Shown one piece after another: positions 1 to 64,000 of a stretch of DNA of 64,000 nucleotides. Position 1 is the first letter of the stretch. Every line of letters starts with the position of its first letter. Origin of the DNA: an uncultured Pseudomonadales bacterium (GTDB taxonomy: Bacteria > Patescibacteriota > Microgenomatia > UBA1400 > Chazhemtobacteraceae). The notes under the pieces are model-generated. The model saw nothing but the letters and a program-made list of their open reading frames with translations. It was not told where the DNA came from and did no database searches. Location of the stretch: the NCBI GenBank assembly GCA_964422035.1, contig CAYQZQ010000001.1, positions 587,786 through 651,785 on the forward strand. Direction: 5' to 3'. The translations under genes and the position numbers were made by a program.

Positions 1-429
1 CGCCATCAGAAGGGTTTGTCGCGGAGTGAAGTTAGCAATAAAACGGCTGACAGGAACAGCAAAGATAAAGATAATAATTAGTAATACCGTTACAGTAAAA
101 AGCAGAGAGTTTAAAGTGGCGTTGGAAAAATTATTAGCTTCTTTTTGTCCCTTTTTTAAATAAGAGCTAAGGACAGGAATGAAGGCAGCTGACAACGCTC
201 CTACTACAATGAGTTGAAAAACTGAGTCGGGAACAACAAAAGCAGCAAAATAGACATCAAGGTGTGATTCCAGACCACCAAAAAAATGAGATGCCAAAAG
301 CCGATTTCTGATTAATCCCAATATGGCTGAGAGGAGGTATGAAAGACCGATTACAAAAGCACCCGAGAGAATGCTGTTGTGCTGGAGAGAAAATATATGT
401 TTAGAATTTTTTATGATTTTTTTGACCAC
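1..429 (-). CDS. murJ: Lipid II flippase MurJ/MviN, partial (runs off window start); GTG start inferred
   Basis: Manual translation of the reverse strand gives an open frame 'MVKKIIKNSKHIFSLQHNSILSGAFVIGLSYLLSAILGLIRNRLLASHFFGGLESHLDVYFAAFVVPDSVFQLIVVGALSAAFIPVLSSYLKKGQKE...'. It resembles the MurJ N-terminus (SRVLGFxRD...[29 protein letters not shown]). An in-frame TAA lies immediately upstream of GTG at 427-429. The gene is absent from the ORF track because it has a non-ATG start and is truncated. Confidence 0.55.
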   Translation of the reverse strand, partial: MVKKIIKNSKHIFSLQHNSILSGAFVIGLSYLLSAILGLIRNRLLASHFFGGLESHLDVYFAAFVVPDSVFQLIVVGALSAAFIPVLSSYLKKGQKEANNFSNATLNSLLFTVTVLLIIIFIFAVPVSRFIANFTPRQTLLMA

Positions 430-539
430 GGCAGCTTAAATTATATCTTTATTAGAAAGAATTTTAAAAGGAAAAGAAAAAAGGGGTTGAATTGACAAAG
501 GGTTGCTTGAGCTCAAATCTTGGTATAAAATAAACCGCT

Positions 540-791
540 ATGCCAGTATTACCACACGCAAAGAAAAAAATGCGCGTCGATGAGCGCAGGAAAAAAGTAA
601 ATAAAAAGATTCGAACAAAAGCTAAGAAGGCTATTTCTGCTTTCAGAGAAAGCCCTAGTGAAGATCTTTTAAGTAAAGCTTATTCAGCAATTGATAAAGC
701 AGCCAAAAAAAATGTCTATCATGAAGGAAAAGCTGATCGATTAAAATCTCGGCTAAACAAGCTTTTGGAAAAGAACAAGAAAAAAGACTAA
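540..791 (+). CDS. rpsT: 30S ribosomal protein S20
   Basis: 83 aa, strongly basic, Lys/Ala-rich. It has the S20-like pattern 'AKKxxRxxxxxRxxNKxxRTxxKxAI...AxxAIDKAAKKxVxHxxKAxRxKSRL'. Confidence 0.85.
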   Translation: MPVLPHAKKKMRVDERRKKVNKKIRTKAKKAISAFRESPSEDLLSKAYSAIDKAAKKNVYHEGKADRLKSRLNKLLEKNKKKD

Positions 792-800
792 AATAGAAGT

Positions 801-1358
801 GTGCCTGCCCCAAAGTCACTAAACCAGATTAACTTAGTTCCCAAAGATGAATTCGAAAAGGGTTTGTTAGGAAAGGGTGTTAAATGGGCCTTAACAGCCG
901 GTAAAACTATTGTTATCTTGACTGAATTTGTTGTTATTCTAGCTTTTTTGGTCCGATTTAAGCTGGACAGAGACTTAAATGATTTAAGTGAGCAAATTAC
1001 CCAAAAACAGTATGTTGTTGAGAATTTTTCTGACGTGGAAGAACAGATGAGAGATCTTCAGCTTCGGTTAGATCGAATTGAAGAAATTGAGCAGAAGACA
1101 ATTAATTTGTCGAGTGAGTGGGAATTATTGAAGGGTAAAATTCCAAAAAGTGTTACCTTACAGCAATTGCAGATTTCAAATGAGGAGCTAAATCTAGAAG
1201 CAGTAGCTGGATCAGAGTTAGGATTTTATAGTTTAGTAAATAATTTTAAGTCAGATGACAGATATAATGAGGTAAGTTTTTCAGAGGTTGAATTTAATCA
1301 AAGAAAAGGTGGGGTAATATTTTCATTAAAAGCTAGAAAGGAGGAGCTAGATGGCTGA
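801..1358 (+). CDS. pilN: Type IV pilus assembly protein PilN-like (fimbrial assembly; N-terminal TM plus coiled coil)
   Basis: N-terminal 'QINLVPKDE' matches the PilN 'INLLP' signature. A single TM helix (IVILTEFVVILAFLV) is followed by a coiled-coil periplasmic region. The gene overlaps the next ORF by 8 nt. Confidence 0.5.
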   Translation: MPAPKSLNQINLVPKDEFEKGLLGKGVKWALTAGKTIVILTEFVVILAFLVRFKLDRDLNDLSEQITQKQYVVENFSDVEEQMRDLQLRLDRIEEIEQKTINLSSEWELLKGKIPKSVTLQQLQISNEELNLEAVAGSELGFYSLVNNFKSDDRYNEVSFSEVEFNQRKGGVIFSLKARKEELDG

Positions 1359-2025
1359 TCAACCACAATGGAGACAATCAGCGCAAAATTACTTGCAACA
1401 AGCTCAAGAAATCTATAAAGCTCAAGAAGTGATGGTAAAAACATCCTTCAAGTTGGTCATGTCTATTTTTGCAGTAGCTTTCTTTACACTATTTGCACTG
1501 AAACCTACTTTGGGGTCAATTTCTACTTTAGTAAAAAGAATCGAGGATCAAAAAGAAGTAAGCAGAAAGCTTGATAGTAAAATTGTGCAGCTTTCTCAAG
1601 CAGAAGATGTCTTAACTTCTAGAGGCAATATGATTAGAAGCCTGGCAGAAAAAGCAATAACAGATGGCCCAAGTGTTGATAGATTGGCACAACAGATAGA
1701 AGCGATTGCTAATGATAGTGGGGTATATTTAACTTCAGCAAATATTGAGGAGGTGCCTATTTTTGGTGAAGAAGATAGTGATGAGATAATCAAAAGCTCA
1801 AAGTTTTCATATGATCCTAAGCATAAGTTTGTAACATTTAGCTTTACTGTTGGGGGTAATCAGGACGAGATTATTGAATTTTTCAAGCAGTTGGAGAATA
1901 TTGAAAGAGCAATTCTACTAGCAAGAGTAAATTTTGAAAAACCTCAAAAGAGATTGGCTGGACAGCTACCCTTATTAGTTAATGGTAAAGCCACTATTTA
2001 TTATTTGCCTGATGATAATGAATAA
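1351..2025 (+). CDS. pilO: Type IV pilus assembly protein PilO-like
   Basis: 224 aa with an N-terminal coiled coil, one TM helix (LVMSIFAVAFFTLFAL) and a C-terminal alpha/beta domain. It is translationally coupled to the pilN-like ORF, which is typical PilN-PilO gene order. Confidence 0.45.
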   Translation: MADQPQWRQSAQNYLQQAQEIYKAQEVMVKTSFKLVMSIFAVAFFTLFALKPTLGSISTLVKRIEDQKEVSRKLDSKIVQLSQAEDVLTSRGNMIRSLAEKAITDGPSVDRLAQQIEAIANDSGVYLTSANIEEVPIFGEEDSDEIIKSSKFSYDPKHKFVTFSFTVGGNQDEIIEFFKQLENIERAILLARVNFEKPQKRLAGQLPLLVNGKATIYYLPDDNE

Positions 2026-2389
2026 AGATAAGTTTTTTTCTTCTAACTCTTTGGTTATTGGAATATTTACTTTACTGGCGGTGGGAAGTTGGGTAACTTT
2101 CGATGTATACAGAGGATTAACAAAATCTACTGTACCGGATGTATTGCAAGAACAAATAAGGCCGCTTAAGACAGAATTAGATGAAGAAATTGTAAATAAT
2201 TTACGGAATAGAAGACAGTTTAGTGATCAGTTTCTATTAATGGTTGAGTCAAAGGCACTGGAAGAACAAGAGGAAGGAGAGGGGGCTGTAGAGCTGGAGT
2301 TGATTAGAGATGAAAATCAAGTAGAAGAAGGTGACCAATCAACTTCTAGTGGGGCTATTGAGTCTAGCCCGAGTGCAGAAGTTAATTAA
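1982..2389 (+). CDS. Small membrane protein, acidic C-terminus (pilus-locus associated; PilP-like role speculative)
   Basis: 135 aa with one TM helix (LVIGIFTLLAVGSWV) and a Glu-rich tail. It overlaps pilO-like by 44 nt, so the true start may be an internal Met. Confidence 0.35.
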   Translation: MVKPLFIICLMIMNKDKFFSSNSLVIGIFTLLAVGSWVTFDVYRGLTKSTVPDVLQEQIRPLKTELDEEIVNNLRNRRQFSDQFLLMVESKALEEQEEGEGAVELELIRDENQVEEGDQSTSSGAIESSPSAEVN

Positions 2390-2409
2390 AGATGTTTAAA
2401 TATGTATAG

Positions 2410-3798
2410 ATGCCAGATATTAATTTAAAAAAGATACCAACAATATTAGGTTTACTGCTACTTTTAGTAGGAGTTGGAGCTGGAGTATATCTGGTGGCAA
2501 GTAATCAAAGTCTAGATCTTTTTAGCAAAGCTGGACCAACCGCAACACCCAGACAGGTCAAGGTTTCCAATATAGAAAGTGATGGGGCTACGATTTCTTG
2601 GGTGACAGACACCAGAGTTAAAGGATTTATCAAATATGGGACCAGTAAAAATAGTTTAGACAATACAGTAGCGGATGATAGAGATCAGACAAGTGGTGAA
2701 GGTTCGCAGTATACAACTCATTATGTAAGCTTGAATAATTTACAAGCTAGTCAAGAGTATTTTTATGCCATTGGCTCAGGATCACAGGTCTATCAAAATG
2801 ACGGCCAACCTTATCAGTTTAGGACTGCTCCAACTTCAGGTGGAAAACCGGCTGCAGATACGATAAATGGAAAGATTGTTGTAGCTGATGGAGAGTCGGC
2901 TCCAGGAACTATTGTGTATGTCCAGATTCAAGGGGGGGATTTAAGATCAGCGTTAAGTAAAGAAACTGGTACATGGACTTTACCTTTGGCAACAACGAGA
3001 ACAAAAGGTCTGTCTCAGTATTTAAGTTATGATCGCCAGAAAGAAAGATTAACGATAACTGCCCAAGGAGGAGAGCTGGGCACTGCCACGGCTCAAGTTT
3101 ATAGTGGCCAAGCTTCTCCCGTACCTGATATTAAACTGGGGGAGACTCACAACTTTTTAGATGAAGCTCCCCAGCAAGTAGCTGAACCAACTCCAACATC
3201 GGCTCCAGTCCAAGAAAGTGATGGGGAAGTGGCAACTGATTCAGCAGGTTTTAAAGATTTATCAGATGAAGAATTGAGTGGTTTAGAAGAAGTTGAGTTG
3301 GTTAATCCAGGTCAAGATGGAGAGAATGTAGCAACCAGTTCTCCAGCGCTCCAAGTGAAAGGGCCTGTTGGAAAAAAAATAACTATTACAGTAGAGTCAG
3401 AACCCCAAACTGCAGAAGGAGTGATTGGAGAAGACGGCAGTTATGTTTGGACTCCTCCTGAAAACTTGGAGCCAGGAGAACATACAGTAACTATTGAGTA
3501 TGAAGATGATAATGGTATTTTGCAGACGATTAAAAGAAGTTTTACGGTCTTGGCAGCAGGAGACTCGGATGATTTACCATCAATTACAGCTACAGATTCG
3601 GCAACTCCAACCTTAACACCCACACCAACACCGATAGCAACTGAATCGGGCAGGACAACAATGCCGTCTACGGAAAGTGGTGTGCCAGATCCAGGAACAA
3701 TGACCCCAACATTGTTAGTACTTTTAAGTGGAGTCTTCTTATTTGCGACAGGGATTATCTGGCAAATTAGACTTTTAAAAGTTAAAAATATACAGTAA
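2410..3798 (+). CDS. Surface protein with fibronectin-III/purple-acid-phosphatase-N-like domain and C-terminal TM anchor
   Basis: N-terminal signal-anchor (ILGLLLLLVGVGAGVYLV). The block 'VSNIESDGATISWVTDTRVKGFIKYGTSKNSLDNTV...YTTHYVSLNNLQASQEYFYAI' is FN3/PAP-N-like. There is a Pro/Thr-rich stalk, and the C-terminus 'VPDPGTMTPTLLVLLSGVFLFATGIIWQIRLLKVKNIQ' is a motif, then hydrophobic helix, then basic tail, which looks like a sorting signal. Confidence 0.6.
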   Translation: MPDINLKKIPTILGLLLLLVGVGAGVYLVASNQSLDLFSKAGPTATPRQVKVSNIESDGATISWVTDTRVKGFIKYGTSKNSLDNTVADDRDQTSGEGSQYTTHYVSLNNLQASQEYFYAIGSGSQVYQNDGQPYQFRTAPTSGGKPAADTINGKIVVADGESAPGTIVYVQIQGGDLRSALSKETGTWTLPLATTRTKGLSQYLSYDRQKERLTITAQGGELGTATAQVYSGQASPVPDIKLGETHNFLDEAPQQVAEPTPTSAPVQESDGEVATDSAGFKDLSDEELSGLEEVELVNPGQDGENVATSSPALQVKGPVGKKITITVESEPQTAEGVIGEDGSYVWTPPENLEPGEHTVTIEYEDDNGILQTIKRSFTVLAAGDSDDLPSITATDSATPTLTPTPTPIATESGRTTMPSTESGVPDPGTMTPTLLVLLSGVFLFATGIIWQIRLLKVKNIQ

Positions 3799-3807
3799 AG
3801 TAAAGAT

Positions 3808-5250
3808 ATGAACTCGCCTGCTCAGCCAAACGATCCACAGGATAATAAGCCACAAGATCAAATAAGTGATGGTGATGGTCAAGTAGATAAAAAGCAAAGT
3901 CCCCAAGGAGACATGGAGGAGAAAATTAGACACGGAGACTTGCCCTATCAAGAAAGTGAGCAACAGGAGAAGGTGCAAGAGACAAGCGAGAAAACACAAG
4001 ACAGTCAAGTTGGTGATTACGGGTTTTTAAACGAAGCTGGGGAGAAAGAGACTCAAGAGGTGAAAGGGACTCAGGAAGAAAGTGATACTCCTCAACAGGA
4101 GAACAAGAAGCATGTGGCGATAGAAAAGCAACAACCAATCGAAAAGGAGAGTTCAGAACTTAAAACTACAGAGCCTGTTGAAAATAATGCTAAAAAACAA
4201 GAAGGAAGCAATTTGCAACAAGCGGGGTTGCCGGATTTATCTGGAAATAATATGGAAGGTTCACCTCCTCCAGGACAGATGCCTCCTCCCCCTGCAGACA
4301 ATCAAGAGCCGGAAGTAAATGATCAAGAAGAAAAAAATGAAAAGGTGGTAAAGAAGAGTGGAAAGAAAATAAGTCCGAAAGTAATTGCGGGCGTATTGGG
4401 TTTATTATTGTTGGTTGGTGGTGGTGTGGTAGCGGTTACACAGTTTACAGATTTTAGTGGTGATATAAGGCAGAGAGCTAATGAATCTCTCCATTCTTGT
4501 GTAAATAATGGTGGTCAGTGTGCCCGAAACTCTACGTGTTGTTCTGGAAACTGTGATCTGAGTGGTGGAATGCCGGGAGTTTGTAGGGCAGCAACACCTC
4601 CCCCAAACCCTTGCAATCCTACACGAGATGCTTATTGTTATAACAGCACTGGAGGAGAATGTCAGCCGGATGGAGATGGAGGATGGTATTGTACAAATCC
4701 TGGCACACCTACTCCTGCCCTAAGTCCTGGCCCAGTTTGTGGAAACGGAGATTGCGAACAAGGAGAAACAGTGAATAATTGTCCTCAAGACTGTATATCA
4801 TGTGAGAGAGATATTGGCGGAGTTTGCATGATGGTGGACGCATGTCCCTATGAATGCTGGAACGATACGGCTTCTGATTGTTCTGCCCCAGATAAAACAT
4901 GTTGTACTTGCTCAGGAGTTCCAACTTCAACCAGTGCCCCTTCTCCAACCAGTGCCCCTTCTCCTAAAGTAGGAGGAGCTTGCATGACTACTAAGATATA
5001 TACAGAGGGCCCAAGTGGGTGGGTGGAAACAAGTCCAAGTGATCTGCCAGACAGAGTGAATATTGGTGATAGGATTAGATTGGCGGTTAAGGGTGATAGT
5101 GCGGGTGTAGTTGAGGGTCGATTTAAAGTCAATAATAGTAGTTGGATTTCAACTACAACTACAAATGAAAAAGGTGAATATTTCATTGAATATACTTTGA
5201 ATGAGGGTGGTCAATATACAATTGCAGGAGAAGTTTTATATGGAAAATAA
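3808..5250 (+). CDS. Cysteine-rich membrane-anchored surface protein (acidic disordered N-terminus, one TM, multiple Cys-knot-like modules)
   Basis: About 190 aa acidic/Gln-rich N-terminus, then TM (VIAGVLGLLLLVGGGVVAVTQF), then about 40 Cys in spaced modules (CVNNGGQCARNSTCCSGNCDLSGGMPGVC; CGNGDCEQGETVNNCPQDCISC...). It ends in a Cys-free beta-rich C-terminal domain. Confidence 0.55.
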   Translation: MNSPAQPNDPQDNKPQDQISDGDGQVDKKQSPQGDMEEKIRHGDLPYQESEQQEKVQETSEKTQDSQVGDYGFLNEAGEKETQEVKGTQEESDTPQQENKKHVAIEKQQPIEKESSELKTTEPVENNAKKQEGSNLQQAGLPDLSGNNMEGSPPPGQMPPPPADNQEPEVNDQEEKNEKVVKKSGKKISPKVIAGVLGLLLLVGGGVVAVTQFTDFSGDIRQRANESLHSCVNNGGQCARNSTCCSGNCDLSGGMPGVCRAATPPPNPCNPTRDAYCYNSTGGECQPDGDGGWYCTNPGTPTPALSPGPVCGNGDCEQGETVNNCPQDCISCERDIGGVCMMVDACPYECWNDTASDCSAPDKTCCTCSGVPTSTSAPSPTSAPSPKVGGACMTTKIYTEGPSGWVETSPSDLPDRVNIGDRIRLAVKGDSAGVVEGRFKVNNSSWISTTTTNEKGEYFIEYTLNEGGQYTIAGEVLYGK

Positions 5251-5752
5251 AAAGAAAATTTTAACTGCTGTTTTAATAGTTTTGCTTTTGGCAGCTATTG
5301 GGGTTTTTGTGATAGTTATCGTTCCGAGATTAACAACGGTTGATGAGGGAGTTGCTCCTACAGCTCCAGAAAGCATGCCAGCAGCGGCAGAGTGGAAAGG
5401 TGGTCAGTCATGTCAGCTGGCTTTTACATTACCTACTGAAGCCCCTACCCCTACTCCAACTGACACCCCTACCCCAACTGACACCCCTACTCCTACTCCC
5501 ACCGATACTCCAACCCCTACTCCAACTGACACCCCTACTCCCACCGATACTCCAACTGAGATAATAACCTCAACACCAACAGAAACAGTGAACCCAACTA
5601 CAACTAAGATTGCAGAAGCGACCCCAGCTGAGACAACCACAACCACCCCAACAGCTACAGAATTACCTGAGGCGGGAATTGGATTACCAACACTGGGTGC
5701 ACTTGGGGGCGGAGTAGTGATGATTCTTTTGGGGATTTTGTTGATTCTCTAA
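5201..5752 (+). CDS. Pro-Thr repeat surface protein with N-terminal signal-anchor and C-terminal 'LPEAG'-hydrophobic segment (sortase/exosortase-type sorting signal candidate)
   Basis: TM near the N-terminus (ILTAVLIVLLLAAIGVFVIVIV). Repeats of (TPTPTD)n. The C-terminus is '...ELPEAGIGLPTLGALGGGVVMILLGILLIL'. It overlaps the upstream ORF by 50 nt. Confidence 0.5.
   Translation: MRVVNIQLQEKFYMENKKKILTAVLIVLLLAAIGVFVIVIVPRLTTVDEGVAPTAPESMPAAAEWKGGQSCQLAFTLPTEAPTPTPTDTPTPTDTPTPTPTDTPTPTPTDTPTPTDTPTEIITSTPTETVNPTTTKIAEATPAETTTTTPTATELPEAGIGLPTLGALGGGVVMILLGILLIL
5440..5567 (+). repeat. In-frame tandem nucleotide repeat encoding (T-P-T-P-T-D)n linker
   Basis: Direct repeats of roughly 18-24 nt ('actgacacccctaccccaact...') are seen in the sequence. 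Artefactual ORFs appear in the other frames and on the antisense strand. Confidence 0.8.
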
Positions 5753-5771
5753 GCTTTGTACAATAGGGTCT

Positions 5772-7037
5772 ATGAAAGTTGCAATTATTGGTGGAGGTTT
5801 TACTGGTTTGGCAGCGGCGATGTATTTGATAGATAGAGGTGTTGAAGTTGAGGTGTGGGAAGCAAATGATCGATTGGGTGGGCTAGCAAAGAGTTTTGAA
5901 GTTGAAGAATGGGATTGGAATTTGGAAAAATATTATCATCATGTTTTTGCAAATGATAGAAAAATAATTGATTTATCCCACAAGGTTGGCTGGCCAGTTT
6001 TTTTTAACAGGCCAGTAACTAATGTGTGGGCAGATGGAAAAGAAGAACAACTGGACTCGCCTATTTCACTTTTAAGCTATTCAGGGTTGAGCTGGTGGCA
6101 ACGAATACGCATGGGCGCAGGGCTGGCAAGTTTAAAGGTTATTTTTTGTAAAGAGTTAGGTCAAAAGCTTGATCAATACAAAACTAGCCAGATTTTGCCT
6201 AAGTTAATCGGCAAGAAAGCATGTCAGAAAGTGTGGGAACCTTTACTGATAGCTAAGTTTGGCAAATATGCAGATGAGGTTAATATGGCTTGGTTTTGGG
6301 CCCGAGTGGTTAAAAGAACAAGCAAGCTGGGGTATTTTGAGGGAGGATTTGGCAAATTAGCTGAAAAGATTGGTGATTATATAGAAAGCAAAGGTGGAGC
6401 AATAAGATTAAACAAGAAAGTTGAAAAGGTTGAGAGAGAGGGTAAAAAATTTGTGGTTAATGATGAAGAGTTTGACAAGGTATTGTTAACTGTTCCCTCT
6501 GGATTGGTAAATAATATTGTGGGAGAAAAAGTAATTGATTTGCCAGAAATAAACTATTTATGGGGGCAGACTCTTGTCTTGGAGATGAAGAAAAGCTTTA
6601 TTGAAAGTTATTGGTTAAATATCTTAGAAAGGAACTGGCCATTTTTGGTAGCGGTGGAACACACAAAGTTTATTGATAAAGAAAAGTACGGAGACAGTCA
6701 TGTTTTGTATTTGGGGAATTATCTTGAAGAGGATAACGAAAAACTTGATATGGAGAAGGGGGAGTTGTTGGAGTTGTTTTGGCCGTATTTGAAAAAGATT
6801 AACCCTAGTTTTGAAAAGAACTGGATAAAAAGAAGTTGGAAGTTTCAAAGTCCATACGCTCAACCAGTTTTTCCGGTCAATTATTCAGAAGAGATTCTGG
6901 ACATTAAAACTAAAATGGATGGTGTTTATATGGCAAGCATGAGCCAGGTATACCCTTGGGACAGAGGAACAAATTTTGCAGTAGACATTGGAGAAAGAGC
7001 AGCTGAGTTAATTTTGGAAGATCAAGATGATTCATGA
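5772..7037 (+). CDS. FAD/NAD(P)-binding oxidoreductase (amine-oxidase / UDP-galactopyranose-mutase-like superfamily)
   Basis: N-terminal Rossmann 'MKVAIIGGGFTGLAAAMYL...VEVWEANDRLGGLAKSF' (GxGxxG...E...GG dinucleotide motif). 421 aa. It overlaps the downstream membrane protein by 11 nt. Confidence 0.7.
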   Translation: MKVAIIGGGFTGLAAAMYLIDRGVEVEVWEANDRLGGLAKSFEVEEWDWNLEKYYHHVFANDRKIIDLSHKVGWPVFFNRPVTNVWADGKEEQLDSPISLLSYSGLSWWQRIRMGAGLASLKVIFCKELGQKLDQYKTSQILPKLIGKKACQKVWEPLLIAKFGKYADEVNMAWFWARVVKRTSKLGYFEGGFGKLAEKIGDYIESKGGAIRLNKKVEKVEREGKKFVVNDEEFDKVLLTVPSGLVNNIVGEKVIDLPEINYLWGQTLVLEMKKSFIESYWLNILERNWPFLVAVEHTKFIDKEKYGDSHVLYLGNYLEEDNEKLDMEKGELLELFWPYLKKINPSFEKNWIKRSWKFQSPYAQPVFPVNYSEEILDIKTKMDGVYMASMSQVYPWDRGTNFAVDIGERAAELILEDQDDS

Positions 7038-8958
7038 TTTAAATTGGTGGATAAATATTAGCTTAAGCCTGTTGGTGGTTCAAATAGTGATAGGTTCGTG
7101 GTGGTTAATTGGACCAGGAAAAAAATTGGTTGATGGTGGATGGGCATGGGGAAGATTGTCTGGATGGTTGTTTGTGTCCTTATTGATTTGGTGGGCTAGT
7201 CATTTGATGGCCACAAATTCATTATGGGTGGTTAGAGGGGTGATGAGTGGTTTGTTGAGTGTATTGAGCGCGATTGTTATTAAAAAAAGAAAAGAGTGGA
7301 GAGAGCAGTTTAAGAAAAAATGGAGGTTTATTTTAACGGAAGAGGTTTTGTTTTTTATTGGTTTGTTAGGAATGGGGATCGTGAGAGGATTTAAGCCAGA
7401 AATTTTAGGTCTTGAGAAATTTATGGATGCAGGATTTATTAATAGTTATTTAGAGTCGACAAGCTTGCCGGTAGAAGATATGTGGTTTGCGGGAGGGACG
7501 ATCAACTACTATAGCTTTGGTCATTTTATGGGGTCAACGATGCTTAAGTGGTGGGGTGTGGGAATTGGAGTTGGGTATAATTTGCTTTTAGCATTGTTGG
7601 CAGGGTTGATTTTCTCGGGCAGTTTTTCTGTAAGTGCTAATTTGATTAGCTTAAAGGATCAGGTTATTGAAAAGAAAGTCTTGATTGGTGGTTTTGTTTC
7701 GTCTTTGTTGGTTGTACTGGGCGGTAATAGTCATACTCTTTGGTACGGATTAAGTAACAGAGGGTGGAAAGGGTACTGGTATGCAGATGCTACTCGATTT
7801 ATTGAAAATTCTATTCATGAATTTGCAAGTTATAGCTTGGTAGTAAGTGATTTGCATGCACATTTATGGGCTTTGCCGATTGTATTGTTTTTACTCTTTT
7901 TGATGATAGGTTGGTACAAGTCGGGCAATAAGATTATTTGGGAGATAGGTTGGGGAATATTGGTGGGGGTTTTGGTGATGACAAATACTTGGGATGTAAT
8001 GGTGTATGGACTTCTTTTGTTAATATGGACGGGTTGGTTGATGATGAAGGATGAAATTGAAAGCAAGGTGGTGATAAGGGCTGGATTGGTTACTTTAGGG
8101 ATGGCAGGACTGGTTTCTATGGGGTGGTGGTTGAACTTTTCATCTATCGGCCAAGGTATAGAAGTGGTAGAAAATGGTTCGTTGTTGTGGCAAATGGCAG
8201 TGTTGTGGGGAGGGCATGGGGTTTTGACGATAATTGCAATTAGAAAGGGTTGGTTAAAAAACAATCTTTTAATAGCAAGCATGGGGATGGGAGCTTTGGT
8301 GTTAATTTTGATTCCGGAGTTGGTTTATTTGAAAGACATCTACCCTACTCACCCTAGGGCAAATACGATGTTTAAGCTGACCTATCAGGCAATGTTATGG
8401 ATGAGTTTATTGGGCGGATATGTTTTAGCTGCAGGAGAAAAAATTGAGAAGGCGGTGACGATTGTTTTAAGTATTTGCTTTTTAAGTTTTGCTTGGTTTG
8501 CGTACAGAGATTTTTATTATTTTAAAAGTTATCAGGGAATTGATGGTGAAGGGTGGATAAAACAAGAATATACAGATGACTGGAAGGGAATTGAATGGCT
8601 GAGGAAAAACATTAAAAGACGACCTGTTGTTTTAGAAGCGGTGGGAGAAAGTTATACAAAATATGCGCGAGTGTCAGTTTTTTCAGGAAAGCCTACTGTA
8701 TTGGGGTGGAGGGTGCATGAATGGTTATGGAGAGGAGGGTTTGAGAAAGTGGCAGAAAGGACTGAGGAGGTAAGAGTGATATATGAGAATACAAACAGTC
8801 AAGAAGCTGAGAATATCTTAGAGAAACACCAGGTGGAATACATATTTTGGGGGGAGAAAGAAAACGAAAAATATGATGTTGATGAAAAAGCAATAAGAGA
8901 CTTGGGAGAAGTGGTTTTTAAAAGCGGGAAAACTGAAGTGATAGAAATTACTGATTAA
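7027..8958 (+). CDS. Large polytopic membrane protein (at least 12 TM) with C-terminal soluble domain; GT-C-type glycosyltransferase or polymerase-like
   Basis: 643 aa. There are many Trp/Gly-rich TM helices across residues 1-480, then a soluble C-terminal domain of about 150 aa. It is coupled to the upstream FAD oxidoreductase and adjacent to the LCP gene. Confidence 0.55.
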   Translation: MIHDLNWWINISLSLLVVQIVIGSWWLIGPGKKLVDGGWAWGRLSGWLFVSLLIWWASHLMATNSLWVVRGVMSGLLSVLSAIVIKKRKEWREQFKKKWRFILTEEVLFFIGLLGMGIVRGFKPEILGLEKFMDAGFINSYLESTSLPVEDMWFAGGTINYYSFGHFMGSTMLKWWGVGIGVGYNLLLALLAGLIFSGSFSVSANLISLKDQVIEKKVLIGGFVSSLLVVLGGNSHTLWYGLSNRGWKGYWYADATRFIENSIHEFASYSLVVSDLHAHLWALPIVLFLLFLMIGWYKSGNKIIWEIGWGILVGVLVMTNTWDVMVYGLLLLIWTGWLMMKDEIESKVVIRAGLVTLGMAGLVSMGWWLNFSSIGQGIEVVENGSLLWQMAVLWGGHGVLTIIAIRKGWLKNNLLIASMGMGALVLILIPELVYLKDIYPTHPRANTMFKLTYQAMLWMSLLGGYVLAAGEKIEKAVTIVLSICFLSFAWFAYRDFYYFKSYQGIDGEGWIKQEYTDDWKGIEWLRKNIKRRPVVLEAVGESYTKYARVSVFSGKPTVLGWRVHEWLWRGGFEKVAERTEEVRVIYENTNSQEAENILEKHQVEYIFWGEKENEKYDVDEKAIRDLGEVVFKSGKTEVIEITD

Positions 8959-10015
8959 GGTTATTTTGGATATATTGGTGAAGAGCTTGCCAGTTATTAT
9001 CTCGAGGAATAAGGACCCATTGACCATCATAAGGGGCTTGATTAGTGGGGTGTTCTAAAATGCCTAATTCATTTTCTTGAGATTTTACAACTAACGGGAT
9101 CGAGCTTATGGATTTTGTATCAGCCATGAGAGTTAGACGAGCAAAAGCAGGGTATTCTGTCTGAGGAATGTCAGTGGTGATGTATTTTTGATATAAACCG
9201 AAGAGTTGGGAAATTTTTTGTGGTTTAAGTAAGGTTTTTTGAGAGAGAATTTTTTCTACAAAAGCCATGAGGACTTGTTGCTGGCGACGAGTGCGGGCAA
9301 AATCTGTTCCTTCCTCTCCTTGTGCATTGCGAGATCTGACGTATTTGAGAGCTCTGTCTCCGCTCATGATTTGTAGTCCGGCATCAAAATGAAGATGTTG
9401 ATAACGAGTACTCTCTGGATAGGCGTTTTCCATGCCGGGAATGGGGTATTTGTAGTCATCAAATGAGTTTTTAACATCGATATCAATACCTTCGACTAGA
9501 TCGATAGCTTTGGTAAAACCTTCAAAGTCTAGAGCAAAAGCGTAGTGAACTGGCAGTCCAGTTACCTCAGCAACTGAAGATTTGGCAAGAGTTAGCCCTT
9601 CACCTTGTTTTTTTTGCTCTCCGTAATAATAAGTGGCGTTTATTTTTGTCTTTAGAGAATCGACCCAAATGTCGCGAGGAATAGAGATCAAAGTGATCTT
9701 ACGACTGGGATGATGATAGGAAATAAGAAGAATGGAATCTGTTAAAAGCCTGCCTTGATGTCCCTCTCCTCCCATGCCCAGAAGTAGAACGTTAGTGTGG
9801 TCATTTGTGGTACGCAGTGTACTGGCAGGATTTTTAGTGATTGAGATAGCAGTGCTTGGTCCCTGCAACAAATTGTGAAAAAAATTTAAGGCTGGAGAAG
9901 AAAGGGAGTAAAAAATAAAAAGAACCACTCCTGTAAAGAGGATTAAGAAGGTGGTCTTAATTACTGGCAAGTGTTTGCCGAGCTTGCGTTGAATTTTTGA
10001 GATAAAACTACTCAC
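8948..10015 (-). CDS. LytR-CpsA-Psr (LCP) family cell-wall glycopolymer ligase
   Basis: N-terminal TM, then 'VLLLGMGGEGHQGRLLTDSILLISYHHPSRKITLISIPRDIWV', which is the canonical LCP core (D..R..D). 355 aa. Confidence 0.8.
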   Translation of the reverse strand: MSSFISKIQRKLGKHLPVIKTTFLILFTGVVLFIFYSLSSPALNFFHNLLQGPSTAISITKNPASTLRTTNDHTNVLLLGMGGEGHQGRLLTDSILLISYHHPSRKITLISIPRDIWVDSLKTKINATYYYGEQKKQGEGLTLAKSSVAEVTGLPVHYAFALDFEGFTKAIDLVEGIDIDVKNSFDDYKYPIPGMENAYPESTRYQHLHFDAGLQIMSGDRALKYVRSRNAQGEEGTDFARTRRQQQVLMAFVEKILSQKTLLKPQKISQLFGLYQKYITTDIPQTEYPAFARLTLMADTKSISSIPLVVKSQENELGILEHPTNQAPYDGQWVLIPRDNNWQALHQYIQNNLNQ

Positions 10016-10670
10016 GAGAGACTATTTTAGCAAACTTAATAGGATCGAGACTGGCTGAGCCGACCAAAACTCCATTTATATGTGGTTGAGAAAGAAAAGT
10101 ATCAACGTTTTGATCATCGACTGAGCCACCGTATAAGACATCGGGGGAAGAAGTAAGCTGATTGATCTGTCGAGCAACCTGGTTGGCTTGTAGGGGGTCT
10201 TCTGGTTTGTCAGAGCCTATTGCAGAAGCAGGTTCATAGGCATATATCAGATTACTTAGGTCTACAGAGCTGTCTTTTAAAGATTTGATCTGAGATTCTA
10301 AATACGGGAGATCAAGACAAACAATGGGAGTGATGTTGTTTTCAATTAATTTTTTAGCTTTGTCAACGACTTGTTCTGAATCACTGAAGGCTCTTGTTTC
10401 TGAGTGCCCTATTATGCAGAAGTTAACGAAATCTTTTATTTGCTTTGCGCTTACCTGGCCGGTGTGGGCTCCAGAAGAAAAGGGAGAGATATCCTGAGCA
10501 GTTAAGAGGAGGTTTGTTGAGTTACTAAGAGATTGGAGAAAAGGAAAAGAGGGAGATATGATAATTTTTTGGTCATCTTGTGGGATAAAGTTTTTATTAA
10601 ACTCTTCTAGCCAAGTATTCAAGTCAGATTGGGTGAAGTTTTGTTTGAAATTAGCAATGAAATAGTTCAT
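10008..10670 (-). CDS. tpiA: Triosephosphate isomerase (short form)
   Basis: 'FIANFKQN' (AGNWKMN-like), 'IIGHSETR' (GHSERR catalytic His) and 'VLYGGSV' loop motifs. 220 aa. Confidence 0.8.
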   Translation of the reverse strand: MNYFIANFKQNFTQSDLNTWLEEFNKNFIPQDDQKIIISPSFPFLQSLSNSTNLLLTAQDISPFSSGAHTGQVSAKQIKDFVNFCIIGHSETRAFSDSEQVVDKAKKLIENNITPIVCLDLPYLESQIKSLKDSSVDLSNLIYAYEPASAIGSDKPEDPLQANQVARQINQLTSSPDVLYGGSVDDQNVDTFLSQPHINGVLVGSASLDPIKFAKIVSRE

Positions 10671-10745
10671 TAAAAAAGATATGATTTATTTAATTGGTGT
10701 TTAAGATAAAGTTTATCACGACTTCATGTTAAAGTAGACAGTTGT

Positions 10746-12635
10746 ATGAGTAACTGGGAAGAAAAACTAAATAATCAACAATTAAGGGCGGTAACACATT
10801 CTGGGAGTCCTTTGCTGGTATTGGCAGGGGCCGGATCTGGAAAAACCAGAGTATTGACCCATCGAACAGCGAGGCTTATTAAGGAAGAGGGTGTTGAGCC
10901 AGAAAGAATTTTGTTGCTGACTTTTACAAACAAAGCGGCTGATGAGATGAAGAAGAGAGTCAAAAAATTGGTGGGAAGAACTCCTGGGTTTGCGGGAACG
11001 TTCCATTCGTTTTGCGCAGGCCTTTTGAGAAGATATGGAAAAGTAGTTGGATTGGATCCTGATTTTGTAATTTATGATCAAACGGATAAACGGCAGGCTT
11101 TGAAGATGGTGATGAAGGAGTTGGATATTGACAGCAAGGTCGTAAAAGTAAGAAGTGTGAGTGCTCAGATTTCAAATGCTAAAAATGAAATGCTTTCCTG
11201 CGAGTCATATTGGGACTTGGCTCGCGGCGGATATCAAGAGCGAGTGGCAAAGATCTGGAGAGACTATCAAAAGAGGTTGAAGGATTATCAGGCGGTAGAC
11301 TTTGATGATTTATTGCTCTACGGTGTAGGGTTACTTGGTAATGAGAGGGTAAAACAACAACTGCATGATAGGTATCGATATGTACTTGTTGATGAATATC
11401 AAGATACTAATAAAGCTCAGTATGAGCTTACTAAACTACTTGTGGAAGGAAATGAAGAAGGACTGACTGTGGTGGGAGATTTTTCCCAGAGCATATATTC
11501 TTGGAGAGGAGCAGATTATAGAAACTTGGAACACCTTAATCGAGACTTTAACAACCTAGAAACTGTTGAGTTAAAACAAAATTACAGAAGCACTCAAAAT
11601 ATCTTAGATGCGGCCTATGGAGTAATTGAAAATAATAACACTCACCCTATTTTGCAACTTGAGGCGACAAAAAATGAGGGCAAAAAAATTAAGTTATATA
11701 AAGGCAAGGACGAGAAAAGTGAGGCGAGATTTATACTAGATCAAATTAGAAAAGGTGATAGTTATAAAGACTTTGCAATTTTATATCGAACTAACGCTCA
11801 ATCAAGAGCTTTGGAGGAGAGATTTATTAAAAGTGGTACTCCTTATGTATTAGTGGGGGGGACAAAATTTTACGAAAGACGCGAGATTAAAGATATTTTG
11901 GCTTATCTGAAAGTAATAGCTAACTCAAAAGACAAAGTCTCTTGGGAAAGACTAGATAAGGTCGGGAAAAGAAGAAGGCAGGCGTTTGAGGAGTGGCTTA
12001 GTCAGTTAAAAAGCAAGAAGGAGCTTAGTAAAGTAAGTAGTGAAGAGTTTATGGCAGGAGTTTTGTCTAGCACTGATTATTTATCTTTGTATGACGAGGA
12101 GGATGAGAACGACTTGATGAGGTTGGAGAATATTAAGGAGTTGGCTTCAGTGGCAAGAGAGTTTTCAGATTTAAGGGCTTTCTTGGAAAATGTGGCTTTA
12201 GTGCAAAGCGAAGCCCAGTCTGATCTGGAAGACTCGGATAAGGTAACACTGATGACTATGCATGCTGCTAAGGGGCTGGAGTTTAAAAATGTGTTTGTGG
12301 TAGGAATGGAAGAAGGATTATTTCCACATTCAAGATCCTTGGGAGAAAAACAAGAACTGGAAGAAGAGAGGCGTCTTTGTTATGTCGCCTTTACTCGAGC
12401 AGAACAGAATTTGTTTTTAACTTATACAAAAAGCAGGCTATATTTTGGTAGAAGAACTAGCAATTCTCCTAGTAGATTTTTGACTGAGACTCCACAACAC
12501 TTAATTGAGTCTGTCAATAAAAAAGGAGGCAGAAAAATTATAGGGGCTGATTATAGTGAGGAAGCACCCAAGGTTGATGATGACAAGCTACAGAGAGCTG
12601 TGGCAGAGGATTTTGAAGAGATTGATAACTGGTAA
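10746..12635 (+). CDS. pcrA: ATP-dependent DNA helicase, UvrD/PcrA family
   Basis: Walker A 'LVLAGAGSGKTRVLTHR'; motif II 'VLVDEYQDTN'; 'TMHAAKGLEF' (motif V); 'VAFTRAEQNL' (motif VI). 629 aa. Confidence 0.85.
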   Translation: MSNWEEKLNNQQLRAVTHSGSPLLVLAGAGSGKTRVLTHRTARLIKEEGVEPERILLLTFTNKAADEMKKRVKKLVGRTPGFAGTFHSFCAGLLRRYGKVVGLDPDFVIYDQTDKRQALKMVMKELDIDSKVVKVRSVSAQISNAKNEMLSCESYWDLARGGYQERVAKIWRDYQKRLKDYQAVDFDDLLLYGVGLLGNERVKQQLHDRYRYVLVDEYQDTNKAQYELTKLLVEGNEEGLTVVGDFSQSIYSWRGADYRNLEHLNRDFNNLETVELKQNYRSTQNILDAAYGVIENNNTHPILQLEATKNEGKKIKLYKGKDEKSEARFILDQIRKGDSYKDFAILYRTNAQSRALEERFIKSGTPYVLVGGTKFYERREIKDILAYLKVIANSKDKVSWERLDKVGKRRRQAFEEWLSQLKSKKELSKVSSEEFMAGVLSSTDYLSLYDEEDENDLMRLENIKELASVAREFSDLRAFLENVALVQSEAQSDLEDSDKVTLMTMHAAKGLEFKNVFVVGMEEGLFPHSRSLGEKQELEEERRLCYVAFTRAEQNLFLTYTKSRLYFGRRTSNSPSRFLTETPQHLIESVNKKGGRKIIGADYSEEAPKVDDDKLQRAVAEDFEEIDNW

Positions 12636-12660
12636 ATAGGTTTGTTGATAAAATACATAT

Positions 12661-13671
12661 ATGATTAGAAAAATAAAAGAGAGGGAAAGAGAAGAATTTA
12701 ATAAGCTCGCCAGTCATCCTTTACAGGCTTGGGAGTGGGGGGAGTTCCGTAAGGAAACTGATATTGCAGTACTAAGGTTGGGTCGATATGAGAGTGATCA
12801 GTTGATTGAAACAGCTCAGATTACCTTTCACAAGATTCCTAGACTACCCTGGTCTGTGGGATATTGGCCGAAGGGAAAAATTCCAAGCAAGCAGATGATT
12901 GAGGCAGTCAAAAAAGAAGCAGAAGTGCATAAGGCAATAATGATCAAGTTGGAGCCAAATATCTTAGCAGAGGAGGGCAAGAGTAAGATAGATGAGCTTA
13001 AGAAGGATTTTAGATTAGTTGAAGGCAGGTCACTGTTTACCAAATGGAGTTTTTGGCTGGATCTTAAAAAAGACACTGAAGATATTTTGATGGATATGAA
13101 GAATAAAACACGTTACAACATCCGGTACGCAGATCGGCAAGGAGTTGAAGTGGTTAGAGATAATTCTTGGGAAAGCTTTGATAAATACTGGCGACTGATG
13201 AAAAGAACTATGGATCGACAGAACTTTTATGCTCATGATAAGGAATATCACAAATTGATGTTTAAAAACCTAAAGGGGGAAATAGCGCAATTGTTTAGAG
13301 CTGAGTACAATGGAGAAACACTAACAGCTTGGGTTGTGTTTGTTTTAAATGGTGTTCTTTATTACCCATATGGAGCTTCGACTCGCAAGCATAGAAATGT
13401 ACAAGCTTCGTCGCGAATGACTTGGGAGGTTATAAAGTTTGGCAAGGATCGAGGTTGCACTTTGTTTGATATGTGGGGCAGCCCTGGACCAAAACCAGAA
13501 AAAAGTGATCCGTGGTATGGTTTTTGGAGGTTTAAAAAAGGATTTGGGGCAAGGATTGTAGAGTTTGTCGGCAGCTGGGATCTGGTTTTGAGTCCATTTT
13601 TATATTCAATCTATCGGATTGGAAATACTACAAGATGGAAGATTTTGCGCTGGAAAGCTAAGCTGAAATAA
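12661..13671 (+). CDS. FemAB-family aminoacyl-tRNA-dependent peptidoglycan peptidyltransferase (GNAT fold)
   Basis: 336 aa. The C-terminal signature 'YYPYGASTRKHRNVQASSRMTWEVIKFGKDRGCTLFDMWG...WYGFWRFKKGFGARIVEFVGSWDL' matches the FemAB pattern (YYyGAS...y.FKkgFGg..ve.iG.fdl). Confidence 0.6.
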   Translation: MIRKIKEREREEFNKLASHPLQAWEWGEFRKETDIAVLRLGRYESDQLIETAQITFHKIPRLPWSVGYWPKGKIPSKQMIEAVKKEAEVHKAIMIKLEPNILAEEGKSKIDELKKDFRLVEGRSLFTKWSFWLDLKKDTEDILMDMKNKTRYNIRYADRQGVEVVRDNSWESFDKYWRLMKRTMDRQNFYAHDKEYHKLMFKNLKGEIAQLFRAEYNGETLTAWVVFVLNGVLYYPYGASTRKHRNVQASSRMTWEVIKFGKDRGCTLFDMWGSPGPKPEKSDPWYGFWRFKKGFGARIVEFVGSWDLVLSPFLYSIYRIGNTTRWKILRWKAKLK

Positions 13672-13675
13672 CAAG

Positions 13676-14500
13676 ATGGTTGACTTAAGGCAAAGTGATT
13701 TATATGCTCATTATCAAGAATTGAGGGACTGGGAGGTATCAGAGGTTTTTGATAAGAAAGGTAAAGCTGTGCAGGTGTTTATCAAACACATGCCGGTGGT
13801 GAAAGTTTCTGTGCTTAAGTGCCAGAGATTTGAAAGAGTGCCTGACTGGAGTTTGTTTAAGAAGTTTAAAAAGAAGAATAGAGTTGTATATACAGTTTTG
13901 GAGCCTTTGGGCGGAAGTAGGGAAAACTACCAGAGAGAGGGTTATAAAGTTAATAAGAACTCTTATCTTCCTACTCAGACAGTGGTGATTTCTTTAAATA
14001 AAGAAAGGGACTGTTTGTGGAATGATTTGTCAAAAGATGCGAGAAAAACTATCAATGATAGTAGGGTGGAAATTAGAAAATTAGATGGCAAAGCTGAAAG
14101 GAATGATTTTTGGAAAAAATGGAATAGTGAAAGTAAAATTATTACTCCCAGTTGGAAAAGTTTTCAGGACTTAATAGAGAGTTTTGATAAGAACATGTGG
14201 CTTATGGGCGCGTTTTTAGATAAAGAAATGGTGGCTGGCACGATAGTTTTGATTGCTGAAAGGAGAGCGTATTATTATTATGCCTGGACCAGCTTGAGAG
14301 GCCGTGAAGCGGGCGGACAATACAAGCTAGTCTGGGAAAGTATTTTGAGACTCAAAAAAGAAGATGTTGAATTTTTTGACTTAGAAGGGGTTGAGGATGA
14401 AAGATGGCCGAGAAAGAGTTGGAGAGGTTTTTCGCGTTTTAAAAGCAAATTTGGAGGTGAGAAGGTGTCTTTTTTGGGAAGTTTTTCTAAGTGGTTTTAA
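13676..14500 (+). CDS. FemAB-family paralogue (shorter, 274 aa)
   Basis: 'YYYAWTSLRGREAGGQYKLVWESILRLKKEDVEFFDLEG...FSRFKSKFGGEKVSFLGSF' repeats the FemAB C-terminal core. It sits immediately downstream of the first paralogue. Confidence 0.5.
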   Translation: MVDLRQSDLYAHYQELRDWEVSEVFDKKGKAVQVFIKHMPVVKVSVLKCQRFERVPDWSLFKKFKKKNRVVYTVLEPLGGSRENYQREGYKVNKNSYLPTQTVVISLNKERDCLWNDLSKDARKTINDSRVEIRKLDGKAERNDFWKKWNSESKIITPSWKSFQDLIESFDKNMWLMGAFLDKEMVAGTIVLIAERRAYYYYAWTSLRGREAGGQYKLVWESILRLKKEDVEFFDLEGVEDERWPRKSWRGFSRFKSKFGGEKVSFLGSFSKWF

Positions 14501-17500
14501 TATCAGAGTTTAACTGAGGTATGCCTTTAGGCCAACAGTGATCTTTAAAATCACAGCGGGAGCACACACTTTTGTCGTCTGTCCTGGGGAAGTTTAAATC
14601 CCTGATCTGTTTAACAGCTTGTTTGATAATTTTTTTGAGCTCATCGACTTCTTGAGTTGTAATTGAGAAGTCTTCTCTACCCTCTTTATTTTCTCTGTGT
14701 GGAGCTTCGACAAAATCGAGCTGGGTGGTTTTGGCGTGAACGTTAAGGCTATTATCTAGGTCAACAAGTAGCTTGTAAAAAACTAGTTGGCGTTTTAGAT
14801 TTCCTTGTGAATTTTTGGTAGTGCCTTTAATTTGACCTCTTGTTTTGCGTTTACCGGTTTTGTAGTCAACTAAGCGAACAGTTTTTGGATTGCTGTCAAC
14901 AAGATCAATGCGATCGATTTTTCCTGAGAGCTGAATATCATCCAAAAAGACTTGGGATTTGAAACCTCCAAAATATCTTTCTACAAAGTATGCTGGGGAG
15001 AATTTTTTATGATGCAGATCATAGTAAGCGGAAAGCACTTTTTCTCCGTGTTCTAGTCGGGTGCTTAGTTCTTGTGAGGTGAGAATCTCTTGCTTAAGAG
15101 ATTCTTTGAACTGTTTTATTAAAAAAGATTTTTTGGGAGTTTTGCGGTCTTTTTTTAGTTTGGAGTGAAATTTTTCTAAGGCAGTGTGAACAGCTGTTCC
15201 AAAAGAAAGATAAGGTTGTTTTGCTTTAGGGACTTTAAGTAGATTATTAAGTTTAAATTTATAAGGACACTCAAGATATGTATTAAGGGCAGTAACAGAT
15301 AGCTTGAAATCTTTAATTATATTTTCAAGATATTGAGCTTGTTTTTTATTTATTTTGCTGGACACTGCTGGTTGTAGTAGTTTTATGAGAAGTTTTTCAA
15401 GTTGCTCTTTGTCGTAGCTGTGCTCTATTTTGTCAATAAACTTTTGAGGGATTTCACTGATAAATTGGCTGGGCACTGCTTGTCTGGTGCGACCATTTTT
15501 GTTGTATGAATCAGCATAAGTGATAGTGAGGTCTTTTTTGGCCCTGGTCATGGCAACGTAAAATAAACGCCGTTCATCTTCGATGGGGTCGTGTTGTATC
15601 TTGTCTCCTTTTTTTAGTATCTGAGGCGGCAACTTGATTAATTGTCGAATTGTTTGATTCCCCCAGTGGCCATCGATAGCTTGAAAGATAAAAACATGAT
15701 CCCATTCAAGTCCTTTGGCCTTGTGGGCAGTTGTCAAAGTCACCTGTTGTTGAGCTTGTCCAAAGTCTGGTTGAGAGATGGTTAATCGGTTCTGATGCAT
15801 AAGCTCTAGGTATTCTAGAAACTGATTGAGGTTTAGTTCGCGATGAGATTGGTTTATGTTTTTTATTTCAGAAAAGAAAGCGTTTAGATTAACCAACTGT
15901 AGCGAGGAGTTAGGTTGGTCAAGAGACCATTTTAGAAGTCCTGACTGCTCTAGTACTTTTTGAACGAATTCTGTGAAGGTGGCTTGTGAGTCCAGCTTGT
16001 GCCATGAATGAAGTTGTTTGAGGAAGTTGGTAAATTTTTCTGGATTGTTTACAATTTGAGATTGGGAGAAATCTTCTTTTGAAATTAGATCAACTAAAGT
16101 GGTTTTTTGCTGACTTGCGTTTCGGGAAAGTTTAAGGATGTCGAGAGAGTCAATATTAAAGAAGGGGTAATGGAGAACGGTAAAAAGATCAAGATCGTCT
16201 AAAGCTTGCTTGCTTTTATTTATTACTTTGAAAAGCTTGATCAGGTATTTGACGACTGTCGAGTTTAAGACGTCTTGGTTGCCTTTTAGGGAAAACGGAA
16301 TTTGATGGTGTCTTAAGATGTCTGCGAGAGGATTTAGGTCGGTGTTATTGCGAACGATGATAGATATTTGATCAGGAGAAGTCTTGTTTTTGATAAGCTG
16401 TTTAATTTTTAGAGCGATGTAGTTTTGTTCGACTAGTTGGTGATCTAGATTGACTAGGGTTATTTTTTTGTCAGGTAGATCAATTTGTGCTTCTAGTTGT
16501 CTATCTAGGTTTGCAAAAACATTCTGAAGATCAAAATCGTTGTAACTAATTAGTTGATGAGCAGCATCGAGAATTGTTTGCTGAGAGCGGTAGTTATTTT
16601 TAAGAGTAATTACTTTGGCTTTTGGATATTGATCGGTGAATTCCAAGGGGTTTTCAAGGGAGGCTCCTGCAAATCTATAGATCGATTGTTGGTCGTCACC
16701 CACTACAAATATGTTGGCTCTTTCTTCCCAGTGAGATGTGAGAAGATTTACAATCTTATTTTGAGCCGAGTTTGTATCTTGATACTCATCTACAAGGAAG
16801 TAGTGGAATCTTTCTTGAAACTGGGCTAAAAGTTCTTGATTTTCTTGAAATTTGTCTATGACAAAATTTATCATGTCGGCAAAATCGTAGCGGCCTTTGT
16901 CTTGGAGAAGTTCTCGGTATTGAAAATAGATTTTTACTAGCTCAAGGTTTTTATTTAATGTGCGGGTTTTTCTATTAAATTCTGTAGTTGAGAGATCGTC
17001 TTTTTGAGAGTTGATTTCTTCTAGTTGTTCTTTGATGATCTGTTTAAAATAAGAGGGTTCAACTGCCTCTCGCTTAAGGTCTTGTAGAGCTGAGACAATT
17101 GCTTTTGCGTAATAATAAGGAGAATTGGTGGGCTTTAATAAATCAAAACTGTTTTCATCTAAGATGGTGTGGATTATTTGAAAATGTTCAAGGTCGGTTA
17201 GAGGTTGAGCTTGGGGCGCGATAGTAAAGTAGTCAGGATAGTCTTTAATCACTTGTGAACAAAACGAATGAAAGGTTGAGATGTGAATACGATACGCAGG
17301 CTGGCCTATTAGTTTGATTAGCCTGTCTCGCATGGCGACTGCGGCTGAGTCAGTGAATGTCAAAGCTAAGATGGCTGATGGCTCGGTGTCTGTATTTAAA
17401 AGAATATTGGCAATGCGAGTGGCAACAATCTGTGTTTTGCCTGTTCCTGGACCAGCAATAACCATAACTGGTCCTTCAATGGCATCAACCGCCTGTTTTT

Positions 17501-17561
17501 GGGAAGGGTTTAGCTCTTTGTAGGCCTTTTGAAATGCGGGTGTAATTTTTTTTTCAGTCAC
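14487..17561 (-). CDS. UvrD-like SF1 helicase fused to C-terminal iron-sulfur PD-(D/E)XK nuclease (AddA/AddB/Cas4-like single-chain helicase-nuclease)
   Basis: 1024 aa. Walker A 'MVIAGPGTGKTQIVATR'; 'FLVDEYQDTN'; 'TAHKAKGLEWDHVF'; 'YVAMTRAKKDL'. The C-terminus has 'LECPYKF', 'RLVDYKTGK' (the D-x-K of PD-(D/E)XK), 'QLVFYKL' (QhxxY) and 'CSRCDFKDHCW' (4-Cys cluster). Confidence 0.8.
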   Translation of the reverse strand: MTEKKITPAFQKAYKELNPSQKQAVDAIEGPVMVIAGPGTGKTQIVATRIANILLNTDTEPSAILALTFTDSAAVAMRDRLIKLIGQPAYRIHISTFHSFCSQVIKDYPDYFTIAPQAQPLTDLEHFQIIHTILDENSFDLLKPTNSPYYYAKAIVSALQDLKREAVEPSYFKQIIKEQLEEINSQKDDLSTTEFNRKTRTLNKNLELVKIYFQYRELLQDKGRYDFADMINFVIDKFQENQELLAQFQERFHYFLVDEYQDTNSAQNKIVNLLTSHWEERANIFVVGDDQQSIYRFAGASLENPLEFTDQYPKAKVITLKNNYRSQQTILDAAHQLISYNDFDLQNVFANLDRQLEAQIDLPDKKITLVNLDHQLVEQNYIALKIKQLIKNKTSPDQISIIVRNNTDLNPLADILRHHQIPFSLKGNQDVLNSTVVKYLIKLFKVINKSKQALDDLDLFTVLHYPFFNIDSLDILKLSRNASQQKTTLVDLISKEDFSQSQIVNNPEKFTNFLKQLHSWHKLDSQATFTEFVQKVLEQSGLLKWSLDQPNSSLQLVNLNAFFSEIKNINQSHRELNLNQFLEYLELMHQNRLTISQPDFGQAQQQVTLTTAHKAKGLEWDHVFIFQAIDGHWGNQTIRQLIKLPPQILKKGDKIQHDPIEDERRLFYVAMTRAKKDLTITYADSYNKNGRTRQAVPSQFISEIPQKFIDKIEHSYDKEQLEKLLIKLLQPAVSSKINKKQAQYLENIIKDFKLSVTALNTYLECPYKFKLNNLLKVPKAKQPYLSFGTAVHTALEKFHSKLKKDRKTPKKSFLIKQFKESLKQEILTSQELSTRLEHGEKVLSAYYDLHHKKFSPAYFVERYFGGFKSQVFLDDIQLSGKIDRIDLVDSNPKTVRLVDYKTGKRKTRGQIKGTTKNSQGNLKRQLVFYKLLVDLDNSLNVHAKTTQLDFVEAPHRENKEGREDFSITTQEVDELKKIIKQAVKQIRDLNFPRTDDKSVCSRCDFKDHCWPKGIPQLNSDIKTT

Positions 17562-17584
17562 TGTAAGAGATAGTATACAGGTGC

Positions 17585-18577
17585 TTATTCTTCTAAGAGA
17601 GAGTCTTGAGATGATTGAAGGGATTGAGCAGAATTGATTTTTTGACCTAATTTATTGAGATCTTGACCAGCGTTATTTGTTTGATTGTAAGCATTGGTGA
17701 CGTGACGATTTAAAGTTGAAAAAGTGTCTTCCAATTGGGAGTAATCTTTTCTCATACCTCTTAAGAGTTGAAGGACTTTTTTGGATCGGGCTTCTATTTT
17801 TTGTCCTTGAAACGAGAGCATTATAGTTTGAAGAGAGGCGTAGAGGGTGGTTGGTGAGACAGGATATACTCGCCTTTTTCTGGCATATTCAAGTGTATCG
17901 GGGTGGTTGACGATTTCATAATAGATAGATTCTGAGGGGAGATACATAAGAGCAAAATCTAGGGTTTCTTCGTCTGGTAAAACATATTTTTTGGATATAT
18001 CTCTAATGTGTTTTCTGACGTCTTTTATAAAAACCTTTTCGTATCTCTTTTTTTCTTCTTCGGTTTCTGCTTCAGCCATTTTTTGAAAGTTTTCCATGGG
18101 AAATTTGGAATCGATGGGCAAAATTCCAGCAGAGGTCTTTATGGCGGCATCTACAATGGCTCCGGATTTGAAGGTGTATTGAAGATGAAAGGCACTTTTA
18201 GGAAACATCTGAGTAATCAAATCTTTTAAGACTTCTTCTCCAATATTTCCACGTAGTTTGGGAGACTCTAGAAATTCTTGCAACTGGTGCATTGAACGAC
18301 CGATTTCACTGAAAGCTCCTGCTTCTTTTTTTAAGTCTGCCATTACTTGAGTGGTTTTCTCTAATCTTTGGTGAAGTTGACCATAGCTTTCCTGAAGGGT
18401 GCTGGTAATATTTTTGTTTTGTGAAGCAAGAGAGTCTTGCATGCTTTTAAGCCACTCAATAAGAGTTGAGTCTTGCTGGTTTTCTTGAATGGTGCTTAGT
18501 TTTTTTAATATTAGAAGGTAAAGAATTGCAAAACCAGCCATGATAGCTGCTAGTATAAGAAATGTGTCAGAGTTCAT
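17585..18577 (-). CDS. rmuC: DNA recombination protein RmuC
   Basis: N-terminal TM (FLILAAIMAGFAILYLLIL), a long coiled coil, then an RmuC-type C-terminal nuclease-like domain ('IDSKFPMENF...YVLPDEETLDFALMYLPSESIYYEI'). Confidence 0.75.
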   Translation of the reverse strand: MNSDTFLILAAIMAGFAILYLLILKKLSTIQENQQDSTLIEWLKSMQDSLASQNKNITSTLQESYGQLHQRLEKTTQVMADLKKEAGAFSEIGRSMHQLQEFLESPKLRGNIGEEVLKDLITQMFPKSAFHLQYTFKSGAIVDAAIKTSAGILPIDSKFPMENFQKMAEAETEEEKKRYEKVFIKDVRKHIRDISKKYVLPDEETLDFALMYLPSESIYYEIVNHPDTLEYARKRRVYPVSPTTLYASLQTIMLSFQGQKIEARSKKVLQLLRGMRKDYSQLEDTFSTLNRHVTNAYNQTNNAGQDLNKLGQKINSAQSLQSSQDSLLEE

Positions 18578-18609
18578 ATAGTTATATATTACTAGGATAA
18601 AATGGAATT

Positions 18610-18951
18610 ATGAAGAGAGGGAGAAATAATAAAAATTATTGGCCAGCTTTAGTCTTGGCGGTTTTGTGGTGGTTGCTTCTTGTGGGAGTTGTCATGTTAG
18701 TTGATCCCGAAGTGGTGGCTGATTTTCCTATATCTAATACATATTTGGTATTTTTTGTTTTGTTATTTTTGGCGGTGTTTTTCTTGGTTAGTCTTTTATT
18801 TGAGGACTCAAGGAGAGGGTTTTTGATGGCTTTATTGGTAACGGTATTAGGTTACTTGAGGTTGTGGGGATTGTGGGGGTGGGGGCCAGTGATCTTGATT
18901 TGTGGTGCTTTTATAGCTTTTGAGGTCTACTTTATAAGCAGAAAGAATTGA
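18610..18951 (+). CDS. Small integral membrane protein (3-4 TM), unknown function
   Basis: 113 aa, highly hydrophobic and Trp-rich. Confidence 0.4.
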   Translation: MKRGRNNKNYWPALVLAVLWWLLLVGVVMLVDPEVVADFPISNTYLVFFVLLFLAVFFLVSLLFEDSRRGFLMALLVTVLGYLRLWGLWGWGPVILICGAFIAFEVYFISRKN

Positions 18952-19059
18952 TGTTGTCGAGGCTTTAGTATTTGACAATTTTTTATAGGTGGTTTATAAC
19001 TTCAGTTAATCTACATTGGTAAATTGCCTGCCCAGTTCTATTAATTAAAGTGGGCAGTT

Positions 19060-19431
19060 ATGCAAAGTTCAAGTAAAAAACTAAATAAGACAATTGAGAA
19101 ACAGATTTTTAAGATGCTGAATCAAGTTTTGGCAGACGCCAGAAAAGATGATGAGGTAAAAGTGTTGTTGCAAGATCTTTTGACTGATTCTGAAAGACTA
19201 GCTATGTCGAAGCGACTGGCAATTGCCTTGTATCTTGATAAGGGTAGAAGTTACGAGAATATCAAAAAAAATTTACGTGTGAGTTCAGCAACAATTGCAG
19301 GAGTAGCTGAGCAAATGGGAAATCCTGGAATGCAGATGGCAATAAATAAGATTAAGGCAGAGCAGTGGGCTGAAGAATGGAGTAAAAAGTTGGTCAAGAT
19401 GCTGGAAAAGGTGCTACCAAAAAGCAAATAA
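19060..19431 (+). CDS. TrpR-like YerC/YecD family DNA-binding protein
   Basis: 123 aa. 'LLTDSERLAMSKRLAIALYLDKGRSYENIKKNLRVSSATIAGVA' matches the YerC/YecD TrpR-like HTH core (L.T..E......R..IA..L..G..Y..I.....VS.ATI.R). Confidence 0.6.
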   Translation: MQSSSKKLNKTIEKQIFKMLNQVLADARKDDEVKVLLQDLLTDSERLAMSKRLAIALYLDKGRSYENIKKNLRVSSATIAGVAEQMGNPGMQMAINKIKAEQWAEEWSKKLVKMLEKVLPKSK

Positions 19432-19465
19432 GAGATTTTAGGGAAGGAATGATAAAATTGTAGCC

Positions 19466-20890
19466 ATGAGCAAAGAAGGTCATTTTTACGTAACAACTAC
19501 CTTGCCATATGTTAATGCAGATCCTCACATTGGATTTGCTCTAGAGTTAATTCAGGCTGATGTTTTGGCTAGATATAATCGCTTAATTGGAAAAAAAGTG
19601 CTTTTTAATACAGGAACGGACGAGCACGGTCAAAAGATTTATCAAAAAACAACTGAGCAAGACATTAACCCTCAAGATTATGTGGATGAATACTCAAAAA
19701 GATTTAAGAAGCTGAGAGGAGCTTTGAATTTGAGTTATAACAATTTCATTAGAACGACGGATAAAAATCATGTTGAGGCTGCGAGAGAGATGTGGCGAAG
19801 ATGTAAAGAAAGTGGCGATATTTACAAGGCTGATTATAAAATCAAGTATTGTGTGGGCTGTGAGATGGAGAAAACAGATTCCGAGTTGGAGGACGGCAGG
19901 TGCAACTTGCATCCCAATAAAGAGATTGAGATTAGGAAAGAAGAAAATTACTTCTTTAGGTTTTCAAAGTATGAAAAAGAGCTAATGAAGTTATACGAAA
20001 GTGAGGGGAATTTTATTGTCCCAGAAAATAGATTGTTGGAAATGAAAAACTTTGTTGAGAGCGGCCTTAAAGACTTCAGCATCTCAAGATTAAAGGAAAA
20101 AATGCCTTGGGGAATACCTGTTCCGGGCGACGATGAACATGTTATGTATGTTTGGTTTGATGCTTTAACAAATTATATTGCGGCTGCAGGTTGGCCAGAA
20201 GATAAGAGTGATTTTGATAAATGGTGGCCAGCGGTTCAGGTGGCAGGCAAGGATAATTTGCGACAACAGGGCGCTATGTGGCAGGCAATGCTTTTATCAG
20301 CTGGCTTACCAAATTCTAAACAGGTATTGATTCATGGCTTTATCACGAGTGGTGGAAAGAAGATGAGTAAGAGTTTGGGAAACGTAGTGAATCCATTTGA
20401 TTTGGTGGAAGAGTATGGAGCTGAAGCGGCTAGATATTACTTGTTGGCTAAAATTTCTTCTGATAAAGATGGGGATTTTACTACTGAAAGATTTGAAGAA
20501 GTTTATCAATCAGATTTAGCCAATGGTCTGGGAAACTTGTTATCAAGGGTAACAGCAATGGCAGAAAAGTCTAAGTGGCAGTTTCCTAAAAGAGAGGAGT
20601 ATGGAATTAATTTGATGGTGGGTGAAAAAATAGAAAATTTTGAATTTAGCAAGGCAATGGAAATTATCTGGGAGGACATCAGATCGGCAGATAGATATAT
20701 AAATGAAGAAAAAGTCTGGGAACTGGAAGGAGAAGAGCAAGCAGGAGCTTTGGATGTTTTGATTAATAAGTTGCGCCAGATTGCGGTAGACATAACTCCT
20801 TTTATGCCAGAGATCTCAAAGGAAATTCAAAAGAATTTAGAAAGGGGGCAAATTAAGAAAAGTGAGGGAATTTTCCCTCGTTTAGAATAA
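19466..20890 (+). CDS. metG: Methionine--tRNA ligase (short, class I)
   Basis: 'TLPYVNADPHIGFALELIQADVLARY' (HIGH-class motif). A zinc knuckle 'CVGCEMEKTDSELEDGRCNLHPNKEIE'. 'YVWFDALTNYI' and 'KMSKSLGNVVNP'. Confidence 0.85.
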   Translation: MSKEGHFYVTTTLPYVNADPHIGFALELIQADVLARYNRLIGKKVLFNTGTDEHGQKIYQKTTEQDINPQDYVDEYSKRFKKLRGALNLSYNNFIRTTDKNHVEAAREMWRRCKESGDIYKADYKIKYCVGCEMEKTDSELEDGRCNLHPNKEIEIRKEENYFFRFSKYEKELMKLYESEGNFIVPENRLLEMKNFVESGLKDFSISRLKEKMPWGIPVPGDDEHVMYVWFDALTNYIAAAGWPEDKSDFDKWWPAVQVAGKDNLRQQGAMWQAMLLSAGLPNSKQVLIHGFITSGGKKMSKSLGNVVNPFDLVEEYGAEAARYYLLAKISSDKDGDFTTERFEEVYQSDLANGLGNLLSRVTAMAEKSKWQFPKREEYGINLMVGEKIENFEFSKAMEIIWEDIRSADRYINEEKVWELEGEEQAGALDVLINKLRQIAVDITPFMPEISKEIQKNLERGQIKKSEGIFPRLE

Positions 20891-21658
20891 ATGGTTATTG
20901 ATACTCACTGTCACTTAATTGATGATGCGTTTGATAAAGATCGAGAGGCTGTAGTTCAAGATGCAATAGAGAGGGGTGTTGAAAGAATGATTGTTCCTAG
21001 TACAAGTTTGAGAGAATCTAAAGAGGTTGTTGGCTGGGTAGAAAGAACGGATGGCGTGTTTGGACTGGTTGGAGTTCATCCTGAGACTGTAATGAAAAAT
21101 GAAAAAATAGAAGTCGAAGGATTGAGAGAGTTGGCGATAAATGAAGGTGTGGTAGGTATTGGAGAGATTGGTTTAGATTTTTACTGGGACAAAGAAAAGA
21201 AGAGTAAGGTTAAGCAAATGGAAGTCTTTGAAAAACAAATGAAGATGGCGTCTGAGTTGGATTTACCAGTTGTGATTCACATGCGAGAAGCAGAGGAGGA
21301 GATGAAGAAAGTCTTAGGCAAGCTAGAGGTCCTGCCAAGAGGTCAGTTTCATTGCTGGTCTGGGAGTGAAAGTTTTTTGAAGTATGTTTTGGGCAAAGGT
21401 TTTTATGTTAGTTTTGCTGGAAATGTAACATATCCTAAAGCTGAAAAATTAAGAAAGCTGACAAAGATGGTGCCTGTTGATAAATTGCTTTTTGAGACAG
21501 ATTCCCCGTATTTAGCTCCTCAAAAGAAGCGTGGGACAAGAAATGTGCCTGAAAATGTTATAATTATAGGGAGATTTTTGGCTGATCTTTTGGGCATTTC
21601 AGAAAAAGAGCTGTTTGGAAGAGTCAGACAAAACACAAGAGAATTGTTTAATATATAA
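20891..21658 (+). CDS. tatD: TatD-family metal-dependent DNase/hydrolase
   Basis: 'MVIDTHCHLIDDAFDKD' (HxH...D), 'IGEIGLDFYW', 'VIHMREA' and 'FETDSPYLAP' are TatD motifs. The ATG start abuts the metG stop. Confidence 0.85.
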   Translation: MVIDTHCHLIDDAFDKDREAVVQDAIERGVERMIVPSTSLRESKEVVGWVERTDGVFGLVGVHPETVMKNEKIEVEGLRELAINEGVVGIGEIGLDFYWDKEKKSKVKQMEVFEKQMKMASELDLPVVIHMREAEEEMKKVLGKLEVLPRGQFHCWSGSESFLKYVLGKGFYVSFAGNVTYPKAEKLRKLTKMVPVDKLLFETDSPYLAPQKKRGTRNVPENVIIIGRFLADLLGISEKELFGRVRQNTRELFNI

Positions 21659-21667
21659 AAGTCTACA

Positions 21668-23179
21668 ATGAATAGATTATTATCTCCCATTAGAAAATTA
21701 ATTATAAAATACCCAAGAAGGTCAGAAAGAGTCTTGGAGATCTTGCCAGGTTTTGTATCTTGGAGTTTAATTTTATTTCCAGTTTGGGGCTCATTTTTTT
21801 GGCCTATCGGGGTAGCTTATTACATTATCGCCTTTGATGTTTACTGGTTTTACCGATCAGTATCCATGGGGGTAGCAGTTTTGGTAACTCATTTTAGAAT
21901 TAAGGCAGCTAGTAGTTATGATTGGATGGGCGATGTTAACGATTTCCCCGGATGGGAGGAGATGAGACACGCGATTGTAATACCAAACTACAACGAGCCA
22001 ACGCATCTTCTTGAAAGAGCTTTAGATAGTTTAGTTGCACAAACATTCCCAAGCAACAAGATCATTCCGATCATTGCGTGTGAGGAAAGAGCTGGAAAAG
22101 AGTTGTTTGAAGAAAGAAAAAGGGTATTAAAAGATAAATTTGAAGGCAAGTTTGATAAATTGATGTTCACTTTGCATCCGGCAGATATTGAGGGAGAAGT
22201 GGCTGGGAAATCAGCAAATGCTGCTTGGGCTTCTAAGAAGTTTAGAGAGGAAAAAGAGAAACATCCCGAATGGGAGGATAAGTATATGACCATTTCTTCT
22301 ATGGACATGGATATGGTTTATCACCCTAATTATTTTGCTAATTTGACTTACAACTTTCTAGATAATCCCGATAGGTACAGAAGGATCTGGCAAGGCGCAA
22401 TTGTTTACTACAACAACATCGATCAAATCCCGGGCCCGATGCGAGTATTTAATAGAATATCTTCGATCTTTCAGATGGCTTTATTGGTCAGGCAAGACAG
22501 ATTGATTAATTTTTCTACTTATTCAATGTCGGTTAAGCTAATGGAAGAGGTGGGATACTGGGATGCTGATGTTATTCCAGAAGATTATAGAATGTTTTTT
22601 AAGAGCTACTTTACTACTGGGGGAGAAGTTGAGGTTGAGCCGATTTTCTTGATTATTTCAGGGGATGCAGCAGAGTCTCACAATTTCTGGGGGACATTTA
22701 AAAACACTTATACACAAGTAAAAAGATGGGCATGGGGGGCAAGTGACGATGCATATATTTTGAAGAATTATTTTTTAGACACAGAGGCAGACTTTGGCGA
22801 TAAAACAGTAAGGGTGTTTAAGATTCTTGAAGATCACTTTTTGTGGCCTGTTAATTGGTTTATCGTTACTTTAGGAGCCACTTTGCCTCCCCTTTTGAAT
22901 GAAGATTTTTCGAGAACAATCATCGGTAAAACATTACCTCAGATAGCAAGTGCGATCTTAACTGTGTCGTTGGTTAGCTTAGTTGCAAGCCTATTTGTTG
23001 AGTTTAGAGCAAGGCCTGATTTAAAAAATTCTTCTTTGTTCAAGAAGATCATGGCTCCTCTTGAATTGATACTTTTACCATTTGTTGGGCTTTTCTTTTC
23101 AGCATTACCGGGACTGGAAGCACACACTCGTTTAATGCTTGGGAAATATATTGAATACCGAGTGACTGAGAAAGTTTAA
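21668..23179 (+). CDS. Membrane-bound family-2 glycosyltransferase (processive beta-glycan-synthase-like)
   Basis: TM helices flank a cytoplasmic GT-A domain: 'AIVIPNYNEP' (GT2 start), a 'DMDMV' DxD motif and a C-terminal multi-TM region. 503 aa. Confidence 0.7.
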   Translation: MNRLLSPIRKLIIKYPRRSERVLEILPGFVSWSLILFPVWGSFFWPIGVAYYIIAFDVYWFYRSVSMGVAVLVTHFRIKAASSYDWMGDVNDFPGWEEMRHAIVIPNYNEPTHLLERALDSLVAQTFPSNKIIPIIACEERAGKELFEERKRVLKDKFEGKFDKLMFTLHPADIEGEVAGKSANAAWASKKFREEKEKHPEWEDKYMTISSMDMDMVYHPNYFANLTYNFLDNPDRYRRIWQGAIVYYNNIDQIPGPMRVFNRISSIFQMALLVRQDRLINFSTYSMSVKLMEEVGYWDADVIPEDYRMFFKSYFTTGGEVEVEPIFLIISGDAAESHNFWGTFKNTYTQVKRWAWGASDDAYILKNYFLDTEADFGDKTVRVFKILEDHFLWPVNWFIVTLGATLPPLLNEDFSRTIIGKTLPQIASAILTVSLVSLVASLFVEFRARPDLKNSSLFKKIMAPLELILLPFVGLFFSALPGLEAHTRLMLGKYIEYRVTEKV

Positions 23180-23332
23180 TCGAAATGGGCGGACAAAGGT
23201 AAGGTGAAGAGTTGTTAATATAAGGGCATTGGAGTAGTCGAAAAGTTTATGTTGTGAAATGGTGAGGCTAAGATTAAGAAATTATTACTCATTGTTGGCC
23301 ATGACTTGTGTGATAAGGAAAAAAATAATTAA

Positions 23333-24841
23333 ATGAAGATATTGATGAAAAAAAGATGGCAAGCTTTTAAAGACTGGGTCGAGAATAATCGAGGGGTAAT
23401 TATAGTTTTGTTAATTGTGTCTTTATTGCGGGTTCCGAACTTGTTTGAGCCAGCATGGTATGGAGATGAGGGGATTTATTTAGCGGTGGGACAGGGGATA
23501 AAGCGTGGTTTGGTTTTATACAAAGAGATCTTTGATCATAAGCCACCAATTATTTATTGGTTAGCTGCCTTATCTGGTGAGCTATTGTGGTTTAAGGTGG
23601 TTGGAATCATAGCTAATTTTTTAAGTATAGTAGTGATACATAAGATTAGTGAGAAGTTGTTTAGTAAAAAGAATGTTTCATTTGTAGTTACGTTGTTTTT
23701 TGGTGTAATTACTACTCTTCCTTGGATTGAAGGGAATATTGTTAATGCTGAGTTGTTGTTTATCTTGACAACAAGTTTGGCAGTATGGATTTTGATCAGG
23801 AAGAGAATGATGAATGTTAAGTGGGTTGATTTATTATTTGCAGGAATTATGTTGGGGGTTGGTGTCTTACTAAAAGCCCCCGTTTTATTGGATATAGCAG
23901 CTGTTTCTCTTTGGTTTATTGCCTTTAGAAAGGGATTGAAGATCTATTGGGGAGAGATTTGGAAAGTGGTGGTTTTGGGAGTTGGGGTTCTTATTCCTTC
24001 AGCTTTGGCTGGTATATATTTTTGGATAGAGGGAGTCTTTAATGAATATTTAATTGCAGCATGGGGTCAAAACTTTTCTTATCTTAGTTCTTGGGGGGGC
24101 GGAGAAGGATTATCTACGGGGGCTGCTGAAGGTGGGGGATTAATGATGAGGGGGATTGTTTTAGTAGTTTGGTTGTTGATTGTTTGGTGGTGGACTAGAA
24201 AAGAAAAAGTGAAAATGAGATTGATTGTGGTATGGTTTGGGATGGCTTTGTTTGGAGCTCTATTGGCGGGAAGACCTTATCCTCATTACTTAATCCAAAT
24301 CGCCCCGGCGGGAGCTTTGTTAATTGGAGTAATTTGGGAGACAAAAAATAAAGGAACTGTGCTTAGCGGTTGCTTGGGACTGATGTTATTGGTAGTAGCT
24401 ATTTTTAAATATGATTTTGGTTTTTATAAATCAGTAGAGTATTACAAAAATTTTGGACGTTATGTAGCTGGCAAGATAGGACAAACAGAATTTTATGATA
24501 GTTTTGACTGGAGGGTAAGTAGAAATTATCAAATCGGTAAATATATAAGAGAAAGGACAGATAAAAATGATCGAATTTATATTTGGAGTGATGAACCTAA
24601 TATTTACGTTCTTTCAGAGAGATCTCCAGCAGGTAAGTGGGTGATGGCTTATCATATTGATATTTTTGACAAAAAAGATGGGGTTTTGGAAGCTATTAAA
24701 GAAGAAAAGCCTAAATTTATTCTTTGGCCTAAAGAAGCAAGAGAGTTTAAAGCTTTGTCCTCCTATAGAGAAGCATGGTATATACAAGTAGAAGAATTTC
24801 AAGGGATGAAGGTTTATCGCAGAATGAATTGGAAGCAGTGA
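23333..24841 (+). CDS. GT-C fold glycosyltransferase (PMT/ArnT/GT39/83-like polyprenyl-phosphate-sugar dependent transferase)
   Basis: 502 aa. 'PAWYGDEGIYLAVGQ' sits in the first extracytoplasmic loop (DE motif of PMT/ArnT-type enzymes). It has about 11 TM helices and a C-terminal soluble domain. Confidence 0.55.
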   Translation: MKILMKKRWQAFKDWVENNRGVIIVLLIVSLLRVPNLFEPAWYGDEGIYLAVGQGIKRGLVLYKEIFDHKPPIIYWLAALSGELLWFKVVGIIANFLSIVVIHKISEKLFSKKNVSFVVTLFFGVITTLPWIEGNIVNAELLFILTTSLAVWILIRKRMMNVKWVDLLFAGIMLGVGVLLKAPVLLDIAAVSLWFIAFRKGLKIYWGEIWKVVVLGVGVLIPSALAGIYFWIEGVFNEYLIAAWGQNFSYLSSWGGGEGLSTGAAEGGGLMMRGIVLVVWLLIVWWWTRKEKVKMRLIVVWFGMALFGALLAGRPYPHYLIQIAPAGALLIGVIWETKNKGTVLSGCLGLMLLVVAIFKYDFGFYKSVEYYKNFGRYVAGKIGQTEFYDSFDWRVSRNYQIGKYIRERTDKNDRIYIWSDEPNIYVLSERSPAGKWVMAYHIDIFDKKDGVLEAIKEEKPKFILWPKEAREFKALSSYREAWYIQVEEFQGMKVYRRMNWKQ

Positions 24842-24853
24842 TATACTGTAGGC

Positions 24854-25201
24854 ATGGAAAAAGATGTCGAGAAAGATAAGAAAGGGATTGAAATAGTCAT
24901 AATTGTGTTGGCCGTTGTGTGGTTTCTTTCAGCAGCACTACTGCTGGTTTTTTGGAAAAAGCTCCCCCCAGAGATGCCGTGGTTTTATTCTTTGCCGTGG
25001 GGAGAAGAACAGTTGATAAGTAAAGAGGGGATGGTGTTTGTAATGGGTGGATTAGGAGGAGTGATAGGATTAGATATCTTTTTTGCCAAAAGACTGGAAA
25101 AAGAAGATGAATTTTTGACAAAGATGTTGCTGTGGGGAGCATTGGCTACAACAGGATTGGTTTTATTAAGTTGGATTAAGGTGTTGATAATCATTTTATG
25201 A
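24854..25201 (+). CDS. Small membrane protein (3 TM)
   Basis: 115 aa and hydrophobic. It is abutted by GT genes on both sides and shares a 4-nt overlap with the next gene. Confidence 0.4.
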   Translation: MEKDVEKDKKGIEIVIIVLAVVWFLSAALLLVFWKKLPPEMPWFYSLPWGEEQLISKEGMVFVMGGLGGVIGLDIFFAKRLEKEDEFLTKMLLWGALATTGLVLLSWIKVLIIIL

Positions 25202-26295
25202 ACATGGAAGAAATGAGGTTAATATGGGGACCACTGTTTTTATCAATGGTTGTTTCTTGGGTTGTTAGTAAGCTGGTTATAAAGATTTATAAAAAAATAG
25301 GGTGGGTAATTGACCCTAAAAAACAAAAACACCCAGCACATGTCCACAAAAAACCGGTACCTAAAGGGGGAGGGATTTCAGTTTTTTTTGGTAGCGTAGC
25401 GGCAATGATGGTTTTTTTACCCTTAGACGGACATTTGATAGCAATCATTTTGGCGGGTTTGCTTTTGGTATCCGTGGGCGTTTGGGATGATGCAAGTGAT
25501 ATAAGCCCGATATTGAGATTGTTGGTAAATTTTTTGGCGGCAGGCATTGTAATTGGAGCAGGTATTGGAATTGCCTATGTAACCAACCCTTTTGGATCAG
25601 GAATAATTCATTTGAATCAACCACAATTAAGCTTTTATCTTTTGGATAAGCAAAGAAGCATCTGGCTTTTAGCTGATTTATTAGCTTTGCTGTGGATTCC
25701 TTTTATGATTAATGCTGTTAACTGGAGTAGTGGGCTAGACGGACAAATTGCAGGGGTGGTACCGATAGCTGCTGCTACTATTGGAATACTATCTTTTAGA
25801 TTTAGTGCTGATGTTACCCAGTGGCCGGTAGCTATTGCGGCTTTTTCTTTAGCGGGTGCTTTTTTGGGATATTTGCCATATAGTTTTTATCCCCAGAAAT
25901 CTATGCCTGGATATGGCGGGGCAGGTTATGCAGGGTTCATGTTGGCAGTTTTAGCAATTTTATCTACAACTAAGGTGGGAACGGCGATGGTGGTTTTGGG
26001 TGTTCCATTAATCGACGCTATATATGTAGGTGTAAGCAGAATTATTAAAGGGAAATTGCCTTGGAAGGGTGGGAGAGAGCATCTGCATCATAAGTTAATG
26101 GATCTGGGGTGGGGAAAAAGGCGAATAGCAGTTTTTTACTGGTTGGTTACTGGGTTATTGGGGTTGATTGCATTAAGTTTGAACAGTAGACAGAAGCTAT
26201 ATACAATGGTGGCAATAGCTGTTATTTTAGGAGGCTTTTTTATATGGGTATCGCAAGGGCACTTGTTAGAACTGCAAGACCAAGACAATGGTTAA
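25198..26295 (+). CDS. Polyprenyl-phosphate N-acetylhexosamine-1-phosphate transferase (GT4, WecA/TagO/MraY superfamily)
   Basis: 'VGVWDDASDISP' (the DDxxD Mg2+ motif of MraY/WecA), 'NAVNWSSGLDG' (NxxNxxDGxDG) and about 10 TM helices. Confidence 0.75.
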   Translation: MNMEEMRLIWGPLFLSMVVSWVVSKLVIKIYKKIGWVIDPKKQKHPAHVHKKPVPKGGGISVFFGSVAAMMVFLPLDGHLIAIILAGLLLVSVGVWDDASDISPILRLLVNFLAAGIVIGAGIGIAYVTNPFGSGIIHLNQPQLSFYLLDKQRSIWLLADLLALLWIPFMINAVNWSSGLDGQIAGVVPIAAATIGILSFRFSADVTQWPVAIAAFSLAGAFLGYLPYSFYPQKSMPGYGGAGYAGFMLAVLAILSTTKVGTAMVVLGVPLIDAIYVGVSRIIKGKLPWKGGREHLHHKLMDLGWGKRRIAVFYWLVTGLLGLIALSLNSRQKLYTMVAIAVILGGFFIWVSQGHLLELQDQDNG

Positions 26296-27176
26296 AAAAT
26301 GTGGCTTTATTGGCTCCGCTTATATTTAGCGGACTTTTAATTGTACCTGGCAAGCTGGAGACTGCAATAAATGCGGTTATCATATTTACGATTTTAACCA
26401 GCAGTGTCTATATTCTTAATGATTTGTTGGATTTGCCAGCTGACAAAAAACATCCTTTTAAGAGAATGCGCCCTTTGCCTTCTGGAGATTTACCCATAGG
26501 GATGGCTGTGTTTGCGATGATGTTTGGAATAATAGTTTCTTTAAGTTTGGCGTATTCAATGAACTTCTTCTTCTTTTTGATTGCGTTGACTTATTTTATT
26601 TTGTCAGGAATTTTATATACATTGTGGTTTAAGCAAGTACCAATTGTAGATGTAATTACTATTGCATCAGGGTATGTATTAAGAGTGTATGCCGGCTCCG
26701 TGGTGATCGATGCTCATATGAACGTGTGGTTTTTGTTAACAGTCATATCACTATCTTTATTTTTGGCGGTAGGAAAGAGAAGAAGTGAGATGACACTTTT
26801 GTCTGAGTCTGGTGAAACTAAAGAGATAAGAAAAACTTTGAAAAGATATACGGGAGGATTGCTTGATATTTATACGGCGATGTTTGCAACTGCAACCTGG
26901 CTTACATATGCATTATTTACTTTTAATCAGCCAAAGATTTTTTTAGGAGGAAAGTTTTTGACTTTAATGTCAGTTTTACCAAGAACATTTATGAATGAAA
27001 AATGGTTAATGGTAACTATTCCTTTTGTAGTATATGGGGTAATGAGGTACTTGCAGCTGATTTATGAAAAAAATGAAGGAGAAAGTCCTGAGAAGGTATT
27101 GCTTAGTGACAAACCTTTAGTGTTAACTGTGTTAACTTGGGGGGTTTTGGTGATTGGCTTGATATACGGGGTATAA
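26244..27176 (+). CDS. UbiA-family polyprenyl-phosphate transferase (decaprenyl-phosphate phosphoribosyltransferase/DPPR-synthase-like)
   Basis: 'SVYILNDLLDLPADKKHP' (NDxxDxxxD first Asp-rich motif) and a second Asp-rich region 'VIDAHMNVW'. It has 8-9 TM helices. It overlaps the upstream GT4 gene by 52 nt in another frame. Confidence 0.65.
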   Translation: MGIARALVRTARPRQWLKNVALLAPLIFSGLLIVPGKLETAINAVIIFTILTSSVYILNDLLDLPADKKHPFKRMRPLPSGDLPIGMAVFAMMFGIIVSLSLAYSMNFFFFLIALTYFILSGILYTLWFKQVPIVDVITIASGYVLRVYAGSVVIDAHMNVWFLLTVISLSLFLAVGKRRSEMTLLSESGETKEIRKTLKRYTGGLLDIYTAMFATATWLTYALFTFNQPKIFLGGKFLTLMSVLPRTFMNEKWLMVTIPFVVYGVMRYLQLIYEKNEGESPEKVLLSDKPLVLTVLTWGVLVIGLIYGV

Positions 27177-27181
27177 AAGAT

Positions 27182-28087
27182 TTATTTTTTTCCGGTGGTG
27201 ATTACAGCATCATAGTTGGAGTCTAGGTTGAGCTGGCCAGAAAGAGATGCTGAGAAAGATCCGCTTAGGGCATCGCTTAAAAGGTTGAAGAGTTGGTTGG
27301 ATGCGTCAGGATGTAGGCTGATTTGAGTTTGTTGGTAGTCGAAGGTGCTAGCGTTGGCTGTTTCAATTGATGTAAAGCCGGCTTCTACCAAGAGGTCTTC
27401 AGCTTGCCCTGCTTGTCCAGGGGTGCCAGTGCCATTTAATACTTGAATCGAGTATTGAGAGAGGTCAAAAGCGGTGTCTTCGATTTGGGCTGACTGAGTG
27501 CCAAGTATGGGTTCCTGTAGATCAGTTTGTTGGGACAATTGGGCAGAGATTGTTAGGCGATATCCGGGCAGAGTACGAGCTCTGATTGTCTTATCCTTAA
27601 ATCCGGGGGATGTGAGGGCAATGACGTGCTCACCAGTTTGAATTGTTTCTAGCGAGATGGGAGTAAAACCTTTGGGGGCACCATCAACTGAGACATTGAC
27701 GGAGTCTGGCAAGGTAGAAATGGCTAGCTCTGTGTCTTTTTGAGATGATATTTTTTCAAAAGAGAGAATGTAACCATGATTTTGATCAGAATCCTTGCTT
27801 AGCTTACGGTCGACGACAGTGAGAATGTTGGGACTTAAAGTTATTGTAGTCTGCCAGGGAGAAAGTTGCGGATCTTGAGGGGTAAGTTGAAGGGTGTATT
27901 GACCAGGTTCTAGATCTTCTTTTACTAAAGGTGTTGTTCCCAGTGAAGTACCATCAAACATAACAGTGGATTGGGGGGTAGAGGTGACCTGAAGCCCAGC
28001 CTTTTTTTTGTCGAGAAATGGTATTTTAAGTTGACAGGCTGAAAGGAAGAAGGAAAGAGAGATAAAAACTAATATTTTTTTAAACAT
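27182..28087 (-). CDS. Lipoprotein with PEGA domain and LytR_C-terminal domain
   Basis: Signal plus lipobox-like 'FFLSAC'. 'VTSTPQSTVMFDGTSLGTTPLVKEDLEPGQYTLQLT' is PEGA-like. 'IQVLNGTGTPGQAGQAEDLLVEAGFT' is a LytR C-terminal domain. Confidence 0.55.
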   Translation of the reverse strand: MFKKILVFISLSFFLSACQLKIPFLDKKKAGLQVTSTPQSTVMFDGTSLGTTPLVKEDLEPGQYTLQLTPQDPQLSPWQTTITLSPNILTVVDRKLSKDSDQNHGYILSFEKISSQKDTELAISTLPDSVNVSVDGAPKGFTPISLETIQTGEHVIALTSPGFKDKTIRARTLPGYRLTISAQLSQQTDLQEPILGTQSAQIEDTAFDLSQYSIQVLNGTGTPGQAGQAEDLLVEAGFTSIETANASTFDYQQTQISLHPDASNQLFNLLSDALSGSFSASLSGQLNLDSNYDAVITTGKK

Positions 28088-28168
28088 GTTCTTGCTTAGT
28101 TTAACAAATTAAAGGTGGTTTGTGGATATTATAAGAGAAAAGAGAGGCTAGGTGGTAAAATGTGTGTG

Positions 28169-28244
28169 TGGCGCAGTGGCGAAGTTAGTCTAACGCGGCG
28201 GTCTGCAAAACCGCTATTCACGGGTGCAAGTCCCGTCTGCGCCT
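28169..28244 (+). tRNA. tRNA-Cys (anticodon GCA) candidate with non-canonical D- and T-loops
   Basis: A perfect 7-bp acceptor stem (GGCGCAG/CUGCGCC), a 5-bp anticodon stem (GCGGU/ACCGC) with loop CU-GCA-AA (U33, A37), a 5-nt variable loop, and a 5-bp T-stem (ACGGG/CCCGU) with a 7-nt loop. The D-loop lacks GG and the T-loop reads UGCAAGU. Confidence 0.5.
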
Positions 28245-28256
28245 CAATTTTGTTTT

Positions 28257-29372
28257 TTAATTGTTTTCTGAGACCTTGGCAGCTTGCTCAATTAAGCGAT
28301 TGGCGTATCCCCATTCATTGTCATACCAGGCCAGTATTTTGATAAGATCTCCGTCTACAACTTTGGTCATACCGAGGTCAACAATAGCTGATTCAGGGCG
28401 ACCGATGATATCAGAGGAAACAAGAGGTTGATGAGTGACAGCTAAGATTCCTTTATACAGGGGGTGTTTTGAAGCGTCTATAAAAATTTGATTAACTTCT
28501 TCTACGCTGGTGGTTTTTTTGGTAACAAAGGTGAAGTCGGTAATTGAGCCGGTAATGACAGGGGCTCTTAAGGCTAAGCCATCAAACAAACCTTTTAATT
28601 CCGGAATGGTTTCTGTGGTGGCATTAGCAGCTCCGGTTGAGGTAGGCACTATGTTTTGGGCAGCAGCTCGAGCTCTGCGCAAGTCTTTATGAGATCCGTC
28701 TTGAATGTTTTGAGAGTCAGTATAGCCGTGAACTGTAGTTAGCATAGCCTTTTTAATCTCAAGCTTGGAGTGCATTACTGCTGCTATTGGGGCAATGCAG
28801 TTGGTGGTACAGGAGGCATTATTTATCATAAAGGTTGAGCCGTGAGGTGAAAGCTTGACTTGATCTTGATTGACGCCGATAACGGAGGTGGGCAGGTTGC
28901 CACCCTTAGAAGGGGCAGAAACCACAACAAACTTAGCACCGGCTTCAAGGTGTTGCTTGGCCTTTTCTTCAGTGCGAAATGCACCGGTACACTCTAAAAC
29001 TACATCTGGTTTATATTTATTCCAGGGTAGTTTTTTAGGGTCTCTTTGAGCCAGAATTGGGATCTTTTTGTCTTTGACGTTTATATATCCTATAAGAGGG
29101 TCTTGGTCATTAGCTTTTTGAGGGTCTTTTAGATCCTCAGCCTGAAGGGGGGTTTTTAGAATACCGTAGGCAGTGTCGTATTTGGCCAGATGAGCCCAGT
29201 CCGAGGCTTTCATGGATCCAGAGGTGTTAATGGCAACAAGATCAAGTTGCTCAATATAGCTTTTAAGCCAGATTCTAAAGCTTAGGCGGCCGATACGTCC
29301 AAAACCATTGATTGCAATATTAGTTGGAGCAGACATTGAGATAAGTATGAAGGATTCAGTAAAAGTATGCAA
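28257..29372 (-). CDS. gap: Glyceraldehyde-3-phosphate dehydrogenase
   Basis: 'IAINGFGRIGR' NAD motif; 'ASCTTNC' catalytic Cys; 'WYDNEWGY' C-terminal signature. 371 aa. Confidence 0.9.
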   Translation of the reverse strand: MHTFTESFILISMSAPTNIAINGFGRIGRLSFRIWLKSYIEQLDLVAINTSGSMKASDWAHLAKYDTAYGILKTPLQAEDLKDPQKANDQDPLIGYINVKDKKIPILAQRDPKKLPWNKYKPDVVLECTGAFRTEEKAKQHLEAGAKFVVVSAPSKGGNLPTSVIGVNQDQVKLSPHGSTFMINNASCTTNCIAPIAAVMHSKLEIKKAMLTTVHGYTDSQNIQDGSHKDLRRARAAAQNIVPTSTGAANATTETIPELKGLFDGLALRAPVITGSITDFTFVTKKTTSVEEVNQIFIDASKHPLYKGILAVTHQPLVSSDIIGRPESAIVDLGMTKVVDGDLIKILAWYDNEWGYANRLIEQAAKVSENN

Positions 29373-29541
29373 GATAAAAATTTTAAGGGTCCCCTAGCCT
29401 ATTTTGAGGCTAAAAATTGAAGGTTTAGACGGATATATGCGTCTTTTTGTCTAGTTTTGGGTTATCTTTGGTTAAGGCTAAAATTGTTTTTGAGGCTAGC
29501 AGACTTGACAAGAGGGTGATAACTAGATAGTATTACACGCG

Positions 29542-29558
29542 TCTGTGATAGTCACAGG
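29542..29558. promoter_or_regulatory. Perfect palindrome CTGTGA-TAG-TCACAG in the gap/M23 divergent intergenic region (candidate operator)
   Basis: A 6-bp inverted repeat with a 3-bp spacer lies within an unusually GC-rich 360 bp spacer. That spacer also contains direct repeats 'CAGTGACTGT' (29609 and 29697) and hairpins 'AATCCGC-AGG-GCGGATT' and 'GCGGTGAATTAGCCGC'. Confidence 0.25.
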
Positions 29559-29735
29559 CATGTTTGTTGGTAATTAACCAACCTAGGCCTGGCCAGGACC
29601 AGGCACCACAGTGACTGTATAGTCAAGTCACGCTAGGCGTGATGACGGAAAGATAGAGGATAATCCGCAGGCGGATTCTTTATCTTCCCTTTTAAGCAGT
29701 GACTGTGTCCTTTTATTCGCGGTGAATTAGCCGCG

Positions 29736-30446
29736 TTGATGATTTGGACAATAATTGAGCTTATGGTTCTAGCTTCCCTTGTATGGGCAGCTGAAAAACC
29801 CAAGGCTATTTCCCTTCTTAAACAAGGTTGGAGTATGTTTAAAGCTGGTTTAGACAGCTTGATGGGGCTCTTTTTGCCTGAAACACGTAAGTCAAACCCC
29901 GTTTCTAAGCTATTGAGGCCAGTATTTGAGCATAGCCATCTTAAGACCGTGGTGGGACTAAACCTAGCAGGCCTAATGCTGGTAGCTGGTTCCTCTGCTA
30001 TCCCTGGGGCTGCCTTAGGCATAACTCCAAGAGAGCTTGAAACTGATCTTTGGGCAGATGTACAGGTAGAGACCAAGAAGGCTGTCGTGCAGCCTGTGCC
30101 TGACGCCAGAGGCATATCTCAGGGTTATCATATTTTTCACCAAGCGGTCGATATTCAAGCTTATGTGGGAAGCGAGGTTAAACCTATTGCTGCCGGTACT
30201 GTTGAAAGGGTCGTATATAGTAGATACGGTTATGGATTCTGGATATTGATTGATCATGGTAATGAGACTAAGTCTTTGTATGCTCACTTGGGTGATATAA
30301 GCGTAGAAGTGGATCAGGAGGTTAAAACAGAGACTACTATTGGAATGATTGGTATGACTGGCAGAACCACAGGACCTCACTTGCATTTGGAGATTTTTGA
30401 AAATGGAAGAAATGTTAATCCATTGGTCTTTTTGTCTGGTAGATAA
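29736..30446 (+). CDS. M23-family (LytM-type) peptidoglycan endopeptidase with N-terminal membrane anchor
   Basis: 'YHIFHQAVDIQA' (HxxxD) and 'GPHLHLEIFENG' (HxH) Zn-ligand motifs. N-terminal TM (WTIIELMVLASLVWA). Confidence 0.8.
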   Translation: MMIWTIIELMVLASLVWAAEKPKAISLLKQGWSMFKAGLDSLMGLFLPETRKSNPVSKLLRPVFEHSHLKTVVGLNLAGLMLVAGSSAIPGAALGITPRELETDLWADVQVETKKAVVQPVPDARGISQGYHIFHQAVDIQAYVGSEVKPIAAGTVERVVYSRYGYGFWILIDHGNETKSLYAHLGDISVEVDQEVKTETTIGMIGMTGRTTGPHLHLEIFENGRNVNPLVFLSGR

Positions 30447-30517
30447 GCTTGTGAGTAATATGTAGGTATTCTCCCCTATTTGTCAATTAAAAATGGTCTG
30501 TGGATAAATAGAGTTTT

Positions 30518-31777
30518 TTGTGGATAGTTTGTAAGAGATGTACTAAAATAGGAAGCGTGGTTGAAAGAAGAAACGAAAACAATAACGAATCTGGTGAGAG
30601 TGCTGAGGAGTGGTTTAACAATAGAAAAGAAAGATTGGCTAGACAAAAAGAGTTTCGCTCCCTACCCACTTTTGTTGAAAAAGATGACAAGCCGGCAATA
30701 AGAGAAACTGAAAAAGTGATGCGCAAAGAACGAAAAAAGGCAATCGCTACCAATTTATCTAGTATGGAGGTCTTAATTCCCTGGCTTTATGAAAAGGCAG
30801 GCTTGATTGAGGGAGATTTGGTGGGTGTAGATAGAGGTTCTCATGTAGAAAAACTGTCTATTGTGGGACAAGAACTGCATGAAGCAGAAAGCTTGTTTAG
30901 TGTGGTGCTGCAGAAAGACAATGGACTTTATGCACACGAGGTGTTGCCTACTAGTGATGATGAGTTAGTTTTGCGAATTGAGAAGGCCAGTAACGGGTTT
31001 ATTGTCAAACAAAATGATGATAAAGAAACCATTAGAGAAAATTTGATGCACGCTTGGCAGAGATTCTGCGACCTCTCTTTAAAGAAGGGTCCTGAAAACC
31101 ATACTTTACCTGGGTTTGGGATAATGGGCCCTCTAGAAAGAGAAAATCTTGAATACAATGAGGAAGTTAAAGCTTTAGGGAACAGGTTGGCCGCAAGATG
31201 GGCTGAAGAGGTAAGTAAAGAGAGGCCGATGAGTTGGGAGTTTAGAAAAAATACTTTAACACAACGAGAGGTTTTGATCGCCGTGAAGTTTGATTTGGCA
31301 AACTTAATGTTTCGGTCAAGACTGGATAGTGTAAGTAGAATTATTGATAATCATGGATTAGTAAGAGCTCAGGTCATTGACCTAAAAACAGGCCAAAAAC
31401 AAGAGAGGGTGGGGCTAAGAGCAGAGATTGATAGAAGACAAAAGCAGTTGATCCAGGTCCTACTTGAAGAATTTACTGTGTCGTATTTGTTAAACTTTAA
31501 AAATCTTGAAAGCAATAAAGGGATTTTTTACTTAAAAACACAAGAGGGGGTGAGAAGACAAAGTGATAGGTTGCATATGATGGGATATAGATATTTTGAC
31601 AAAAATACTGGAGAGCTTGAGCTGGATAGGTTTAAAATGAACGACAAAGAAAGGCAGGAGTTTGACGATTGGCTTAGGTGGTATGGGGAGATGATGCATA
31701 TATATGAAGGCGATGTTAGGAAGTTGATGAAAAGAGATTTTTGGTATGATTTGTCGTCTGTTAGACTTAAGAGTTAA
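30518..31777 (+). CDS. Hypothetical protein, no recognisable domain; stop overlaps the tgt start (TAATG)
   Basis: 419 aa open frame with good coding composition. The N-terminal about 60 aa may be non-coding, with internal Met candidates (for example M at 'MRKERKK'). It is translationally coupled to tgt. Confidence 0.5.
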   Translation: MWIVCKRCTKIGSVVERRNENNNESGESAEEWFNNRKERLARQKEFRSLPTFVEKDDKPAIRETEKVMRKERKKAIATNLSSMEVLIPWLYEKAGLIEGDLVGVDRGSHVEKLSIVGQELHEAESLFSVVLQKDNGLYAHEVLPTSDDELVLRIEKASNGFIVKQNDDKETIRENLMHAWQRFCDLSLKKGPENHTLPGFGIMGPLERENLEYNEEVKALGNRLAARWAEEVSKERPMSWEFRKNTLTQREVLIAVKFDLANLMFRSRLDSVSRIIDNHGLVRAQVIDLKTGQKQERVGLRAEIDRRQKQLIQVLLEEFTVSYLLNFKNLESNKGIFYLKTQEGVRRQSDRLHMMGYRYFDKNTGELELDRFKMNDKERQEFDDWLRWYGEMMHIYEGDVRKLMKRDFWYDLSSVRLKS

Positions 31778-32859
31778 TGAGAGAAGTTTTTAAAAGCAAA
31801 AACCAAGATCTTAAGTTGCCTATCTTTTTTCCTGATGCTACACAGGGGGTAATTAAAGGGCTTGACAGTGATGATATTAGAAATACCAAGACCGAGGGGG
31901 TGTTGGTAAATACTTATCATCTTTATAGGAAATTAGGAAAGGGTGTATTGAATGAATTTGGAGGAATTGGTAAATTTATAAACTGGAAAGGTGGTTTGAT
32001 CTCTGATTCGGGAGGTTTTCAACTAATGAGTTTGGTTAAAAAAAACGGGAAAGGTAGAGTTAGAGAGCGGGGAATTGAATTTATGAGCCAGAACGGAAAA
32101 ATGTTATTTACTCCTGAAGAGTCAATAAGTTTCCAAATGGAGATTGGAGCTGATATGTTGGTGGTTTTGGATGACTTTACTCCCCCAGAAGCGGATTATG
32201 ATGAAGCGAAGGAAACTGTTGAGCTCACAATTAGATGGGCAAAAAGAAGTAAGGATGAGTTTGAGAAGATTTGCGACAAGAAAGGACTCTCAAACAAGAA
32301 AAGACCTTACTTGTTGGCAGTGGTGCAAGGTGGGCAGTTTTTAGATCTAAGGAAAGATTGTGCAAACAGGCTGGAAGAGATTGGTTTTGATGGTTTTGGT
32401 TTTGGAGGTTGGCCTGTTAAAGAGAGTGGAGATTTTCATTGGGAAGTTGCTGAGTGTCTGGCTAAAAATACTCCAGAGGATTATTTTTTATATGGACTAG
32501 GAATTGGAATGCCTGATGATATCGTTGGCTGTGTTGACCTGGGGTACAACATTTTTGACTGCGTTTTGCCAACCAGAGACGGAAGACATGGTCGAATATA
32601 TAGATACAAAGCTGACAGTATGGAGGAAATTAAGATTGAAGGTGATTTTTATGAATTTTTACAAGTAGGCAAGAAAGGTCAGATTGATAAAACGGAACCA
32701 GTGAGCAGGGCGTGTGATTGTGCTTTATGCAGAAATTACAGTTTGGGTTACTTGGCTCATTTGTTTAGGATTAAAGAAATGACAGCGGGAAGATTGGCAT
32801 CCATTCACAACTTAAGATTCTATTCAATATTAATGGAGAAGTTAAAGAATCGACAATAA
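31777..32859 (+). CDS. tgt: Queuine tRNA-ribosyltransferase
   Basis: 'LPIFFPDATQG', 'VNTYHLY', 'DSGGFQ' and 'LVVLDD' catalytic region. C-terminal Zn site 'CDCALCRNYSLGYLAHL' (CxCxxC...H). Confidence 0.85.
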   Translation: MREVFKSKNQDLKLPIFFPDATQGVIKGLDSDDIRNTKTEGVLVNTYHLYRKLGKGVLNEFGGIGKFINWKGGLISDSGGFQLMSLVKKNGKGRVRERGIEFMSQNGKMLFTPEESISFQMEIGADMLVVLDDFTPPEADYDEAKETVELTIRWAKRSKDEFEKICDKKGLSNKKRPYLLAVVQGGQFLDLRKDCANRLEEIGFDGFGFGGWPVKESGDFHWEVAECLAKNTPEDYFLYGLGIGMPDDIVGCVDLGYNIFDCVLPTRDGRHGRIYRYKADSMEEIKIEGDFYEFLQVGKKGQIDKTEPVSRACDCALCRNYSLGYLAHLFRIKEMTAGRLASIHNLRFYSILMEKLKNRQ

Positions 32860-32860
32860 A

Positions 32861-32890
32861 AAAACCCCGCGCAAGCGGGGCTTTTTATTT
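32861..32890. terminator. Bidirectional rho-independent terminator between convergent tgt and groEL
   Basis: AAAAAA-CCCCGC-GCAA-GCGGGG-CTTTTTATTT: a GC stem with GNRA-like tetraloop, flanked by A-tract and T-tract. Confidence 0.65.
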
Positions 32891-32901
32891 ATTAGTTTTG
32901 G

Positions 32902-34542
32902 TTACATTCCCATACCTGCAGGTATGCCTCCTCCAGCTCTACCTGGACCAGGTTGATCATCATCTTCTTCAGGAATTTGGGTGATCAAACTTTCTGTGGT
33001 TAGAATCATCGAAGCAACAGAAGCGGCGTTTTGCAAAGCAGCTCTAGTTACCTTAACGGGGTCAATGATGCCGTCTTTTAGAAGATCGCCGTACTGAAGA
33101 GTGCTGGCGTTGAAGCCGAAGTTAGGATCGTCACTCTCTTGAACCTTTCTGACTACATAGCCCTCGTCAGCTCCGGAGTTTTTGGCTAACCAGCGCAATG
33201 GTTGAGAGAGAGAGTCGCGAACTACTTTGACTCCAATTTCTTCATCGTCATTTTCAGTTTTGATGTCTTCAAGGACTTTTACAGCTCTTAATAGAGCAAC
33301 ACCTCCGCCGGGAACAATGCCTTCCTCGATAGCTGCTTTGGTGGCGCCAACTGCGTCTTTAACTCTTTCCTTAAGTTCGTTGAGTTCTACCTCACTGGCA
33401 GCTCCAACGTTTATAACGGCAACTCCGCCAGATAGTTTAGCAAGACGTTCTTGAATTTTTTCTCTATCAAAATCAGAGGTGGTCTTGTCTATCTGTTTTT
33501 TGAGTTGAGAAACTCTGGCTTGAAGGTCTTTTTTGGTTCCTTGACCTCCGATGATGCGAGTTTCGTCTTTGCCAGCAACTATTCTATCAGCTTGTCCGCA
33601 GTCTTGAGGAGTTACTGATTCAAGTTTTCTGCCGGTGTCTTCAGAGATGACAGTGCCTCCGGTTAAAATGGCTATGTCATCAAGCATGGCTTTTCTACTA
33701 TCACCAAAGCCGGGAGCTTGAACAGCTAAGACATTGAATGAACCGCGCATCTTGTTGACTACTAAAGTAGCCAGGGCTTCTCCATCGATGTCATCAGCGA
33801 TGATAACTAGGTTTTTGCTTATTTTGACGATGTTTTCCAGGAAAGGAAGAAGTTCTTGAACTGAGCTTATTTTTTGGTCAGTGATAAGAATGTGGGGCTC
33901 TTCGATAACTGCCTCCATACTGTCACTGTCGGTAACAAAATATGGAGAAGAGTAACCTTTATTGAAGGCCATACCTTCTTTGTGCTCGATTTCGATTTCA
34001 AGTCCTCTACCCTCTTCTACTTCCACTAGTCCGTCTTGGCCAACGTTTTTTAGAGCTTGAGCAATTTTTTTACCAATGTTGGGGTTTTGTGCAGAAATTG
34101 TGGCAACATTTTCCCAGTCTTTTTGGGTAACTTTCTTTTTGCTTTCTTTTAAGTGCTCAATGACTATCTTAGTGGCTTTATCAATGCCGGTTTTCATCTG
34201 CATTGGATTGGCACCGGCGGCGATTGATTTCATACCGTTTTTAACGATTTGTTGTGCAAGTAAGGTAGCGGTGGTGGTACCATCTCCAGCAGCATCGTTA
34301 GTTTTTTCAGCAGCTTCTTTTACTAGTTGAGCTCCCATGTTTTCGAATGGATCTTTAAGTTCAACTTCTTTAGCTACTGAGACACCATCATGAAGTACGT
34401 TGGGGGCACCCCAGGACTTCTCAATGGCTACATTACGACCACGTGGACCTAAAGTGGTAACAACGGCTTTTGCTAATTGGTCAACCCCGCTTAAGAGTTT
34501 CTGGCGGGCTTCTTCTGAATAGATTATTTGTTTGGCGGACAT
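32902..34542 (-). CDS. groL: Chaperonin GroEL (60 kDa)
   Basis: '[14 protein letters not shown]', 'GGGVALLRA' and a C-terminal Gly/Met-rich tail 'GGIPAGMGM'. 546 aa. Confidence 0.95.
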
Positions 34543-34579
34543 AATAGATTAGAAATTTATAATTTTAAATACAATATGA

Positions 34580-34897
34580 TTACTCAACTTGGGCAAGGAT
34601 GTCTTCGAATTTAAGAAATTGGAGTTCTTGTCCTTTGATAGTGACCTCGTTTCCTCCCCATTTTTTGTATACGACTAGGTCGCCTTTTTTGGCAGGGGAT
34701 GTTTGTTTTTGGTCGTCTTTTTGAATATCGTCTCCGACAGCAAGAACCTTGCCGTATTGGGGTTGCTCGTCATGAGTATCGGGTAAATAAATGCCTGTTT
34801 CTGTCTGTTTTTCAACTTCTGATGGTTCAACAATGATGTAACCAGGGGCGGGTTTTAAATTCTTAACTGAAAGAGAGGTTTTTTTCTTAGATGCCAT
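34580..34897 (-). CDS. groS: Co-chaperonin GroES
   Basis: 105 aa. The mobile loop region and 'GDLVVYKKWGGNEV' are typical of GroES. Confidence 0.9.
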   Translation of the reverse strand: MASKKKTSLSVKNLKPAPGYIIVEPSEVEKQTETGIYLPDTHDEQPQYGKVLAVGDDIQKDDQKQTSPAKKGDLVVYKKWGGNEVTIKGQELQFLKFEDILAQVE

Positions 34898-34936
34898 GGA
34901 TAAGTTTTTTTAATTGTTAATTGCTTAAAAATGCAA

Positions 34937-34963
34937 ATAGCACTTTACGTGCACGAGTGCTAT
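34937..34963. promoter_or_regulatory. CIRCE element (HrcA operator) upstream of groES
   Basis: ATAGCACTT-N9-GAGTGCTAT matches the consensus TTAGCACTC-N9-GAGTGCTAA. It is an 8/9 inverted repeat, 40-65 nt upstream of the groES start codon. Confidence 0.65.
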
Positions 34964-34986
34964 TTTATTTAAGGAAACTGCTGATG

Positions 34987-37485
34987 TCAAGTTTGTAGGT
35001 CATCAGATCCAGTCTTAGTCGATTCTTTTTTGTCAACCATCATGGTTAGATTATAACGTCCTTGATCATCTATTTCATAGAGTTTAACTTTTATCTGGTC
35101 TCCTTTATGGGCCCATTGATGTGGATCTTTGACGTATTCTTTTGAGATATTTGAGATGTGAACCAGTCCTTTGGTGTCGGGCAGAAATTCAACAAAGATG
35201 CCGTAGTCTTTGATGTTAGTTACCGAGCCGATGTATGTCTCGCCTACTTTGGGTTGGGTTTGTAATGGTTGTTGGGGAAGAATTTGGGGTGATTGGGGCT
35301 GGTTTTGGGATGGCTCTTGCTTGGTTTGACTGTGGCGTTGCTTTGAAGAGGTGATAACTTTTTGGCGATTGTGAGTGCGATTTTGTTCAGGTAGGGGCAA
35401 AGTGTAAGCGGGGAAGGGACTGGAAATGCGGCCGTCGATGGTGAGTTTGTTGATGATTTGATAGCGACCAAGGTTGACTAAGTCGTCCTGGGTATATAAA
35501 TCACCGAATTCTTGTTTTATTCTGTCAGCGTCATCAGCTCCGACTACAAATGTAGCAATGGTGCCTACGTTGCCAAAAATAGCTTTTTGAATTTCTTCAG
35601 GTAACTGAGCTGTATATTGGTTTGCAAGAGTTAAGCCAAGACGATATTTTCTGGCTTCGGAGAGAATTTTTATGAATGATTGAGTGGCAAAGTTTTGAAA
35701 CTCGTCAACATATAAGAAGAAATCTTTTCTTTCTTCTTCGGGAACGTTAACTCTGTTCATGGCTGCAAGTTGGAATTGGGTAATAAACATGGCACCAAGA
35801 AGAGCAGCGTTAGCTTCGCCTAATTTGCCTTGGGATACGTTAAGAATAAGGATTTTGCCTTGATCCATGATTTCTTCCAAGTCTATTGTTGAAGTGGGAC
35901 TTTCTAGCACTTTTCTTATGGTGGGGCTGCCGATGAATTGACCTACTTTGTTTAAGATAGGGGCCACCGCTTCGGTTTGGAGTCGCTCTGAATACTGATT
36001 AAATTCTTTTTCCCAAAAATCAATTAGCACTTGATGCTCGATGGCATCGAGACTATTAACAATTTTTGAACGAAACTGGCCATTGGTGAGGATTTTGGGA
36101 ACATCAAGCAAAGTTGAGCCGGGGGTTTCAACAAGAGTCAAAAGAGTGTTGCGGAAGATGTACTCCATGCGTGGCCCCCATGAATAATGAAAAAGTTTAT
36201 GAAAGATAGAGACGATGCCTTCCATGACGAGCTCTTTGTGCTCTGGTCGTTTTACTTCAAGTGGATTGAGGTGGAAAGGACGATCCATGTTGGTAGGATC
36301 AAGATAAGCAACATCTTTGATGCGATGGTCTGGTACGAAATCCAGAAGTATATCTGAAAGGTCTCCATGAGGGTCGATGACGGCCAGTCCTTGATCTTTT
36401 TGCAGATCTGAGATGGCCATGTTAGCCATTAACCAAGATTTACCTGTGCCTGATTTGCCTAAGATATAAAAATGTCGACGACGATCGGTAAGCCTGATAC
36501 CAAATGGAGCGAGTCTGTTTTTGAATTCGGTTTTGGCGTAGATGGTTAGACTTTTCTCTTCTTGAGAAGTTGTGGATTTGGCAACTGGCAGGTTATCTGG
36601 CGGCTCTCCCCGCAGGGTTTTGCCCCAGGCAAGGTTGCGAATTCCGACGTGTTGCAGGCTAGGAAAGTGAAAAAGACTGGCGAGTTCAACAACATTTAAG
36701 ACTTGATTTTTGGGTATAAAGTTGGGGGTGCGATTAATAAGTGATGAGATGAATTTTTGTTTGCGCTTGGGTTTTTGAAGTGAGAAAGAGTTGCCCTGGT
36801 TGAGAGTATAGGTATGGTAGGCACTGGATAGTTGAATGAGGAGACTTTGGGCTTGATTGGGATCTTTGGAGGTAGTGAGAATTCTTAGGTCAGCTTGGTA
36901 GGCTGGTGAGGAAATCTTGTCTTCGATAAGGTTGGCTTGAGGGTGGGCTTTGAAAACTTCAGGATCTGGGCTGACTCCTTTTTCGATGATGTGTCGGCTG
37001 CCTTGAGCCCAACCAGAGGGAGCGGCGGTAAGGAGTATTTGAATAATGGCAGCAGAGTGAGGAGTGGTTTTGGAGAGAACCCCTAGTATGGCTGAGAGGG
37101 GGTCTGTGTCTTCAAATTGATTGTAGGTTTTAAGAGGAAAATGATAGGGAGAGGTTAGCTGCAGCTGACCGGTACAAGTATGACCGTAGTTAGTCCATCC
37201 TGGTAAGTAGTCCTCCATTTGAGTGATAACTGAAGTTGGGTATTGGGCGGCGATTTGATTGCGGAGAAGTTGTTGATGTTTTTGGGGGGCGGTGACGATG
37301 AAGAATACTCTTTGGTTGAGGCTGGCAATTTCCAGACTAATGGTGGGTTGATTGTTTAAAAGTCTTTGAAAAAAGTTATCACTTAAAATGTTGTTTAAAC
37401 CAGAGAGAAACTGAGCAGACGCTTCTGGAGTATATTCGGAGTCTTTAGCAGTTCGGACTTCTAAGATTGTGCGTTGGGCAGGCAT
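34987..37485 (-). CDS. VirD4/TrwB/TraD-like P-loop ATPase (type IV coupling-protein-like) with C-terminal S1 RNA-binding domain
   Basis: 832 aa. 'RRRHFYILGKSGTGKSWLMANMAISDLQKDQGLAVIDPHGDLSDIL' (the TrwB_AAD-type Walker A plus 'DPxGD'). Walker B 'FFLYVDEFQNF'. A Gln/Pro-rich linker, then the S1 fold 'VGETYIGSVTNIKDYGIFVEFLPDTKGLVHISNISKEYVKDPHQWAHKGDQIKVKLYEID'. Confidence 0.6.
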   Translation of the reverse strand: MPAQRTILEVRTAKDSEYTPEASAQFLSGLNNILSDNFFQRLLNNQPTISLEIASLNQRVFFIVTAPQKHQQLLRNQIAAQYPTSVITQMEDYLPGWTNYGHTCTGQLQLTSPYHFPLKTYNQFEDTDPLSAILGVLSKTTPHSAAIIQILLTAAPSGWAQGSRHIIEKGVSPDPEVFKAHPQANLIEDKISSPAYQADLRILTTSKDPNQAQSLLIQLSSAYHTYTLNQGNSFSLQKPKRKQKFISSLINRTPNFIPKNQVLNVVELASLFHFPSLQHVGIRNLAWGKTLRGEPPDNLPVAKSTTSQEEKSLTIYAKTEFKNRLAPFGIRLTDRRRHFYILGKSGTGKSWLMANMAISDLQKDQGLAVIDPHGDLSDILLDFVPDHRIKDVAYLDPTNMDRPFHLNPLEVKRPEHKELVMEGIVSIFHKLFHYSWGPRMEYIFRNTLLTLVETPGSTLLDVPKILTNGQFRSKIVNSLDAIEHQVLIDFWEKEFNQYSERLQTEAVAPILNKVGQFIGSPTIRKVLESPTSTIDLEEIMDQGKILILNVSQGKLGEANAALLGAMFITQFQLAAMNRVNVPEEERKDFFLYVDEFQNFATQSFIKILSEARKYRLGLTLANQYTAQLPEEIQKAIFGNVGTIATFVVGADDADRIKQEFGDLYTQDDLVNLGRYQIINKLTIDGRISSPFPAYTLPLPEQNRTHNRQKVITSSKQRHSQTKQEPSQNQPQSPQILPQQPLQTQPKVGETYIGSVTNIKDYGIFVEFLPDTKGLVHISNISKEYVKDPHQWAHKGDQIKVKLYEIDDQGRYNLTMMVDKKESTKTGSDDLQT

Positions 37486-37508
37486 AGGTTAATTATAGCG
37501 AAAGTCGA

Positions 37509-38189
37509 TTATTGGTTAGAAAGTGCTGAGGATTGTTCTTGATTGGTGCTTTCTTGTTGATCTTGTGAAGGGGGCGAAGATTGGGGTTGATCTTTTTTAA
37601 AAACAATTTTATCTTTGGGCTTGTCGGTTTTGCCGATGATTTTTACTTGGGACAAAAGAATGCCTTCAACCACTAAGCCTTTATCATCAAAAAGCTGGGT
37701 CAGTTCCTTTTCAAGAGCTTTTTCAATAGCGGTTCTTTGTGAACGAATCTGCTCGGCTTTAATTTGAGTGAAGATATTGGAGATTCTTGAGCGGGCAAAG
37801 GGACGGACTACTTTGGAGACGAAGTTGTCACCTATGTTTTCCCAAAGTTCGGGAGCATTTTTTTTGTCAATTCTGAAAAGAACTGAACCTTCTACAGAGA
37901 TTTCCTGGCCATCTTGGGTGGTGGTGGTTATAGCTTTATCCCCTAGAGCTTCTTTGTTTTTAGGATTAAAGTTTTCAACTATCGAGTATTCGAGTATTTG
38001 AGCGTTGAAGAGCTTGGCAACCTGCCAGAATGGAATCTTAAGGTGCAAACCCGGACCCCAGACTCGATGAAGAACTCCTCTACCCCTGTCATAGATACAA
38101 GCAACGTGGCCGGGGGGCACAGAGACGAAAAAACCTCCAACTACTTCATCTACCAGAAAGCTGACTATTAGTTTGTCAAAATCTGCCAT
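37509..38189 (-). CDS. SPFH/band-7 (prohibitin/stomatin-like) membrane protein with Gln/Ser-rich tail
   Basis: An N-terminal hydrophobic segment, then an SPFH core ('IPFWQVAKLFNAQILEYSIVENFNPKNKEALGDKAITTTTQDGQEISVEGSVLFRI') and a coiled coil. Confidence 0.7.
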   Translation of the reverse strand: MADFDKLIVSFLVDEVVGGFFVSVPPGHVACIYDRGRGVLHRVWGPGLHLKIPFWQVAKLFNAQILEYSIVENFNPKNKEALGDKAITTTTQDGQEISVEGSVLFRIDKKNAPELWENIGDNFVSKVVRPFARSRISNIFTQIKAEQIRSQRTAIEKALEKELTQLFDDKGLVVEGILLSQVKIIGKTDKPKDKIVFKKDQPQSSPPSQDQQESTNQEQSSALSNQ

Positions 38190-38533
38190 ATTATTGTGTG
38201 GTGCTTAATTGTTGATTGTTACTAGTCTCTTCAGATTGGAATTCAGATTGACCTGGGGGGAATATCTGAAGGGCTTACTATCCATGTATGATACCAGAAA
38301 ACTAGCTGTATGACTAATTAAAATACTATGGAAAGAAGTAGGGTGGTTATATGGAATCACGAGAGAGTCTCTAGTGAAGTTTTAATACCTTTTAGGCAAG
38401 TTTTCTTTTTTCTTCAGCCGTTATTTGTACCCTGAGTTTGACTGGTAAAAGAATAATGAGAATGATTAAAGCAAAGGCTATAGTGGCTATTAGGTTGTTA
38501 GAAGAGGACTAATTGAGGAAGGTGATAGAAGAC

Positions 38534-39394
38534 TCAATCACTGTTGGTTGTATTTTGCAATTTTTGTGTTTGTTTGGTAAGTTGAGAGGCAATTTTAGGA
38601 TAAAGAGGGCGGGGGTGAAAATAGGCTGAATGAAGAGTAATGGTTTCTTGAGTGAGTTTGGGCTTCATATATAGATACTGGAGAGTAAAAAGGAGTAGGT
38701 TTAAAGGAGCTAATAGGTAGGTGAAAGGGGAAGCTTTGTTTTTTGATTGTTTTTTGTTAAAAGATTGGTAAGCGTTGGATAAGTGTTTTTTTACCCACGA
38801 GTTTTGAGATAAAAGTTGTTGGTGCGTATTGTGGCGGTCAAAAAGAGGTCTGACTTGAAGTATTTCATGGGCTGTATAGAGATTGCGCTTGGGTTCGGGA
38901 ACAGAGAGACCTAGAGAGTCAAGCCAGAGATTGTTGCAGATGTCATTTGAAGTAATAGCTGTTTTTTGAGGACGGCGGCGAGAGAAAAAAAGTTTGGTTA
39001 TGATGAAAACAAAGGGTCTGGTTATCCAAAGAGTGTGAGGGGTGGTGACAATTAAAATGTCAATGTCGTCTTGAGGACGGGCGTTGTTGACGGCTATTGA
39101 ACCGGTGGCAGCGATTAGATTGATAGTGGGAATGTGTTTTATAAAACTGGTAAGGCGTTGGGCTACTTTTAGCTTTTTTTGACTAATTTTTGTTCTTTTT
39201 TGACGCTTGGGGGTTAGTTGAGAGTGAATATGTTTTTTAAGTTGAGGTGCTTGATTGATAAAGTCTTTTAGCTGCTTTTTGGAGATAATGTGGGGAGAGA
39301 TTAGTCTTTGGTGCAGATCAGTTAAGCTAAGATCATAATCGAAAAAACGGGCATACTGAATCGTGGCAGCGACCGTCTGGTCAAGAGAGGTCAT
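38534..39394 (-). CDS. Hypothetical protein with possible nucleotidyltransferase-fold core (GS...DxD)
   Basis: 286 aa. 'LIAATGSIAVNNARPQDDIDILIVT' resembles the minimal-NTase (Pol-beta superfamily) motif. The call is weak. Confidence 0.3.
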   Translation of the reverse strand: MTSLDQTVAATIQYARFFDYDLSLTDLHQRLISPHIISKKQLKDFINQAPQLKKHIHSQLTPKRQKRTKISQKKLKVAQRLTSFIKHIPTINLIAATGSIAVNNARPQDDIDILIVTTPHTLWITRPFVFIITKLFFSRRRPQKTAITSNDICNNLWLDSLGLSVPEPKRNLYTAHEILQVRPLFDRHNTHQQLLSQNSWVKKHLSNAYQSFNKKQSKNKASPFTYLLAPLNLLLFTLQYLYMKPKLTQETITLHSAYFHPRPLYPKIASQLTKQTQKLQNTTNSD

Positions 39395-40962
39395 TGGGCA
39401 GAGTTGAGCTGATATTGAGACAGCACTTGGTTGAAGCCATTTTGTAAGGTGGAAATGGCTTCATCGTCGTTGGGGTTTTTACCTAGAGCATTTAGAGCAT
39501 CTTCTAGGTATTTTATAAGACGAGAGTTGATTCCGGAGGTGCCATCGTGGGTAGAGTCGGTAGTGTAAAAGGTTTGGGTAGAAGAAGTTTGCTGGACAAC
39601 TGGAGCCACTAAGGGATTGGTGGCAATTTGATTTTGAAGGTTTTTATTAGCTGGTGCCTGGGCGTATCCCCTAACCTGGTTGGCGGATTGAAATAAAGAT
39701 TGCTGGGCATTGGTGGAGGCGAGAAATTTGAGAAGTTGCCAGGAAAGTTGACTGTTCTTGCTTGATTTGGGAACAGCCTCTACCCAGAAGTTTGACCAAT
39801 TAACAACAGGGGCTTGAGGAAGCTGAGGTACGGGGTGAGTCTGCCAATTAAAAGCAGGGTTGGCTTGTTTAATCTGAGGAATGCGCCAGGTAGGGGCCAT
39901 ATAGAAGGCGAGTTTGCCTGAGATAAAGGCTTGGGTTGAGCTGGGAAGAGCGGTGCTCCAGGTGGGTTGTTGTGAGTTATTGAATAAAAGGTAGAATTTT
40001 AAAGTTTCCAGAGTTGGTTCAGCTTGCAGTTGGCTTAGATCAACTCCGTTTTGTAAAAGCATCAGAGAAACAATGTCAGGCCAGTGATCAACATTGGTGG
40101 TGGTACCCAAAGCCAAGCCGGCTTGGGTTATTTGCTTGGTGTCAGGGTTTTTTTTGGTGGTTTGGCGGGCTAACTTTTGAAGGTCAGGCCAGTTGGAGGG
40201 AACTTGAGCGTCACCGATTAGGTCGTGATTAACATACAAAACTAAGGAGTCGAAGTTGAGAGGAATGGCGTAGACTTGTCCGTTGATAAGAATTTGATTT
40301 GAGATTACAGAGTAAAAACTGGAGTTGATATCTGAAGAAGATAGTAGGCTTTGAGGAGCTGGTTGAAGTTGAGAAGCAAAAGAGGGAAGCCAAGTAGAGT
40401 GAATACGAACTATATCAGGGGGATTGTTTGAGGAAAGTGCAGTTTGCAGGCGCTGGCGGTAATCGGCTGATGATTGGCTCTTATAACTAACTTTTATATT
40501 TGGATTGTTTTTTTGGAATTGGTCAAAGACCGGTTGCATTATTTGAGGAGTTTCCCAGAGACCGTAGTAAGTAAGAGTGGTGTCTTTGGGGCTTTCTGCA
40601 GGCTTGTCTTGAAGAACAAACTTGTAAATCCCAAAGCCTATGGCGGAGACAACTACTATCCCTATTAGGGCTGGGGCGAGCCATTTAAAGGGAGATGTTT
40701 TGACTGGAGGCTTGGCGGGTTTGGGCTCAGGAGAATCGTTTTGTGGTGGTTGGTTTGATGGAGGCTGATCTATGGGCGGGGGTGGCGGCGAAGATGACTC
40801 TGTTTGATTAGATGGTTGTGAGCTTGGCTGAGAGGGAGGATTAGGTAGAGAAACAGCCTGATCGTTCAAGGGAGTTGGAGGAGCTGTTTCACTGGGTGGT
40901 TGATGAGGTTTGTTTTGAGATGATGAAGGATCGTTTAGAGGAGGATTGGGCAGATTGTCCAT
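39391..40962 (-). CDS. Extracellular solute-binding protein (ABC transporter family-1 SBP, sugar-type) with Pro-rich N-terminal stalk and TM anchor
   Basis: Pro/Ser/Gln-rich first about 90 aa, TM (LAPALIGIVVVSAIGFGIY), then an SBP_bac_1-like body ('TLTYYGLWETPQ...NPNIKVSYK...DIVRIHSTWLPSFA'). Confidence 0.65.
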   Translation of the reverse strand: MDNLPNPPLNDPSSSQNKPHQPPSETAPPTPLNDQAVSLPNPPSQPSSQPSNQTESSSPPPPPIDQPPSNQPPQNDSPEPKPAKPPVKTSPFKWLAPALIGIVVVSAIGFGIYKFVLQDKPAESPKDTTLTYYGLWETPQIMQPVFDQFQKNNPNIKVSYKSQSSADYRQRLQTALSSNNPPDIVRIHSTWLPSFASQLQPAPQSLLSSSDINSSFYSVISNQILINGQVYAIPLNFDSLVLYVNHDLIGDAQVPSNWPDLQKLARQTTKKNPDTKQITQAGLALGTTTNVDHWPDIVSLMLLQNGVDLSQLQAEPTLETLKFYLLFNNSQQPTWSTALPSSTQAFISGKLAFYMAPTWRIPQIKQANPAFNWQTHPVPQLPQAPVVNWSNFWVEAVPKSSKNSQLSWQLLKFLASTNAQQSLFQSANQVRGYAQAPANKNLQNQIATNPLVAPVVQQTSSTQTFYTTDSTHDGTSGINSRLIKYLEDALNALGKNPNDDEAISTLQNGFNQVLSQYQLNSAQ

Positions 40963-41037
40963 ATGTTTAAATAATTTTTGCTGTTAAATATGAGTATAAC
41001 AAGAAATGATGTATTAAGGTTATTGTAGAATAAAATT

Positions 41038-42828
41038 GTGAGCAAGAAAAAATGTTCTGTTAAACAATGGTGGAAAAAAGAGTGGGAGCTTCATCCCTTG
41101 TTGGCTAAGGTATTGATTGGTGTGGGGGTGGGAGTAATTTTGCTGGGAATAGTTATTGTTGCATATACTGCAGCGTATTGGAATATGGTTCTACCAGGAG
41201 TGAGGGTGGCTGGCTGGGAAGTTGGCAACAGAAATGGAGAAGAAGTGGCTAATCTAATTGAGGAGAGGATAAGTAGTAGTAATCCTGAGGTGGAGATAGC
41301 TTACGGCGAAGAAAAGAAAATTGTCAGTTGGGAAAAGATAGAAGGAGAAGTTGATGTGGCAAATACTGTTAATAAGGCCTGGACGGTGGGGAGAGAGGGA
41401 AGTTGGTTAGAAAGAGCAGGAAAAGCACAGAGGAGTTTTTTCGAAGGTGTGGATTTGAGTTTAAAGATTAAAGTAAATGAAGAGAGTTTGGATAAAATAA
41501 TTGAAGAAATAGAGGCAGTGATAAATGAAGAGCAGATTAAACCGAGTTTGATTATAGAAAATGAGAAGTTAATTTTGGAGAAGGGCAAGCAAGGTAGAAA
41601 GCTAGAAAGAGAAAAGTTGGAAGAGTTGATTTTGGCGGCCTTTGGCAACTGGGAAAACAAAGAAATTGAAGCACCAGTGAAGACCTTGGGGGAGAGGTTG
41701 AATGAAGAGAAAGCTAAGGAGGCGTTAAGTAAAGCTGAGCAGTTGTTGGGGAAAGAGATGGTGCTTGAGTATGATGGTAAAGACTGGATCCTTGGGGAAG
41801 AAGATTTATTAACGTGGGTAAAGATAAACGAAGGAGGAGGTTTTGATAGACAGGCAGTATCAGAAACTGTTGGCAGTTTGGCTGAGGGGATAAATCGAGA
41901 ATCTGAGAATGCTGCCTTTAAGTTTGAGGATGGACAGGTCAAGGAGTTTAGGGCGGCAAAGGAAGGATGGACTGTTAGAGAGAAAGAGCTCGTCGATAAA
42001 ATTATGGAGGCGTGGAATGAAATTTTGAGTAAAGATAAATTAAACATAAAAGTTCCGATCAGTAAAACTAAACCAGAAATCACAACAGGTGAGGTTAATA
42101 ACTTGGGCATTGAAGAGCTAATAGGCAGAGGTGACTCAACTTATTATCACTCTATCCCCAACCGAGTTCACAATGTTGGCTTGGCAGCTAGAAGAATAAG
42201 TGGAGCCTTAATTGAACCAGGAGAGGTTTTTTCTTTTAATGAGCATTTAGGAGATGTGTCACAAGCCACGGGATACAAAAGTGCTTATGTAATCAGCAAC
42301 GGAAGAACAGAGCTGGGTGATGGTGGGGGTGTTTGCCAGGTGTCGACGACGATGTTTAGGGCAGCATTGGATGCGGGACTACCTATAGTTGAAAGACATG
42401 CTCATTCGTATAGAGTTTCTTATTATGAGCAAGACTCACCTGCGGGTATTGACGCAACAGTGTTTGCCCCTAGAGTGGATTTGAAGTTTAAAAATAATAC
42501 ACCCAGTCATATTCTTATTCAAGCAGTGGTTGATGAAAGTAATCGTTATCTAGCGTTTGAAATTTATGGAACGGATGATGGTAGAAGTGTTGAGATTAGC
42601 AAACCAAAAGTGTGGGGGCAGACACCTCCACCGCCGCCCTTATATGAAGATGACCCAACTTTGCCAGAAGGGCAGGTAAAACAAATTGACTGGGCAGCTT
42701 GGGGAGCAAAAGCAAGTTTTGATTACGAAGTTGTGTCTGCAGACGGGGAAGTGCTTATTGATGACAGTTTTTACAGCAATTACCAACCCTGGCAAGCGAT
42801 TTATTTGAGAGGAACAAAGAAAGAGTAA
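41038..42828 (+). CDS. VanW-family protein (N-terminal TM, extended linker, VanW domain)
   Basis: 'GGGVCQVSTTMFRAALDAGLPIVERHAHSYRVSYYE' is the conserved VanW core. 596 aa. Confidence 0.75.
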   Translation: MSKKKCSVKQWWKKEWELHPLLAKVLIGVGVGVILLGIVIVAYTAAYWNMVLPGVRVAGWEVGNRNGEEVANLIEERISSSNPEVEIAYGEEKKIVSWEKIEGEVDVANTVNKAWTVGREGSWLERAGKAQRSFFEGVDLSLKIKVNEESLDKIIEEIEAVINEEQIKPSLIIENEKLILEKGKQGRKLEREKLEELILAAFGNWENKEIEAPVKTLGERLNEEKAKEALSKAEQLLGKEMVLEYDGKDWILGEEDLLTWVKINEGGGFDRQAVSETVGSLAEGINRESENAAFKFEDGQVKEFRAAKEGWTVREKELVDKIMEAWNEILSKDKLNIKVPISKTKPEITTGEVNNLGIEELIGRGDSTYYHSIPNRVHNVGLAARRISGALIEPGEVFSFNEHLGDVSQATGYKSAYVISNGRTELGDGGGVCQVSTTMFRAALDAGLPIVERHAHSYRVSYYEQDSPAGIDATVFAPRVDLKFKNNTPSHILIQAVVDESNRYLAFEIYGTDDGRSVEISKPKVWGQTPPPPPLYEDDPTLPEGQVKQIDWAAWGAKASFDYEVVSADGEVLIDDSFYSNYQPWQAIYLRGTKKE

Positions 42829-42834
42829 TATTTT

Positions 42835-43857
42835 ATGATTTTGTCTATTGAAAGTAGTTGTGATGAAACAGGAGCGGCTGTGGTGAGAAAACAGAGACAG
42901 GGAGTTGAGATAATGGCCTCTGTTAAAGCCAGTAGTGAGGAGCTGCAGACCGAGTACGGTGGGGTAGTACCGGAAGTAGCAGCAAGAGAACAAATAAAGG
43001 TGGTTTTGCCTGTAATTGAAAGAGTTATGAGTAAGGCAGGGGTTGATAAAGATGATATTGGAGCGGTGGCAGTAACGGTGGGGCCGGGTCTAATGGGCAG
43101 TTTGTTAATTGGAGTGGAGACTAGCAAAGCTCTGTCTTGGGGGTGGGACAAGAAGCTTTTGGCAGTTAATCATATGCAAGGACATGTATTGGCAAACTGG
43201 ATTAAACAAGAAAATGGCTGGAAGCCTCCTACTCTACCAGCCTTAGCCTTGGTGGTAAGCGGGGGGCACACTGATTTAGTGTTGATTGAAAGTTTAGATG
43301 AGTGGAGTCGAGTGGGAGGAACAAGAGATGATGCAGCAGGAGAATGTTTTGACAAGGCGGCAAGGGCGTTGGGGTTGGGTTATCCAGGGGGGCCGGAGAT
43401 TGAAAGATGGGCAGGGAAAATAAATAAAAGCAGGTTTAAGCTACCCAGGCCGCTTATACATGATGATGGTCTGGAGTTGAGTTTTAGTGGCTTGAAAACG
43501 GCTGTGGTGAGAGAGGTGGAGAAAGCGGAAGATTTGGATGAACAGGTGCGATCAGAGTTAGCCTGGGAAATAAATGAGGCAGTGGTTGATGTCTTGGCGG
43601 AGAAAACAAAACGGGCGGTAGTTAAGTTTGCACCTGAAAGTTTATTGTTGGCAGGAGGGGTGGCGGCAAACAGAAAATTGCGAGATAGATTAAGTGATAT
43701 GTCTGGTAAATGGGGGCTTGATTTTAGAGTGCCTGATTTTGCCTTTTGTACTGATAATGCAGCAATGATTGGAGCGGCGGCGGTAATGATGGAAACAAAA
43801 GTAGACAAGTTAAGTTTGAGGCCGAAGGTAAATTTAGGTACGGCTGAGCAGGTGTGA
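42835..43857 (+). CDS. tsaD: tRNA N6-adenosine threonylcarbamoyltransferase TsaD (Kae1/Gcp)
   Basis: 'MILSIESSCDETGAAVV', 'VNHMQGHVLANW' (HxxH metal site), 'SGGHTDL' and 'GECFDKAAR'. Confidence 0.9.
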   Translation: MILSIESSCDETGAAVVRKQRQGVEIMASVKASSEELQTEYGGVVPEVAAREQIKVVLPVIERVMSKAGVDKDDIGAVAVTVGPGLMGSLLIGVETSKALSWGWDKKLLAVNHMQGHVLANWIKQENGWKPPTLPALALVVSGGHTDLVLIESLDEWSRVGGTRDDAAGECFDKAARALGLGYPGGPEIERWAGKINKSRFKLPRPLIHDDGLELSFSGLKTAVVREVEKAEDLDEQVRSELAWEINEAVVDVLAEKTKRAVVKFAPESLLLAGGVAANRKLRDRLSDMSGKWGLDFRVPDFAFCTDNAAMIGAAAVMMETKVDKLSLRPKVNLGTAEQV

Positions 43858-43864
43858 TAAAATT

Positions 43865-44015
43865 TAGCTACTGAGACGTTGATCAGGTTAGTCACCTGAG
43901 AGTCGAGAAAGGAAAGGCCTTTGTGGCCAAGTAGAGTTCTCCGGGCAAGCCCGTAACAGCTGGAATAGTTAGAAAACAAGGTGGTACCGCGAGACATTCG
44001 CCCTTGGCCGTTTAA
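43865..44015 (+). promoter_or_regulatory. T-box riboswitch leader preceding valS
   Basis: 'AACAAGGTGGTACCGCGAG' at 43955-43974 contains the invariant T-box core GGUGGUACCGCG. An upstream stem-I-like region carries AGAGA and a GUC (Val codon). A terminator-like hairpin CCUUGGCC-GUUUAA-GGUCGGGG plus U-tract ends about 30 nt before the valS ATG. Confidence 0.6.
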
Positions 44016-44046
44016 GGTCGGGGTGTTTTTATTTATATAAACAAAC

Positions 44047-46248
44047 ATGGACAAACGATACTCGTTTGAAAAAGAACAAGAAATTTATAAGAAATGGGAG
44101 GATAATGGGGTTTTTGAAGCACCTGACAAAAAGGAGGCTGAAGAGAAAAGTCTTGAGGCTTTTAGTATTATCATGCCTCCACCAAATGCAAATGATCCTT
44201 TACATATTGGCCATGCTTTATTTGTGTCGCTTGAGGATTTATTGGCTAGATATGAGCGAATGCAAGGGAAAGCTGTGCTTTGGTTGCCAGGGGCGGATCA
44301 TGCAGGAATAGAGACTCAGTATGTTTTTGAAGACAAGTTAGCTAAAATGGATAAAAGCCGGTTTGATTTTGATCGTGAGAGCTTGTTTGAAAAGATAAGT
44401 TATTATGTTGAAGAGAAGAGTGGAGTGGCGATTGATCAGATGAAAAGACTGGGGGCAAGCGCGGATTGGAGCAGGTTTAAATACACACTTGACGGAGATG
44501 TGATCTCATATGTAAACAAAACTTTTAAAAAGTTGTATAAAGACGATCTGGTATATCGTGATGAAAGACTGGTTAATTACTGCACCAGTTGTGGAACAAG
44601 TTATTCTGAACTGGAAGTTGAATACAGAGAAAATGAGGGAAAGTTGTATATTATTAGCTATCCTCTGGTAGAGGGTGAGGGGGATGTTAAAGTAGCAACA
44701 ACCAGGCCGGAGACAATGTTGGGAGACACGGCAGTGGCGGTTAATCCGGATGACAAGCGATATAAAGATCTGGTAGGCAAGAAAGTGAAGCTGCCATTGG
44801 TGGGAAGAGAGATAGAAATTATCGCTGATGAGAAGGTTGATAAAGAGCTAGGTACGGGAGCGGTTAAAGTTACTCCGGCTCATGATGAGACTGATTGGAG
44901 AATTGGAGTTGATCATGATCTGGAAATGATAAAGGTGATTAAGATGGATGGAACTATGAGTGAAAAAGCAGGGGAGTTTGCAGGCTTGAAAGTCAACGAG
45001 GCTCGTGAGAAGGTGATTGAGAAGTTAAATGAAGAAGAGCGATTGATTGAGACAAGGAACCATAAGCATCGGGTGGGTCATTGTTATCGATGCGATGAAA
45101 TAATTGAACCCCTACCGCATTTGCAGTTTTTTATAAAAGTTAAGCCTTTGGTAAAAGAAGTTCTAAAGGCTTTGGATGATGAAAAAGTGGAGATTGTGGG
45201 GCCGGGACAGGAAAAAGTAATGAGACACTGGTTGGAAAACTTAAGAGACTGGAACATATCAAGGCAGATTGTCTGGGGAATAAGGATGCCTGTTTGGTAC
45301 AGTACTGAGTTAAACCCTGAACTTAAAGTGGTGTTTTTAGATAAAAAAGGAGAGAAAATTAAAGGCGAGGTAGGTAAATTGATAGATAAATATACTTTGG
45401 CTGAAATTGAGGATGGGCTGCAAGAACTGCAGGCAAAAAAGGATAGTGAGTTTGTGGTTTCTGAGAATAAGCCAGGAGATGAGTTTTTGCAGGAGACAGA
45501 CACTTTTGATACTTGGTTTTCCTCCTCACAGTGGCCAGTGGTGAGTTTGAAGACTAATAGACAGGGAGATTTTGAGTACTACTACCCTACTTCCATTATG
45601 GAAACAGCTTATGATATTTTGATTTTCTGGGTGATGAGAATGTTGATGATGGGGATTTATTTAACTGATCAGGTGCCGTTTGAGAGAGTGTACCTGCATG
45701 GGTTAATTAGAGATGAAGAAGGAGAAAAGATGAGTAAATCAAAGGGAAATGTAATTAATCCCTTAACGATGATTGAAAAGTATGGGGCAGATGCCTTGCG
45801 AATGGGACTGGTGATGAGTTCTGCGGCAGGACAAGATAAAAATGTGGGAGAAAGTGACATTAAAGGTATGAGAAACTTTGCTAATAAAATATGGAATGCG
45901 GCAAGATTTATCGAGATGAGTGCTGGTGATGAAGATGGTGATTGCAAGGGAGACGAGAAGTTTTTTGAAAGTCTAGATCAAGTAACAACTGACGTGGGTG
46001 AACATCTGGATAATTTGAGAGTTGGCCTGGCGGCTGAGACAGCACATAATAAGTTCTGGCACTGGTATTGTGATGAATGTATTGAAAAAACAAAACAGGG
46101 TGAAATTGGCCAGGCGGCTCTGCAGAAAGGCTTGCGAGTATTTTTGAAATTGCTGCATCCGTTTGTTCCGTTTGTAACCGAGTCGGTTTGGCAGGAGTTG
46201 GGTGAGGAGGGATTGTTGATCGAACAGAACTGGCCTAGTATAAAATAA
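44047..46248 (+). CDS. valS: Valine--tRNA ligase (compact form lacking long C-terminal coiled coil)
   Basis: 'IIMPPPNANDPLHIGHAL' (ValRS-type HIGH), the 'CTSCGTSYSELE' editing region and 'KMSKSKGNVINP'. 733 aa. Confidence 0.9.
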   Translation: MDKRYSFEKEQEIYKKWEDNGVFEAPDKKEAEEKSLEAFSIIMPPPNANDPLHIGHALFVSLEDLLARYERMQGKAVLWLPGADHAGIETQYVFEDKLAKMDKSRFDFDRESLFEKISYYVEEKSGVAIDQMKRLGASADWSRFKYTLDGDVISYVNKTFKKLYKDDLVYRDERLVNYCTSCGTSYSELEVEYRENEGKLYIISYPLVEGEGDVKVATTRPETMLGDTAVAVNPDDKRYKDLVGKKVKLPLVGREIEIIADEKVDKELGTGAVKVTPAHDETDWRIGVDHDLEMIKVIKMDGTMSEKAGEFAGLKVNEAREKVIEKLNEEERLIETRNHKHRVGHCYRCDEIIEPLPHLQFFIKVKPLVKEVLKALDDEKVEIVGPGQEKVMRHWLENLRDWNISRQIVWGIRMPVWYSTELNPELKVVFLDKKGEKIKGEVGKLIDKYTLAEIEDGLQELQAKKDSEFVVSENKPGDEFLQETDTFDTWFSSSQWPVVSLKTNRQGDFEYYYPTSIMETAYDILIFWVMRMLMMGIYLTDQVPFERVYLHGLIRDEEGEKMSKSKGNVINPLTMIEKYGADALRMGLVMSSAAGQDKNVGESDIKGMRNFANKIWNAARFIEMSAGDEDGDCKGDEKFFESLDQVTTDVGEHLDNLRVGLAAETAHNKFWHWYCDECIEKTKQGEIGQAALQKGLRVFLKLLHPFVPFVTESVWQELGEEGLLIEQNWPSIK

Positions 46249-46252
46249 ACTA

Positions 46253-46804
46253 GTGACGAAAAAAAATAAACAAGAAAGCAAGCAAAAACAAGATGAGGGC
46301 AGCGCAAAAGGTTTGTTTTATAGTTCTCCACTGATATTAGGACTGAAGAGTTTGATTCCGGTTCTTGTGGTTTTATTAATTTCTGTGTTAGCTTTGAGAT
46401 CTACCCAGGGGAGCAGAAAAAGAGCTTTGATGAAGACGGGGGAAGAGGTTGGCTCTCCCCTAGCCCATCGAGAGTTGGCTAAAAAGGCGGCATTGGCTAA
46501 TGACTATCAGTTAGCTGAGAAAGAGTATTTTAGAGGTCTTGATCTGGTTGATAATCAGTCGGCTGTATTGGGTTGGGAGTCTGATCTTGAGTCTGTTGTG
46601 TTTCCTGACAGGAGTTTGAGGAAAAGAATAGAGAGATGGCTTGAGTTGGTAGAGAGAACTGCTTCAAGGGAGATATATCTTAAGATTGCAATCGGTTATT
46701 GGAAGTTGGGAGAGAAAGAGTCAAGCTTTGAGTATTGGGAAAAAGCAAGCAAGCTTGACCCAAATGACAGACAAGTTCTTGAAGTAAAACAGTTATATAA
46801 CTGA
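46253..46804 (+). CDS. Hypothetical membrane-anchored protein with TPR-like helical C-terminal domain
   Basis: 183 aa, with a TM (LILGLKSLIPVLVVLLISVLAL) and helical repeats ('YQLAEKEYFRGLDL', 'YLKIAIGYWKLGE', 'YWEKASKLDPN'). Confidence 0.4.
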   Translation: MTKKNKQESKQKQDEGSAKGLFYSSPLILGLKSLIPVLVVLLISVLALRSTQGSRKRALMKTGEEVGSPLAHRELAKKAALANDYQLAEKEYFRGLDLVDNQSAVLGWESDLESVVFPDRSLRKRIERWLELVERTASREIYLKIAIGYWKLGEKESSFEYWEKASKLDPNDRQVLEVKQLYN

Positions 46805-46806
46805 GA

Positions 46807-47526
46807 TTATTTTTCTTCCGGCTTTTCTTCTACTTCTTCACCTTCAGGAGTTTCGCCTTCTTGCTCCTCTTCACCTTCAGGAGTTTCGCCTTCTTCGCCC
46901 TCTGGTACTTCACCTTCTTCAAGTTCTTCCTCTGCTGGAGGAGGAGCGATTTCTTCTTCTTCTCGAGGCTCTTGAGCCTGAACAGCTTCCATCTCCTTAT
47001 CTATTTGAAGATTTATTTTTTCTCTATCTATGTCGAAGTCTTCAGTTGAAAGAGAGTCGCCGATGTCTTGGAGAGAGGAGATGTCAAGTTCTAATTTATC
47101 GGGTAGGTCTGTAGGTAAGGCTTGTACATCGAGTTGATCGAGAAGTTTGACGATAACAGCACCTTTTTCTTGGGCGGGAGCTTCACCTTTAAGAACAACA
47201 GGGACAGTAGCAATAACTTTTTCTTTAAGATCGATTTGTCGAAAGTCAACATGAATTGGATTTCCGGAAACAGGATGAAATTGAACCTGGCTAATTAAAA
47301 CTGGTCGCTCTTTGTCTTCCCCTTTTATCTCAAGGCTTAAGACAGAAGTCTCTCCTATTTTATCGTAGAGTTGTTCGAAGTCGACTTGGGAGAGCTTTAC
47401 AGCTTGGGAGTCAACGTCTTTTCCGTAGATGTTGGCGGGCAAGATGTCTTCTCTTCGAAGTTGTTTAACTTTGCGACCTTTAAGATCTCTTTTTTCTGCT
47501 TTTAGTTTTGATTGTTTTTTAGCCAT
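46807..47526 (-). CDS. rplY: 50S ribosomal protein L25/general stress protein Ctc, with Glu-rich C-terminal extension
   Basis: 'AEKRDLKGRKVKQLRREDILPANIYGKDVDSQAVKL...PVLISQVQFHPVSGNPIHVDFRQIDLKEKV' is the L25/Ctc fold. The tail is (GEEGETPEGEE)n, encoded by a 27-nt direct repeat at about 46835-46900. Confidence 0.8.
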   Translation of the reverse strand: MAKKQSKLKAEKRDLKGRKVKQLRREDILPANIYGKDVDSQAVKLSQVDFEQLYDKIGETSVLSLEIKGEDKERPVLISQVQFHPVSGNPIHVDFRQIDLKEKVIATVPVVLKGEAPAQEKGAVIVKLLDQLDVQALPTDLPDKLELDISSLQDIGDSLSTEDFDIDREKINLQIDKEMEAVQAQEPREEEEIAPPPAEEELEEGEVPEGEEGETPEGEEEQEGETPEGEEVEEKPEEK

Positions 47527-47602
47527 GAATGATTTTAAGTGTTAACCGACTGGTAGTGATTTTAGCACAAGTTGGGCTTTAGAGAAAATTTGGTGGCTAT
47601 TT

Positions 47603-50449
47603 TTAGTCCTGAGAGAGGCGGTTAAATTGAACTGCGTATAAAGTATCAGCTTCTAAAGGATTTGAGAAAACAAGTGATTGAGGTTCGGTGCGGGCAGGAA
47701 TGGTGATTTTTTCAGGTGATAGTTGAGATGGGTAGTTGATGGTGACGGATGTTGGTAGTGAGCCGGTACCAGATTGTTTTTGCCAGTTGATTGAGAGACT
47801 GGAGGTTGGACTGAAGGTGTTTAGTATCTGCTGGGAACGGATAGCGAGATCAAGTTGGCCGGTTTGTTGGGAAGGGATGGTGTAGTAAAAGGAGATTATT
47901 TTAAGATTTAAAAAGGGGTCGATGGTGGTGTCTTGAGGCTGGATCGGTTGATTGTTCAGTTGGCTAGAGATTAGTTGAGAGTTGGGAGGAAGATAAAAGC
48001 GGGTATACGTTTTATATGTTCCAGACGAGGGAGTGTCTTGGAGAGCGTTGTTTTGGTAAATAACTGATATCTGGTGGTCGAGCTGGCCTTGAGGTTGAAT
48101 ATCTATTGTGTGAAAGAGGCGGCGTGAGAGATAGTAGTTGGCTTTATTAACACCCAGGTTTGCCTCGATGAGAGAAAAAGTTAATGAGGTGCAGTAAGTT
48201 TGATTAAACATAGCAGGGCAGTCTTGTTTGGCTAGAGAACCTGACCAGTTATTTTTTTCAATAATGGGTTGAGCTTGAGGTGAATTGAGAGAAATGGTTA
48301 TTTCCTGTTTTTTAAGAGACTGATCAAGAGCTCTTACGAAGGCTACAAAATCTAGCTGGCCAGAGGTGATTTTTTGTAGAATTTTTTCAGTTAAAGGAGT
48401 AATTAGTTGGGGTGAGGAGTTGGGTTGATTAGCTAGTTGAGAGTGTTTGTTTATTTGTTGAAATAGATTCTGGGCGTCGATTGTTGTTTGGGGTTGGCTG
48501 AGAGTAATGGGGCCAGTGGACTGAAGGATGCTCTGAAGGGAGTAAAGATTTAAGCCAATTGTGCCTGAAATACTTTTATTAAGCTCTTTTTGAGCAAACC
48601 ATTGAGCTTGTTCTGCGGCGATGGGAAAATGAGGGCTCCAGTTTGAATCTCTTAAGTACCAGCTGTCTTCTGCAAGGTATTGCTGCAGAGGAGCGGGAGC
48701 TTCTACTACCCCGTCAAGTTGGGCGTCTGCTTGATAAACAGGCATTGTTTTTGTTTGGGTAAGATGACCGTTTTGAAAGGTTAACAGACTGATACTGCTG
48801 ATAAAACCACCAGTGGGGCGCAGCTCCTGGTTGTTTTGAAGAAGAACTAGATAGGTTTGGGGTGTATTAGTGTCAATAAGTTGAGGCAAAATTTCAATGG
48901 CGGCTATCCCCAACTGTAATCTTTGTCTTAAGTCTGGAATTTTTGATTTTATATCTTTGAGTTGATGGATGTATTTGAGTCGGGATTGAATGTTTAACTT
49001 GTTGAGACTAGATTGAAGCAGTGATAGTTGGCTGTAGAGATAGTCAAGATCTGTTTTTAAGCCAGTATTGATTTGTTCAAAGTTTTGAGACTGAGGGTTG
49101 ATGATTGTTTGATAGAGTTTTTGACCTTTTTGAGCTGAGTGAGAGGTAGTTTCAAGAACGGTAGTTAGGCGCAGGCCGACGTCAAAATACTGGTCGTATT
49201 TGTTGATTTTTTGATCTACGGATGGAAGGGGGTTAATTTGACTGACTAAGCCCAGGAATTGTCGGGCTTTGTTGAGTTTGCGGGTAGACTTTTGAGAAAG
49301 CTTTATGCTTTGCTCAAATTGGACGGAACGTAGATTATCAAGGGAGGCCTGCAATGAGTTAACAGCTTGGTAACTGAGAGAGACAAAATATATTAAAGGC
49401 GAGAGAGCAATTACGGTGATGAGGGTTGCTTTGGTTAAAACCCTGGATAATTTTTTTAGTTTGGTTTTTAACTTGTTTTTTTTAGATGGTTTATCAGTTG
49501 TGTTTTTTTTCAGAGGTGAAAGCTGAGGAGAAGGAGTTGGTTGTCTTTGGGTAGTCCCCTTCTTTTTATGGGCAGATGAGGGAGTTGGTTGCTGTGGCTG
49601 TGGTTGGTTTTTAGACAAAAACTGAAAAGTTTGCCTTAGAGAGACGTTAAGATCAGTTTCTGGTTGCCAATTTAGTTGGGCCTGGGTATGAGCAATAAGT
49701 TCTTGGCTGGGTAGTTTTAGGTCTTTGGCGTTTTGAGTCAAGTCAAGATCTGGGTGGAATTTTAAATATTCATCAGAGGGGTCTTCTAGCGATAAAGCAA
49801 AATCTGTTAAAGTAACTGGTTCAAGAGGACTAATAGAAAATATTTTTTGGTCTGTCTGAGGAGAGAAAGTGGCTTTTGTTAAACCTGAGACAGCGTCTTT
49901 AACGTATAGAGGTAAGAGTTTTGTTTGGGGATGGGCCGGGAGAGTTAGAGATTTTTGTTGCCAGAGATGGGTGAATATTTTTTCAGTAAAACCAGAGTCG
50001 GTGGTGAGCATGTAAGGGCCATATATGTGATCAAGTAAAATGCTTCTGTAGTTTGTGGAGGGGGAAAGTTGTGATTGAAGATCGTGGAGGAGGGCGTCTT
50101 TTTGGGAGAAACGTCCGACAAAGGTGAGTTTAGAGGAGGTAGAGGTAAGCAGAGGTAAAAACTTGGTTAGGTTAAAGCGAGAGTCAAATGGATAGAGAAA
50201 GAATGTGTAGTCAGCGGATTTCCAGTCGGCTTGCGAAGGGGTAGATGAGAGGGTTTTTTGTTGAATACTTTTGTCCGGGGAGGAGAAGGTGGGAAGGCTG
50301 GGTGGCAGATGGTACCAGGTAACTTGAATGTTGTGCTGGGCCAGGATGAAGGCAAGATGGTAAGCAAGGAGGTTGTGAGGAGAAAAAATTAAAGCCCGGT
50401 TAAGTTCCTGGTCGATGTTTGCATGGTAAGGCAGGTTGGATTGGGGCAT
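47603..50449 (-). CDS. Large DUF4012-like envelope protein (cytoplasmic degenerate Rossmann-like N-domain, one TM, extracellular domain of about 600 aa)
   Basis: 948 aa. TM 'LITVIALSPLIYFVSLSY'. The extracellular part contains 'LVLLQNNQELRPTGGFISSISLLTFQNG', resembling the DUF4012 signature. A Pro/Thr/Lys-rich linker sits before the TM. Confidence 0.5.
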   Translation of the reverse strand: MPQSNLPYHANIDQELNRALIFSPHNLLAYHLAFILAQHNIQVTWYHLPPSLPTFSSPDKSIQQKTLSSTPSQADWKSADYTFFLYPFDSRFNLTKFLPLLTSTSSKLTFVGRFSQKDALLHDLQSQLSPSTNYRSILLDHIYGPYMLTTDSGFTEKIFTHLWQQKSLTLPAHPQTKLLPLYVKDAVSGLTKATFSPQTDQKIFSISPLEPVTLTDFALSLEDPSDEYLKFHPDLDLTQNAKDLKLPSQELIAHTQAQLNWQPETDLNVSLRQTFQFLSKNQPQPQQPTPSSAHKKKGTTQRQPTPSPQLSPLKKNTTDKPSKKNKLKTKLKKLSRVLTKATLITVIALSPLIYFVSLSYQAVNSLQASLDNLRSVQFEQSIKLSQKSTRKLNKARQFLGLVSQINPLPSVDQKINKYDQYFDVGLRLTTVLETTSHSAQKGQKLYQTIINPQSQNFEQINTGLKTDLDYLYSQLSLLQSSLNKLNIQSRLKYIHQLKDIKSKIPDLRQRLQLGIAAIEILPQLIDTNTPQTYLVLLQNNQELRPTGGFISSISLLTFQNGHLTQTKTMPVYQADAQLDGVVEAPAPLQQYLAEDSWYLRDSNWSPHFPIAAEQAQWFAQKELNKSISGTIGLNLYSLQSILQSTGPITLSQPQTTIDAQNLFQQINKHSQLANQPNSSPQLITPLTEKILQKITSGQLDFVAFVRALDQSLKKQEITISLNSPQAQPIIEKNNWSGSLAKQDCPAMFNQTYCTSLTFSLIEANLGVNKANYYLSRRLFHTIDIQPQGQLDHQISVIYQNNALQDTPSSGTYKTYTRFYLPPNSQLISSQLNNQPIQPQDTTIDPFLNLKIISFYYTIPSQQTGQLDLAIRSQQILNTFSPTSSLSINWQKQSGTGSLPTSVTINYPSQLSPEKITIPARTEPQSLVFSNPLEADTLYAVQFNRLSQD

Positions 50450-50721
50450 AGATTAAGTATAGAACAAGGATTTTATTTGAGCTAATGGTAATTTTTGTAT
50501 AGCTTATAGAAAATTGTAAGTTTTGGAGTAATTGAATAATGACTAATTTATTTGTTTATTTTAGGTTGAAGTTATTCTGTACTTTGTGGCTAGTGAATTG
50601 TGATTTTTGTTCTTACGTGGGACATGTGAAAATTGGGGGTAAAAAAAATTTCGATTATCCACAGTCGGGCACGGTATAATTTATCCTAGAATTATTTTGC
50701 GGGGATTAAATAAAAAAAGAG

Positions 50722-51141
50722 TTATTGGCGAAGATCTAGTTCGTTGTTTAAAAGTTCGTCAGCGCGGTGGTTTTTGTCTCTGAGAACATGGCGGAAGTTG
50801 ACAATTAGATTGAGATTGTTGATGTTTTCTTTAGTCTGGGCGGCAAGTTCTTGAAGATGAACATTTTTGATTTTGTATTGGCCGGTTAGTTGTTTAACTA
50901 CCAACTCGGAGTCAAGAACAAATTCAACGGTTTGAAACTGAGAAAACAATTGAGGGTTTCTTTTGATGAATCTTAGTGAGTTAAGAACGGCTTGGTATTC
51001 AGCTTGGTTATTGGTGGCTTCTCCTAGATACCAGCTTGATTGGGCAACAACTTGTTTATCTGTTTGAAAGACAGCAGCGCAAGCAGCTGGGCCGGGGTTG
51101 CCCCGCGATCCTCCGTCAGTGTAAATAGTTAGTTTGCTCAT
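50722..51141 (-). CDS. rnhA: Ribonuclease HI
   Basis: 'LTIYTDGGSRGNPGPAACAAV' (D-G-S-NPG motif), 'EATNNQAEYQAVLNSLRF' and 'DSELVVKQL'. 139 aa. Confidence 0.85.
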   Translation of the reverse strand: MSKLTIYTDGGSRGNPGPAACAAVFQTDKQVVAQSSWYLGEATNNQAEYQAVLNSLRFIKRNPQLFSQFQTVEFVLDSELVVKQLTGQYKIKNVHLQELAAQTKENINNLNLIVNFRHVLRDKNHRADELLNNELDLRQ

Positions 51142-51151
51142 AAGAAGTATT

Positions 51152-52405
51152 TTATACTAAGTTTGGTCGGTTTTTGAGAGTAATTAGAAGTGAGATGGTA
51201 AGAGCAAGCAGAAGGCGATTTTGAGGAAGAGTTAGCCAGTAGTGGTCAAGCAGGCCGGTGAGAATTATCAGGGCGATAATAAGTTGTGATTGGAAGGAAA
51301 GCTTAAAGTAGAATCGCAAGAAGTAGTAGGTTAGAGGAATAAAAATTAAAAGTCCCAGTTGAGACAACAACAGCCAAAAAAGGTTGTGGGCTGGTTGAAT
51401 TAGAGAGAAAGGAGTTTGGGGGTTTATTTTGACAAGAGCATAAAGGAAGTTGTTCAAGCCCGTACCTAACAGTGGATTGTTAATAAAAATTCGAACAGCT
51501 GAGTGATTGAGAAAGAGTCGGCTTTGTATGGCAAGTCTGGTATTTTGAAAGTTAGTAAGAGCTGGAAAGATAAAGAGTGAAGAGAAGACTAAAGAAATGG
51601 TTGGAATGAGGGTGCCGATGGTTTTTTTAGTTGAAGAAGAAAGATGAGGAGAGATAACCAATATGGGCAGGATGATTAAAGCTGTAAACAAGGAGACGCG
51701 AGAGAAAGTGAGAAACAGAGCAGGGAGAGCAATAATAAAAGATAAGTAGAGGGAGGGTTTTTTAAAGTTAAGGTGTTGGTGAAGAAGATAGATCAAGCCC
51801 AGTGATAAAAGCAGAAAACCGGCTAGAGAGTTGGGGTGGCTGAAGGTGGCGTAAGGGCGCAAAAGTAGAAAAGAAGAAGGGAAAAGAGAGTAGGGAAGAT
51901 GTTGAGCCAGATCAAGACGAGCAATGCCTGAGGTGGCAATATTGAGTTGTCGTTCACCTAAAAAATAAAGCGGGCCGTTTAATGAAGACTGGAGAATAAA
52001 CTGGGTAATGGTTAGAAGTGAGGTGAATATCAGGGTAGTAAAAAGTGTGTAATAAATTGTTTTTAATAAAGAGGGGCGGGAGATAATGGTAGAGACAAAG
52101 CTTATTAAGAGAAAAATACGCAACCAAAAAATCAGGGCGGGAAGAGGGTGGATGGCAAAAATTATGTTCAAAACAGGAAAAGCTACAATAGAGATTTTTA
52201 GAAATAAAGAAAGTTTGTCTACTTGTTGTAAAAGAGACTTCAAATTAAACAAGAAAAGTAAAACTAAAAGAATATCTGTGAAGTAAAAGACGGGAGAGAG
52301 GTAATCTATCTTAAGTCCGCTGAGATAGCTGTAGGAAGGCCAGAAATGTTTACCCAGTTGAGTGGGAGAGAAAAGAGTCAGTAATGACACTAAGACGGCA
52401 ATCAT
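51152..52405 (-). CDS. O-antigen ligase/polymerase-like (Wzy_C-type) polytopic membrane protein
   Basis: 417 aa with at least 10 TM helices and a large loop between TM helices late in the protein. There is no cytoplasmic domain. The call rests on topology alone. Confidence 0.4.
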   Translation of the reverse strand: MIAVLVSLLTLFSPTQLGKHFWPSYSYLSGLKIDYLSPVFYFTDILLVLLFLFNLKSLLQQVDKLSLFLKISIVAFPVLNIIFAIHPLPALIFWLRIFLLISFVSTIISRPSLLKTIYYTLFTTLIFTSLLTITQFILQSSLNGPLYFLGERQLNIATSGIARLDLAQHLPYSLFPSSFLLLRPYATFSHPNSLAGFLLLSLGLIYLLHQHLNFKKPSLYLSFIIALPALFLTFSRVSLFTALIILPILVISPHLSSSTKKTIGTLIPTISLVFSSLFIFPALTNFQNTRLAIQSRLFLNHSAVRIFINNPLLGTGLNNFLYALVKINPQTPFSLIQPAHNLFWLLLSQLGLLIFIPLTYYFLRFYFKLSFQSQLIIALIILTGLLDHYWLTLPQNRLLLALTISLLITLKNRPNLV

Positions 52406-52423
52406 GCTCTTAGTATAAGGGTT

Positions 52424-52882
52424 TTAGGCCGGAATGATATATAGTTGCCTGAGTGGTTCTTCTCCACGTGATTCGGTAGTAACATCTTTTCGGTTGGAGA
52501 AGTGTTGATGAATCAGGTGGCGTTGAAATGAGTTTAGGTCGGGGAGAATAATTTCTTGGCCGGTGTCTTGGGCGCGATTAGCTGCTTGCTCGGCTTGATT
52601 TAGAAGCATTTGCTTGCGTCGATCTTGATAGTCGTTGACGTTAACACGAACATGAAACCATTGGTCAAATCTTTGGTTAAGCATCAATCCTAAAATTAGC
52701 CTTAAAGAGCGAATTGTTTCACCTTGTCGGCCGATGAAGCGACCTGATTGATCTTCAGGCAAGGTCAGATGAAGATAAACCCTATCTTCTTCAAGCTCTA
52801 CCTCGATTTGGTCTTCATTGAGTCCCAAGAGTTGACAGGTGTTGGTGAGGATTTGTTGGATTTTTTGGTTGTCTTTAGTCAT
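52424..52882 (-). CDS. jag: RNA-binding protein Jag/KhpB (KH plus R3H domains)
   Basis: 'EDRVYLHLTLPEDQSGRFIGRQGETIRSLRLIL' (KH-like) and a C-terminal R3H-like region. It is in the conserved position downstream of yidC, overlapping it by 8 nt. Confidence 0.7.
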   Translation of the reverse strand: MTKDNQKIQQILTNTCQLLGLNEDQIEVELEEDRVYLHLTLPEDQSGRFIGRQGETIRSLRLILGLMLNQRFDQWFHVRVNVNDYQDRRKQMLLNQAEQAANRAQDTGQEIILPDLNSFQRHLIHQHFSNRKDVTTESRGEEPLRQLYIIPA

Positions 52883-53627
52883 TTTTGAGAAAACTTAATT
52901 TGCTTAACAATTGATTTTTTAGAGTTATTAAACCACCTGGGCCGGAAACGATAAGTTGTTGACCAAAAGAAAAGAGAGTAGTGACCACCCAATAGAGAGC
53001 CAGGCCGGAAGGAAATCTGGAGGCGATTACGACGGTCATGATGGGCATGAGATAGACCATTTGCTGTTGGATTGATTGGGCCATTTCCAAAGAGTCTTCC
53101 TCTTCTTGTTTTTTTTGTTTATCTTTAGGGTTTTCAACGTCTTGTTTTAAGCCTGATTGCATCATGAATGAGTAAAGAAGCTGAGATATACCAGCCAGAA
53201 CAGGGAGGATGTAGTAAGGGTCTGATTTGGACAGATCCAGCCAGAGGAACTTCATGTTGATAGCTACTCCGTCGGCCGTACCTTTATCAATGAAGTTTAA
53301 AAAGACTCGGTAAAGGGCAATTAGGATGATGATTTGAACTATTTGAGGGAGACAGCCACTGACAGGGCTGACGCCGTGTTCTTTATATAGATCCAGTTGG
53401 GCTTGTTGTTGCTTGGCTTTGTCTTTGTGCTTCTTTTTGATCTTGTCGAGTTGGGGTTTTAATTCCTGCATTTTTTTAGCAGAGCGAAGAGCGGGAAGAG
53501 TGATAGGGACTAAAATGGCGCGTATTAGAAGTGTTAAGGTGATGATGGCCAGAGCAATGTTGTTACCTAAGGCTTGATAGAGAAAGATTAGAACTTGTGT
53601 TATTGGCGAGGTTAGAAAATTTATCAT
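52875..53627 (-). CDS. yidC: Membrane protein insertase YidC (short Gram-positive/Oxa1-like form)
   Basis: 'ALAIITLTLLIRAILVPITLPALRSAKKMQELKPQLDKIKKKH' is the YidC TM1 plus amphipathic coiled-coil paddle. 'GCLPQIVQIIILIALYRV'. 250 aa. Confidence 0.85.
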   Translation of the reverse strand: MINFLTSPITQVLIFLYQALGNNIALAIITLTLLIRAILVPITLPALRSAKKMQELKPQLDKIKKKHKDKAKQQQAQLDLYKEHGVSPVSGCLPQIVQIIILIALYRVFLNFIDKGTADGVAINMKFLWLDLSKSDPYYILPVLAGISQLLYSFMMQSGLKQDVENPKDKQKKQEEEDSLEMAQSIQQQMVYLMPIMTVVIASRFPSGLALYWVVTTLFSFGQQLIVSGPGGLITLKNQLLSKLSFLKND

Positions 53628-53639
53628 ATTGTTTTTTAT

Positions 53640-53879
53640 TTAATTTAAATCTGGAACAGGGTCGTGACCGCCTGAAAAAAGAGGATTGCAACGCAATAAG
53701 CGTTTAGTACCCAGCACTAAGCCTGTTATTATACCGTATCTTTGGACTGCTTTTTTTGTGTATTGAGAACAGGTGGGGGTAAAACGGCAGGCATTAAGGC
53801 TGTGAGTGAAGGGAGCCATTAGAGAATGAAGGGCGGGAGAGATAAATCTTTGATAGAAGTTAATCAGGTATTTAGTCAT
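53640..53879 (-). CDS. yidD: Membrane protein insertion efficiency factor YidD
   Basis: '[10 protein letters not shown]...[46 protein letters not shown]' is the canonical YidD core. Confidence 0.85.
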
Positions 53880-54222
53880 GTTTTAAGTATTTATTTAGAA
53901 TGTTTTGTAGTTGTTGTTTTATTTTTTGAAAACTGGTAGAGGTGATGGACTTTTGGGGAATAATAATGATGTCTAAGCCGGTGGGTAAAGAATCTAAAAG
54001 TTGATGGGCTGAATTGAGTATCTGGCGTCTTTTTTTGTTTCTGATTACGGCTTTGTTGCTTATTTTTTTGGAAAGCAGAGTGGCAAAGCGAGTTGGCTGA
54101 TCTTTTCGATCAGAGGGGGAAGCGATAAGGATAGTAAAAAGGGGAGAGAAGAAAGATTGGGCTTGCTGTTGGGTTATCTGTCTTCTCTTTCTTAAGGGTA
54201 GGCGGTTTTTTTTAGGAAGCAT
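53872..54222 (-). CDS. rnpA: Ribonuclease P protein component
   Basis: 116 aa and basic. The N-terminus '[17 protein letters not shown]' and '[22 protein letters not shown]' (the RNR motif region) are typical. It overlaps yidD by 8 nt. Confidence 0.8.
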
Positions 54223-54230
54223 AAGGAAAT

Positions 54231-54353
54231 TTACGCGGATAGCTTTTTGCGCCCCTTGCGGCGGCGGCTTTTTATGATGGTTTTGTTACGATTGCGAAAA
54301 CCATGCTTTTTTTTTCTTTTTCTTTTGGATGGCTGGTAGGTTCTTTTTGTCAT
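54231..54353 (-). CDS. rpmH: 50S ribosomal protein L34 (missed by ORF track; 40 aa)
   Basis: Manual reverse-strand translation gives 'MTKRTYQPSKRKRKKKHGFRNRNKTIIKSRRRKGRKKLSA*'. It matches the L34 consensus (MKRTxQPSxxKRxRxHGFRxRMxTxxGRxVLxxRRxKGRKxL). It ends 9 nt before rnpA in the classic rpmH-rnpA-yidD-yidC-jag order. Confidence 0.8.
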   Translation of the reverse strand: MTKRTYQPSKRKRKKKHGFRNRNKTIIKSRRRKGRKKLSA

Positions 54354-54419
54354 AAAAGCGCTTTAATTGGCTAACGAGTAGATATTTTACCATGAATGGT
54401 TGATTAAAACGAAAAGAGA

Positions 54420-54560
54420 AGGGTGGATCAAGATATTCGGGATCAAATGTGGAAAAGAAGTTTTTGGTACTCAAAGATGGTATTTTTTAGGTAGCAAATC
54501 AGTCAAAGTCAGTGTTTTGTTTGGGGTATTTAGGGGTTTAAAATTGTGGAAAACTATTCT
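54420..54560. promoter_or_regulatory. dnaA promoter region with DnaA-box-like 9-mers
   Basis: TGTGGAAAA at 54448-54456 and at 54546-54554 (8/9 to TGTGGATAA), and GGTGGATCA at 54422-54430. These sit in the 218-bp spacer between divergent rpmH and dnaA. Confidence 0.4.
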
Positions 54561-54571
54561 ACAGTTGTCGT

Positions 54572-55963
54572 GTGGCAGCAATTGAAAAGGAAAACCTTTG
54601 GAAGTCTGTTCTGGGCGAACTGGAGGTTAGTATATCACCAGCTTTTTATAATTCTTTTATTAAACCTTGTTACATCAGCTCGATTGACAAGATTGATAAA
54701 GAGAGACTTTTAGTTGAGTTGGGGTGTATGTCGGGATTTCACCAGCAGACGATTGACCAGAGATATTATGCGCAGATAAAACAGATAATTGAAAAGCAGA
54801 CTGGGAAACAGGCTGAGTTAGCTCTGAAGGTAAAACCTAGACCATTTGAGGAAGAGGAAGTTTTGGACGAAAAAGAGGAGGCAACAAAAGAACCAGACTT
54901 GTTTGAACATCAAGAGTTTGAGGAAAAGGAGATGGAAGGGAAGGGAAGAAAGGCGGGTTTGAACTTAAGATTTTCATTTGATAATTTTGTGGTGGGAAGT
55001 TCGAATCAACTGGCTTACGCAGCAGCCAAAGGGGTGGTTGATGCGCCAGGAACAAAGCATAACCCACTATTTTTATGGGGTGGGGTTGGAGTGGGTAAGA
55101 CGCATTTAATGCATGCGGTGGGACAGGAACTATTGGGGAAAGGGTTGAATGTGCAGGCAGCAACAAGTGAGCAGTTTACAAATGAGTTGGTAACCACGAT
55201 CAGAAATAAAAACGTCGATGAGTTTAAGAAGAAGTATCGAAATTTGGATGTGTTATTGATTGATGATATTCAGTTTTTTGCAGGTAAAGAAAGTAGTCAG
55301 GAAGAATTTTTTCATACCTTCAATGAGTTATACAGTAAGGGAGCTCAGATTGTATTGACTTCTGACAGGAGACCTCAAGAAATTGAAGATGTTGAAGATA
55401 GGTTAATATCAAGATTTTTAGGAGGCTTGACTGTAGACATTAGTTTGCCAGACTGGGAGATGAGGTTGGCAATACTTAAGCAAAAATGTAATGAGTTGAA
55501 AGTTAATTATGAACCAGGAGCTTTGGATATCATTGCCACCTCGACAAACACCAACGCCAGAGAACTGGAAGGGATTTTAACGAGAATTATTAATATTGCT
55601 GAGATGGAAACAGGAGCAGTGACCAAAAATTTAGTAGAAAGAGAGATTGGGGTAGAGGCAGAGAAGAGAGCCAGAAGACTGCGTCCTCAAGAGGTTATTT
55701 CTTTGGTGGCCAAACATTTTGATTTAAAAAACAAACAATTAGTGGGTAAAAGCAGGAAATCAGAGTTAGTAAAAGCACGCCACATTACTATGTATTTACT
55801 GCGTGAGGAGATGGGAATGACTTTGCAACGCATTGCAAAACTGATTGGAGATAGAGATCACACCACAGTAATGCATGCTGTAGAAAAAATAGAAGAGGAG
55901 ATGATTGATAATCGTTTACTGCGATCTGATGTTATGGAAATGAAGCAGAAGATATACAAGTGA
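54572..55963 (+). CDS. dnaA: Chromosomal replication initiator protein DnaA
   Basis: AAA+ 'NPLFLWGGVGVGKTHLMHAVG' (Walker A) and 'LLIDDIQFF' (Walker B). C-terminal DNA-binding domain 'ELVKARHITMYLLREEMGMTLQRIAKLIGDRDHTTVMHAVEKI'. Confidence 0.9.
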   Translation: MAAIEKENLWKSVLGELEVSISPAFYNSFIKPCYISSIDKIDKERLLVELGCMSGFHQQTIDQRYYAQIKQIIEKQTGKQAELALKVKPRPFEEEEVLDEKEEATKEPDLFEHQEFEEKEMEGKGRKAGLNLRFSFDNFVVGSSNQLAYAAAKGVVDAPGTKHNPLFLWGGVGVGKTHLMHAVGQELLGKGLNVQAATSEQFTNELVTTIRNKNVDEFKKKYRNLDVLLIDDIQFFAGKESSQEEFFHTFNELYSKGAQIVLTSDRRPQEIEDVEDRLISRFLGGLTVDISLPDWEMRLAILKQKCNELKVNYEPGALDIIATSTNTNARELEGILTRIINIAEMETGAVTKNLVEREIGVEAEKRARRLRPQEVISLVAKHFDLKNKQLVGKSRKSELVKARHITMYLLREEMGMTLQRIAKLIGDRDHTTVMHAVEKIEEEMIDNRLLRSDVMEMKQKIYK

Positions 55964-56275
55964 ACAAGTGGTGGAAAAGGAGTGGATAAAAAATTAAAAA
56001 GTGAACAAATATTGATTAACTTAAAATAAAATAAAAAGATATCCCAAAATTTAAATAATAATTCACAATAGAATTCACAATATTAAACAGTAATTAACAA
56101 AACATAACCCAAAAACAAGAGCTCAGCGGCTTTTATTTTTGAAGATCAAAAATCGGTATATCAATTAAAATATGGGTTTTAAACAAAAACAACAGGCAGA
56201 ATACAGGCGTAGTATCCAGATATACACAGTGCCTATTATTACGACTATATATTTATATATAATTAATTAATAACA
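55964..56275. other. Candidate oriC / DNA-unwinding element (dnaA-dnaN intergenic, very AT-rich)
   Basis: 312 bp, almost entirely A/T. DnaA-box-like 'AGTGGATAA' (55981-55989) and 'GGTGGAAAA' (55970-55978). Tandem 'GAATTCACAATA' repeats (56068-56095). AT-runs are suitable for unwinding. The canonical dnaA-oriC-dnaN arrangement. Confidence 0.45.
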
Positions 56276-57394
56276 ATGAAGTTAACAATTTTAGCGAGTA
56301 ATTTAGAAAAAGCGATAGGCGTAACAAGCAGAAGCGTTGCAAGTAGGCCTCAGTTGCCGGTATTGGCAAATATTAAGTTGTCAGCAAATAAGCAAGGCTT
56401 GGAAGCTTTATCTACGGACTTGGAGATTGGATTTAAGGTAAATGTGGGAGCTAAGGTAGAAGAAGAAGGAGAGATTACTGTGGAGGCAAAGACATTGTCT
56501 GAATTAATTAAAACTTTACCAGCGGGAAAGGTTCTGATAGAAACAGAAAAAGAGATCTTGAAGTTATCTTCAGATGGAGTTGATGTGGAGTTGCCAGGTA
56601 TTGGAGCAGGAGAGTTTCCTTCTATTCCTTCTTTGGAGGGAGAGGGTCAGATGGAGATGTCGGCTGATAGATTGAAAAAAGTGGTAGGAAGAGTGAGTTC
56701 ATCGGCGGCAATGGATGAATCAAGACCGGTGTTGACTGGAATGCTGTGGGAGATAGGAAAGAAAAATATGGTGATGGTGGCAACTGATGGGTATAGGTTG
56801 AGCAAGGATAAAGTGAAGATAAGCAAGATTGATGAGAGTTTGGTAGGGAAGAAAATGGTTATTCCCAGTCGAGCTTTAGTTGAGCTAGTTAGAGTGATGG
56901 AAGAAGGAGTTGATAAGGTGATAGGTCAACTACAGGAAGAAAAACAGCAAGTTATTTTTCAAGCAGGAGAGATAGAGTTGGTGAGCAGGTTATTGTCGGG
57001 GGAGTTTCCTCCATATGAGCAGATAATGCCTAAAGGGCATGAAGTTAAGGTTAGAGTAGTTACAGAGGAGTTTGAGGAAGCGGTTAAGAGAGCGGCCATC
57101 TTTGCAAGGGATAGTGCTAATATTATTAAGATAAAAGTGGAAGATGGAGAGTTGATTGTGAGTGCTAATAGTGCCCAGGTAGGAAAAAGTAGAACTAGAT
57201 TGTCAGGAGAGGTTGAAGGAAGTGGTTTGGAAGTGGCTTTTAACAGTAGATATTTGCTGGATTATTTTAAGGCGGTGGAGACTGAGGAGATTGAAATGGA
57301 AAGTTTGGGGGGGTTGAAACCAGGTGTTTTTAAACAGGTGGGTGAGAGTAAGAACTGGGTGCAAGTAATCATGCCGGTGCGAGTACAAAAATAG
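56276..57394 (+). CDS. dnaN: DNA polymerase III beta sliding clamp
   Basis: 372 aa. 'MKLTILASNLEKAIGVTSRSVASRPQLPVLANIKLSANKQGLEALSTDLEIG' is a typical beta-clamp N-terminus. Three-domain length. Confidence 0.9.
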   Translation: MKLTILASNLEKAIGVTSRSVASRPQLPVLANIKLSANKQGLEALSTDLEIGFKVNVGAKVEEEGEITVEAKTLSELIKTLPAGKVLIETEKEILKLSSDGVDVELPGIGAGEFPSIPSLEGEGQMEMSADRLKKVVGRVSSSAAMDESRPVLTGMLWEIGKKNMVMVATDGYRLSKDKVKISKIDESLVGKKMVIPSRALVELVRVMEEGVDKVIGQLQEEKQQVIFQAGEIELVSRLLSGEFPPYEQIMPKGHEVKVRVVTEEFEEAVKRAAIFARDSANIIKIKVEDGELIVSANSAQVGKSRTRLSGEVEGSGLEVAFNSRYLLDYFKAVETEEIEMESLGGLKPGVFKQVGESKNWVQVIMPVRVQK

Positions 57395-57395
57395 T

Positions 57396-58454
57396 CTACT
57401 GATATAGGTTTTCAGGTAGGGCAGGGACGATGAATCTTGATTGAGGGAAGTTAAGATCGTTAGTGGAGAGGGGGCCGGTTAGGGAGTAGACAGGTTGAAG
57501 CAGGTTGGGGTTTTGAGGATCGAAAAAGAATGATAAGCGAATATCTTGAACAGTTAAGTTAAGTTGGGAAGCAGAATTCAGTTGTTTTTCTTGTTTAATT
57601 AGGTTGGTACTGGGAAGTCTTTGAGCTTTTTGGGGAGCTGTTTGTTGAAGATTTGAATAAGAGGCAGGGGAAGAAGTGGAGATGGAGGTAATGGTTTGAA
57701 ATCCGCCTAAAATTTCAAGATATTTGATGTTAAGTTGGGAATCAAAGATGACGATAATAGGGGCGTTGTTTGTAGTGGTGGTATAGATAGGGAGGTTGTC
57801 AGGAGATTGGGTGAAAAAAAGACTTCTTAGTTTGTCGGGTTGGTCGTTTTGATAGTTTGAAGAGTCAAGAATGACTGGTTCACCGATGACTTGAAGTTGA
57901 GACGGTGAGTTTAATATTTGATTGAGTCTTTCAGTTATGTTTTGTTTGATGATTTGGTTGTTAGGGAACTCGGAAATGGGTAGTTGAGGAGAAGAGTTGT
58001 TAAAAGTAAGTTGATTGCTGTTTAGATTGACAGAGAGAGAGTGAGGTGGTTTTGACCAAACTAGAAAGGGAGGTTGGTTGGCGACTAAGTCTTGATTTGA
58101 GAAACCTAAGTTTTGAGCAATAGTTTGTGAGGAAGAGTTATTAATTAAAGGAGTCTGAATTTTGTAGAGATTTAATTTATCTGGCAGTTGAGGAGGTTGA
58201 GTCTGCCAGGAAATGATTAGGCCCTGGTCTTGATTTTGAAGTGGTGAGCTGGCTTGGGGGAGAGGAATCGGTGAGGCAGTAATTTGGGGAATAGGGGATG
58301 GTTGACTAGGAATTTGGGTTGGTGGGTTTTGGATAACTAGATAAGCAATTAGGCCAATAATTAACAAGGTGATGGCAGTAATAGAGACGGTGGAGAGGTT
58401 TAGAGAGGAAAGTTTTTGTTTTATGCCGGTGAGTATGTTTTTATTAAGGTCCAT
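57396..58454 (-). CDS. Hypothetical N-terminally TM-anchored extracytoplasmic protein (Pro/Gln/Ser-rich stalk plus C-terminal domain); candidate T4SS scaffold (VirB8/PrgL-like role speculative)
   Basis: 352 aa with TM 'VSITAITLLIIGLIAYLVI'. No catalytic motif. It is convergent with dnaN, separated by 1 nt, and overlaps the next gene by 11 nt. Confidence 0.4.
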   Translation of the reverse strand: MDLNKNILTGIKQKLSSLNLSTVSITAITLLIIGLIAYLVIQNPPTQIPSQPSPIPQITASPIPLPQASSPLQNQDQGLIISWQTQPPQLPDKLNLYKIQTPLINNSSSQTIAQNLGFSNQDLVANQPPFLVWSKPPHSLSVNLNSNQLTFNNSSPQLPISEFPNNQIIKQNITERLNQILNSPSQLQVIGEPVILDSSNYQNDQPDKLRSLFFTQSPDNLPIYTTTTNNAPIIVIFDSQLNIKYLEILGGFQTITSISTSSPASYSNLQQTAPQKAQRLPSTNLIKQEKQLNSASQLNLTVQDIRLSFFFDPQNPNLLQPVYSLTGPLSTNDLNFPQSRFIVPALPENLYQ

Positions 58455-60954
58455 AGATTTTTTGTCCGTTAATTAAACAAGCGTTGGGGGCAGAAGGGTT
58501 GTATCCGCTACATCCTTCAGGAACATTAACGCCTGCGGCTGGGCATTTATTGTATTTTATACCGACGTATTCAAGGTGAAGATGGGGATTTTGAAAACTG
58601 GGGACTGAGCTGGTAGCTCCGGAAAGGCCAATTTGAGTGCCTGGTTTGACTGATTGACCTGGTGATACAAAAGTAGCTGAGAGGTGACCGTATATAACCT
58701 GGAAAGATTGACCTTTTGAGTAAGCATCGAGAATTATCCAGTTACCGTAGACTCCTCCCCAACCGGTTATTTTGATGGTACCAGGAACCACGCTGTATAC
58801 AGGAGTGGCAACTGGAGCTGAGATGTCTATGGCTTCGATTGCTGAGTGAGAGAATGAGCCGTGAGGGCCTTGAGTTACGGGACCGCGGTTGCCTAGTGGC
58901 CAGGCAGGAGCACAGCCGTCAATGATGGGGCCGCTGTAGGGGGTGACTCCTTGTCCGCCGATTAGTGCGGGCAGACCAGATTCAAGTTGGACGATGGTGG
59001 AGATGAGCGGGCCGGCATTGAGGGCGGCTATGTAAAACAGAAGAACAGCAATGGAAGAAAAGATGAGTGTTACTAGGGCAGATGCACCGGCGGTGAAAGT
59101 GGCTGATATAGCAGATTGCAAAGCTCGTCCTAGGCCGGTAATTATTCCAATACCAGCAGATCCAGCCATAATAAAGGGAGCGAATAAGTCTCTCTTTTTA
59201 ACTTTTTCTCCGTAAAGGGTGACAGCGATATTTTGGACAAATTCTTTTACCTTTTTGATTATGGCTGTGCTGACGGTGATGATGATATCAACGACAACTC
59301 CTAGTCCTGGTACTACATTTAGAGATTCTGCGGCTATATGAATACCAAGTTGTTCCGCGGCTTGAAGAGAGATTTTTTTGAGCAGCTCTTTGGCACCTGT
59401 TTGGAAGCCTTTTTGAGCAAGAGTTTGTAGACCTTTTTTAAGTACTTGGTGAGAGGTTTTTTGGGCGAGGCGAGTAAATATTCTTTTACCCAAGAATGAA
59501 CTGGCTTTGGTTCGAAGGAAGCCGACGGGAGAGAGAACGGCTTGGATTGTGGTGTGGGAAGAGGCAGGGAAAAGTGAGAGAAGGCGATTTCTTAAAGGAT
59601 TTAGTTTAGATAAGAGGGGATTTTTTTGAGCTTGAAGGAGAAGTTTTTGGCCGGCTTCTGTGTCTGCTAGATTAAAATAATTAGAGAGAATAGAGGAATA
59701 AAATTTAAGATTGTTGTTCACTTGTTGATGAAGAGGATGGTCTGGTTGAGTTTGAGCTTGTTGGAGGGTTGATTGAAGTTGTTGGGGAGTAATTCCGCGA
59801 CCCAGGTAACGAATTAGCAGTGGTGAGAATTGAGGTTGATCAGGAATATTTTCAGTAAAGCTGGCCCAGGCTTCAGCTTCTTGCAAGGGAAATATTCTTA
59901 GGGTTGGGTTTTGTTTTCTTAGGGAAGAGAGAAGTTGGGGCTTGTCAACGTGAGATTCAGGGTTGGCTTGTTGGAAGATTTTTTGGGTAGTGGGGTGGAT
60001 GCTGAGTTGGTTAAGTGAAATATTATTGTTTTTATGGAAACTATTGAGCTGGTCAAAAAGTGGAGAGTCTTGAGGAACTGATTGATAATTTTGATCAACA
60101 ATGTCTTTTTGAAGATTTTTAAGATTGGTACTTTGAAGGAGTTTTTTGGTGTTGTCTTGATTGATTTTTTGTAGTAGGTGGTCGGTGTTAATGGTGGTGG
60201 AAAAAAGCGGGTCAGAGTAGTGGGTGTCAAGGTATTGTTGGGGTTTTTGGAAAAGAAACTCAAAGTCTGGTTGTTGGGCGGGTTGGACAAGAGGGGTGAT
60301 TTGTTGGTTAAGTTGGTAAAGAGAAGATTGAGATTGGTATTGAGGGCTGTTTTGAGCGAGAGCGAGGTCGGCAAGAATTGGCAGTTGTTTGGCGCTGGGT
60401 TGAAGAAGGGTAATGTCGTTGGCTAGAGTTTGTTGAGCTTTGTTGGTTTCTTGGGCGGGAAGTTGAAGGTTTTGATTTTGAATTTTTTGGGAAATGACTT
60501 GTTGAGCAAGGTCTTGATTGATCTGATGAGGGTCAGATTGAGGTTTGGTAGTGGAAGCTTTTTTTATGGTTTGGGTTTGGGTTTGATTGAGTTGTAGGGC
60601 AAGTTTTTCTTGAATGATTTTTAGTTGTTGGTGGTGAACAAGGTATGAGATGAGGTCTTTTTGGTCTTGTTCAAGAGAGGTGTTTTTGAGAGGTTTTTGG
60701 AGTTGTTGTTGGTAGTTTTGATACTGGACGACCAGTTGGGTTAAAAGAGCGGTGTCGATATAGTTGGTTTTGTTTTCAGGTTGAGGGGCGGTGAGAAGTT
60801 GTTTTAGTTGTTGGGGTTGGATTTGATAGAGATTGGATAGATCTTGAAGGAGTTGTTCCAACTCCTGTTTTTGTTGAAGGGTGAGCTGGTCTGACTCTTT
60901 TGAAAGTAGAGTTTGCAGCTGTTGACGCTTGGTTTCAAGTGTTTGATAATCCAC
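58444..60954 (-). CDS. Coiled-coil / multi-TM / C-terminal M23 peptidase protein (T4SS- or injection-associated cell-wall hydrolase candidate)
   Basis: 836 aa. About 520 aa of Gln-rich coiled coil, then hydrophobic helices ('VPGLGVVVDIIITVSTAII', 'LFAPFIMAGSAGIGIITGLG', 'ALVTLIFSSIAVLLFYIAAL'), then M23 motifs 'HSAIEAIDISAP' (HxxxD) and 'NPHLHLEYVG' (HxH). Confidence 0.65.
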   Translation of the reverse strand: MDYQTLETKRQQLQTLLSKESDQLTLQQKQELEQLLQDLSNLYQIQPQQLKQLLTAPQPENKTNYIDTALLTQLVVQYQNYQQQLQKPLKNTSLEQDQKDLISYLVHHQQLKIIQEKLALQLNQTQTQTIKKASTTKPQSDPHQINQDLAQQVISQKIQNQNLQLPAQETNKAQQTLANDITLLQPSAKQLPILADLALAQNSPQYQSQSSLYQLNQQITPLVQPAQQPDFEFLFQKPQQYLDTHYSDPLFSTTINTDHLLQKINQDNTKKLLQSTNLKNLQKDIVDQNYQSVPQDSPLFDQLNSFHKNNNISLNQLSIHPTTQKIFQQANPESHVDKPQLLSSLRKQNPTLRIFPLQEAEAWASFTENIPDQPQFSPLLIRYLGRGITPQQLQSTLQQAQTQPDHPLHQQVNNNLKFYSSILSNYFNLADTEAGQKLLLQAQKNPLLSKLNPLRNRLLSLFPASSHTTIQAVLSPVGFLRTKASSFLGKRIFTRLAQKTSHQVLKKGLQTLAQKGFQTGAKELLKKISLQAAEQLGIHIAAESLNVVPGLGVVVDIIITVSTAIIKKVKEFVQNIAVTLYGEKVKKRDLFAPFIMAGSAGIGIITGLGRALQSAISATFTAGASALVTLIFSSIAVLLFYIAALNAGPLISTIVQLESGLPALIGGQGVTPYSGPIIDGCAPAWPLGNRGPVTQGPHGSFSHSAIEAIDISAPVATPVYSVVPGTIKITGWGGVYGNWIILDAYSKGQSFQVIYGHLSATFVSPGQSVKPGTQIGLSGATSSVPSFQNPHLHLEYVGIKYNKCPAAGVNVPEGCSGYNPSAPNACLINGQKIYGP

Positions 60955-61009
60955 GAATTTACGGTGGTTAGTAATTGTGAGTATAGTTTACTATGAACAA
61001 AGGAAGAAA

Positions 61010-62917
61010 CTAAGTTTGATCTGATTGAGGTGGGTTTGAAGAATCAGAGCTTTGATTTGTTGATTCTTGTTGGTCTTTTTCTCTTTTATCCAGAATTTCT
61101 TGAGGTTTGGTGGTTATTAGAGCGTGCTCATCGGGAGAGGAAACAACTCTGAGGGCGACGTGGTTTTGTCCGGCGAAAAAGATACCCTCTCCGACATTAG
61201 CAGAAAGAAGAAGGTGTTTTTCTCCTTGAGAGAGATAGAAAAGATCAGCCAGTTTATCAATGGCGGCGGGGGATTGTTTCATAAGAAACTGAATAGCGGA
61301 GTTGGTGACGATACTGGAGCCGTATTGGGAGTTGAGAAAGTCTTCAACATTTTGAGAGATGATACTAACCCCTAAATAATACTTTCTGGCGCGTTTAACA
61401 AAGCTTTGCAGGACCTGGGCAGAGTCCTCGTGTCTCATTAGGTACCAGGCCTCGTCAACGATGAGAAGACGGCGCTTAAGTTCTCTGCGAATTTGGGTCC
61501 AGATGAAGTCTAAGATCATGAACATGATAATTGGTCTGATTTCATCAGCGGTTTCTTTGAGAGAGAAAACAGTCATGGGTGAGTCAAGATCAATGTTGGA
61601 TTGTTGGTCAAAGATACCTCTTAAGCCGCCCTTGACGAATTTTTCCAGTCGGCGAGCTAGAGATTGGGCAGGTTTTTCTTCCATACCGATGAGAACTTTG
61701 TATAAGTCTTCCATACGGGGTGGTGGATTGTTGTGGGTACTGGGATCTTGGGTGATATTGCGCTGTTGATAGGTCAGGTTAATGGCTTGATTGAGTATGG
61801 CGTCCTGATCTGGAGATATTTCTCCAAGCATGATTTTTAGAAGAGAGGTCAAAAAAAGATGTTTGTAGTTCATTTCATCAGGTGATGAATTTTCTGCAGG
61901 GGGAAGCTGGAAAGGGTTTATTTTATTGGCAGAGGTGGTTTCAAAGGAGATGTGGTTGCCACCAACGGCTTTGCAGAGCATTTCGTATTCGTTTTCAGGG
62001 TCGATGATGATGGCGTTGGTGCCGAACATAAGAGAGCGAAGCATTTCCAGTTTGACAAGATATGATTTTCCAGCACCTGAGGTGGCTAGAACTAACATGT
62101 TGGCGTTTTCTAGAGAGAAGCGATCGAAGATAACTAAAGACTCGTTGTGTTCGTTGATGCCATAGAGGATGCCTTTATTGTCGGTAAGCTCTGAGGAGGT
62201 GAAGGGGAAAGTGGTTGAGAGAGCAGTGGTGTCCATGTTGCGGGTGATTAAGAGTTTGTCTTTACAGTAAGGAAGAGTAGATTTAAAAGCTTCTTCTTGT
62301 GAGAGAGAGGCAATTTTGGAAACGATGATAAGGGAGCCGAGAAGAGATTGGACTTGACTGGTGATGGTTTCAAGTTCTTTTTTGGTGTCGGTTGAGATGG
62401 TGATATAGAGAGAAAATTGGAAGAAGCGCTCAACTCCTTTGGTTAACTGGGATTGGAGGCTTTTAGCGTCTTCAAGTTGGGCTTGTGTGGAGGCTTGAGG
62501 AATACGACCCCTCTCGACGTCTGAACCGATTTCGGCCTCCATTTCGGCAATACGGCGGCGGAGTTTGTCAAGAGTACCTTTGACCTCGATGGGGTAAATG
62601 AACATGGAGACGTCTAGAGAGTGATCGAAGTTAATTAAGGGTGACAACCAGTTGGCAGAGACGTAGCGAGGGTAGCCGGCGACGAAAAGGGTGCGGGTAT
62701 AGGTGGAGCCGATTTTGAGATAAGTAAAATCAACTTCTATTGAGGGAGGAGCGATGATGTCTTGAACGTTTACAGTTCCGGAAGCAGCTGAGTCGGGTAG
62801 ATTTTTTTCTTCCTCCGGTTTTGATTGAATAGTAGGGGTGGATTTGGGTGGGGAAGGAGGTTGTTTTTTGGGGGATTGATCCTTTTTGTTTTGGTTTAGG
62901 AAAGGAAGTATGTTCAT
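61010..62917 (-). CDS. VirB4/TrbE/PrgJ-like type IV secretion ATPase
   Basis: 635 aa. An N-domain 'TRTLFVAGYPRYVSANWLSPLINFDHSLDVSMFIYPIE' is like VirB4. Walker A 'LVLATSGAGKSYLVKL...AIIIDPENEY'. Walker B 'LLIVDEAWYLM' is the diagnostic VirB4 'DEAW'. Confidence 0.7.
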   Translation of the reverse strand: MNILPFLNQNKKDQSPKKQPPSPPKSTPTIQSKPEEEKNLPDSAASGTVNVQDIIAPPSIEVDFTYLKIGSTYTRTLFVAGYPRYVSANWLSPLINFDHSLDVSMFIYPIEVKGTLDKLRRRIAEMEAEIGSDVERGRIPQASTQAQLEDAKSLQSQLTKGVERFFQFSLYITISTDTKKELETITSQVQSLLGSLIIVSKIASLSQEEAFKSTLPYCKDKLLITRNMDTTALSTTFPFTSSELTDNKGILYGINEHNESLVIFDRFSLENANMLVLATSGAGKSYLVKLEMLRSLMFGTNAIIIDPENEYEMLCKAVGGNHISFETTSANKINPFQLPPAENSSPDEMNYKHLFLTSLLKIMLGEISPDQDAILNQAINLTYQQRNITQDPSTHNNPPPRMEDLYKVLIGMEEKPAQSLARRLEKFVKGGLRGIFDQQSNIDLDSPMTVFSLKETADEIRPIIMFMILDFIWTQIRRELKRRLLIVDEAWYLMRHEDSAQVLQSFVKRARKYYLGVSIISQNVEDFLNSQYGSSIVTNSAIQFLMKQSPAAIDKLADLFYLSQGEKHLLLSANVGEGIFFAGQNHVALRVVSSPDEHALITTKPQEILDKREKDQQESTNQSSDSSNPPQSDQT

Positions 62918-63705
62918 GTTTGTTGGTTGTTTATTGATTGATGGGGTGACTTTGGTGGTTGTTGTTCAGTTGAAGCTGGTGTTTGGGCTGTTTGTTGTGT
63001 TTGTTCAGGTTGGGTGTCTGATTTTTTTTGAGCTTGGACAGCGGTGGTTTGATATTGGTCTGGTTCTGCCTGGTTGGGTAAGCCTTCGGGGTTGTCTGGA
63101 TTGTATATTTTGTAGAAAAGAGCCATGAGTTGTTTGGTGTTTAGTTGTTGGGCTTGGAGGCCAAGACTGGAGAACTGGCTGATCAAATGGTCGCGGCGAG
63201 GGAAAAGGTTGTCTTTGGCTTTCTTGAGGATGTAGTCGATTTTATAGGATGGTTTTTGTTGTTTGCTTGAGAAGGGGTTAAGTCCTTGAGAAAAAGTTTC
63301 TTTGAGGGTGAGTTGAGAGTAGGGAATGACGAGATAGAATTTTTTTTCTAAAACTTTGTTTTTCTTGACCAAGTTTTTAATGAAACTGCGATATTTAACA
63401 ACCTGCTCTTTTAATTTTTGTGACTGAGTTTGTTTAAGGTTGTTGTCGAGGCGCTGAATGTAGTCGGAGATATCTTTTCTGATTGAGCGCATGAGAATTT
63501 GAACTGGGAAAGAGAGAGAATTGAGAAGAGAGGCATAGGCGTAGATGATGGCGTCTTGCTCTTGTTCTGACAAGAGACCGAAGTTGATGGCGTTAAGCTG
63601 GAGGACTAGAGCTGCTGAGCCGTCTTTGAGAATAAGAAGATCGTCTTTAATGGTGTAGACATTGAGGTGATCTTGAGTGGTAGATTTTAATGCTTTGTTT
63701 AACAT
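62914..63705 (-). CDS. Hypothetical protein, possibly a detached N-terminal segment of the VirB4-like ATPase (or VirB3-like partner); Gln/Thr-rich tail
   Basis: 263 aa. 'NVYTIKDDLLILKDGSAALVLQLNAINFGLLSEQEQDAIIYAYASLLNSLSFPVQILMRSI' resembles the extreme N-terminus of VirB4/TrbE proteins. The stop overlaps the VirB4-like start by 4 nt. Confidence 0.4.
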   Translation of the reverse strand: MLNKALKSTTQDHLNVYTIKDDLLILKDGSAALVLQLNAINFGLLSEQEQDAIIYAYASLLNSLSFPVQILMRSIRKDISDYIQRLDNNLKQTQSQKLKEQVVKYRSFIKNLVKKNKVLEKKFYLVIPYSQLTLKETFSQGLNPFSSKQQKPSYKIDYILKKAKDNLFPRRDHLISQFSSLGLQAQQLNTKQLMALFYKIYNPDNPEGLPNQAEPDQYQTTAVQAQKKSDTQPEQTQQTAQTPASTEQQPPKSPHQSINNQQT

Positions 63706-63723
63706 GGGCAGATGTTACTTATT

Positions 63724-64000
63724 TTAACTTGTTTGTTGACTGGCTTGTAGTTTGAGGGGAGGAATGATTTTGCCTTCTAGTTTTAAATCATAAGCGGGAA
63801 AATTATATTGGGGGTTTTCGGCGGTGATTTGGTAGATGCCGTTTTCCAGTGGTTTTACGAAACGGAACTGGCCAAGTTTGTTTGACTTGGTGGCTCGAAC
63901 AGTAGAGCCGTTTTTTAGAATTTCGATTAAGGTGTTCTCCATGATTTTGCCTTGAGGAGTTAAGGTCATACCAACGATAGTGTTGGGTTCTTCTGAAGGA
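63724..64000 (-). CDS. Partial CDS (C-terminal end; continues beyond window) with carboxypeptidase-regulatory/prealbumin-like beta-sandwich segment
   Basis: 'GSTVRATKSNKLGQFRFVKPLENGIYQITAENPQYNFPAYDL' resembles CarbopepD_reg/transthyretin-like folds. The frame stays open to the window edge. Confidence 0.35.
   Translation of the reverse strand, partial: PSEEPNTIVGMTLTPQGKIMENTLIEILKNGSTVRATKSNKLGQFRFVKPLENGIYQITAENPQYNFPAYDLKLEGKIIPPLKLQASQQTS

Follow-up and report, generated by a model that had tools for sequence, protein, structure and literature searches.

Microgenomates are a group of ultra-small uncultured bacteria. PilN and PilO, the products of base-plate genes, belong to the type IV pilus machine as its membrane alignment proteins, and in the characterised systems an N-terminal peptide of PilN docks cytoplasmic PilM. 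The PilM-PilN-PilO(-PilP-PilQ) systems of Myxococcus xanthus (PDB 3jc8) and Pseudomonas aeruginosa resemble the first two proteins of the locus described here in their families, their single transmembrane (TM) helix and an INLLP-type PilN motif. However, the locus differs from a canonical type IV pilus operon in that pilM is not adjacent and the pilB, pilC, pilT, pilD and pilin genes are absent within about 10 kb. It also differs from TM7x (Saccharibacteria, CPR), both loci of which combine PilM/N/O with PilB and PilC (PMC11623550). The single type IV pilus locus of Ch65, a related genome, lists PilA, minor pilins, PilD, PilB, PilT, PilC and PilM; PilN and PilO are not listed (PMC7143001). Ch65 has a sortase (PMC7143001), an enzyme described as 'near ubiquitous in Microgenomates' in a study that also reports MdbA-like oxidoreductases to be enriched in CPR (PMC6744442).

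Two other surface systems invite comparison. SpaA-type sortase-assembled pilus islands are similar in having several adjacent genes for Ig-fold proteins with LPXTG-like tails, but none of the 28 loci compared here has a class C (pilus-specific) sortase in the cluster or close to it, and PilN/PilO are present instead. Pam pili (Troman et al. 2026, bioRxiv 10.64898/2026.03.03.709456) are also a CPR-restricted surface system and have also been reported in Microgenomatia. As described in that preprint, Pam components have Ig/FnIII folds, N-terminal signal sequences and C-terminal TM helices, with paired cysteines and glycosylation; for example, PamR has two FnIII domains and a C-terminal TM anchor. 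The pam operon lies beside ATP synthase, CorB and MFS genes and includes PapD-like chaperones, and PilN/PilO are not mentioned there. In contrast, the cassette reported here has PilN/PilO, adjoins murJ and has no chaperone-like gene.

The window, that is, the whole stretch of 64,000 nucleotides that was analysed, contains six plus strand open reading frames, A to F, whose coordinates in a preliminary description were confirmed. With their neighbours, they are as follows.

540 to 791, plus strand, rpsT (ribosomal protein S20; Pfam Ribosomal_S20p, E 1e-12), a context gene
801 to 1358, plus strand, A, PilN by family match (PF05137, 25.7 bits against a cut-off of 22.8; orthologue profile)
1351 to 2025, plus strand, B, PilO by orthologue and profile matches, overlapping pilN by 8 nt
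2012 to 2389, plus strand, C, predicted small bitopic membrane protein of about 125 aa with a TM helix, between pilO and D
2410 to 3798, plus strand, D, predicted envelope protein (Pfam domains, AF2 model)
3661 to 3795, plus strand, predicted sorting tail of D (MPSTESG-VPDPG, TMTPT, hydrophobic helix, RLLKVKNIQ)
3808 to 5250, plus strand, E, predicted bitopic Cys-rich protein (Cys count and spacing)
5240 to 5752, plus strand, F, stalk-like protein (tandem repeat, C-terminal tail)
5772 to 7037, plus strand, amine-oxidase-like FAD protein (Pfam, NCBIfam), context gene downstream in the packed unit
7027 to 8958, plus strand, DUF2298/'YYY' GT-C-like membrane protein (Pfam, NCBIfam), context gene downstream in the packed unit

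The rpsT gene, 9 nt from pilN, is the first of a packed plus strand unit with gene junctions of -14 to +20 nt. Genes C to F point the same way and either overlap or lie no more than 20 nt apart, the two downstream genes follow at +19 and -11 nt, and no convincing plus strand terminator was found inside the unit. The statement that pilM is not adjacent was correct, the genes upstream of pilN being rpsT and murJ; many related loci have rpsT in the same position. The wider neighbourhood is one of envelope biogenesis (murJ, LCP, GT-C, UbiA), and the two genes at 5772 to 8958 are probably involved in envelope glycosylation; related loci share the amine-oxidase-like and GT-C-like neighbours, plus UbiA and PMT_2. 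The window also encodes a FemAB pair, FemAB being a builder of lipid II cross-bridges. No sortase was found in the 64-kb window.

The six-gene cassette beside murJ recurs in related Microgenomates metagenome-assembled genomes. Gene order is shared with 27 related loci whose D proteins have just 24-50% identity, and so the arrangement is not due to chance. All 26 loci with upstream sequence have genes A-B-C-D, and the next gene upstream is always murJ, or rpsT and then murJ. Of the 22 loci with downstream sequence, 19 have an F-type gene; three loci (L002, L023 and L024) keep A to D and have neither E nor F. In none of the 28 loci was a prepilin, a PilB/T-type ATPase or a sortase found within about 10 kb, and pilM is never adjacent and is absent over the same distance. 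As the preliminary description suggested, this is clearly not a canonical pilMNOPQ operon. No account of the cassette turned up in the literature searched.

The first two proteins had been called PilN-like and PilO-like, and family profiles bear this out. A exceeds the Pfam cut-off, and 22 of its 25 orthologues match PilN (best E 1.8e-14), whereas B alone falls short (12.9 bits against 22) and is recognised through its orthologues, 20 of 24 of which match PF04350 (PilO; best E 6e-14). The orthologue profile of A matches the M. xanthus PilN structure 3jc8 (E 2.5e-7), and that of B matches the PilO structures 3jc8 (E 6e-10), 2rjz (E 4.6e-4) and 5uvr. By sequence, then, A and B are members of the PilN and PilO families. 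PilN has a cytoplasmic N-terminus, one TM helix (aa 29-56) and an extracytoplasmic PilN domain; its INLVP (residues 10-14, nt 828-842) is a motif of the PilM-binding type, and I-N-L-L/V-P is conserved in the orthologue alignment. PilO has one TM helix, a coiled region and the PilO domain.

The four genes that follow in the same direction were recognised correctly as encoding a small TM protein, an FN3/PAP-N-like protein, a Cys-rich protein and a (TPTPTD)n protein, and their assignment to the surface or envelope also stands: C to F are predicted to be bitopic envelope proteins. The start of C is probably 2012 or 2018, as judged from its orthologues. Besides its TM helix it has some 45 conserved aa in one stretch and an acidic tail that contains 'STSSG' (nt 2342-2353). 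It matches no Pfam or NCBIfam family, and each of the 26 loci with upstream sequence has it between pilO and D. No relationship of C to PilN or PilO was detectable (hhalign probabilities 7% and 0.5%). Where diderms have pilP and pilQ, this locus has C and D, the latter a three-domain Ig-fold protein with a putative wall-sorting tail.

In D, an N-terminal helix (aa 6-32) is followed by three beta-sandwich domains, FN3/PAP_N (aa 47-139; Pur_ac_phosph_N/FN3 in Pfam, E 9.5e-12), CarboxypepD_reg-like (151-248) and Big_13 (296-380), the latter two also matched, and then by a T/P-rich linker and the C-terminal tail. The AF2 model has a pLDDT of 83.8, and Foldseek gave generic tandem FN3/Ig matches only (adhesins; the S-layer protein SlaB). 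There are at least 134 homologues, and every match with a named source is from a Patescibacteria or Microgenomates candidate phylum. Within the N-terminal helix, P10 never varies and T11, G14 and G25 reach at least 90% conservation, far more than in an ordinary signal peptide, which suggests a specific membrane partner.

E has an acidic low-complexity cytoplasmic N-terminus, a TM helix (aa 187-214, nt 4366-4449), Cys-rich modules (aa 231-368, nt 4498-4911) and a C-terminal beta-rich domain (aa 387-480, nt 4966-5247). The preliminary count of about 40 Cys was too high; the protein has 23, of which 22 are in the modules, the first module being C-x6-C-x5-CC-x3-C-x9-C. The segment 'CGNGDCEQGETVNNCPQDC' (nt 4738-4794) is a repeat that is found in unrelated proteins too. 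Among orthologues, the C-terminal domain is conserved, while the number of Cys in the Cys-rich part ranges from 4 to 65 and the length of the whole protein from 229 to 1032 aa; the AF2 model made from the single sequence cannot be relied on (pLDDT 44). F, which probably starts at 5240, has a TM or signal helix, a conserved 'VAPTAP' (nt 5351-5368), a single Cys, a tandem (TPTPTD)n linker (nt 5435-5557) and a tail in which 'LPEAG' (nt 5663-5677) is followed by 24 mostly hydrophobic residues up to the stop, with no basic tail. In one locus (L027) E is fused to F.

The basic tail is a defining part of classical sorting signals. The tails of D and F resemble Gram-positive LPXTG signals (TIGR01167) in a pentapeptide ending in G and then a hydrophobic helix, with a basic tail in D: D ends 'MPSTESGVPDPG', then the helix, then 'RLLKVKNIQ', the pentapeptide VPDPG being at nt 3682-3696. 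They differ in that the prevailing motif is VP[E/D/T][S/A/P]G, with a conserved 'MPSTESG' ahead of it and 'LTPT' after it, in that F-type tails end with the helix and lack basic residues, and in that the window tails lie under detection by the curated model. The non-canonical residues are V at position 1 and P, S or A at position 4. The pattern [LIVMTAS]PxxG is matched by 102 of 120 D homologues, although some picks may be a downstream LTPTxG; V, I or L occupies position 1 in 90 of these 102, and 96 have K or R within the last 12 aa. The pentapeptide lies a median of about 29 residues from the C-terminus, its P and G are the best-conserved tail positions, and G429 is invariant in a 99-sequence alignment.

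As to the NCBIfam sorting-signal models, the window tails reach none, but two D orthologue tails pass TIGR01167 LPXTG_anchor (21.6 and 22.0 bits; cut-off 15.9). A D-tail HMM finds the F tail of the window (17.5 bits, E 6.5e-5) among its 576 open reading frames of at least 40 aa, of which D and F alone have this type of tail. The signal recurs in D-family tails, in F tails and in an unrelated 100-aa protein (L010:5253-5555), which the same HMM finds and which ends 'LPETGILTPTFF...' with a canonical LPETG in the same frame. The F orthologue of L010 has a D-type tail, 'TMPSTESGIPESG', and L005 has a second F-type paralogue with a hybrid tail. From sequence comparison, we take the D and F tails to be variants of one lineage-specific conserved signal ([VIL]P-x-[SAPT]-G, 'LTPT', hydrophobic helix), of the sortase type and no coincidence, and D and F to be probable sortase substrates. 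The earlier proposal of sortase- or exosortase-like tails is thus retained in its sortase half. PEP-CTERM, PGF-CTERM and other such NCBIfam models were not matched at E<=10, LPXTG-type models being the only sorting models matched, and the neighbourhood has no conserved multi-pass enzyme candidate except glycosyltransferase-like proteins. The T/P-rich linker, short motif and TM helix are superficially like PGF-CTERM glycoproteins, but exosortase/archaeosortase signals processed by an EpsH-family enzyme are hardly credible here.

A less remote alternative, which we nevertheless consider unlikely, is that the C-terminal helices hold the proteins in the membrane for good, as has been proposed for PamC, PamD and PamR, and are not sortase substrates, with [VIL]PxxG/'STESG' a hinge or glycosylation sequon. 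The failure of the window tails against TIGR01167 and the lack of basic residues in F would fit this, as would the 'STESG'-like element at the C-terminus of C, a protein with no C-terminal helix, and the TM anchors reported in other CPR surface-filament proteins (bioRxiv 10.64898/2026.03.03.709456). However, positionally homologous D-family tails pass the curated model, the unrelated protein has its LPETG in the same frame, the pentapeptide P and G are conserved above all other tail positions, and sortase is near-universal in the class (PMC6744442).

The role of pilN and pilO is the other matter to be weighed. An envelope-biogenesis supercluster (murJ, LCP, UbiA, GT-C, FAD enzyme) could include D, E and F as general adhesins or as glycoproteins of the cell wall or of an S-layer-like kind, with pilN/pilO merely co-transcribed, and we give this tentative credit, more than any other alternative. 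Envelope synthesis genes are neighbours in all loci and could account for the co-location without a pilus role; D resembles tandem FN3/Ig adhesins and SlaB, although generically; E is hypervariable, like many host-interaction or surface proteins; and three loci have A to D without E and F. Yet the pilN-pilO-C-D order is invariant over deep divergence and the reading frames overlap, which in streamlined genomes would be unusual for genes of unrelated function, and the conserved N-terminal helix of D points to a specific membrane partner. It is quite improbable that the PilN/PilO-like pair works outside the type IV pilus, as the scaffold of a separate, undescribed surface assembly with C to F as subunits. 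The 28 loci without a pilus gene within about 10 kb and the strict association with C-D would suit such an assembly, but the PilM-docking motif is kept in PilN, an inspection of D, E and F detected nothing pilin-like and no donor-strand features, and the Ch65 pilus locus, with PilM and without PilN/PilO (PMC7143001), implies that the pair completes that machine.

The reading that we prefer, at slightly better than even chances as a whole, is that PilN/PilO are co-expressed with probable sortase substrates. On this reading, the conserved Microgenomates operon runs from murJ, through rpsT in some lineages and pilN-pilO-C-D-E-F, to envelope-glycosylation genes, with PilM, ATPases and pilins presumably encoded elsewhere in the genome, as reported for Ch65. 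Published work on the lineage (PMC6744442, PMC7143001) makes a sortase in the source genome probable. The tail would be a divergent LPXTG sorting signal, and a housekeeping sortase would cleave the D and F tails and link both proteins to peptidoglycan; peptides such as 'STESGVPESGVLTPT' or 'TELPEAGIGLPT' are predicted substrates of the lineage sortase. The T/P/S-rich linkers of D and F may be glycosylated and E disulfide-bonded. Since the class as a whole passes the cassette on as a unit, we would place D, E and F at or beside the pilus base; what suggests a pilus-associated wall module is the synteny and the close packing of the genes. In a monoderm without PilP or PilQ, the three proteins could form a wall-anchored or wall-spanning adhesive module, and the cassette would offer a testable lead on the attachment of pili to the cell wall of Microgenomates.

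The six open reading frames that a preliminary description had singled out, pilN and pilO without pilM and then genes for surface proteins with candidate sorting tails, are all present where they had been placed, and the interpretation attached to them is partly supported. The genes, designated A to F, form part of a packed unit on the + strand, and a terminator scan detected no convincing + strand terminator inside it. Rfam and tRNA scans of the region also gave no match. The features are as follows.

540-8958, + strand: packed unit from rpsT (540-791) to a DUF2298 membrane protein ending at 8958, with all junctions between -14 and +20 nt
801-1358, + strand: A, with 'INLVP' at amino acids 10-14 and one transmembrane helix at amino acids 29-56; Pfam PilN
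1351-2025, + strand: B, PilO by family-level evidence
About 2012-2389, + strand: C, a small bitopic protein without a family match
2410-3798, + strand: D, with an N-terminal helix, Pur_ac_phosph_N/FN3, CarboxypepD_reg-like and Big_13 domains and a C-terminal tail that reads MPSTESGVPDPG, then a helix, then 'RLLKVKNIQ'
3808-5250, + strand: E, with an acidic N-terminus, a transmembrane helix at amino acids 187-214, 23 Cys and a beta-rich C-terminal domain
5240 (probable start) to 5752, + strand: F, with a transmembrane helix, 'VAPTAP', one Cys, (TPTPTD)n, and 'LPEAG' plus a hydrophobic stretch to the stop

The assignment of A to PilN is borne out by the window protein itself, which scores 25.7 bits with Pfam PilN (PF05137; cut-off 22.8). 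Pfam PilN is also matched by 22 of the 25 A orthologues (best E value 1.8e-14), and a profile built from the orthologues collected in 27 related loci matches Myxococcus xanthus PilN (3jc8) with an E value of 2.5e-7. The I-[NS]-L-L-P motif near the PilN N-terminus is conserved in the orthologue alignment (A3); in characterised systems of other species, this INLLP-type peptide binds PilM. The assignment of B to PilO holds at the family level: 20 of 24 orthologues match Pfam PilO (PF04350; best E value 6e-14), and the B profile, built from the same loci, matches the PilO proteins of 3jc8 (6e-10) and Pseudomonas aeruginosa (2rjz, 4.6e-4). However, window B alone, at 12.9 bits, is under the Pfam cut-off of 22. 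The idea that C might be a third PilN/PilO paralogue was rejected because hhalign comparisons of C with PilN and PilO were negative.

The 27 loci comprise the neighbourhoods of D homologues plus those found by a scan of species-representative genomes, and the D proteins in them are 24-50% identical. In each of the 26 loci with sequence upstream, the genes run PilN, PilO, C, D. Most loci continue with an E-like gene for a Cys-rich protein, and of the 22 that extend far enough downstream, 19 have an F-type gene. The E and F genes are fused in one locus (L027), and three loci have neither. The cassette is preceded by murJ in the window as in every related locus, with rpsT between them in some. 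Downstream lie an amine-oxidase-like FAD protein, UbiA, GT-C-type glycosyltransferases (PMT_2, DUF2298) and an LCP protein. Neither pilM nor an ORF of the prepilin, PilB/T-type ATPase or sortase-like kind occurs in the window (64 kb) or up to about 10 kb from the cassette in the 27 loci; sortases (TLxTC with H and R), prepilins and the PilB/T Walker motifs were searched for by regex. With rpsT and murJ upstream and no adjacent pilM, the locus is, as had been proposed, something other than a canonical pilMNO(PQ) operon.

Two clusters of the envelope-glycosylation type are present in the window. The one at 5772-8958 encodes the amine-oxidase-like FAD protein (PRK07233 family) and the DUF2298/'YYY' protein, and the one at 21668-27176 encodes a GT2-like protein, a 502-amino-acid multi-pass protein, Glycos_transf_4 and UbiA. 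The trio of FAD protein, UbiA and GT-C protein comes after the cassette in many related loci; one can speculate that it may glycosylate the T/P/S-rich linkers.

The source of the window is a CPR bacterium belonging to the Microgenomates. The D homologues carry the names Collier-, Beckwith- or Amesbacteria or Patescibacteria, and the related loci belong to Chisholmbacteria, Shapirobacteria and Microgenomates MAGs. Several of these MAGs (L007, L010, L012, L013, L015, L016, L018, L020-L023, L025 and L026) are labelled Gammaproteobacteria, Nevskiaceae or Pseudomonadales. These labels are probably wrong, as gene content and cassette are typical of Microgenomates. The window also displays a GC skew of +0.15 to +0.49 across its whole length (1-64000) regardless of gene strand, lowest in the cassette region, and the skew keeps its sign at an origin-type region, dnaA-dnaN/rnpA-yidC (dnaA 54572-55963; dnaN 56276-57394). 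The proteins of the two strands are visibly unlike in composition. Skew and composition match the one-directional G/C strand disparity reported in the UBA1400 lineage for Ch65, Collier- and Beckwithbacteria (PMC7143001). Type IV secretion/conjugation-like genes (58444-63705, - strand) lie beside the origin region, and a HerA-type gene is separate from them.

58444-60954, - strand: large membrane protein with a C-terminal M23 peptidase
61010-62917, - strand: VirB4/TraG-P-loop ATPase
62914-63705, - strand: TraC-like protein (weak)
34987-37485, - strand: HerA/DUF87 ATPase fused to an S1 domain

Nowhere is the D family more conserved than in its C-terminal tail, which has the consensus R-x-S-[MQ]-P-S-T-E-S-G-[VIL]-P-x-[SAP]-G-x-L-T-P-T, followed by a helix and basic residues; K or R is present in 96 of 102 family tails. 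The F tails read LP[E/K/S/Q/A]AG-x-x-[LFW]P-x, then helix, then stop, and the basic C-terminal tail is absent from F and from every F orthologue. The window pentapeptides, VPDPG in D and LPEAG in F, are both non-canonical and each is followed by a hydrophobic helix; across the D family, the P and the G are the conserved positions. The NCBIfam model LPXTG_anchor (TIGR01167) does not match the window D and F tails at E<=10, nor does any other NCBIfam sorting model. Two D orthologues pass TIGR01167 (cut-off 15.9 bits) with 21.6 and 22.0 bits; an F orthologue reaches 13.2.

Several observations connect the two kinds of tail. The D-tail HMM picks up the window F tail (17.5 bits, E value about 1e-4 among all window ORFs), and D and F are the only window proteins with the tail. 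The F orthologue of locus L010 bears a D-type tail, and a second F-type paralogue in L005 bears a hybrid. About 5 kb upstream of the L010 cassette (L010:5253-5555, + strand), there is a secreted protein of 100 amino acids in which a signal peptide and a (TP)n linker are followed by nothing but the tail. It is unrelated to D and F, and its tail was found by the D-tail HMM; it ends LPETGILTPTFFLIVGG..., with a canonical LPETG in the same register. The tail sequence LPETGILTPTFF... runs to the stop, and the protein is a minimal carrier of the tail. The D and F tails appear, from sequence comparison, to be a lineage-specific LPXTG variant that has non-canonical residues and, in F, no basic end, and STESGVPESGVLTPT, TELPEAGIGLPT and AELPETGILTPT are putative sortase substrate peptides.

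The preliminary description had left open whether such tails were sortase or exosortase cargo. An LPXTG-type signal is found on several unrelated proteins (D, F and the L010 protein with LPETG). The exosortase-type NCBIfam models (PEP-CTERM, PGF-CTERM and relatives) gave no match to nine tails at E<=10. Sortase is reported to be 'near ubiquitous in Microgenomates' and to have a patchy distribution in the rest of CPR (PMC6744442), and it is present in the related closed genome Ch65 (PMC7143001), both of which fit the sortase reading. A scan of genomes with the degenerate pattern [ST][MQ]PST[EAP][SA]G[VI]P matched 274 stretches, 25 of which are D relatives. The excess is not taken as evidence that the motif recurs, since a degenerate DNA pattern could match this often by chance; the other stretches may be such chance matches or further tail-bearing proteins.

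Two further observations touch on the same subject. Protein C has no C-terminal helix, yet its acidic tail carries a conserved '[AS]T[ES]SG' a few residues before the stop (window 2342-2353; orthologue alignment A7), which resembles the 'STESG' preceding the pentapeptide in D-type tails and may serve in glycosylation or recognition. In addition, an adjacent pair of FemAB-family genes (12661-14500, + strand), a family of lipid II cross-bridge aminoacyl transferases, suggests that the peptidoglycan has an interpeptide bridge. Such a bridge is the usual nucleophile in sortase anchoring.

The AF2 model of D (pLDDT 83.8) has three beta-sandwich domains joined to disordered linkers, with a helix at each end of the protein. 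Foldseek searches against the PDB retrieved only generic tandem FN3/Ig proteins, including contactins, the SiiE and ice-binding adhesins and the S-layer protein SlaB. The N-terminal helix of D is unusually conserved: among 99 sequences, P10 is invariant and T11, G14 and G25 are each at least 90% conserved. After the N-terminal helix, D, E and some F proteins have a juxtamembrane 'LV.Q.Q(E).R..A' (D 2410-2540, E 4360-4480; orthologue alignments A5, A6 and A8), and most F proteins have 'RLYQLREEP-VAPTAP' in that place. The pattern may mark an anchor or signal-peptide region specific to the lineage.

Protein E has fewer cysteines than the approximately 40 initially attributed to it; we counted 23, with 22 at amino acids 231-368. 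The first module, C-x6-C-x5-CC-x3-C-x9-C, has a spacing compatible with a knottin when set against the ICK consensus; Pfam gave no match to this module. The single-sequence AF2 model of E is unreliable, with a pLDDT of 44 overall and about 72 for the first module. Homologue searches with amino acids 191-480, where low-complexity words probably swamped the search, and with the 94-amino-acid C-terminal domain, where there were too few shared words, found no match, and the only notable match of an E profile in the PDB sequences, 8zvk, was judged to be low complexity because it falls in the Cys-rich, T/P-rich region upstream of the C-terminal domain. Another module, 'CGNGxCExGE..CPxDC' (amino acids 311-329, window 4738-4794, CGNGDCEQGETVNNCPQDC), matches a short Cys-rich repeat without a Pfam family. 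Many unrelated proteins contain this repeat, in up to about 10 copies; examples are the database proteins P0127 and P0135, which have trypsin domains. Relatives differ greatly in the Cys-rich part, and one that is 70% identical has four extra repeats. A disulfide between E and F was also considered and dropped because the required parity, an odd number of Cys in both, is inconsistent across the loci.

How these proteins relate to a pilus can be approached through related genomes. The pilus genes of Ch65 are at a single locus (PilA, minor pilins, PilD, PilB, PilT, PilC and PilM), where PilN and PilO are not listed (PMC7143001), whereas PilM, PilN and PilO are together in both loci of Saccharibacteria (PMC11623550). 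The split arrangement therefore looks like a Microgenomates trait. The A/B pair is probably the only PilN/PilO of the machine. We infer that C to F act with the pilus because of the invariant synteny, the overlaps of the translational-coupling type and the unusual conservation of the D N-terminal helix.

PilN, PilO, LPXTG-type cargo and Ig-fold surface proteins are known kinds; no description of the cassette or of the tail-signal variant was found in the literature. The nearest analogue is the recently reported Pam pili of CPR, which also involve CPR-specific Ig/FnIII proteins with C-terminal transmembrane helices. However, compared by description only, the Pam operon context (ATP synthase, CorB, MFS) differs from that of the D/E/F locus, and the Pam paper has no mention of PilN or PilO.

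A tentative proposal, which we consider rather unlikely to be correct as a whole, is that C, D, E and F together with PilN/PilO constitute a new outer module of the type IV pilus machine in monoderm CPR bacteria. The N-terminal helix of D would lie in the membrane beside PilN, PilO and C, and its C-terminus would be linked by sortase to the peptidoglycan. In diderms, PilP, PilQ and TsaP align the machine with the wall and anchor it there, and D would take that role. At the site where the pilus exits, E and F would form a fast-diversifying, disulfide-rich head borne by a glycosylated stalk.

Pili are considered a central element of the episymbiotic life of CPR bacteria, and how type IV pili cross the envelope and are anchored in monoderms, which lack PilP/PilQ, is poorly understood. 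A class-wide operon in which pilN and pilO are apart from pilM and tied to putatively wall-anchored Ig-fold, Cys-rich and stalk proteins supplies concrete candidate envelope partners. The divergent, putative LPXTG-type signal is missed by TIGR01167 in the window D and F tails and in several of the orthologue tails tested. This tail signal could make it possible to enumerate the Microgenomates sortase 'surfaceome', which would help in picking host-contact proteins in unculturable organisms.

Follow-up and report, generated by a model that had tools for sequence, protein, structure and literature searches.

A conserved gene cluster of Microgenomates that may build a cell-envelope glycan with lipid-carried ribose

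Five consecutive plus-strand genes in a 64-kb stretch of DNA (64,000 nucleotides; the window) most probably serve to make and decorate a sugar polymer of the cell envelope, with ribose supplied on a lipid carrier. We favour, with modest confidence, the view that they are a composite envelope-glycan locus of Microgenomates (Patescibacteria) with two modules, one being a variant of the recently described "three-component" pentofuranose systems. The enzymes all belong to known kinds; of their combination we found no description in the searchable literature. All five genes of a preliminary description, including that of a small membrane protein, are present as follows, together with nearby features:

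21668 to 23179, plus strand: membrane-integrated family-2 glycosyltransferase (GT2), 503 aa
23180 to 23332, no strand: spacer between GT2 and GT-C genes, 153 nt
23333 to 24841, plus strand: predicted GT-C fold glycosyltransferase, ArnT/PMT-like, 502 aa
24854 to 25201, plus strand: small membrane protein, 115 aa
25198 to 26295, plus strand: putative divergent MraY/WecA-family phosphotransferase (GT4), 365 aa, Pfam Glycos_transf_4
26230 to 26234, plus strand: GGAGG Shine-Dalgarno for UbiA, formed by the codons for Leu-Gly-Gly in the final GT4 helix
26244 to 26295, plus strand: 52 nt shared out of frame by the GT4 3' end and the UbiA 5' end
26244 to 27176, plus strand: predicted UbiA-superfamily polyprenyl-phosphate 5-phosphoribosyltransferase, 310 aa, NCBIfam NF008978
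27182 to 28087, minus strand: predicted lipoprotein with two PEGA domains and LytR_C (Pfam PEGA 65 bits, LytR_C 40.5 bits)
8948 to 10015, minus strand: LCP (LytR-CpsA-Psr) glycopolymer transferase (Pfam LytR_cpsA_psr 109 bits; TIGR00350 78 bits, cut-off 62)
7027 to 8958: DUF2298 membrane protein

Judged by its sequence, the last product of the cluster is a polyprenyl-phosphate 5-phosphoribosyltransferase (DPPR synthase or PPPRS type), predicted to convert PRPP to polyprenyl-phosphate-ribose-5-phosphate. It exceeds the cut-off of 207 bits for the DPPR synthase model NF008978 with 213.8 bits and matches the Rv3806c structure 8j8j in a PDB search (E 3.8e-34), bearing out the first impression that it is most like decaprenyl-phosphate phosphoribosyltransferases. 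The alignment with Rv3806c agrees: 12 of 13 substrate-binding residues are retained, the only differing one being the equivalent of Q135 (Ser instead), and the NDxxDxxxD motif is present (NDLLDLPAD). Among the 49 orthologues, a count that includes the window itself, the equivalents of R22, Y70, N73, D74, D77, D81, K87, R90, Y138, K143 and K191 are invariant, and that of K28 is Lys in 48 and Arg in one. A role as haem O or quinone prenyltransferase was rejected, the NCBIfam haem O synthase and UbiA models giving 37 and 24 bits against 213.8 for NF008978.

The AF2 model of the 502-aa protein (pLDDT 91.9, pTM 0.91) predicts with confidence a GT-C fold, closest to that of ArnT. All significant Foldseek matches of the model are GT-C enzymes, and the top TM-score is to ArnT (5f15, 0.58; AftA, 0.46). 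The window protein itself has no Pfam match; 17 of 42 family members match PMT_2 and 3 of 42 match PMT, so that fold and family-level profiles both support the proposed ArnT/PMT kinship. In the loop after TM1, an acidic YGDE motif has Y43, D45 and E46 invariant and is accompanied by W42, which like G44 is found in at least 90%; E133/N138/E140 and R314-P-Y-x-H-Y are also invariant. We predict that the donor, used outside the membrane, is a sugar linked to polyprenyl phosphate. By E-value, Foldseek places AglB, STT3 and PglB first, which favours an oligosaccharyltransferase or ligase that would move a whole PNPT-initiated polyprenyl-PP glycan to protein (e.g. the PEGA lipoprotein) or another acceptor, and the PNPT gene two genes downstream and the PEGA/LytR_C lipoprotein as conserved neighbour would fit as well. 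We consider this quite improbable, given the better TM-score to ArnT, the size of only 502 aa with a C-terminal domain of roughly 90 residues, the lack of a WWDYG-type motif among the invariant columns, and family-level Pfam matches to PMT_2/PMT and not to STT3.

In the 64-kb window there is neither a second PMT_2-type GT-C nor a GT-C paralogue of the types seen in relatives (the DUF2298 protein lying outside the fold comparison), which leaves the adjacent GT-C as the closest enzyme to use the UbiA product. In this first module, whose activity we infer from identities assigned by sequence and fold, the UbiA enzyme would transfer ribose-5-phosphate from PRPP to polyprenyl phosphate at the cytoplasmic face; the ribose lipid would be dephosphorylated by an enzyme not encoded at the cluster and flipped, with the small three-segment membrane protein as the only local candidate, and beyond the membrane the GT-C would hand the pentofuranose on to an acceptor in the envelope. 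Such a relay of PPPRS, flippase and GT-C adding ribofuranose outside the membrane is experimentally proven, the prototype being Citrobacter youngae O1/O2 with ORF15 (PPPRS-PRP), ORF14 (MATE flippase) and ORF12 (GT-C, GT136) (Kelly et al. 2024, PMC11127046). The window resembles these systems in placing a UbiA-family phosphoribosyltransferase beside a GT-C with ArnT as closest solved relative, in the NDxxDxxxD N/D-rich loop common to both UbiA enzymes and, to judge from the genes, in extracytoplasmic pentofuranose addition from a lipid-monophosphate donor. It differs in having neither a fused HAD domain nor a nearby separate phosphatase, in having the small three-segment protein instead of a MATE/SMR flippase, in the translational coupling of UbiA to an MraY-like phosphotransferase and its linkage to a synthase-type GT2, and in its host, a Patescibacterium; the main text of PMC11127046 mentions neither Patescibacteria nor "Candidatus" nor candidate phyla.

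In the 64-kb window we found no DprE1/DprE2, including FAD_binding_4 or adh_short types, no phosphatase (PAP2 or HAD) and no member of the known flippase families MATE, SMR, GtrA and Wzx. With no epimerase nearby, the sugar is most likely ribofuranose, which the lack of DprE1/DprE2 and phosphatase makes better supported than arabinose. The mycobacterial decaprenyl-phosphoarabinose/arabinogalactan pathway consists of Rv3806c, Rv3807c, DprE1/DprE2, Rv3789, the Aft/Emb GT-Cs, WecA and LCP ligases. The window shares with it an orthologue-level DPPR-synthase match that keeps the PRPP- and lipid-binding residues of Rv3806c, and, in one genome region, a GT-C, a putative initiator of the WecA/MraY family and a transferase of the LCP type. 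It has in 64 kb no DprE1/DprE2, no Rv3807c-like phosphatase and no GtrA/SMR-type equivalent of Rv3789, and its GT2 is, we assume, a membrane synthase and not a GlfT-type enzyme. The preliminary reading in terms of mycobacterial arabinan logic, which needs DprE1/DprE2 and a phosphatase, thus finds no support in the window. One could still imagine that DprE1/DprE2-like enzymes encoded elsewhere turn the ribose lipid into arabinofuranose, and that the GT-C is an arabinofuranosyltransferase making arabinan on a WecA-primed polymer; the DPPR-synthase identity, AftA among the structural matches, the PNPT and LCP genes and a short-chain dehydrogenase adjoining the cluster in 5 related loci would agree with this. 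We regard it as unlikely, as the window lacks FAD_binding_4/DprE1-like and adh_short/DprE2-like genes, no such epimerase gene stands consistently beside UbiA in the 49 loci, and the GT-C is nearer to ArnT than to AftA. The window GT-C also differs from Emb and AftD, which carry carbohydrate-binding modules (PMC11127046), in being small, without such modules and nearer to ArnT.

The second module of the favoured reading would supply the acceptor or anchor: the GT4 would place a sugar-1-phosphate on polyprenyl phosphate and start a lipid-PP-linked glycan, which may reach peptidoglycan, possibly via the LCP transferase, and the GT2 would polymerise and export a beta-linked polysaccharide. As had been anticipated, Pfam searches detect both a membrane GT2 (Glyco_trans_2_3, 29.8 bits, cut-off 27) and a Glycos_transf_4 protein (73.9 bits, above its cut-off). 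The GT2 has no PDB match by sequence; with its AF2 model (pLDDT 86), Foldseek ranks Chlorella virus HAS and BcsA highest among PDB structures (E 4e-10). Its invariant motifs are GKSxN (180-184), SxDxD (211-215), PED (304-306) and QxKRW (350-354), and the C-terminus carries a near-invariant YRVTEK (497-502), reminiscent of the FxVTxK gating loop of synthases (PMC10592267). On motifs (DxD, ED, QxxRW, YRVTEK) and predicted fold, we take it to be a processive enzyme of the hyaluronan/cellulose-synthase type and not an ordinary elongating enzyme for a lipid-linked glycan. BcsA, hyaluronan synthase and chitin synthase/NodC share the DxD, ED and QxxRW signature and include its best structural matches; unlike BcsA, the window GT2 has no PilZ domain and no BcsB-like partners, and the sequence similarity is weak. 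To our knowledge, no known Bcs operon links a synthase-type GT2 to a GT-C and a PNPT. The adjacency of a GT2, a GT-C closest to ArnT and a small membrane protein also recalls three-component periplasmic glycosylation of the ArnC/ArnT/ArnE-F and GtrA/GtrB/GtrX type (PMC11127046), from whose ArnC/GtrB/DPMS enzymes the GT2 is set apart by its QxxRW, ED and gating-loop-like motifs and processive-synthase fold.

By sequence, the GT4 appears to be a divergent polyprenyl-phosphate sugar-1-phosphate transferase of the MraY/WecA family, which belongs to the polyprenyl-phosphate N-acetylhexosamine-1-phosphate transferases (the MraY/WecA/GPT or PNPT superfamily). Its DD motif, NxxNxxxGxDGQ loop and HxHH align to MraY over the full length, and DD (97-98), N172, GxxGQ (179-183) and HxHH (295-298) are invariant; the DDxxD motif noted earlier is present as VWDDASDI. 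The family profile finds MraY 5jnq with 79 bits and human GPT with 25 bits, and the protein falls far under the NCBIfam cut-offs for WecA (TIGR02380, 77 bits, cut-off 326) and mraY (51 bits, cut-off 192). In MraY and GPT structures the Asp of (F/V)(M/F)GD binds Mg; MraY cannot do without it, and WecA and GPT share it. This Asp, conserved in the solved MraY structures aligned to the GT4, is missing here, FMGDxGS being replaced by MPGY(G/S), with Tyr for Asp, in every family member examined, which makes the activity of the GT4 uncertain. To call it an initiating HexNAc-1-P transferase, as had been done, was therefore an assumption, the more so as it lies closer to MraY than to GPT and far below the WecA cut-off. 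The small protein has three hydrophobic segments of transmembrane length, read from its sequence, and a conserved loop, LPPxVPLFYSxPWGExQL, in the orthologue alignment. Searches of Pfam and NCBIfam gave no match, including to the GtrA and SMR models, from whose proteins it thus differs; weak DUF1648 matches occur in 4 of 43 orthologues. Of 510 relatives recovered by an exhaustive search, the best 150 are all stand-alone proteins of 91-159 aa without fusions. We consider it a candidate accessory subunit or lipid-sugar flippase.

Homologues of each of the five ORFs number in the hundreds to thousands, which marks all five as real genes. The overlaps of 4-52 nt first described exist at two junctions, small gene/GT4 (4 nt, ATGA) and GT4/UbiA; GT2 and GT-C, and GT-C and the small gene, are instead separated by 153 and 12 nt, gaps that cannot be closed as the ORFs already run from the first possible start codon. 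The unusual length of the GT4/UbiA overlap is genuine and conserved: it is at least 4 nt in 45 of the 49 UbiA-carrying loci, 23-76 nt in 42 and exactly 52 or 55 nt in 25. The GGAGG precedes the UbiA ATG by 9 nt, and a GGAGG/GGAG-like element stands about 8-12 nt upstream of the start in most long-overlap loci. The part of UbiA shared with GT4 holds the codon of a catalytic Arg, R12, which corresponds to R22 of Rv3806c, a residue important for function, and the GT4 reading frame stops within the codons for the conserved W-L-K of UbiA. Translational coupling joins the small gene, GT4 and UbiA, by the 4-nt overlap and by the 52-nt overlap with its embedded Shine-Dalgarno, which argues for co-ordinated production of two polyprenyl-phosphate-consuming enzymes.

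Among related loci, the top 80, which all seem to come from Microgenomates, have GT2, GT-C, small protein and GT4 in common and keep the order (with UbiA last, where present) and tight packing; the cluster is thus a conserved lineage trait and not unexpected in a small-genome organism, as had been thought. UbiA is found in only about 60% of these 80. Over 84 loci the four-gene core is present in essentially all, the small protein at the same position in 78, and UbiA in 49; 29 related loci keep the other four genes without it, GT4 being followed directly by the PEGA gene. The GT-C hence cannot depend on a cis-encoded UbiA everywhere, and the notion of a single operon making a single glycan finds no support. 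A possible, less probable alternative is that the core works without the UbiA product, its GT-C using another polyprenyl-phosphate sugar, and that UbiA is a later add-on feeding a different GT-C, such as the "SLWGDEAFSA"-type paralogues of relatives. The distribution just given favours this, as does an extra GT-C paralogue of 425-450 aa in 14 UbiA-plus and 3 UbiA-minus loci; against it, no paralogue of this type occurs in the 64 kb of the window, UbiA is translationally coupled to the core via the GT4 overlap, and UbiA-minus genomes may have UbiA elsewhere.

As metG, tatD and GAPDH around the cluster are likewise syntenic, gene adjacency partly reflects genome relatedness. That the genes are neighbours through inherited order and do not cooperate nevertheless seems very improbable to us: the Trp-repressor-like, metG, tatD and GAPDH flanks are indeed syntenic in the UbiA-plus clade, but the UbiA-minus clade keeps the core order with flanks replaced by class A PBPs and others, the genes overlap or lie a few nucleotides apart, each of the five genes encodes a membrane protein with a part in glycan metabolism, and the site between GT2 and GT-C is specifically where further envelope-glycan genes are inserted.

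In 72 of 84 loci, with or without UbiA, the PEGA gene lies downstream on the opposite strand, convergent to the cluster. Its product, with an N-terminal FLSAC lipobox (read from the translation), is a possible envelope partner or acceptor and a presumed member of the system. With genes for an LCP transferase and for FemAB and Wzy_C-like proteins, the window shows an envelope-glycopolymer context; the LCP enzyme, encoded 12 kb upstream, is a candidate for attaching the polyprenyl-PP-linked polymer to peptidoglycan, its link to the cluster being presumed likewise. Acceptor, sugar identity and polymer are all put forward here as predictions. The GT2 gene starts 9 nt past the tatD stop codon. The 153-nt spacer behind it shows no significant RNA fold (z 0.68) and no terminator call, and one promoter-like match (23301-23329) is at chance rate for the region. 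In most relatives this gap is 1-54 nt, and the position is an insertion hot spot, with 0.8-5.8 kb of extra envelope genes in 15 loci.

All five consecutive plus-strand reading frames of the cluster are present, with coordinates exactly as the preliminary description had them:

21668-23179, plus strand, GT2, 503 aa
23333-24841, plus strand, GT-C, 502 aa
24854-25201, plus strand, small protein, 115 aa
25198-26295, plus strand, GT4, 365 aa
26244-27176, plus strand, UbiA, 310 aa

The overlaps of 4-52 nt that had been ascribed to the run as a whole were overstated: only two junctions overlap, with 4 nt (ATGA) shared between small protein and GT4 and 52 nt between GT4 and UbiA, while GT-C has a gap of 153 nt to GT2 on one side and of 12 nt to the small gene on the other. 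Since tatD directly follows metG and its stop codon lies 9 nt before the GT2 start, the transcription unit may start further upstream. A convincing promoter, terminator or RNA structure was not found in the 153-nt spacer; a regulatory RNA or terminator at this position was rejected, given a z-score of 0.68 for RNA folding and no more promoter-like matches than chance would give.

The last protein of the cluster, UbiA, had been likened to DPPR synthases, and this assignment is right: it scores 213.8 bits against the NCBIfam equivalog NF008978 (decaprenyl-phosphate phosphoribosyltransferase), above the cut-off of 207, and matches Rv3806c, the solved M. tuberculosis counterpart, at E 3.8e-34. The sister model NF008977 gives 216.2 bits, under its cut-off of 234; the competing models for haem O synthase and 4-hydroxybenzoate prenyltransferase give 37 and 24 bits. 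The NDxxDxxxD loop of DPPR synthases is conserved. From the PRPP, Mg and decaprenyl-phosphate ligands seen in the Rv3806c structure (PMC10994848), we compared 13 residues (R22, K28, Y70, N73, D77, K87, R90, Q135, Y138, K143, Y157, K191 and K208); the window protein is identical at 12 of them, the sole difference being Ser in place of Q135. Across 49 orthologues, the equivalents of R22, Y70, N73, D74, D77, D81, K87, R90, Y138, K143 and K191 are invariant, that of K28 is Lys in 48 and that of Q135 is Gln in 45, while the Y157 and K208 positions are variable. All this points, as strongly as sequence allows, to a polyprenyl-phosphate 5-phosphoribosyltransferase (PPPRS), which would convert PRPP and polyprenyl-P to polyprenyl-P-ribose-5-P.

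The junction between GT4 and UbiA overlaps in 45 of 49 cases, by 52 or 55 nt in 25 of these and mostly by 23-76 nt in the remainder. In the last helix of GT4, the codons TTA GGA GGC (Leu-Gly-Gly) double as the Shine-Dalgarno sequence of UbiA; the GT4 stop codon falls within the codons for a conserved Trp-Leu-Lys of UbiA, and the DNA for the UbiA sequence RPRQW, read in the other frame, gives GT4 its conserved D-x-D-N-G tail. Mutation of R22 in Rv3806c removes 93% of the activity (PMC10994848), and the equivalent Arg of UbiA, R12, is encoded within the overlap, so that the UbiA start cannot be placed 3' of it. A programmed frameshift that would fuse GT4 to UbiA, which lies in the -1 frame, was considered and rejected: a conserved slippery heptamer is absent, and the Shine-Dalgarno sequence and the ATG or GTG start are conserved. 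Long, conserved and with a ribosome-binding site inside it, the overlap illustrates constrained dual coding cleanly.

The protein labelled GT4 is not a member of the CAZy family of that name. It matches Pfam Glycos_transf_4 (MraY/WecA phosphotransferases) with 73.9 bits (cut-off 27), and its family profile aligns over the whole length to MraY structures (79 bits) and weakly to human GPT (25 bits). The earlier reading as a WecA/MraY-like enzyme holds for this membership but needs correction beyond it, as the protein scores far below the equivalog cut-offs for WecA (77.3 vs 326 bits) and mraY (50.9 vs 192), as well as for archaeal MraY-like proteins (57.7 vs 450), and has a Mg-binding Asp replaced. 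The family keeps the DD pair, the N..N..G.DGQ loop and H-x-H-H, with D97-D98, N172 and G179..G182-Q183 invariant. The (F/V)(M/F)GD(x)GS motif is shared by MraY, WecA and GPT, and its Asp binds Mg in MraY and GPT; here the Asp of FMGDxGS aligns with the Tyr of MPGY(G/S). No acidic residue was found in the MPGY segment of 79 locus-derived orthologues, nor in its 12 commonest variants, found in 98 of the 120 homologues taken from databases. Two other Asp residues, D205 and D273, are invariant in the family and might substitute for the one that is lost. We regard the protein as a divergent paralogue within the PNPT (MraY/WecA/GPT) superfamily.

For the window GT-C protein, Pfam and NCBIfam gave no match, with none to PMT_2 or PMT at E<=0.01. 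At the level of the family, 17 of 42 members match PMT_2 (best 2.6e-9) and three match PMT, and homologues bear the precomputed label PF27757. Sequence and profile searches of the PDB were uninformative for both GT-C and GT2, with none matched by GT-C; only comparison of predicted structures gave matches. An AlphaFold (AF2) model of GT-C built from 42 homologues (pLDDT 91.9, pTM 0.91) has 21 Foldseek matches at E<=0.001, all of them GT-C enzymes (AglB/STT3/PglB, ArnT, DPY19, AftA and Pmt4), with ArnT giving the highest TM-score, 0.58. The proposal that this protein is PMT/ArnT-like is thereby borne out, by predicted fold, by the ArnT match and by the PMT_2 and PMT matches of its relatives.

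Right after the first helix, the family has an invariant Y-x-D-E inside WYGDEG (W and G in at least 90% of members), so that D45-E46 following TM1 are invariant; further invariant residues are E133/N138/E140, K70 and R314-P-Y-x-H-Y. The model is that of a GT-C fold with an acidic first extracytoplasmic loop, whose catalytic role is predicted. Acidic plus basic or aromatic residues of the same kind are implicated in ArnT. The mixture is also like that of the GT136 enzyme ORF12, when compared by residue type rather than by structural superposition: the motifs are loosely alike (D-E-x-x-Y after TM1 and a later R-P-Y), and in ORF12 D31, E34, Y35, H106, R349 and Y350 are the implicated residues (PMC11127046).

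GT2s of the GtrB/ArnC/DPMS kind are about 300-330 aa long, with 1-2 C-terminal helices, a Glycos_transf_2 match and no QxxRW. The cluster GT2 is unlike these, having 503 aa, helix bundles at both the N- and the C-terminus, and QxxRW. In Pfam it matches Glyco_trans_2_3 only (29.8 bits), Glycos_transf_2 remaining under its cut-off at 17.4 bits. GKSxN, SxDxD, P-E-D and Q-x-K-R-W are invariant in the family alignment, the positions in the window protein being S211-x-D213-x-D215, E305-D306 and Q350-x-K-R353-W354. The AlphaFold model (pLDDT 86) has as top matches the Chlorella virus hyaluronan synthase (HAS) and the cellulose synthase BcsA, at E 4e-10. DxD, QxxRW and an FxVTxK gating loop are the marks of processive synthases, which assemble a beta-linked polymer and export it (PMC10592267). 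A near-invariant Y497-R-V-T-E-K502 is found at the C-terminus, in a flexible region with pLDDT below 50 and at a position unlike that of the BcsA gating loop. Its DxD, (T)ED and QxxRW motifs, and a predicted fold that sets a GT-A domain on a transmembrane channel, place it with the synthases of the processive type (BcsA/HAS/Chs), and the assignment of GT2 in the preliminary description has to be changed accordingly. Given the synthase motifs and the HAS/BcsA fold, we also ruled out that GT2 is a GtrB/DPMS/ArnC-type enzyme making lipid-monophosphate sugars to supply GT-C.

The small protein has three hydrophobic segments of transmembrane length, as read from its sequence; LPPxVPLFYSxPWGExQL is its conserved loop. 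No described family fits it, Pfam showing marginal DUF1648 matches only. An exhaustive search gave 510 relatives; each of the best 150 of the 510 is a stand-alone protein, 91-159 aa long, and a Rosetta-stone route to its role was abandoned for want of fusions among them.

Homologues of all cluster proteins are found in Microgenomates Patescibacteria (Woese-, Shapiro-, Blackburn-, Beckwith-, Ames- and Collierbacteria). Scanning the GTDB species representatives by pattern gave 364 stretches that encode GT-C relatives, and the best 80 of the 364 were analysed together with three metagenomic loci and the window. Essentially all of them retain the order GT2, GT-C, small protein, GT4, with junctions that are gaps of a few nucleotides or overlaps, and a convergent lipoprotein gene (PEGA and LytR_C domains) comes after the cluster in related loci. 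The GT2/GT-C junction is an insertion hot spot, with extra envelope genes in 15 loci (among them L005, L009, L018, L023, L025, L029, L044, L047, L049, L055, L057, L071, L073 and L082). These inserts include a GT-C paralogue of 425-450 aa with the motif SLWGDEAFSA, a 560-aa YfhO/PTPS_related-like membrane protein, MsbA-like ABC exporters, a small GT2 of 246 aa and a UXS-like SDR epimerase/dehydratase. With its order conserved and its insertions, the cluster is a conserved, evolvable envelope-glycan locus and no single-genome oddity; the view that it would be unexpected in a small-genome organism is not upheld, as it is a lineage-wide trait. Among public MAG records, many that bear the cluster and its synteny (L008, L009, L016, L017, L020-L022, L060 and others) go by the titles uncultured Gammaproteobacteria, Pseudomonadales, Clostridia bacterium or Nevskiaceae, apparently mislabels or placeholders.

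UbiA is present in 49 of the 84 loci, the window included, and the arrangement of PPPRS and GT-C is conserved in those 49. In 29 loci, which form a separate clade, the PEGA gene directly follows GT4; their flanks also differ (class A PBPs, ribulose-phosphate epimerase). Flank families that co-vary with UbiA were considered as pathway genes and rejected, since clade-specific synteny explains the differences. The best-supported mechanism, because PPPRS and an ArnT-like GT-C stand side by side, is that UbiA would provide a lipid-linked pentofuranose donor, to be used outside the membrane by GT-C. A substantial alternative is that the core GT-C uses a donor other than the UbiA product, in line with UbiA being dispensable in a sister clade that retains the other four genes.

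Pfam and NCBIfam scans within the 64-kb window covered about 57 ORFs, the large non-overlapping ones. Neither a DprE1-like FAD oxidase nor a DprE2-like SDR was found among them, and the same ORFs gave no PAP2 or HAD phosphatase (as 5-phosphatase) and no flippase of the MATE, SMR, GtrA or Wzx families; an SDR gene in 5 related loci and UXS-like genes in a few are both absent from the window. The comparison with mycobacterial arabinan logic was partly apt: the DPPR-synthase match speaks for it, while DprE1/DprE2 and the 5-phosphatase are missing from the window. Since an epimerase was not seen in these 64 kb, ribofuranose is favoured over arabinofuranose as the sugar of the pentofuranose donor. 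The unclassified small protein, with its three hydrophobic segments, is the sole local candidate for a flippase.

The closest proven system is the three-component pentofuranose pathway of Citrobacter, which consists of a PPPRS, a flippase and the GT-C that founded GT136, and which resembles the mycobacterial DPA/arabinan pathway (PMC11127046). As in that system, a PPPRS gene stands by a GT-C gene: here 1.4 kb at most parts UbiA from GT-C, both being on one strand. Unlike known pentofuranose systems, the locus has a synthase-type GT2, its 64-kb window holds no phosphatase and no known flippase family, translational coupling joins UbiA to an MraY-like enzyme whose metal site is altered, and the host belongs to the Patescibacteria. 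We think it very unlikely, though worth stating, that Microgenomates (perhaps many of the Patescibacteria) have a hitherto unrecognised wall glycopolymer with ribofuranose, for which the Asp-less MraY-like enzyme acts on, or in complex with, the phosphoribosyl-lipid of UbiA. For example, the free 5-phosphate of polyprenyl-P-ribose-5-P would be the phosphate acceptor of this enzyme, in place of plain undecaprenyl-phosphate priming; if true, this would explain both the absent phosphatase and the conserved 52-55 nt overlap.

In the literature on Patescibacteria/CPR, no description of a DPPR synthase, of this GT-C or of the cluster was found. Patescibacteria are a very large and almost wholly uncultured part of bacterial diversity, with tiny genomes and a life attached to other cells, so that the chemistry of their surface, about which next to nothing is known, is central to how they live. 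Conservation of the locus across related Microgenomates suggests that lipid-carrier-dependent surface glycosylation and a PRPP-derived pentofuranose donor are retained despite extreme genome reduction. The three-component pentofuranose systems, defined recently, would gain a further phylum and another genetic architecture, and the enzymes opened to testing are a phosphoribosyltransferase with the active site of Rv3806c, a transferase like ArnT, a compact synthase and an MraY relative of unusual kind.

Elsewhere in the window lies a gene for a glycopolymer transferase:

8948-10015, minus strand, LCP (LytR-CpsA-Psr) glycopolymer transferase

A plus-strand pair at 5772-8958 converges on it: an FAD oxidoreductase (NCBIfam NF005560, 393 bits; HpnE/CrtI-like) in the 5' part, overlapped by 11 nt by a DUF2298/Chlor_Arch_YYY polytopic membrane protein (TIGR03662, 378 bits); the pair may be another envelope module. 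Two adjacent plus-strand genes at 12661-14500 are of the FemAB family, whose proteins add peptidoglycan interpeptide bridges. On the minus strand at 47603-52405, a 948-aa DUF4012 protein is encoded within about 700 nt of a Wzy_C/O-antigen-ligase-like membrane protein, with a 139-aa RNase H gene between them. Type IV secretion/conjugation-like ATPases (HerA/TraD-like with an S1 domain, TraG/VirB4-like and TraC-like) are found at 34987-37485 and 61010-63705, both minus strand. A PilN-like gene in the 801-2389 (plus-strand) region opens a run of small ORFs without matches, and a 462-aa protein with purple-acid-phosphatase N-terminal, Big_13 and CarboxypepD_reg domains is encoded at 2410-3798 (plus strand). 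The top strand of the window (1-64000) has 17237 G and 8675 C, an extreme asymmetry with a GC skew of +0.33; the positive skew spans plus- and minus-strand genes and keeps its sign across dnaA/dnaN (54572-57394). Skews in related Microgenomates loci range from -0.33 to +0.42, so that this strand asymmetry appears to be a property of the lineage.

Follow-up and report, generated by a model that had tools for sequence, protein, structure and literature searches.

Coupling proteins (T4CPs) of type IV secretion systems (T4SSs) are widespread in Patescibacteria. The sections of a 2025 survey on which we draw (Quinonero-Coronel et al. 2025, PMC12102498) report T4CP homologues in 2,918 of 3,035 genomes (96%) and VirB4 in 2,417 (80%), so that many genomes keep a T4CP homologue without a detected T4SS. 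According to the same sections, 148 of 5,713 homologue copies lie near virB4, and a possible exaptation was suggested. They also state that epibiotic growth of Southlakia epibionticum requires the T4SS genes but not the T4CP homologue, and that the T4SSs of Patescibacteria are mostly devoid of relaxases. Such relaxase-less systems are thought to export proteins or to play another role (PMC12102498 and the part of PMC10633639 used here).

T4CPs without a transmembrane domain (TMD) are a recognised subfamily, thought to rely on separate membrane partners (PMC7434980). All known T4CP C-terminal domains are rich in Glu and Asp and have a role in substrate reception (PMC7434980).

Here we describe an ATPase gene of an ultra-small (Patescibacteria) bacterium. 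The window, that is, the whole stretch of DNA analysed, spans 64,000 nt (GCA_964422035.1, contig CAYQZQ010000001.1, positions 587,786 to 651,785, forward strand). The gene's family is probably the one published in 2025 as 'T4CP homologues to VirD4' of Patescibacteria: it spans nearly the whole phylum and, like the homologues in the sections cited from PMC12102498, it is mostly unlinked from virB4. Existing JGI/NCBI names of its relatives include 'TraG/TraD family ATPase VirD4' and 'type IV secretion system DNA-binding domain-containing protein'. The main text of PMC12102498 mentions neither NUDIX nor DUF87, and the sections covered here do not discuss a VirB4-like N-terminal domain (NTD), C-terminal modules, TM loss in Microgenomates or a Band_7 operon. 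We found no earlier description of the variable nucleic-acid-binding-type tails, their repeated swaps, S1 domains in at least four architectures, the acidic tails of two conjugative homologues or a TM loss confined to Microgenomates.

Domain architecture and identity of the ATPase

The gene encodes a soluble protein of 832 aa in which a VirB4-NTD-like domain (DUF8128) is followed by a T4CP-type ATPase, a disordered, basic Q/P-rich linker and a canonical S1 domain (Table 1). Five members of its 90%-identity cluster have exactly 832 aa, each on a separate contig (the 725.5-kb contig of the window and four Logan contigs of 6–32 kb), and an S1 tail is common to 25 of the 120 closest protein clusters. 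Thus, the fusion is not an assembly artefact.

Table 1. Coordinates of the ATPase gene, its domains and related features in the window
Feature	Position (nt)	Strand	Basis or remark
DUF8128 / T4CP-type ATPase / S1 fusion, whole gene	34987..37485	-	ORF, 832 aa, ATG start; domain searches
N-terminal domain, residues 1-305 (PF26449:DUF8128, precomputed annotation)	36571..37485	-	alpha/beta fold like VirB4/TrwK NTD; no TM segment
RecA-like T4CP-type ATPase domain, residues 320-700	35386..36528	-	Pfam, PDB profile, fold match, profiles on T4CP-position proteins
Walker A GKSGTGKS, residues 343-350	36436..36459	-	G343 K344 G346 G348 K349 invariant in 51 sequences; aligned with TrwB P-loop
All-helical insertion, residues 414-541, at place of T4CP all-alpha domain	35863..36246	-	predicted model
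Walker B region FFLYVDEFQ, residues 589-597	35695..35721	-	L591 Y592 V593 D594 E595 F596 Q597 invariant; aligned with TrwB 'lwLfiDEl'
Linker, residues 701-744	35254..35385	-	conserved basic helix, then Q/P-rich disordered stretch; net charge +5
S1 OB-fold domain, residues 745-815	35041..35253	-	Pfam, PNPase model, PDB S1 chains, predicted structure
Band_7/SPFH protein, 226 aa, hydrophobic N-terminus	37509..38189	-	Band_7 91 bits; KD19 1.83 at residues 7-25
Weak promoter-like site upstream of Band_7, TAGTCA-17-TATCAT with TG	38288..38316	-	9/12 consensus match alone; functional role not implied
groES promoter-like site TTGACA-17-TAAAAT, overlapping ATPase stop codon, then CIRCE-like inverted repeat	34938..34990	-	11/12 match, top score of region
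groES	34580-34897		neighbour of ATPase gene
dnaA/dnaN-adjacent T4SS cluster, possible partner machinery	57396..63705	-	reaches window edge; link to ATPase inferred
Content of T4SS cluster			352-aa protein; 836-aa protein with C-terminal M23 peptidase; VirB4; TrsD/TraC-N-like 263-aa protein
VirB4-like gene, bona fide VirB4 of the genome	61010-62917		in dnaA-proximal cluster; 23.5 kb from ATPase gene

The sequence-only reading had taken the P-loop, VIDPHGDL and VDEFQNF motifs of this open reading frame as signs of a VirD4/TrwB-type coupling ATPase. All of them are present, and ILGKSGTGKSW...VIDPHGDL (residues 341-376) and VDEFQNF (593-599) are invariant or nearly so in 51 relatives. The T4CP-like nature of the ATPase held up in Pfam searches with relatives, fold comparison and homologues from conjugation clusters, but the TM-anchored VirD4/TrwB architecture did not.

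A clustering with HerA or FtsK had been named as one observation that would speak against a T4CP. At first this seems to be what the query gives, since among ATPase Pfam models it exceeds the cutoff of DUF87 ('HerA central') alone (41.3 bits, cutoff 23.2) and stays just below those of TrwB_AAD_bind (19.7, cutoff 20.5) and TraG-D_C (19.5, cutoff 22). The DUF87 model is, however, generic for the superfamily; it also matches conjugative T4CPs and the VirB4 of the window, so the match is not discriminating. Across 51 relatives, TrwB_AAD_bind was found in all, TraG-D_C in 47 and T4SS-DNA_transf in 15 (E < 0.01), and distant full-length members exceeded the TrwB_AAD_bind threshold with 49-52 bits across nearly the whole model. 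Against PDB sequences the family profile scored best with TrwB (25 bits, over the P-loop and Walker B), compared with 11-14 bits for HerA. The fold match of the ATPase domain points the same way (TMt ~0.60 for TrwB, 0.51-0.56 for Cag-beta, 0.52 for DotL and 0.47-0.50 for HerA).

Two features identify a T4CP here. One is a TrwB-like RecA nucleotide-binding domain (NBD) with Walker A and B and an inserted all-alpha domain. In the structure model the insertion consists of eight helices (H414-431 to H536-541, pLDDT 85-96), and the fold match leads us to infer that it is equivalent to the all-alpha domain (AAD) of TrwB. The other is orthology to genes in the coupling position, distinct from VirB4; in the Bacillus and Embleya clusters these genes have a replication-relaxation neighbour. 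Family profiles gave 142-246 bits (ATPase) and 16-49 bits (NTD) on the T4CP-position proteins of the Bacillus, Embleya and haloarchaeal clusters; the proteins in the VirB4 position there scored no more than 11 bits. The VirB4 models CagE_TrbE_VirB and AAA_10 did not match the query, and AAA_10 matched 11 of 51 members weakly. An hhalign comparison of the query with the window's VirB4 returned a probability of 13%, and with the TrsD-like protein nothing. The deeper tests favour a T4CP-type ATPase rather than HerA or VirB4.

The NTD, modelled alone with AF2 (pLDDT 85, pTM 0.86), has a fold of the VirB4 type: the top 13 Foldseek matches were all TrwK/VirB4 (E 3e-7 to 3e-5, TMq 0.45-0.53). Its profile also matched the T4CP-position proteins of the Bacillus plasmid (E 2e-16) and the haloarchaeon (E 4e-13). 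No TM segment was found anywhere in the 832 aa, the highest 19-residue Kyte-Doolittle window reaching 1.29 against a usual threshold of 1.6. The absence of an N-terminal TM pair, as first read from the sequence, is thus borne out. The view that this is atypical for a classical T4CP needs qualifying, since TMD-less T4CPs are an accepted subfamily (PMC7434980) and the lack of an anchor does not exclude membership. Additionally, relatives outside Microgenomates do have an N-terminal TM segment (KD up to 3.3); the anchor is retained in most lineages and its loss is confined to Microgenomates. The architecture is that of the monoderm/archaeal type with a VirB4-NTD-like domain (DUF8128) of ~300 aa, not that of TM-anchored VirD4/TrwB.

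The C-terminal S1 OB-fold behind a Gln/Pro linker, also proposed earlier, was confirmed. The linker starts with a basic helix (H707-718 in the model; consensus NRxKVI..S.ERY, N706 and R707 nearly invariant) and is predicted to be disordered at residues 723-741 (pLDDT below 50). Residues 745-810 match Pfam S1 (PF00575) at 53.6 bits (cutoff 22; E 3e-14). With this region the S1 portion of the PNPase model gave 74 bits, and chains of ribosomal protein S1 gave 68 bits; the closest resemblance is to the C-terminal S1 of PNPase. Five strands are predicted (E750-759, 762-768, 771-776, 797-805 and 811-815; pLDDT 74-95). The query keeps the five positions (aromatic, His, Asp, Arg) that we take to be the nucleic-acid contacts of E. 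coli PNPase S1. By these criteria the domain is a canonical S1: it exceeds the curated cutoff, is predicted to fold into a five-stranded OB structure and conserves the presumed nucleic-acid-binding residues.

Genomic setting and distance from the T4SS

As the sequence-only reading had stated, the gene lies between groES and an SPFH gene. The latter encodes a Band_7 protein and lies 23 nt upstream of the ATPase ATG, and no terminator-like site was found on the minus strand between the two genes. The same adjacency, with gaps of 16-45 nt, is kept in relatives with S1, NUDIX or no tail, and is limited to the query's subclade within Microgenomates. Band_7 is probably the first gene of a bicistron and co-transcribed with the ATPase. 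On the other side, a CIRCE-like inverted repeat, TAGCACTC-N9-AAGTGCTA, follows the groES promoter-like site; we take the CIRCE consensus to be TTAGCACTC-N9-GAGTGCTAA. Judged from these predicted signals, the promoter-like site and the repeat show where the Band_7-ATPase unit ends and place groESL under separate control.

The surrounding housekeeping synteny (LeuRS, TsaD, VanW, SBP, Band_7, the ATPase gene, GroES/EL and GAPDH) is kept at ~52% protein identity. The ATPase-S1 gene is a core chromosomal gene of this bacterium. It had correctly been called unlinked from VirB4, although the distance is larger than the 20 kb first given. A VirB4 orthologue lies ~2-2.5 kb from the family gene in just 3 of 83 relative loci. 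No relaxase-type family was detected among the 40 larger ORFs of the window that were scanned, and the window holds no second copy of the ATPase gene.

Variable tails and possible functions

The S1 fusion is real, but S1 is just one of several interchangeable tails. The C-terminal module is variable (S1, RppH-like NUDIX, RG-rich or zinc finger), of nucleic-acid-binding type as judged from sequence, and repeatedly swapped: tails with S1, NUDIX, RG-rich low complexity or nothing are interleaved on the core tree. According to a survey of the fusion's distribution, no fewer than four architectures acquired S1 (TM-less, TM-anchored P0263, split-type P0322, and P0364). Most family members have just a basic tail of ~23 aa, and S1 forms are a small minority (~6 of the best 150 representatives), which makes S1 an accessory rather than the core mechanism. 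NUDIX tails match RppH models best, and many of their NUDIX boxes are degenerate. Split-type tails can carry a zf_Tbcl_2 zinc finger. In actinomycete elements, NUDIX proteins also have a part in conjugal immunity (Pif; PMC3218068), so a non-RNA reading of these tails can be made.

Of 119 long tails, 96 carry a net positive charge, as do 82 of 84 short ones. Net charge is negative in 21 of the 119 long tails, and in P0322 the S1 is followed by an acidic stretch. The tails of conjugative homologues are strongly acidic (-36 over 174 aa in Bacillus, -68 over 536 aa in the halophile); this contrast draws on two long-tailed homologues, one of them from a halophile, and on a review statement. The replacement of an acidic docking tail by S1 hints that the motor may be used on RNA or naked single-stranded DNA. 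The putative handling of single-stranded nucleic acid, suggested earlier from the S1 domain, gains strength from the other tail modules.

We tentatively favour, at a little less than an even chance, an exapted and chromosomally fixed coupling-protein motor whose receptor tail binds single-stranded nucleic acid, RNA or ssDNA, at the membrane. The protein would assemble into a hexameric ring on the inner side of the membrane, as other T4CPs do, where the SPFH scaffold would hold it in place of TM helices of its own. The C-terminal module would occupy the place of the acidic substrate-receptor tail of conjugative T4CPs, re-tooled to bind single-stranded nucleic acid directly rather than a relaxase-DNA complex. 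RNA is the likelier ligand, given the RppH-like NUDIX, RG-rich and zinc-finger tails of sister proteins. The captured strand would then be threaded or remodelled at the expense of ATP. Its most plausible destination would be the relaxase-less T4SS 23.5 kb away. This is the weakest step, and a T4SS-independent role is nearly as likely.

Such a role could be that of an RNA-metabolism machine, in which the T4CP-derived hexamer translocates or remodels RNA in the cytoplasm or close to the membrane, much as Rho or degradosome helicases do, with tails that recruit transcripts or 5' ends and no export. The tail repertoire of S1, NUDIX, RG-rich and zinc-finger modules does resemble that of RNA helicases and RNases, the S1 is closest to that of PNPase, and the gene sits in housekeeping synteny. 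The family is also wider than VirB4 and rarely adjacent to a T4SS, both in our loci and in the counts cited from PMC12102498. Nevertheless, RNA is not a known substrate of any VirD4/VirB4-clade member, the nearest homologues from other phyla are without exception conjugation components, and catalytic residues are gone from many NUDIX tails. The TM anchor of most lineages and the SPFH partner found here fit a membrane task better than bulk RNA turnover, and we regard the RNA machine as possible, but doubtful. An unlikely alternative is a coupling protein for protein substrates, which would work like VirD4 and DotL and supply the T4SS of Patescibacteria with effectors. Its tail would be regulatory or a tether (e.g. 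to ribosomes or mRNAs, coupling synthesis to export), not a receptor for translocated nucleic acid. T4CPs of effector systems receive substrates through their C-terminal regions (PMC7434980), the protein export proposed for relaxase-less T4SSs would suit this role, and the degenerate state of many Nudix boxes suggests modules that only bind. However, the effector-receptor tails known so far are acidic (PMC7434980), whereas those of this family are basic or RNA-binding folds, and the repeated independent gains of S1 point to a nucleic-acid ligand. The dispensable homologue of S. epibionticum, beside its essential T4SS, also argues against it.

Taken at face value, the DUF87 match would make the protein a HerA/FtsK-type translocase for DNA repair or segregation, which we consider very improbable. 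PADLOC HerA models do match the protein, but with 33 bits or less and over the P-loop only, and in other lineages 9 to 14 loci have dprA-topA upstream. The HerA fold and profile matches are weaker than those to TrwB, HerA_C occurs in just 5 of 51 members, and the NTD is alpha/beta and VirB4-like, with no HAS barrel. No NurA-like gene was found in the Pfam-annotated neighbourhoods, and the orthology to T4CP-position genes is strong. We give the least credence to the reading as a standard conjugative T4CP encoded by an integrated mobile element, or as part of an anti-phage defence system (MADS or HerA type). The plasmid homologues are indeed conjugative T4CPs, and PADLOC mad8 reaches 44.8 bits, over the ATPase core only. 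This is at odds with the conserved synteny, the near-universal presence in the phylum, and the lack of a relaxase-type family or second gene copy in the window as scanned; the Band_7 and NTase-like neighbours gave no meaningful matches to defence models.

The favoured reading of a strand-binding, membrane-held motor has a bolder form. The Patescibacteria T4CP homologue would be a motor that translocates RNA (or, independently of relaxases, ssDNA): the tail would capture the strand and the ring would hand it to the essential relaxase-less T4SS, for RNA or DNA exchange with hosts. We consider this improbable. If true, nucleotide-auxotrophic episymbionts would swap RNA or DNA with their hosts, for nucleotide scavenging or host manipulation, and the VirD4/VirB4 clade would gain its first member that handles RNA.

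Likeness to known coupling proteins and motors

In functional terms, the query can be compared with Rho, which joins a hexameric RecA-type motor to an OB-fold RNA-binding domain. The two motor lineages are unrelated, and we claim no homology.

The VirB4/TrwK type shares a soluble N-terminal alpha/beta domain and a C-terminal ATPase with the query, and full-length TrwK gave the best Foldseek E-value (1.6e-15), but there is no significant sequence similarity between them. With TrwB (R388) and VirD4-type proteins the query shares a RecA-like NBD with a helical insertion and a DPxGD motif after Walker A. Unlike the query, VirD4-type T4CPs have at least two N-terminal TM helices and no soluble NTD of 300 aa (PMC7434980), and TrwB/VirD4-type tails are acidic or absent where the query has S1. 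The TraJ/TraI pair of pIP501 ('MP?' in the T4CP classification, PMC7434980) offers a parallel in that a soluble coupling ATPase is presumed to be linked to the membrane through a separate partner. In pIP501 the partner is a small polytopic membrane protein, whereas the query's candidate is an SPFH scaffold, a pairing suggested by gene order alone.

The nearest conjugative likeness is to T4CP-position ATPases of monoderm and archaeal (MPF-FATA-like) elements. Examples are WP_121549396.1 ('DUF87 domain-containing protein') on the B. subtilis plasmid NZ_CP032854, WP_331738717.1 on the Embleya plasmid NZ_CP108778, and the split pair WP_152944001.1 / WP_193565100.1 on the Natronorubrum plasmid NZ_CP045489. 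The Bacillus and Embleya genes adjoin a replication-relaxation protein, a VirB4-like ATPase, TcpE/PrgI-type proteins and a cell-wall hydrolase. The haloarchaeal pair lies in a pilin and conjugal-transfer cluster, after a conjugal transfer protein of 1,100 aa; no replication-relaxation gene is annotated in that plasmid stretch. The query differs from these homologues in belonging to the core chromosome, in its basic linker and S1 domain, and in that no relaxase-type family was found in the scanned window ORFs. It shares with them the DUF8128-like NTD and the T4CP ATPase, with 23-29% of residues identical between positions 1 and ~700. The Bacillus protein is TM-less like the query, and the haloarchaeal gene has the split form seen in Parcubacteria-type relatives.

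The ATPase-S1 fusion protein

The P-loop and Walker motifs from which the sequence-only reading had called a T4CP-like ATPase are all present in the ORF, and the catalytic motifs are intact. The C-terminal S1 domain that it had proposed was recovered by profile search (Pfam S1, 53.6 bits, cutoff 22, residues 745-810), and its nearest match is the C-terminal S1 of PNPase (74 bits, NCBIfam). The query domain keeps the aromatic residue, His, Asp and Arg through which PNPase S1 contacts nucleic acid. The ATPase itself scored 41.3 bits with the Pfam model DUF87, 19.7 with TrwB_AAD_bind (cutoff 20.5) and 19.5 with TraG-D_C (cutoff 22).

The domain boundaries come from an AlphaFold2 model built on an alignment of 51 relatives (mean pLDDT 86.9); all structural statements here depend on models that are predictions and on one search method, Foldseek. 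The Gln/Pro linker noted before the S1 domain is predicted to be disordered, with pLDDT below 50 at residues 723-741. Since no 19-residue Kyte-Doolittle (KD) window exceeds 1.29, the protein has no TM helix, as had been claimed for its N-terminus.

Five members of its 90%-identity cluster, each 832 aa long and from a different contig, are on record, and an S1 tail is present in 25 of the 120 nearest protein clusters, so the fusion is real. When the junction (core end, linker and S1) was searched against a set of 5.8 billion proteins, nearly all matches were gene fragments.

Features of the window and of the predicted ATPase-S1 protein
Feature	Position	Strand	Remarks
UvrD-like helicase	10746-12635
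AddA-like helicase-nuclease	14487-17561		1024 aa, PD-(D/E)XK domain
RmuC	17585-18577
tRNA	28170-28244		sole match of the Rfam scan
groES	34580-34897		downstream of the ATPase gene
Sigma70-like promoter-like site with repeat	34938-34990	-	11/12 match, best in region
ATPase-S1 fusion gene	34987-37485	-	832-aa ORF
Band_7/SPFH gene	37509-38189		upstream of the ATPase gene
NTase-like protein	38534-39394	-	286 aa; NTP_transf_2 20.9 bits (weak), 'DDIDILIVT', hydrophobic C-terminal part
DUF4012 protein	47603-50449	-	948 aa, ~10 kb from the ATPase gene
dnaA	54572-55963
dnaN	56276-57394
VirB4-like gene	61010-62917	-
Alpha/beta N-terminal domain	residues 1 to ~300		AlphaFold2 model
RecA-like ATPase	residues ~320-700		AlphaFold2 model; eight-helix insertion 414-541
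Conserved basic helix	residues 707-718		AlphaFold2 model; then disordered Q/P-rich linker
Five-stranded OB fold	residues 750-815		AlphaFold2 model

Genomic setting

The gene lies, as had been read from the sequence, between groES and an SPFH (Band_7) gene. Band_7 ends 23 nt from the ATPase start codon, no minus-strand terminator-like site was found between the two, and the Band_7 N-terminus is hydrophobic (KD 1.83). The ATPase gene is probably in an operon with this SPFH membrane protein. In the query's subclade both belong to a housekeeping block: LeuRS, TsaD, VanW, SBP, an NTase-like protein of ~280 aa, (YidC), Band_7, the ATPase gene, GroES and GroEL, then lineage-specific genes such as TGT, then PGK and/or GAPDH. 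The block is kept at only ~52% protein identity, whatever the tail type. The NTase-like protein of the window has the same place, between SBP and (YidC), Band_7, in all subclade relatives.

A functional link to GroES/GroEL was considered and rejected. A strong promoter-like site, TTGACA-17-TAAAAT, overlaps the ATPase stop codon upstream of groES and is followed by a near-consensus CIRCE-like inverted repeat, TAGCACTC-N9-AAGTGCTA. With its own promoter-like site and operator-like repeat, groESL is a separate heat-shock unit, and its adjacency carries no functional weight. For this Patescibacteria genome, the arrangement implies a heat-shock response under HrcA-type control. The Rfam scan gave no RNA element near the ATPase gene.

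The separation from the VirB4 cluster that had been claimed stands, at a distance of 23.5 kb and not 20 kb, and a clear VirB4 orthologue ~2 kb away was seen in only 3 of the 83 Patescibacteria loci fetched. No second copy of the ATPase gene was found in the window, including its right edge by the T4SS cluster. That cluster follows dnaN directly on the opposite strand and reaches the window edge (dnaA, dnaN and the cluster together span 54572-63705). Its products are an uncharacterised protein of 352 aa, one of 836 aa that ends in an M23 peptidase domain, VirB4 and a TrsD/TraC-N-like protein of 263 aa. Such origin-proximal T4SS placement in Patescibacteria is reported in one study (PMC12102498). 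The plus-strand GC skew is strongly positive (0.15-0.49) over the whole window (1-64000), whatever the gene orientation, and does not change sign at dnaA/dnaN; the replication origin thus perhaps lies away from dnaA, or the skew has another cause. The window also holds a DNA-repair cluster at 10746-18577.

In other lineages, a sigma70-r4/HARE-HTH protein lies directly upstream in 19 loci, TopA is found in 14 and DprA in 9 (mostly on the same strand and upstream), SecF in 11 and FtsQ in 8. Both DprA and TopA are present in seven Saccharibacteria loci (L063, L066, L071, L072, L080, L084 and L085), the Microgenomates loci L039 and L042 are also among the DprA/TopA neighbourhoods, and ComEC/Rec2 is encoded ~3 kb downstream of a haloarchaeal plasmid homologue (L089). 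This proximity may hint at a link with ssDNA processing or competence, or may be inherited synteny. For TM-less copies outside the Band_7 clade, no universal adjacent membrane partner was found. A DUF4012 protein also lies directly downstream of the independent S1-fused homologue P0263 (locus L091, 4416-6602); its recurrence near S1-fused homologues may be a coincidence.

Affinities, distribution and tails of the family

In Foldseek searches, the ATPase domain fitted TrwB best (TMt ~0.60), ahead of Cag-beta (0.51-0.56), DotL (0.52) and HerA (0.47-0.50). Against solved sequences, the profile of the Patescibacteria family also favoured TrwB (25 bits) over HerA-type chains (11-14 bits), which speaks against the HerA affinity that had been named as a possible refutation. 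Among 51 members, Pfam matches comprised TrwB_AAD_bind in 51, TraG-D_C in 47, T4SS-DNA_transf in 15, AAA_10 in 11 and HerA_C in 5, and distant members passed the TrwB_AAD_bind cutoff over nearly the whole model (49-52 bits).

The most telling evidence was that tblastn against plasmids revealed full-architecture homologues, aligned over N-terminal domain and ATPase at 23-29% identity, in 717 plasmid records from hosts that include Bacillus, Streptomyces/Embleya, haloarchaea and Sulfolobus. On one B. subtilis and one Embleya plasmid, the homologue occupies the place that the coupling protein has in monoderm conjugation clusters, with genes for a replication-relaxation protein, for a VirB4-like ATPase, for TcpE or PrgI proteins and for a cell-wall hydrolase beside it. 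On one haloarchaeal plasmid, separate genes encode the N-terminal and ATPase parts, and they follow a pilin gene and the gene of a conjugal transfer protein of 1,100 aa. The ATPase family profile gave 246, 150 and 142 bits on these plasmid proteins (N-terminal profile, 16-49); on the VirB4-position proteins of those clusters and on the window's own VirB4 the family profiles reached at most 11 bits. The profile evidence thus favours T4CP over HerA and VirB4. Together with the plasmid homologues it places the query in the T4CP lineage of monoderm/archaeal systems, in line with the T4CP-like assignment made from the sequence.

The N-terminal domain is annotated as PF26449/DUF8128, of which we found no mention in the searchable open-access literature. 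Modelled alone (pLDDT 85, pTM 0.86), it gave TrwK/VirB4 of R388 as all of its best 13 solved matches (E 3e-7 to 3e-5, TMq 0.45-0.53); the next fold class followed at E 3e-4 and TMq ~0.3, and full-length TrwK was the top match of the whole model. Homology to VirB4 at the sequence level is unsupported: hhalign of the family alignment against the window's VirB4 gave nothing significant (13% probability), and the N-terminal alignment gave no match to the TrsD-like protein. The VirB4 likeness is therefore structural only.

When one genome per GTDB species was scanned, at least 595 species proved to have a relative. The matches listed, all nearly full-length and 34-56% identical, came from Microgenomates orders, Saccharibacteria, Dojka-, Berkel-, Peregrini-, Doudna-, Buchanan- and Falkowbacteria, Liptonbacteria and Paceibacterota. 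The family is very probably the published 'T4CP homologues to VirD4', which were counted in 2,918 of 3,035 Patescibacteria genomes, with only 148 of 5,713 copies near virB4, and VirB4 in 2,417 of the 3,035 (PMC12102498). The Patescibacteria-type gene also turns up in several MAG records that GenBank labels 'uncultured Gammaproteobacteria' or 'Pseudomonadales bacterium' (L007, L008, L010, L015, L016, L018 and others), in one 'Nevskiaceae' and in one 'Nitrospirota' record, and L007 and L008 also show Microgenomates synteny; these taxonomic labels are probably wrong.

Profiles and hydropathy were surveyed on the 83 loci. Microgenomates homologues lack a TM segment and begin with the N-terminal domain; in most other lineages a strongly hydrophobic stretch (KD up to 3.3) precedes it. 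The ORF starts were set mechanically, so some N-terminal TM calls may be wrong. TM loss is therefore a Microgenomates trait. Parcubacteria-type loci have two ORFs, [TM + N-terminal domain] and [ATPase + tail], which lie 10-31 nt apart in L058-L061, L064, L065, L073, L079 and L082; the haloarchaeal plasmid gene is also split. In seven loci the gene is present twice at full length on one strand: the copies adjoin in L049 and L052, whereas 0.6-2.5 kb separate them in L043, L046, L047, L068 and L077. Five of these loci have the long tail on the downstream copy.

In every relative, conservation of the core stops near residue 700, and one of five kinds of tail follows: a basic stub of ~23 aa, a linker with S1, a linker with NUDIX, RG/RGG-rich basic low-complexity sequence or a zinc finger of the treble-clef type (zf_Tbcl_2, 51.5 bits in L059), the last in split-type proteins. 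The NUDIX tails best match models of RppH, an RNA pyrophosphohydrolase (33-39 bits, under the equivalog cutoffs). Many have lost the Nudix-box catalytic residues (P0008, P0009, P0013, P0054, P0066 and others; e.g. 'KRVMIDQT' for 'REx2EE'), which suggests pseudo-enzymes acting as putative binding modules. P0008 has both S1 and a degenerate NUDIX.

A quick neighbour-joining tree of the core, whose branches carry no support values, intermixes the S1, NUDIX, RG-rich and tail-less forms. Residues 560-832 were also the query of an exhaustive search, which recovered more S1 fusions in other architectures at 41-44% identity: the TM-anchored P0263, whose sigma70-r4/HARE-HTH neighbourhood typifies Saccharibacteria and Parcubacteria, the split-type P0322 (S1, 79 bits) and a third form, P0364. 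Thus, S1 forms are rare yet recurrent. Many long tails end in similar short motifs (EGEEVQL, EGEEIVL, EGKSVKI, PGEPISLR, PGERVTFDS or YKDIFG; L043, L046, L060, L076, L077, P0011, P0015), and an internal 'Y(K/R)E..(ARG)G(V/D)(K/R)W(F/Y)(I/L)G' is common to L043, L046 and L077. Docking is one role that such peptides could have; the query tail has none of them.

Possible roles and comparison with known systems

We tentatively prefer a model in which the protein is a membrane T4CP-derived motor whose tail captures single-stranded nucleic acid. It would form a ring at the membrane, tethered by the SPFH protein in the query's clade and by its own TM helix in other lineages. The C-terminal module, at the substrate-receptor position of T4CPs, would capture the strand directly; the repertoire of S1, RppH-like, RG-rich and zinc-finger tails favours RNA as the ligand, with ssDNA also possible. 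ATP hydrolysis might then thread or remodel the strand. Passing it to the T4SS would be an attractive final step: Patescibacteria T4SSs lack relaxases and recognised coupling proteins (PMC10633639, PMC12102498). In the sole genetically tractable species, the T4SS is essential for epibiotic growth (PMC10633639, PMC12102498).

This hand-over is weakened by the wider occurrence of the family than of VirB4 and by the Southlakia epibionticum copy, which is reported as non-essential by authors who add that exaptation 'cannot be ruled out' (PMC12102498). A T4SS-independent role in RNA metabolism, which the wider occurrence also suits, we consider somewhat less likely than the preferred model. A T4CP for protein substrates with a regulatory tail we think improbable. 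The HerA reading was rejected on fold, accessory domains, neighbours and profile scores, and the defence-system reading was also rejected; taken together with a mobile-element role, suggested by the plasmid homologues, these deserve very little credence.

Patescibacteria (CPR) make up a large portion of bacterial diversity and are episymbionts unable to make nucleotides. The protein is their sole T4CP-like one, near-universal and unlinked from the T4SS. If it acts on RNA or naked ssDNA, it would broaden the range of substrates handled by VirD4/VirB4-clade ATPases and bear on CPR-host exchange of material; should it prove to be an RNA machine independent of the T4SS, it would clearly exemplify the exaptation of a conjugation motor for housekeeping. 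The nucleic-acid-binding tail is a concrete, cheaply testable hypothesis, and a binding assay with recombinant protein should be feasible because the Microgenomates forms lack TM segments and are probably soluble by prediction.

Earlier publications or annotations already cover the gene family, its affinity to T4CPs and its location apart from virB4. In open-access text we found no description of the VirB4-like fold of DUF8128 and its occurrence in conjugative monoderm T4CPs, of the Microgenomates-specific TM loss with the Band_7 operon, or of the recurrent swap of the T4CP receptor tail for S1, RppH-like NUDIX, RG-rich or zinc-finger modules; a search for T4CP together with S1 in that literature found nothing.

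Compared with VirB4/TrwK, the monoderm/archaeal T4CP lineage of the query has kept an N-terminal domain that is VirB4-like by fold, which bears on a common origin of T4CP and VirB4 ATPases. According to a review, all known T4CP C-terminal domains are enriched in Glu/Asp and receive the relaxosome or effector, as in TraD-TraM and the DotL tail (PMC7434980), and the plasmid homologues carry charges of -36 over 174 aa (Bacillus) and -68 over 536 aa (haloarchaeal, a value confounded by halophily). In contrast, Patescibacteria tails are net positive in 96 of 119 long and 82 of 84 short cases, a comparison that sets them against two long-tailed conjugative homologues and one review statement. Where other T4CPs have acidic docking tails, the Patescibacteria family has repeatedly gained modules of the kind that binds RNA or single-stranded nucleic acid.
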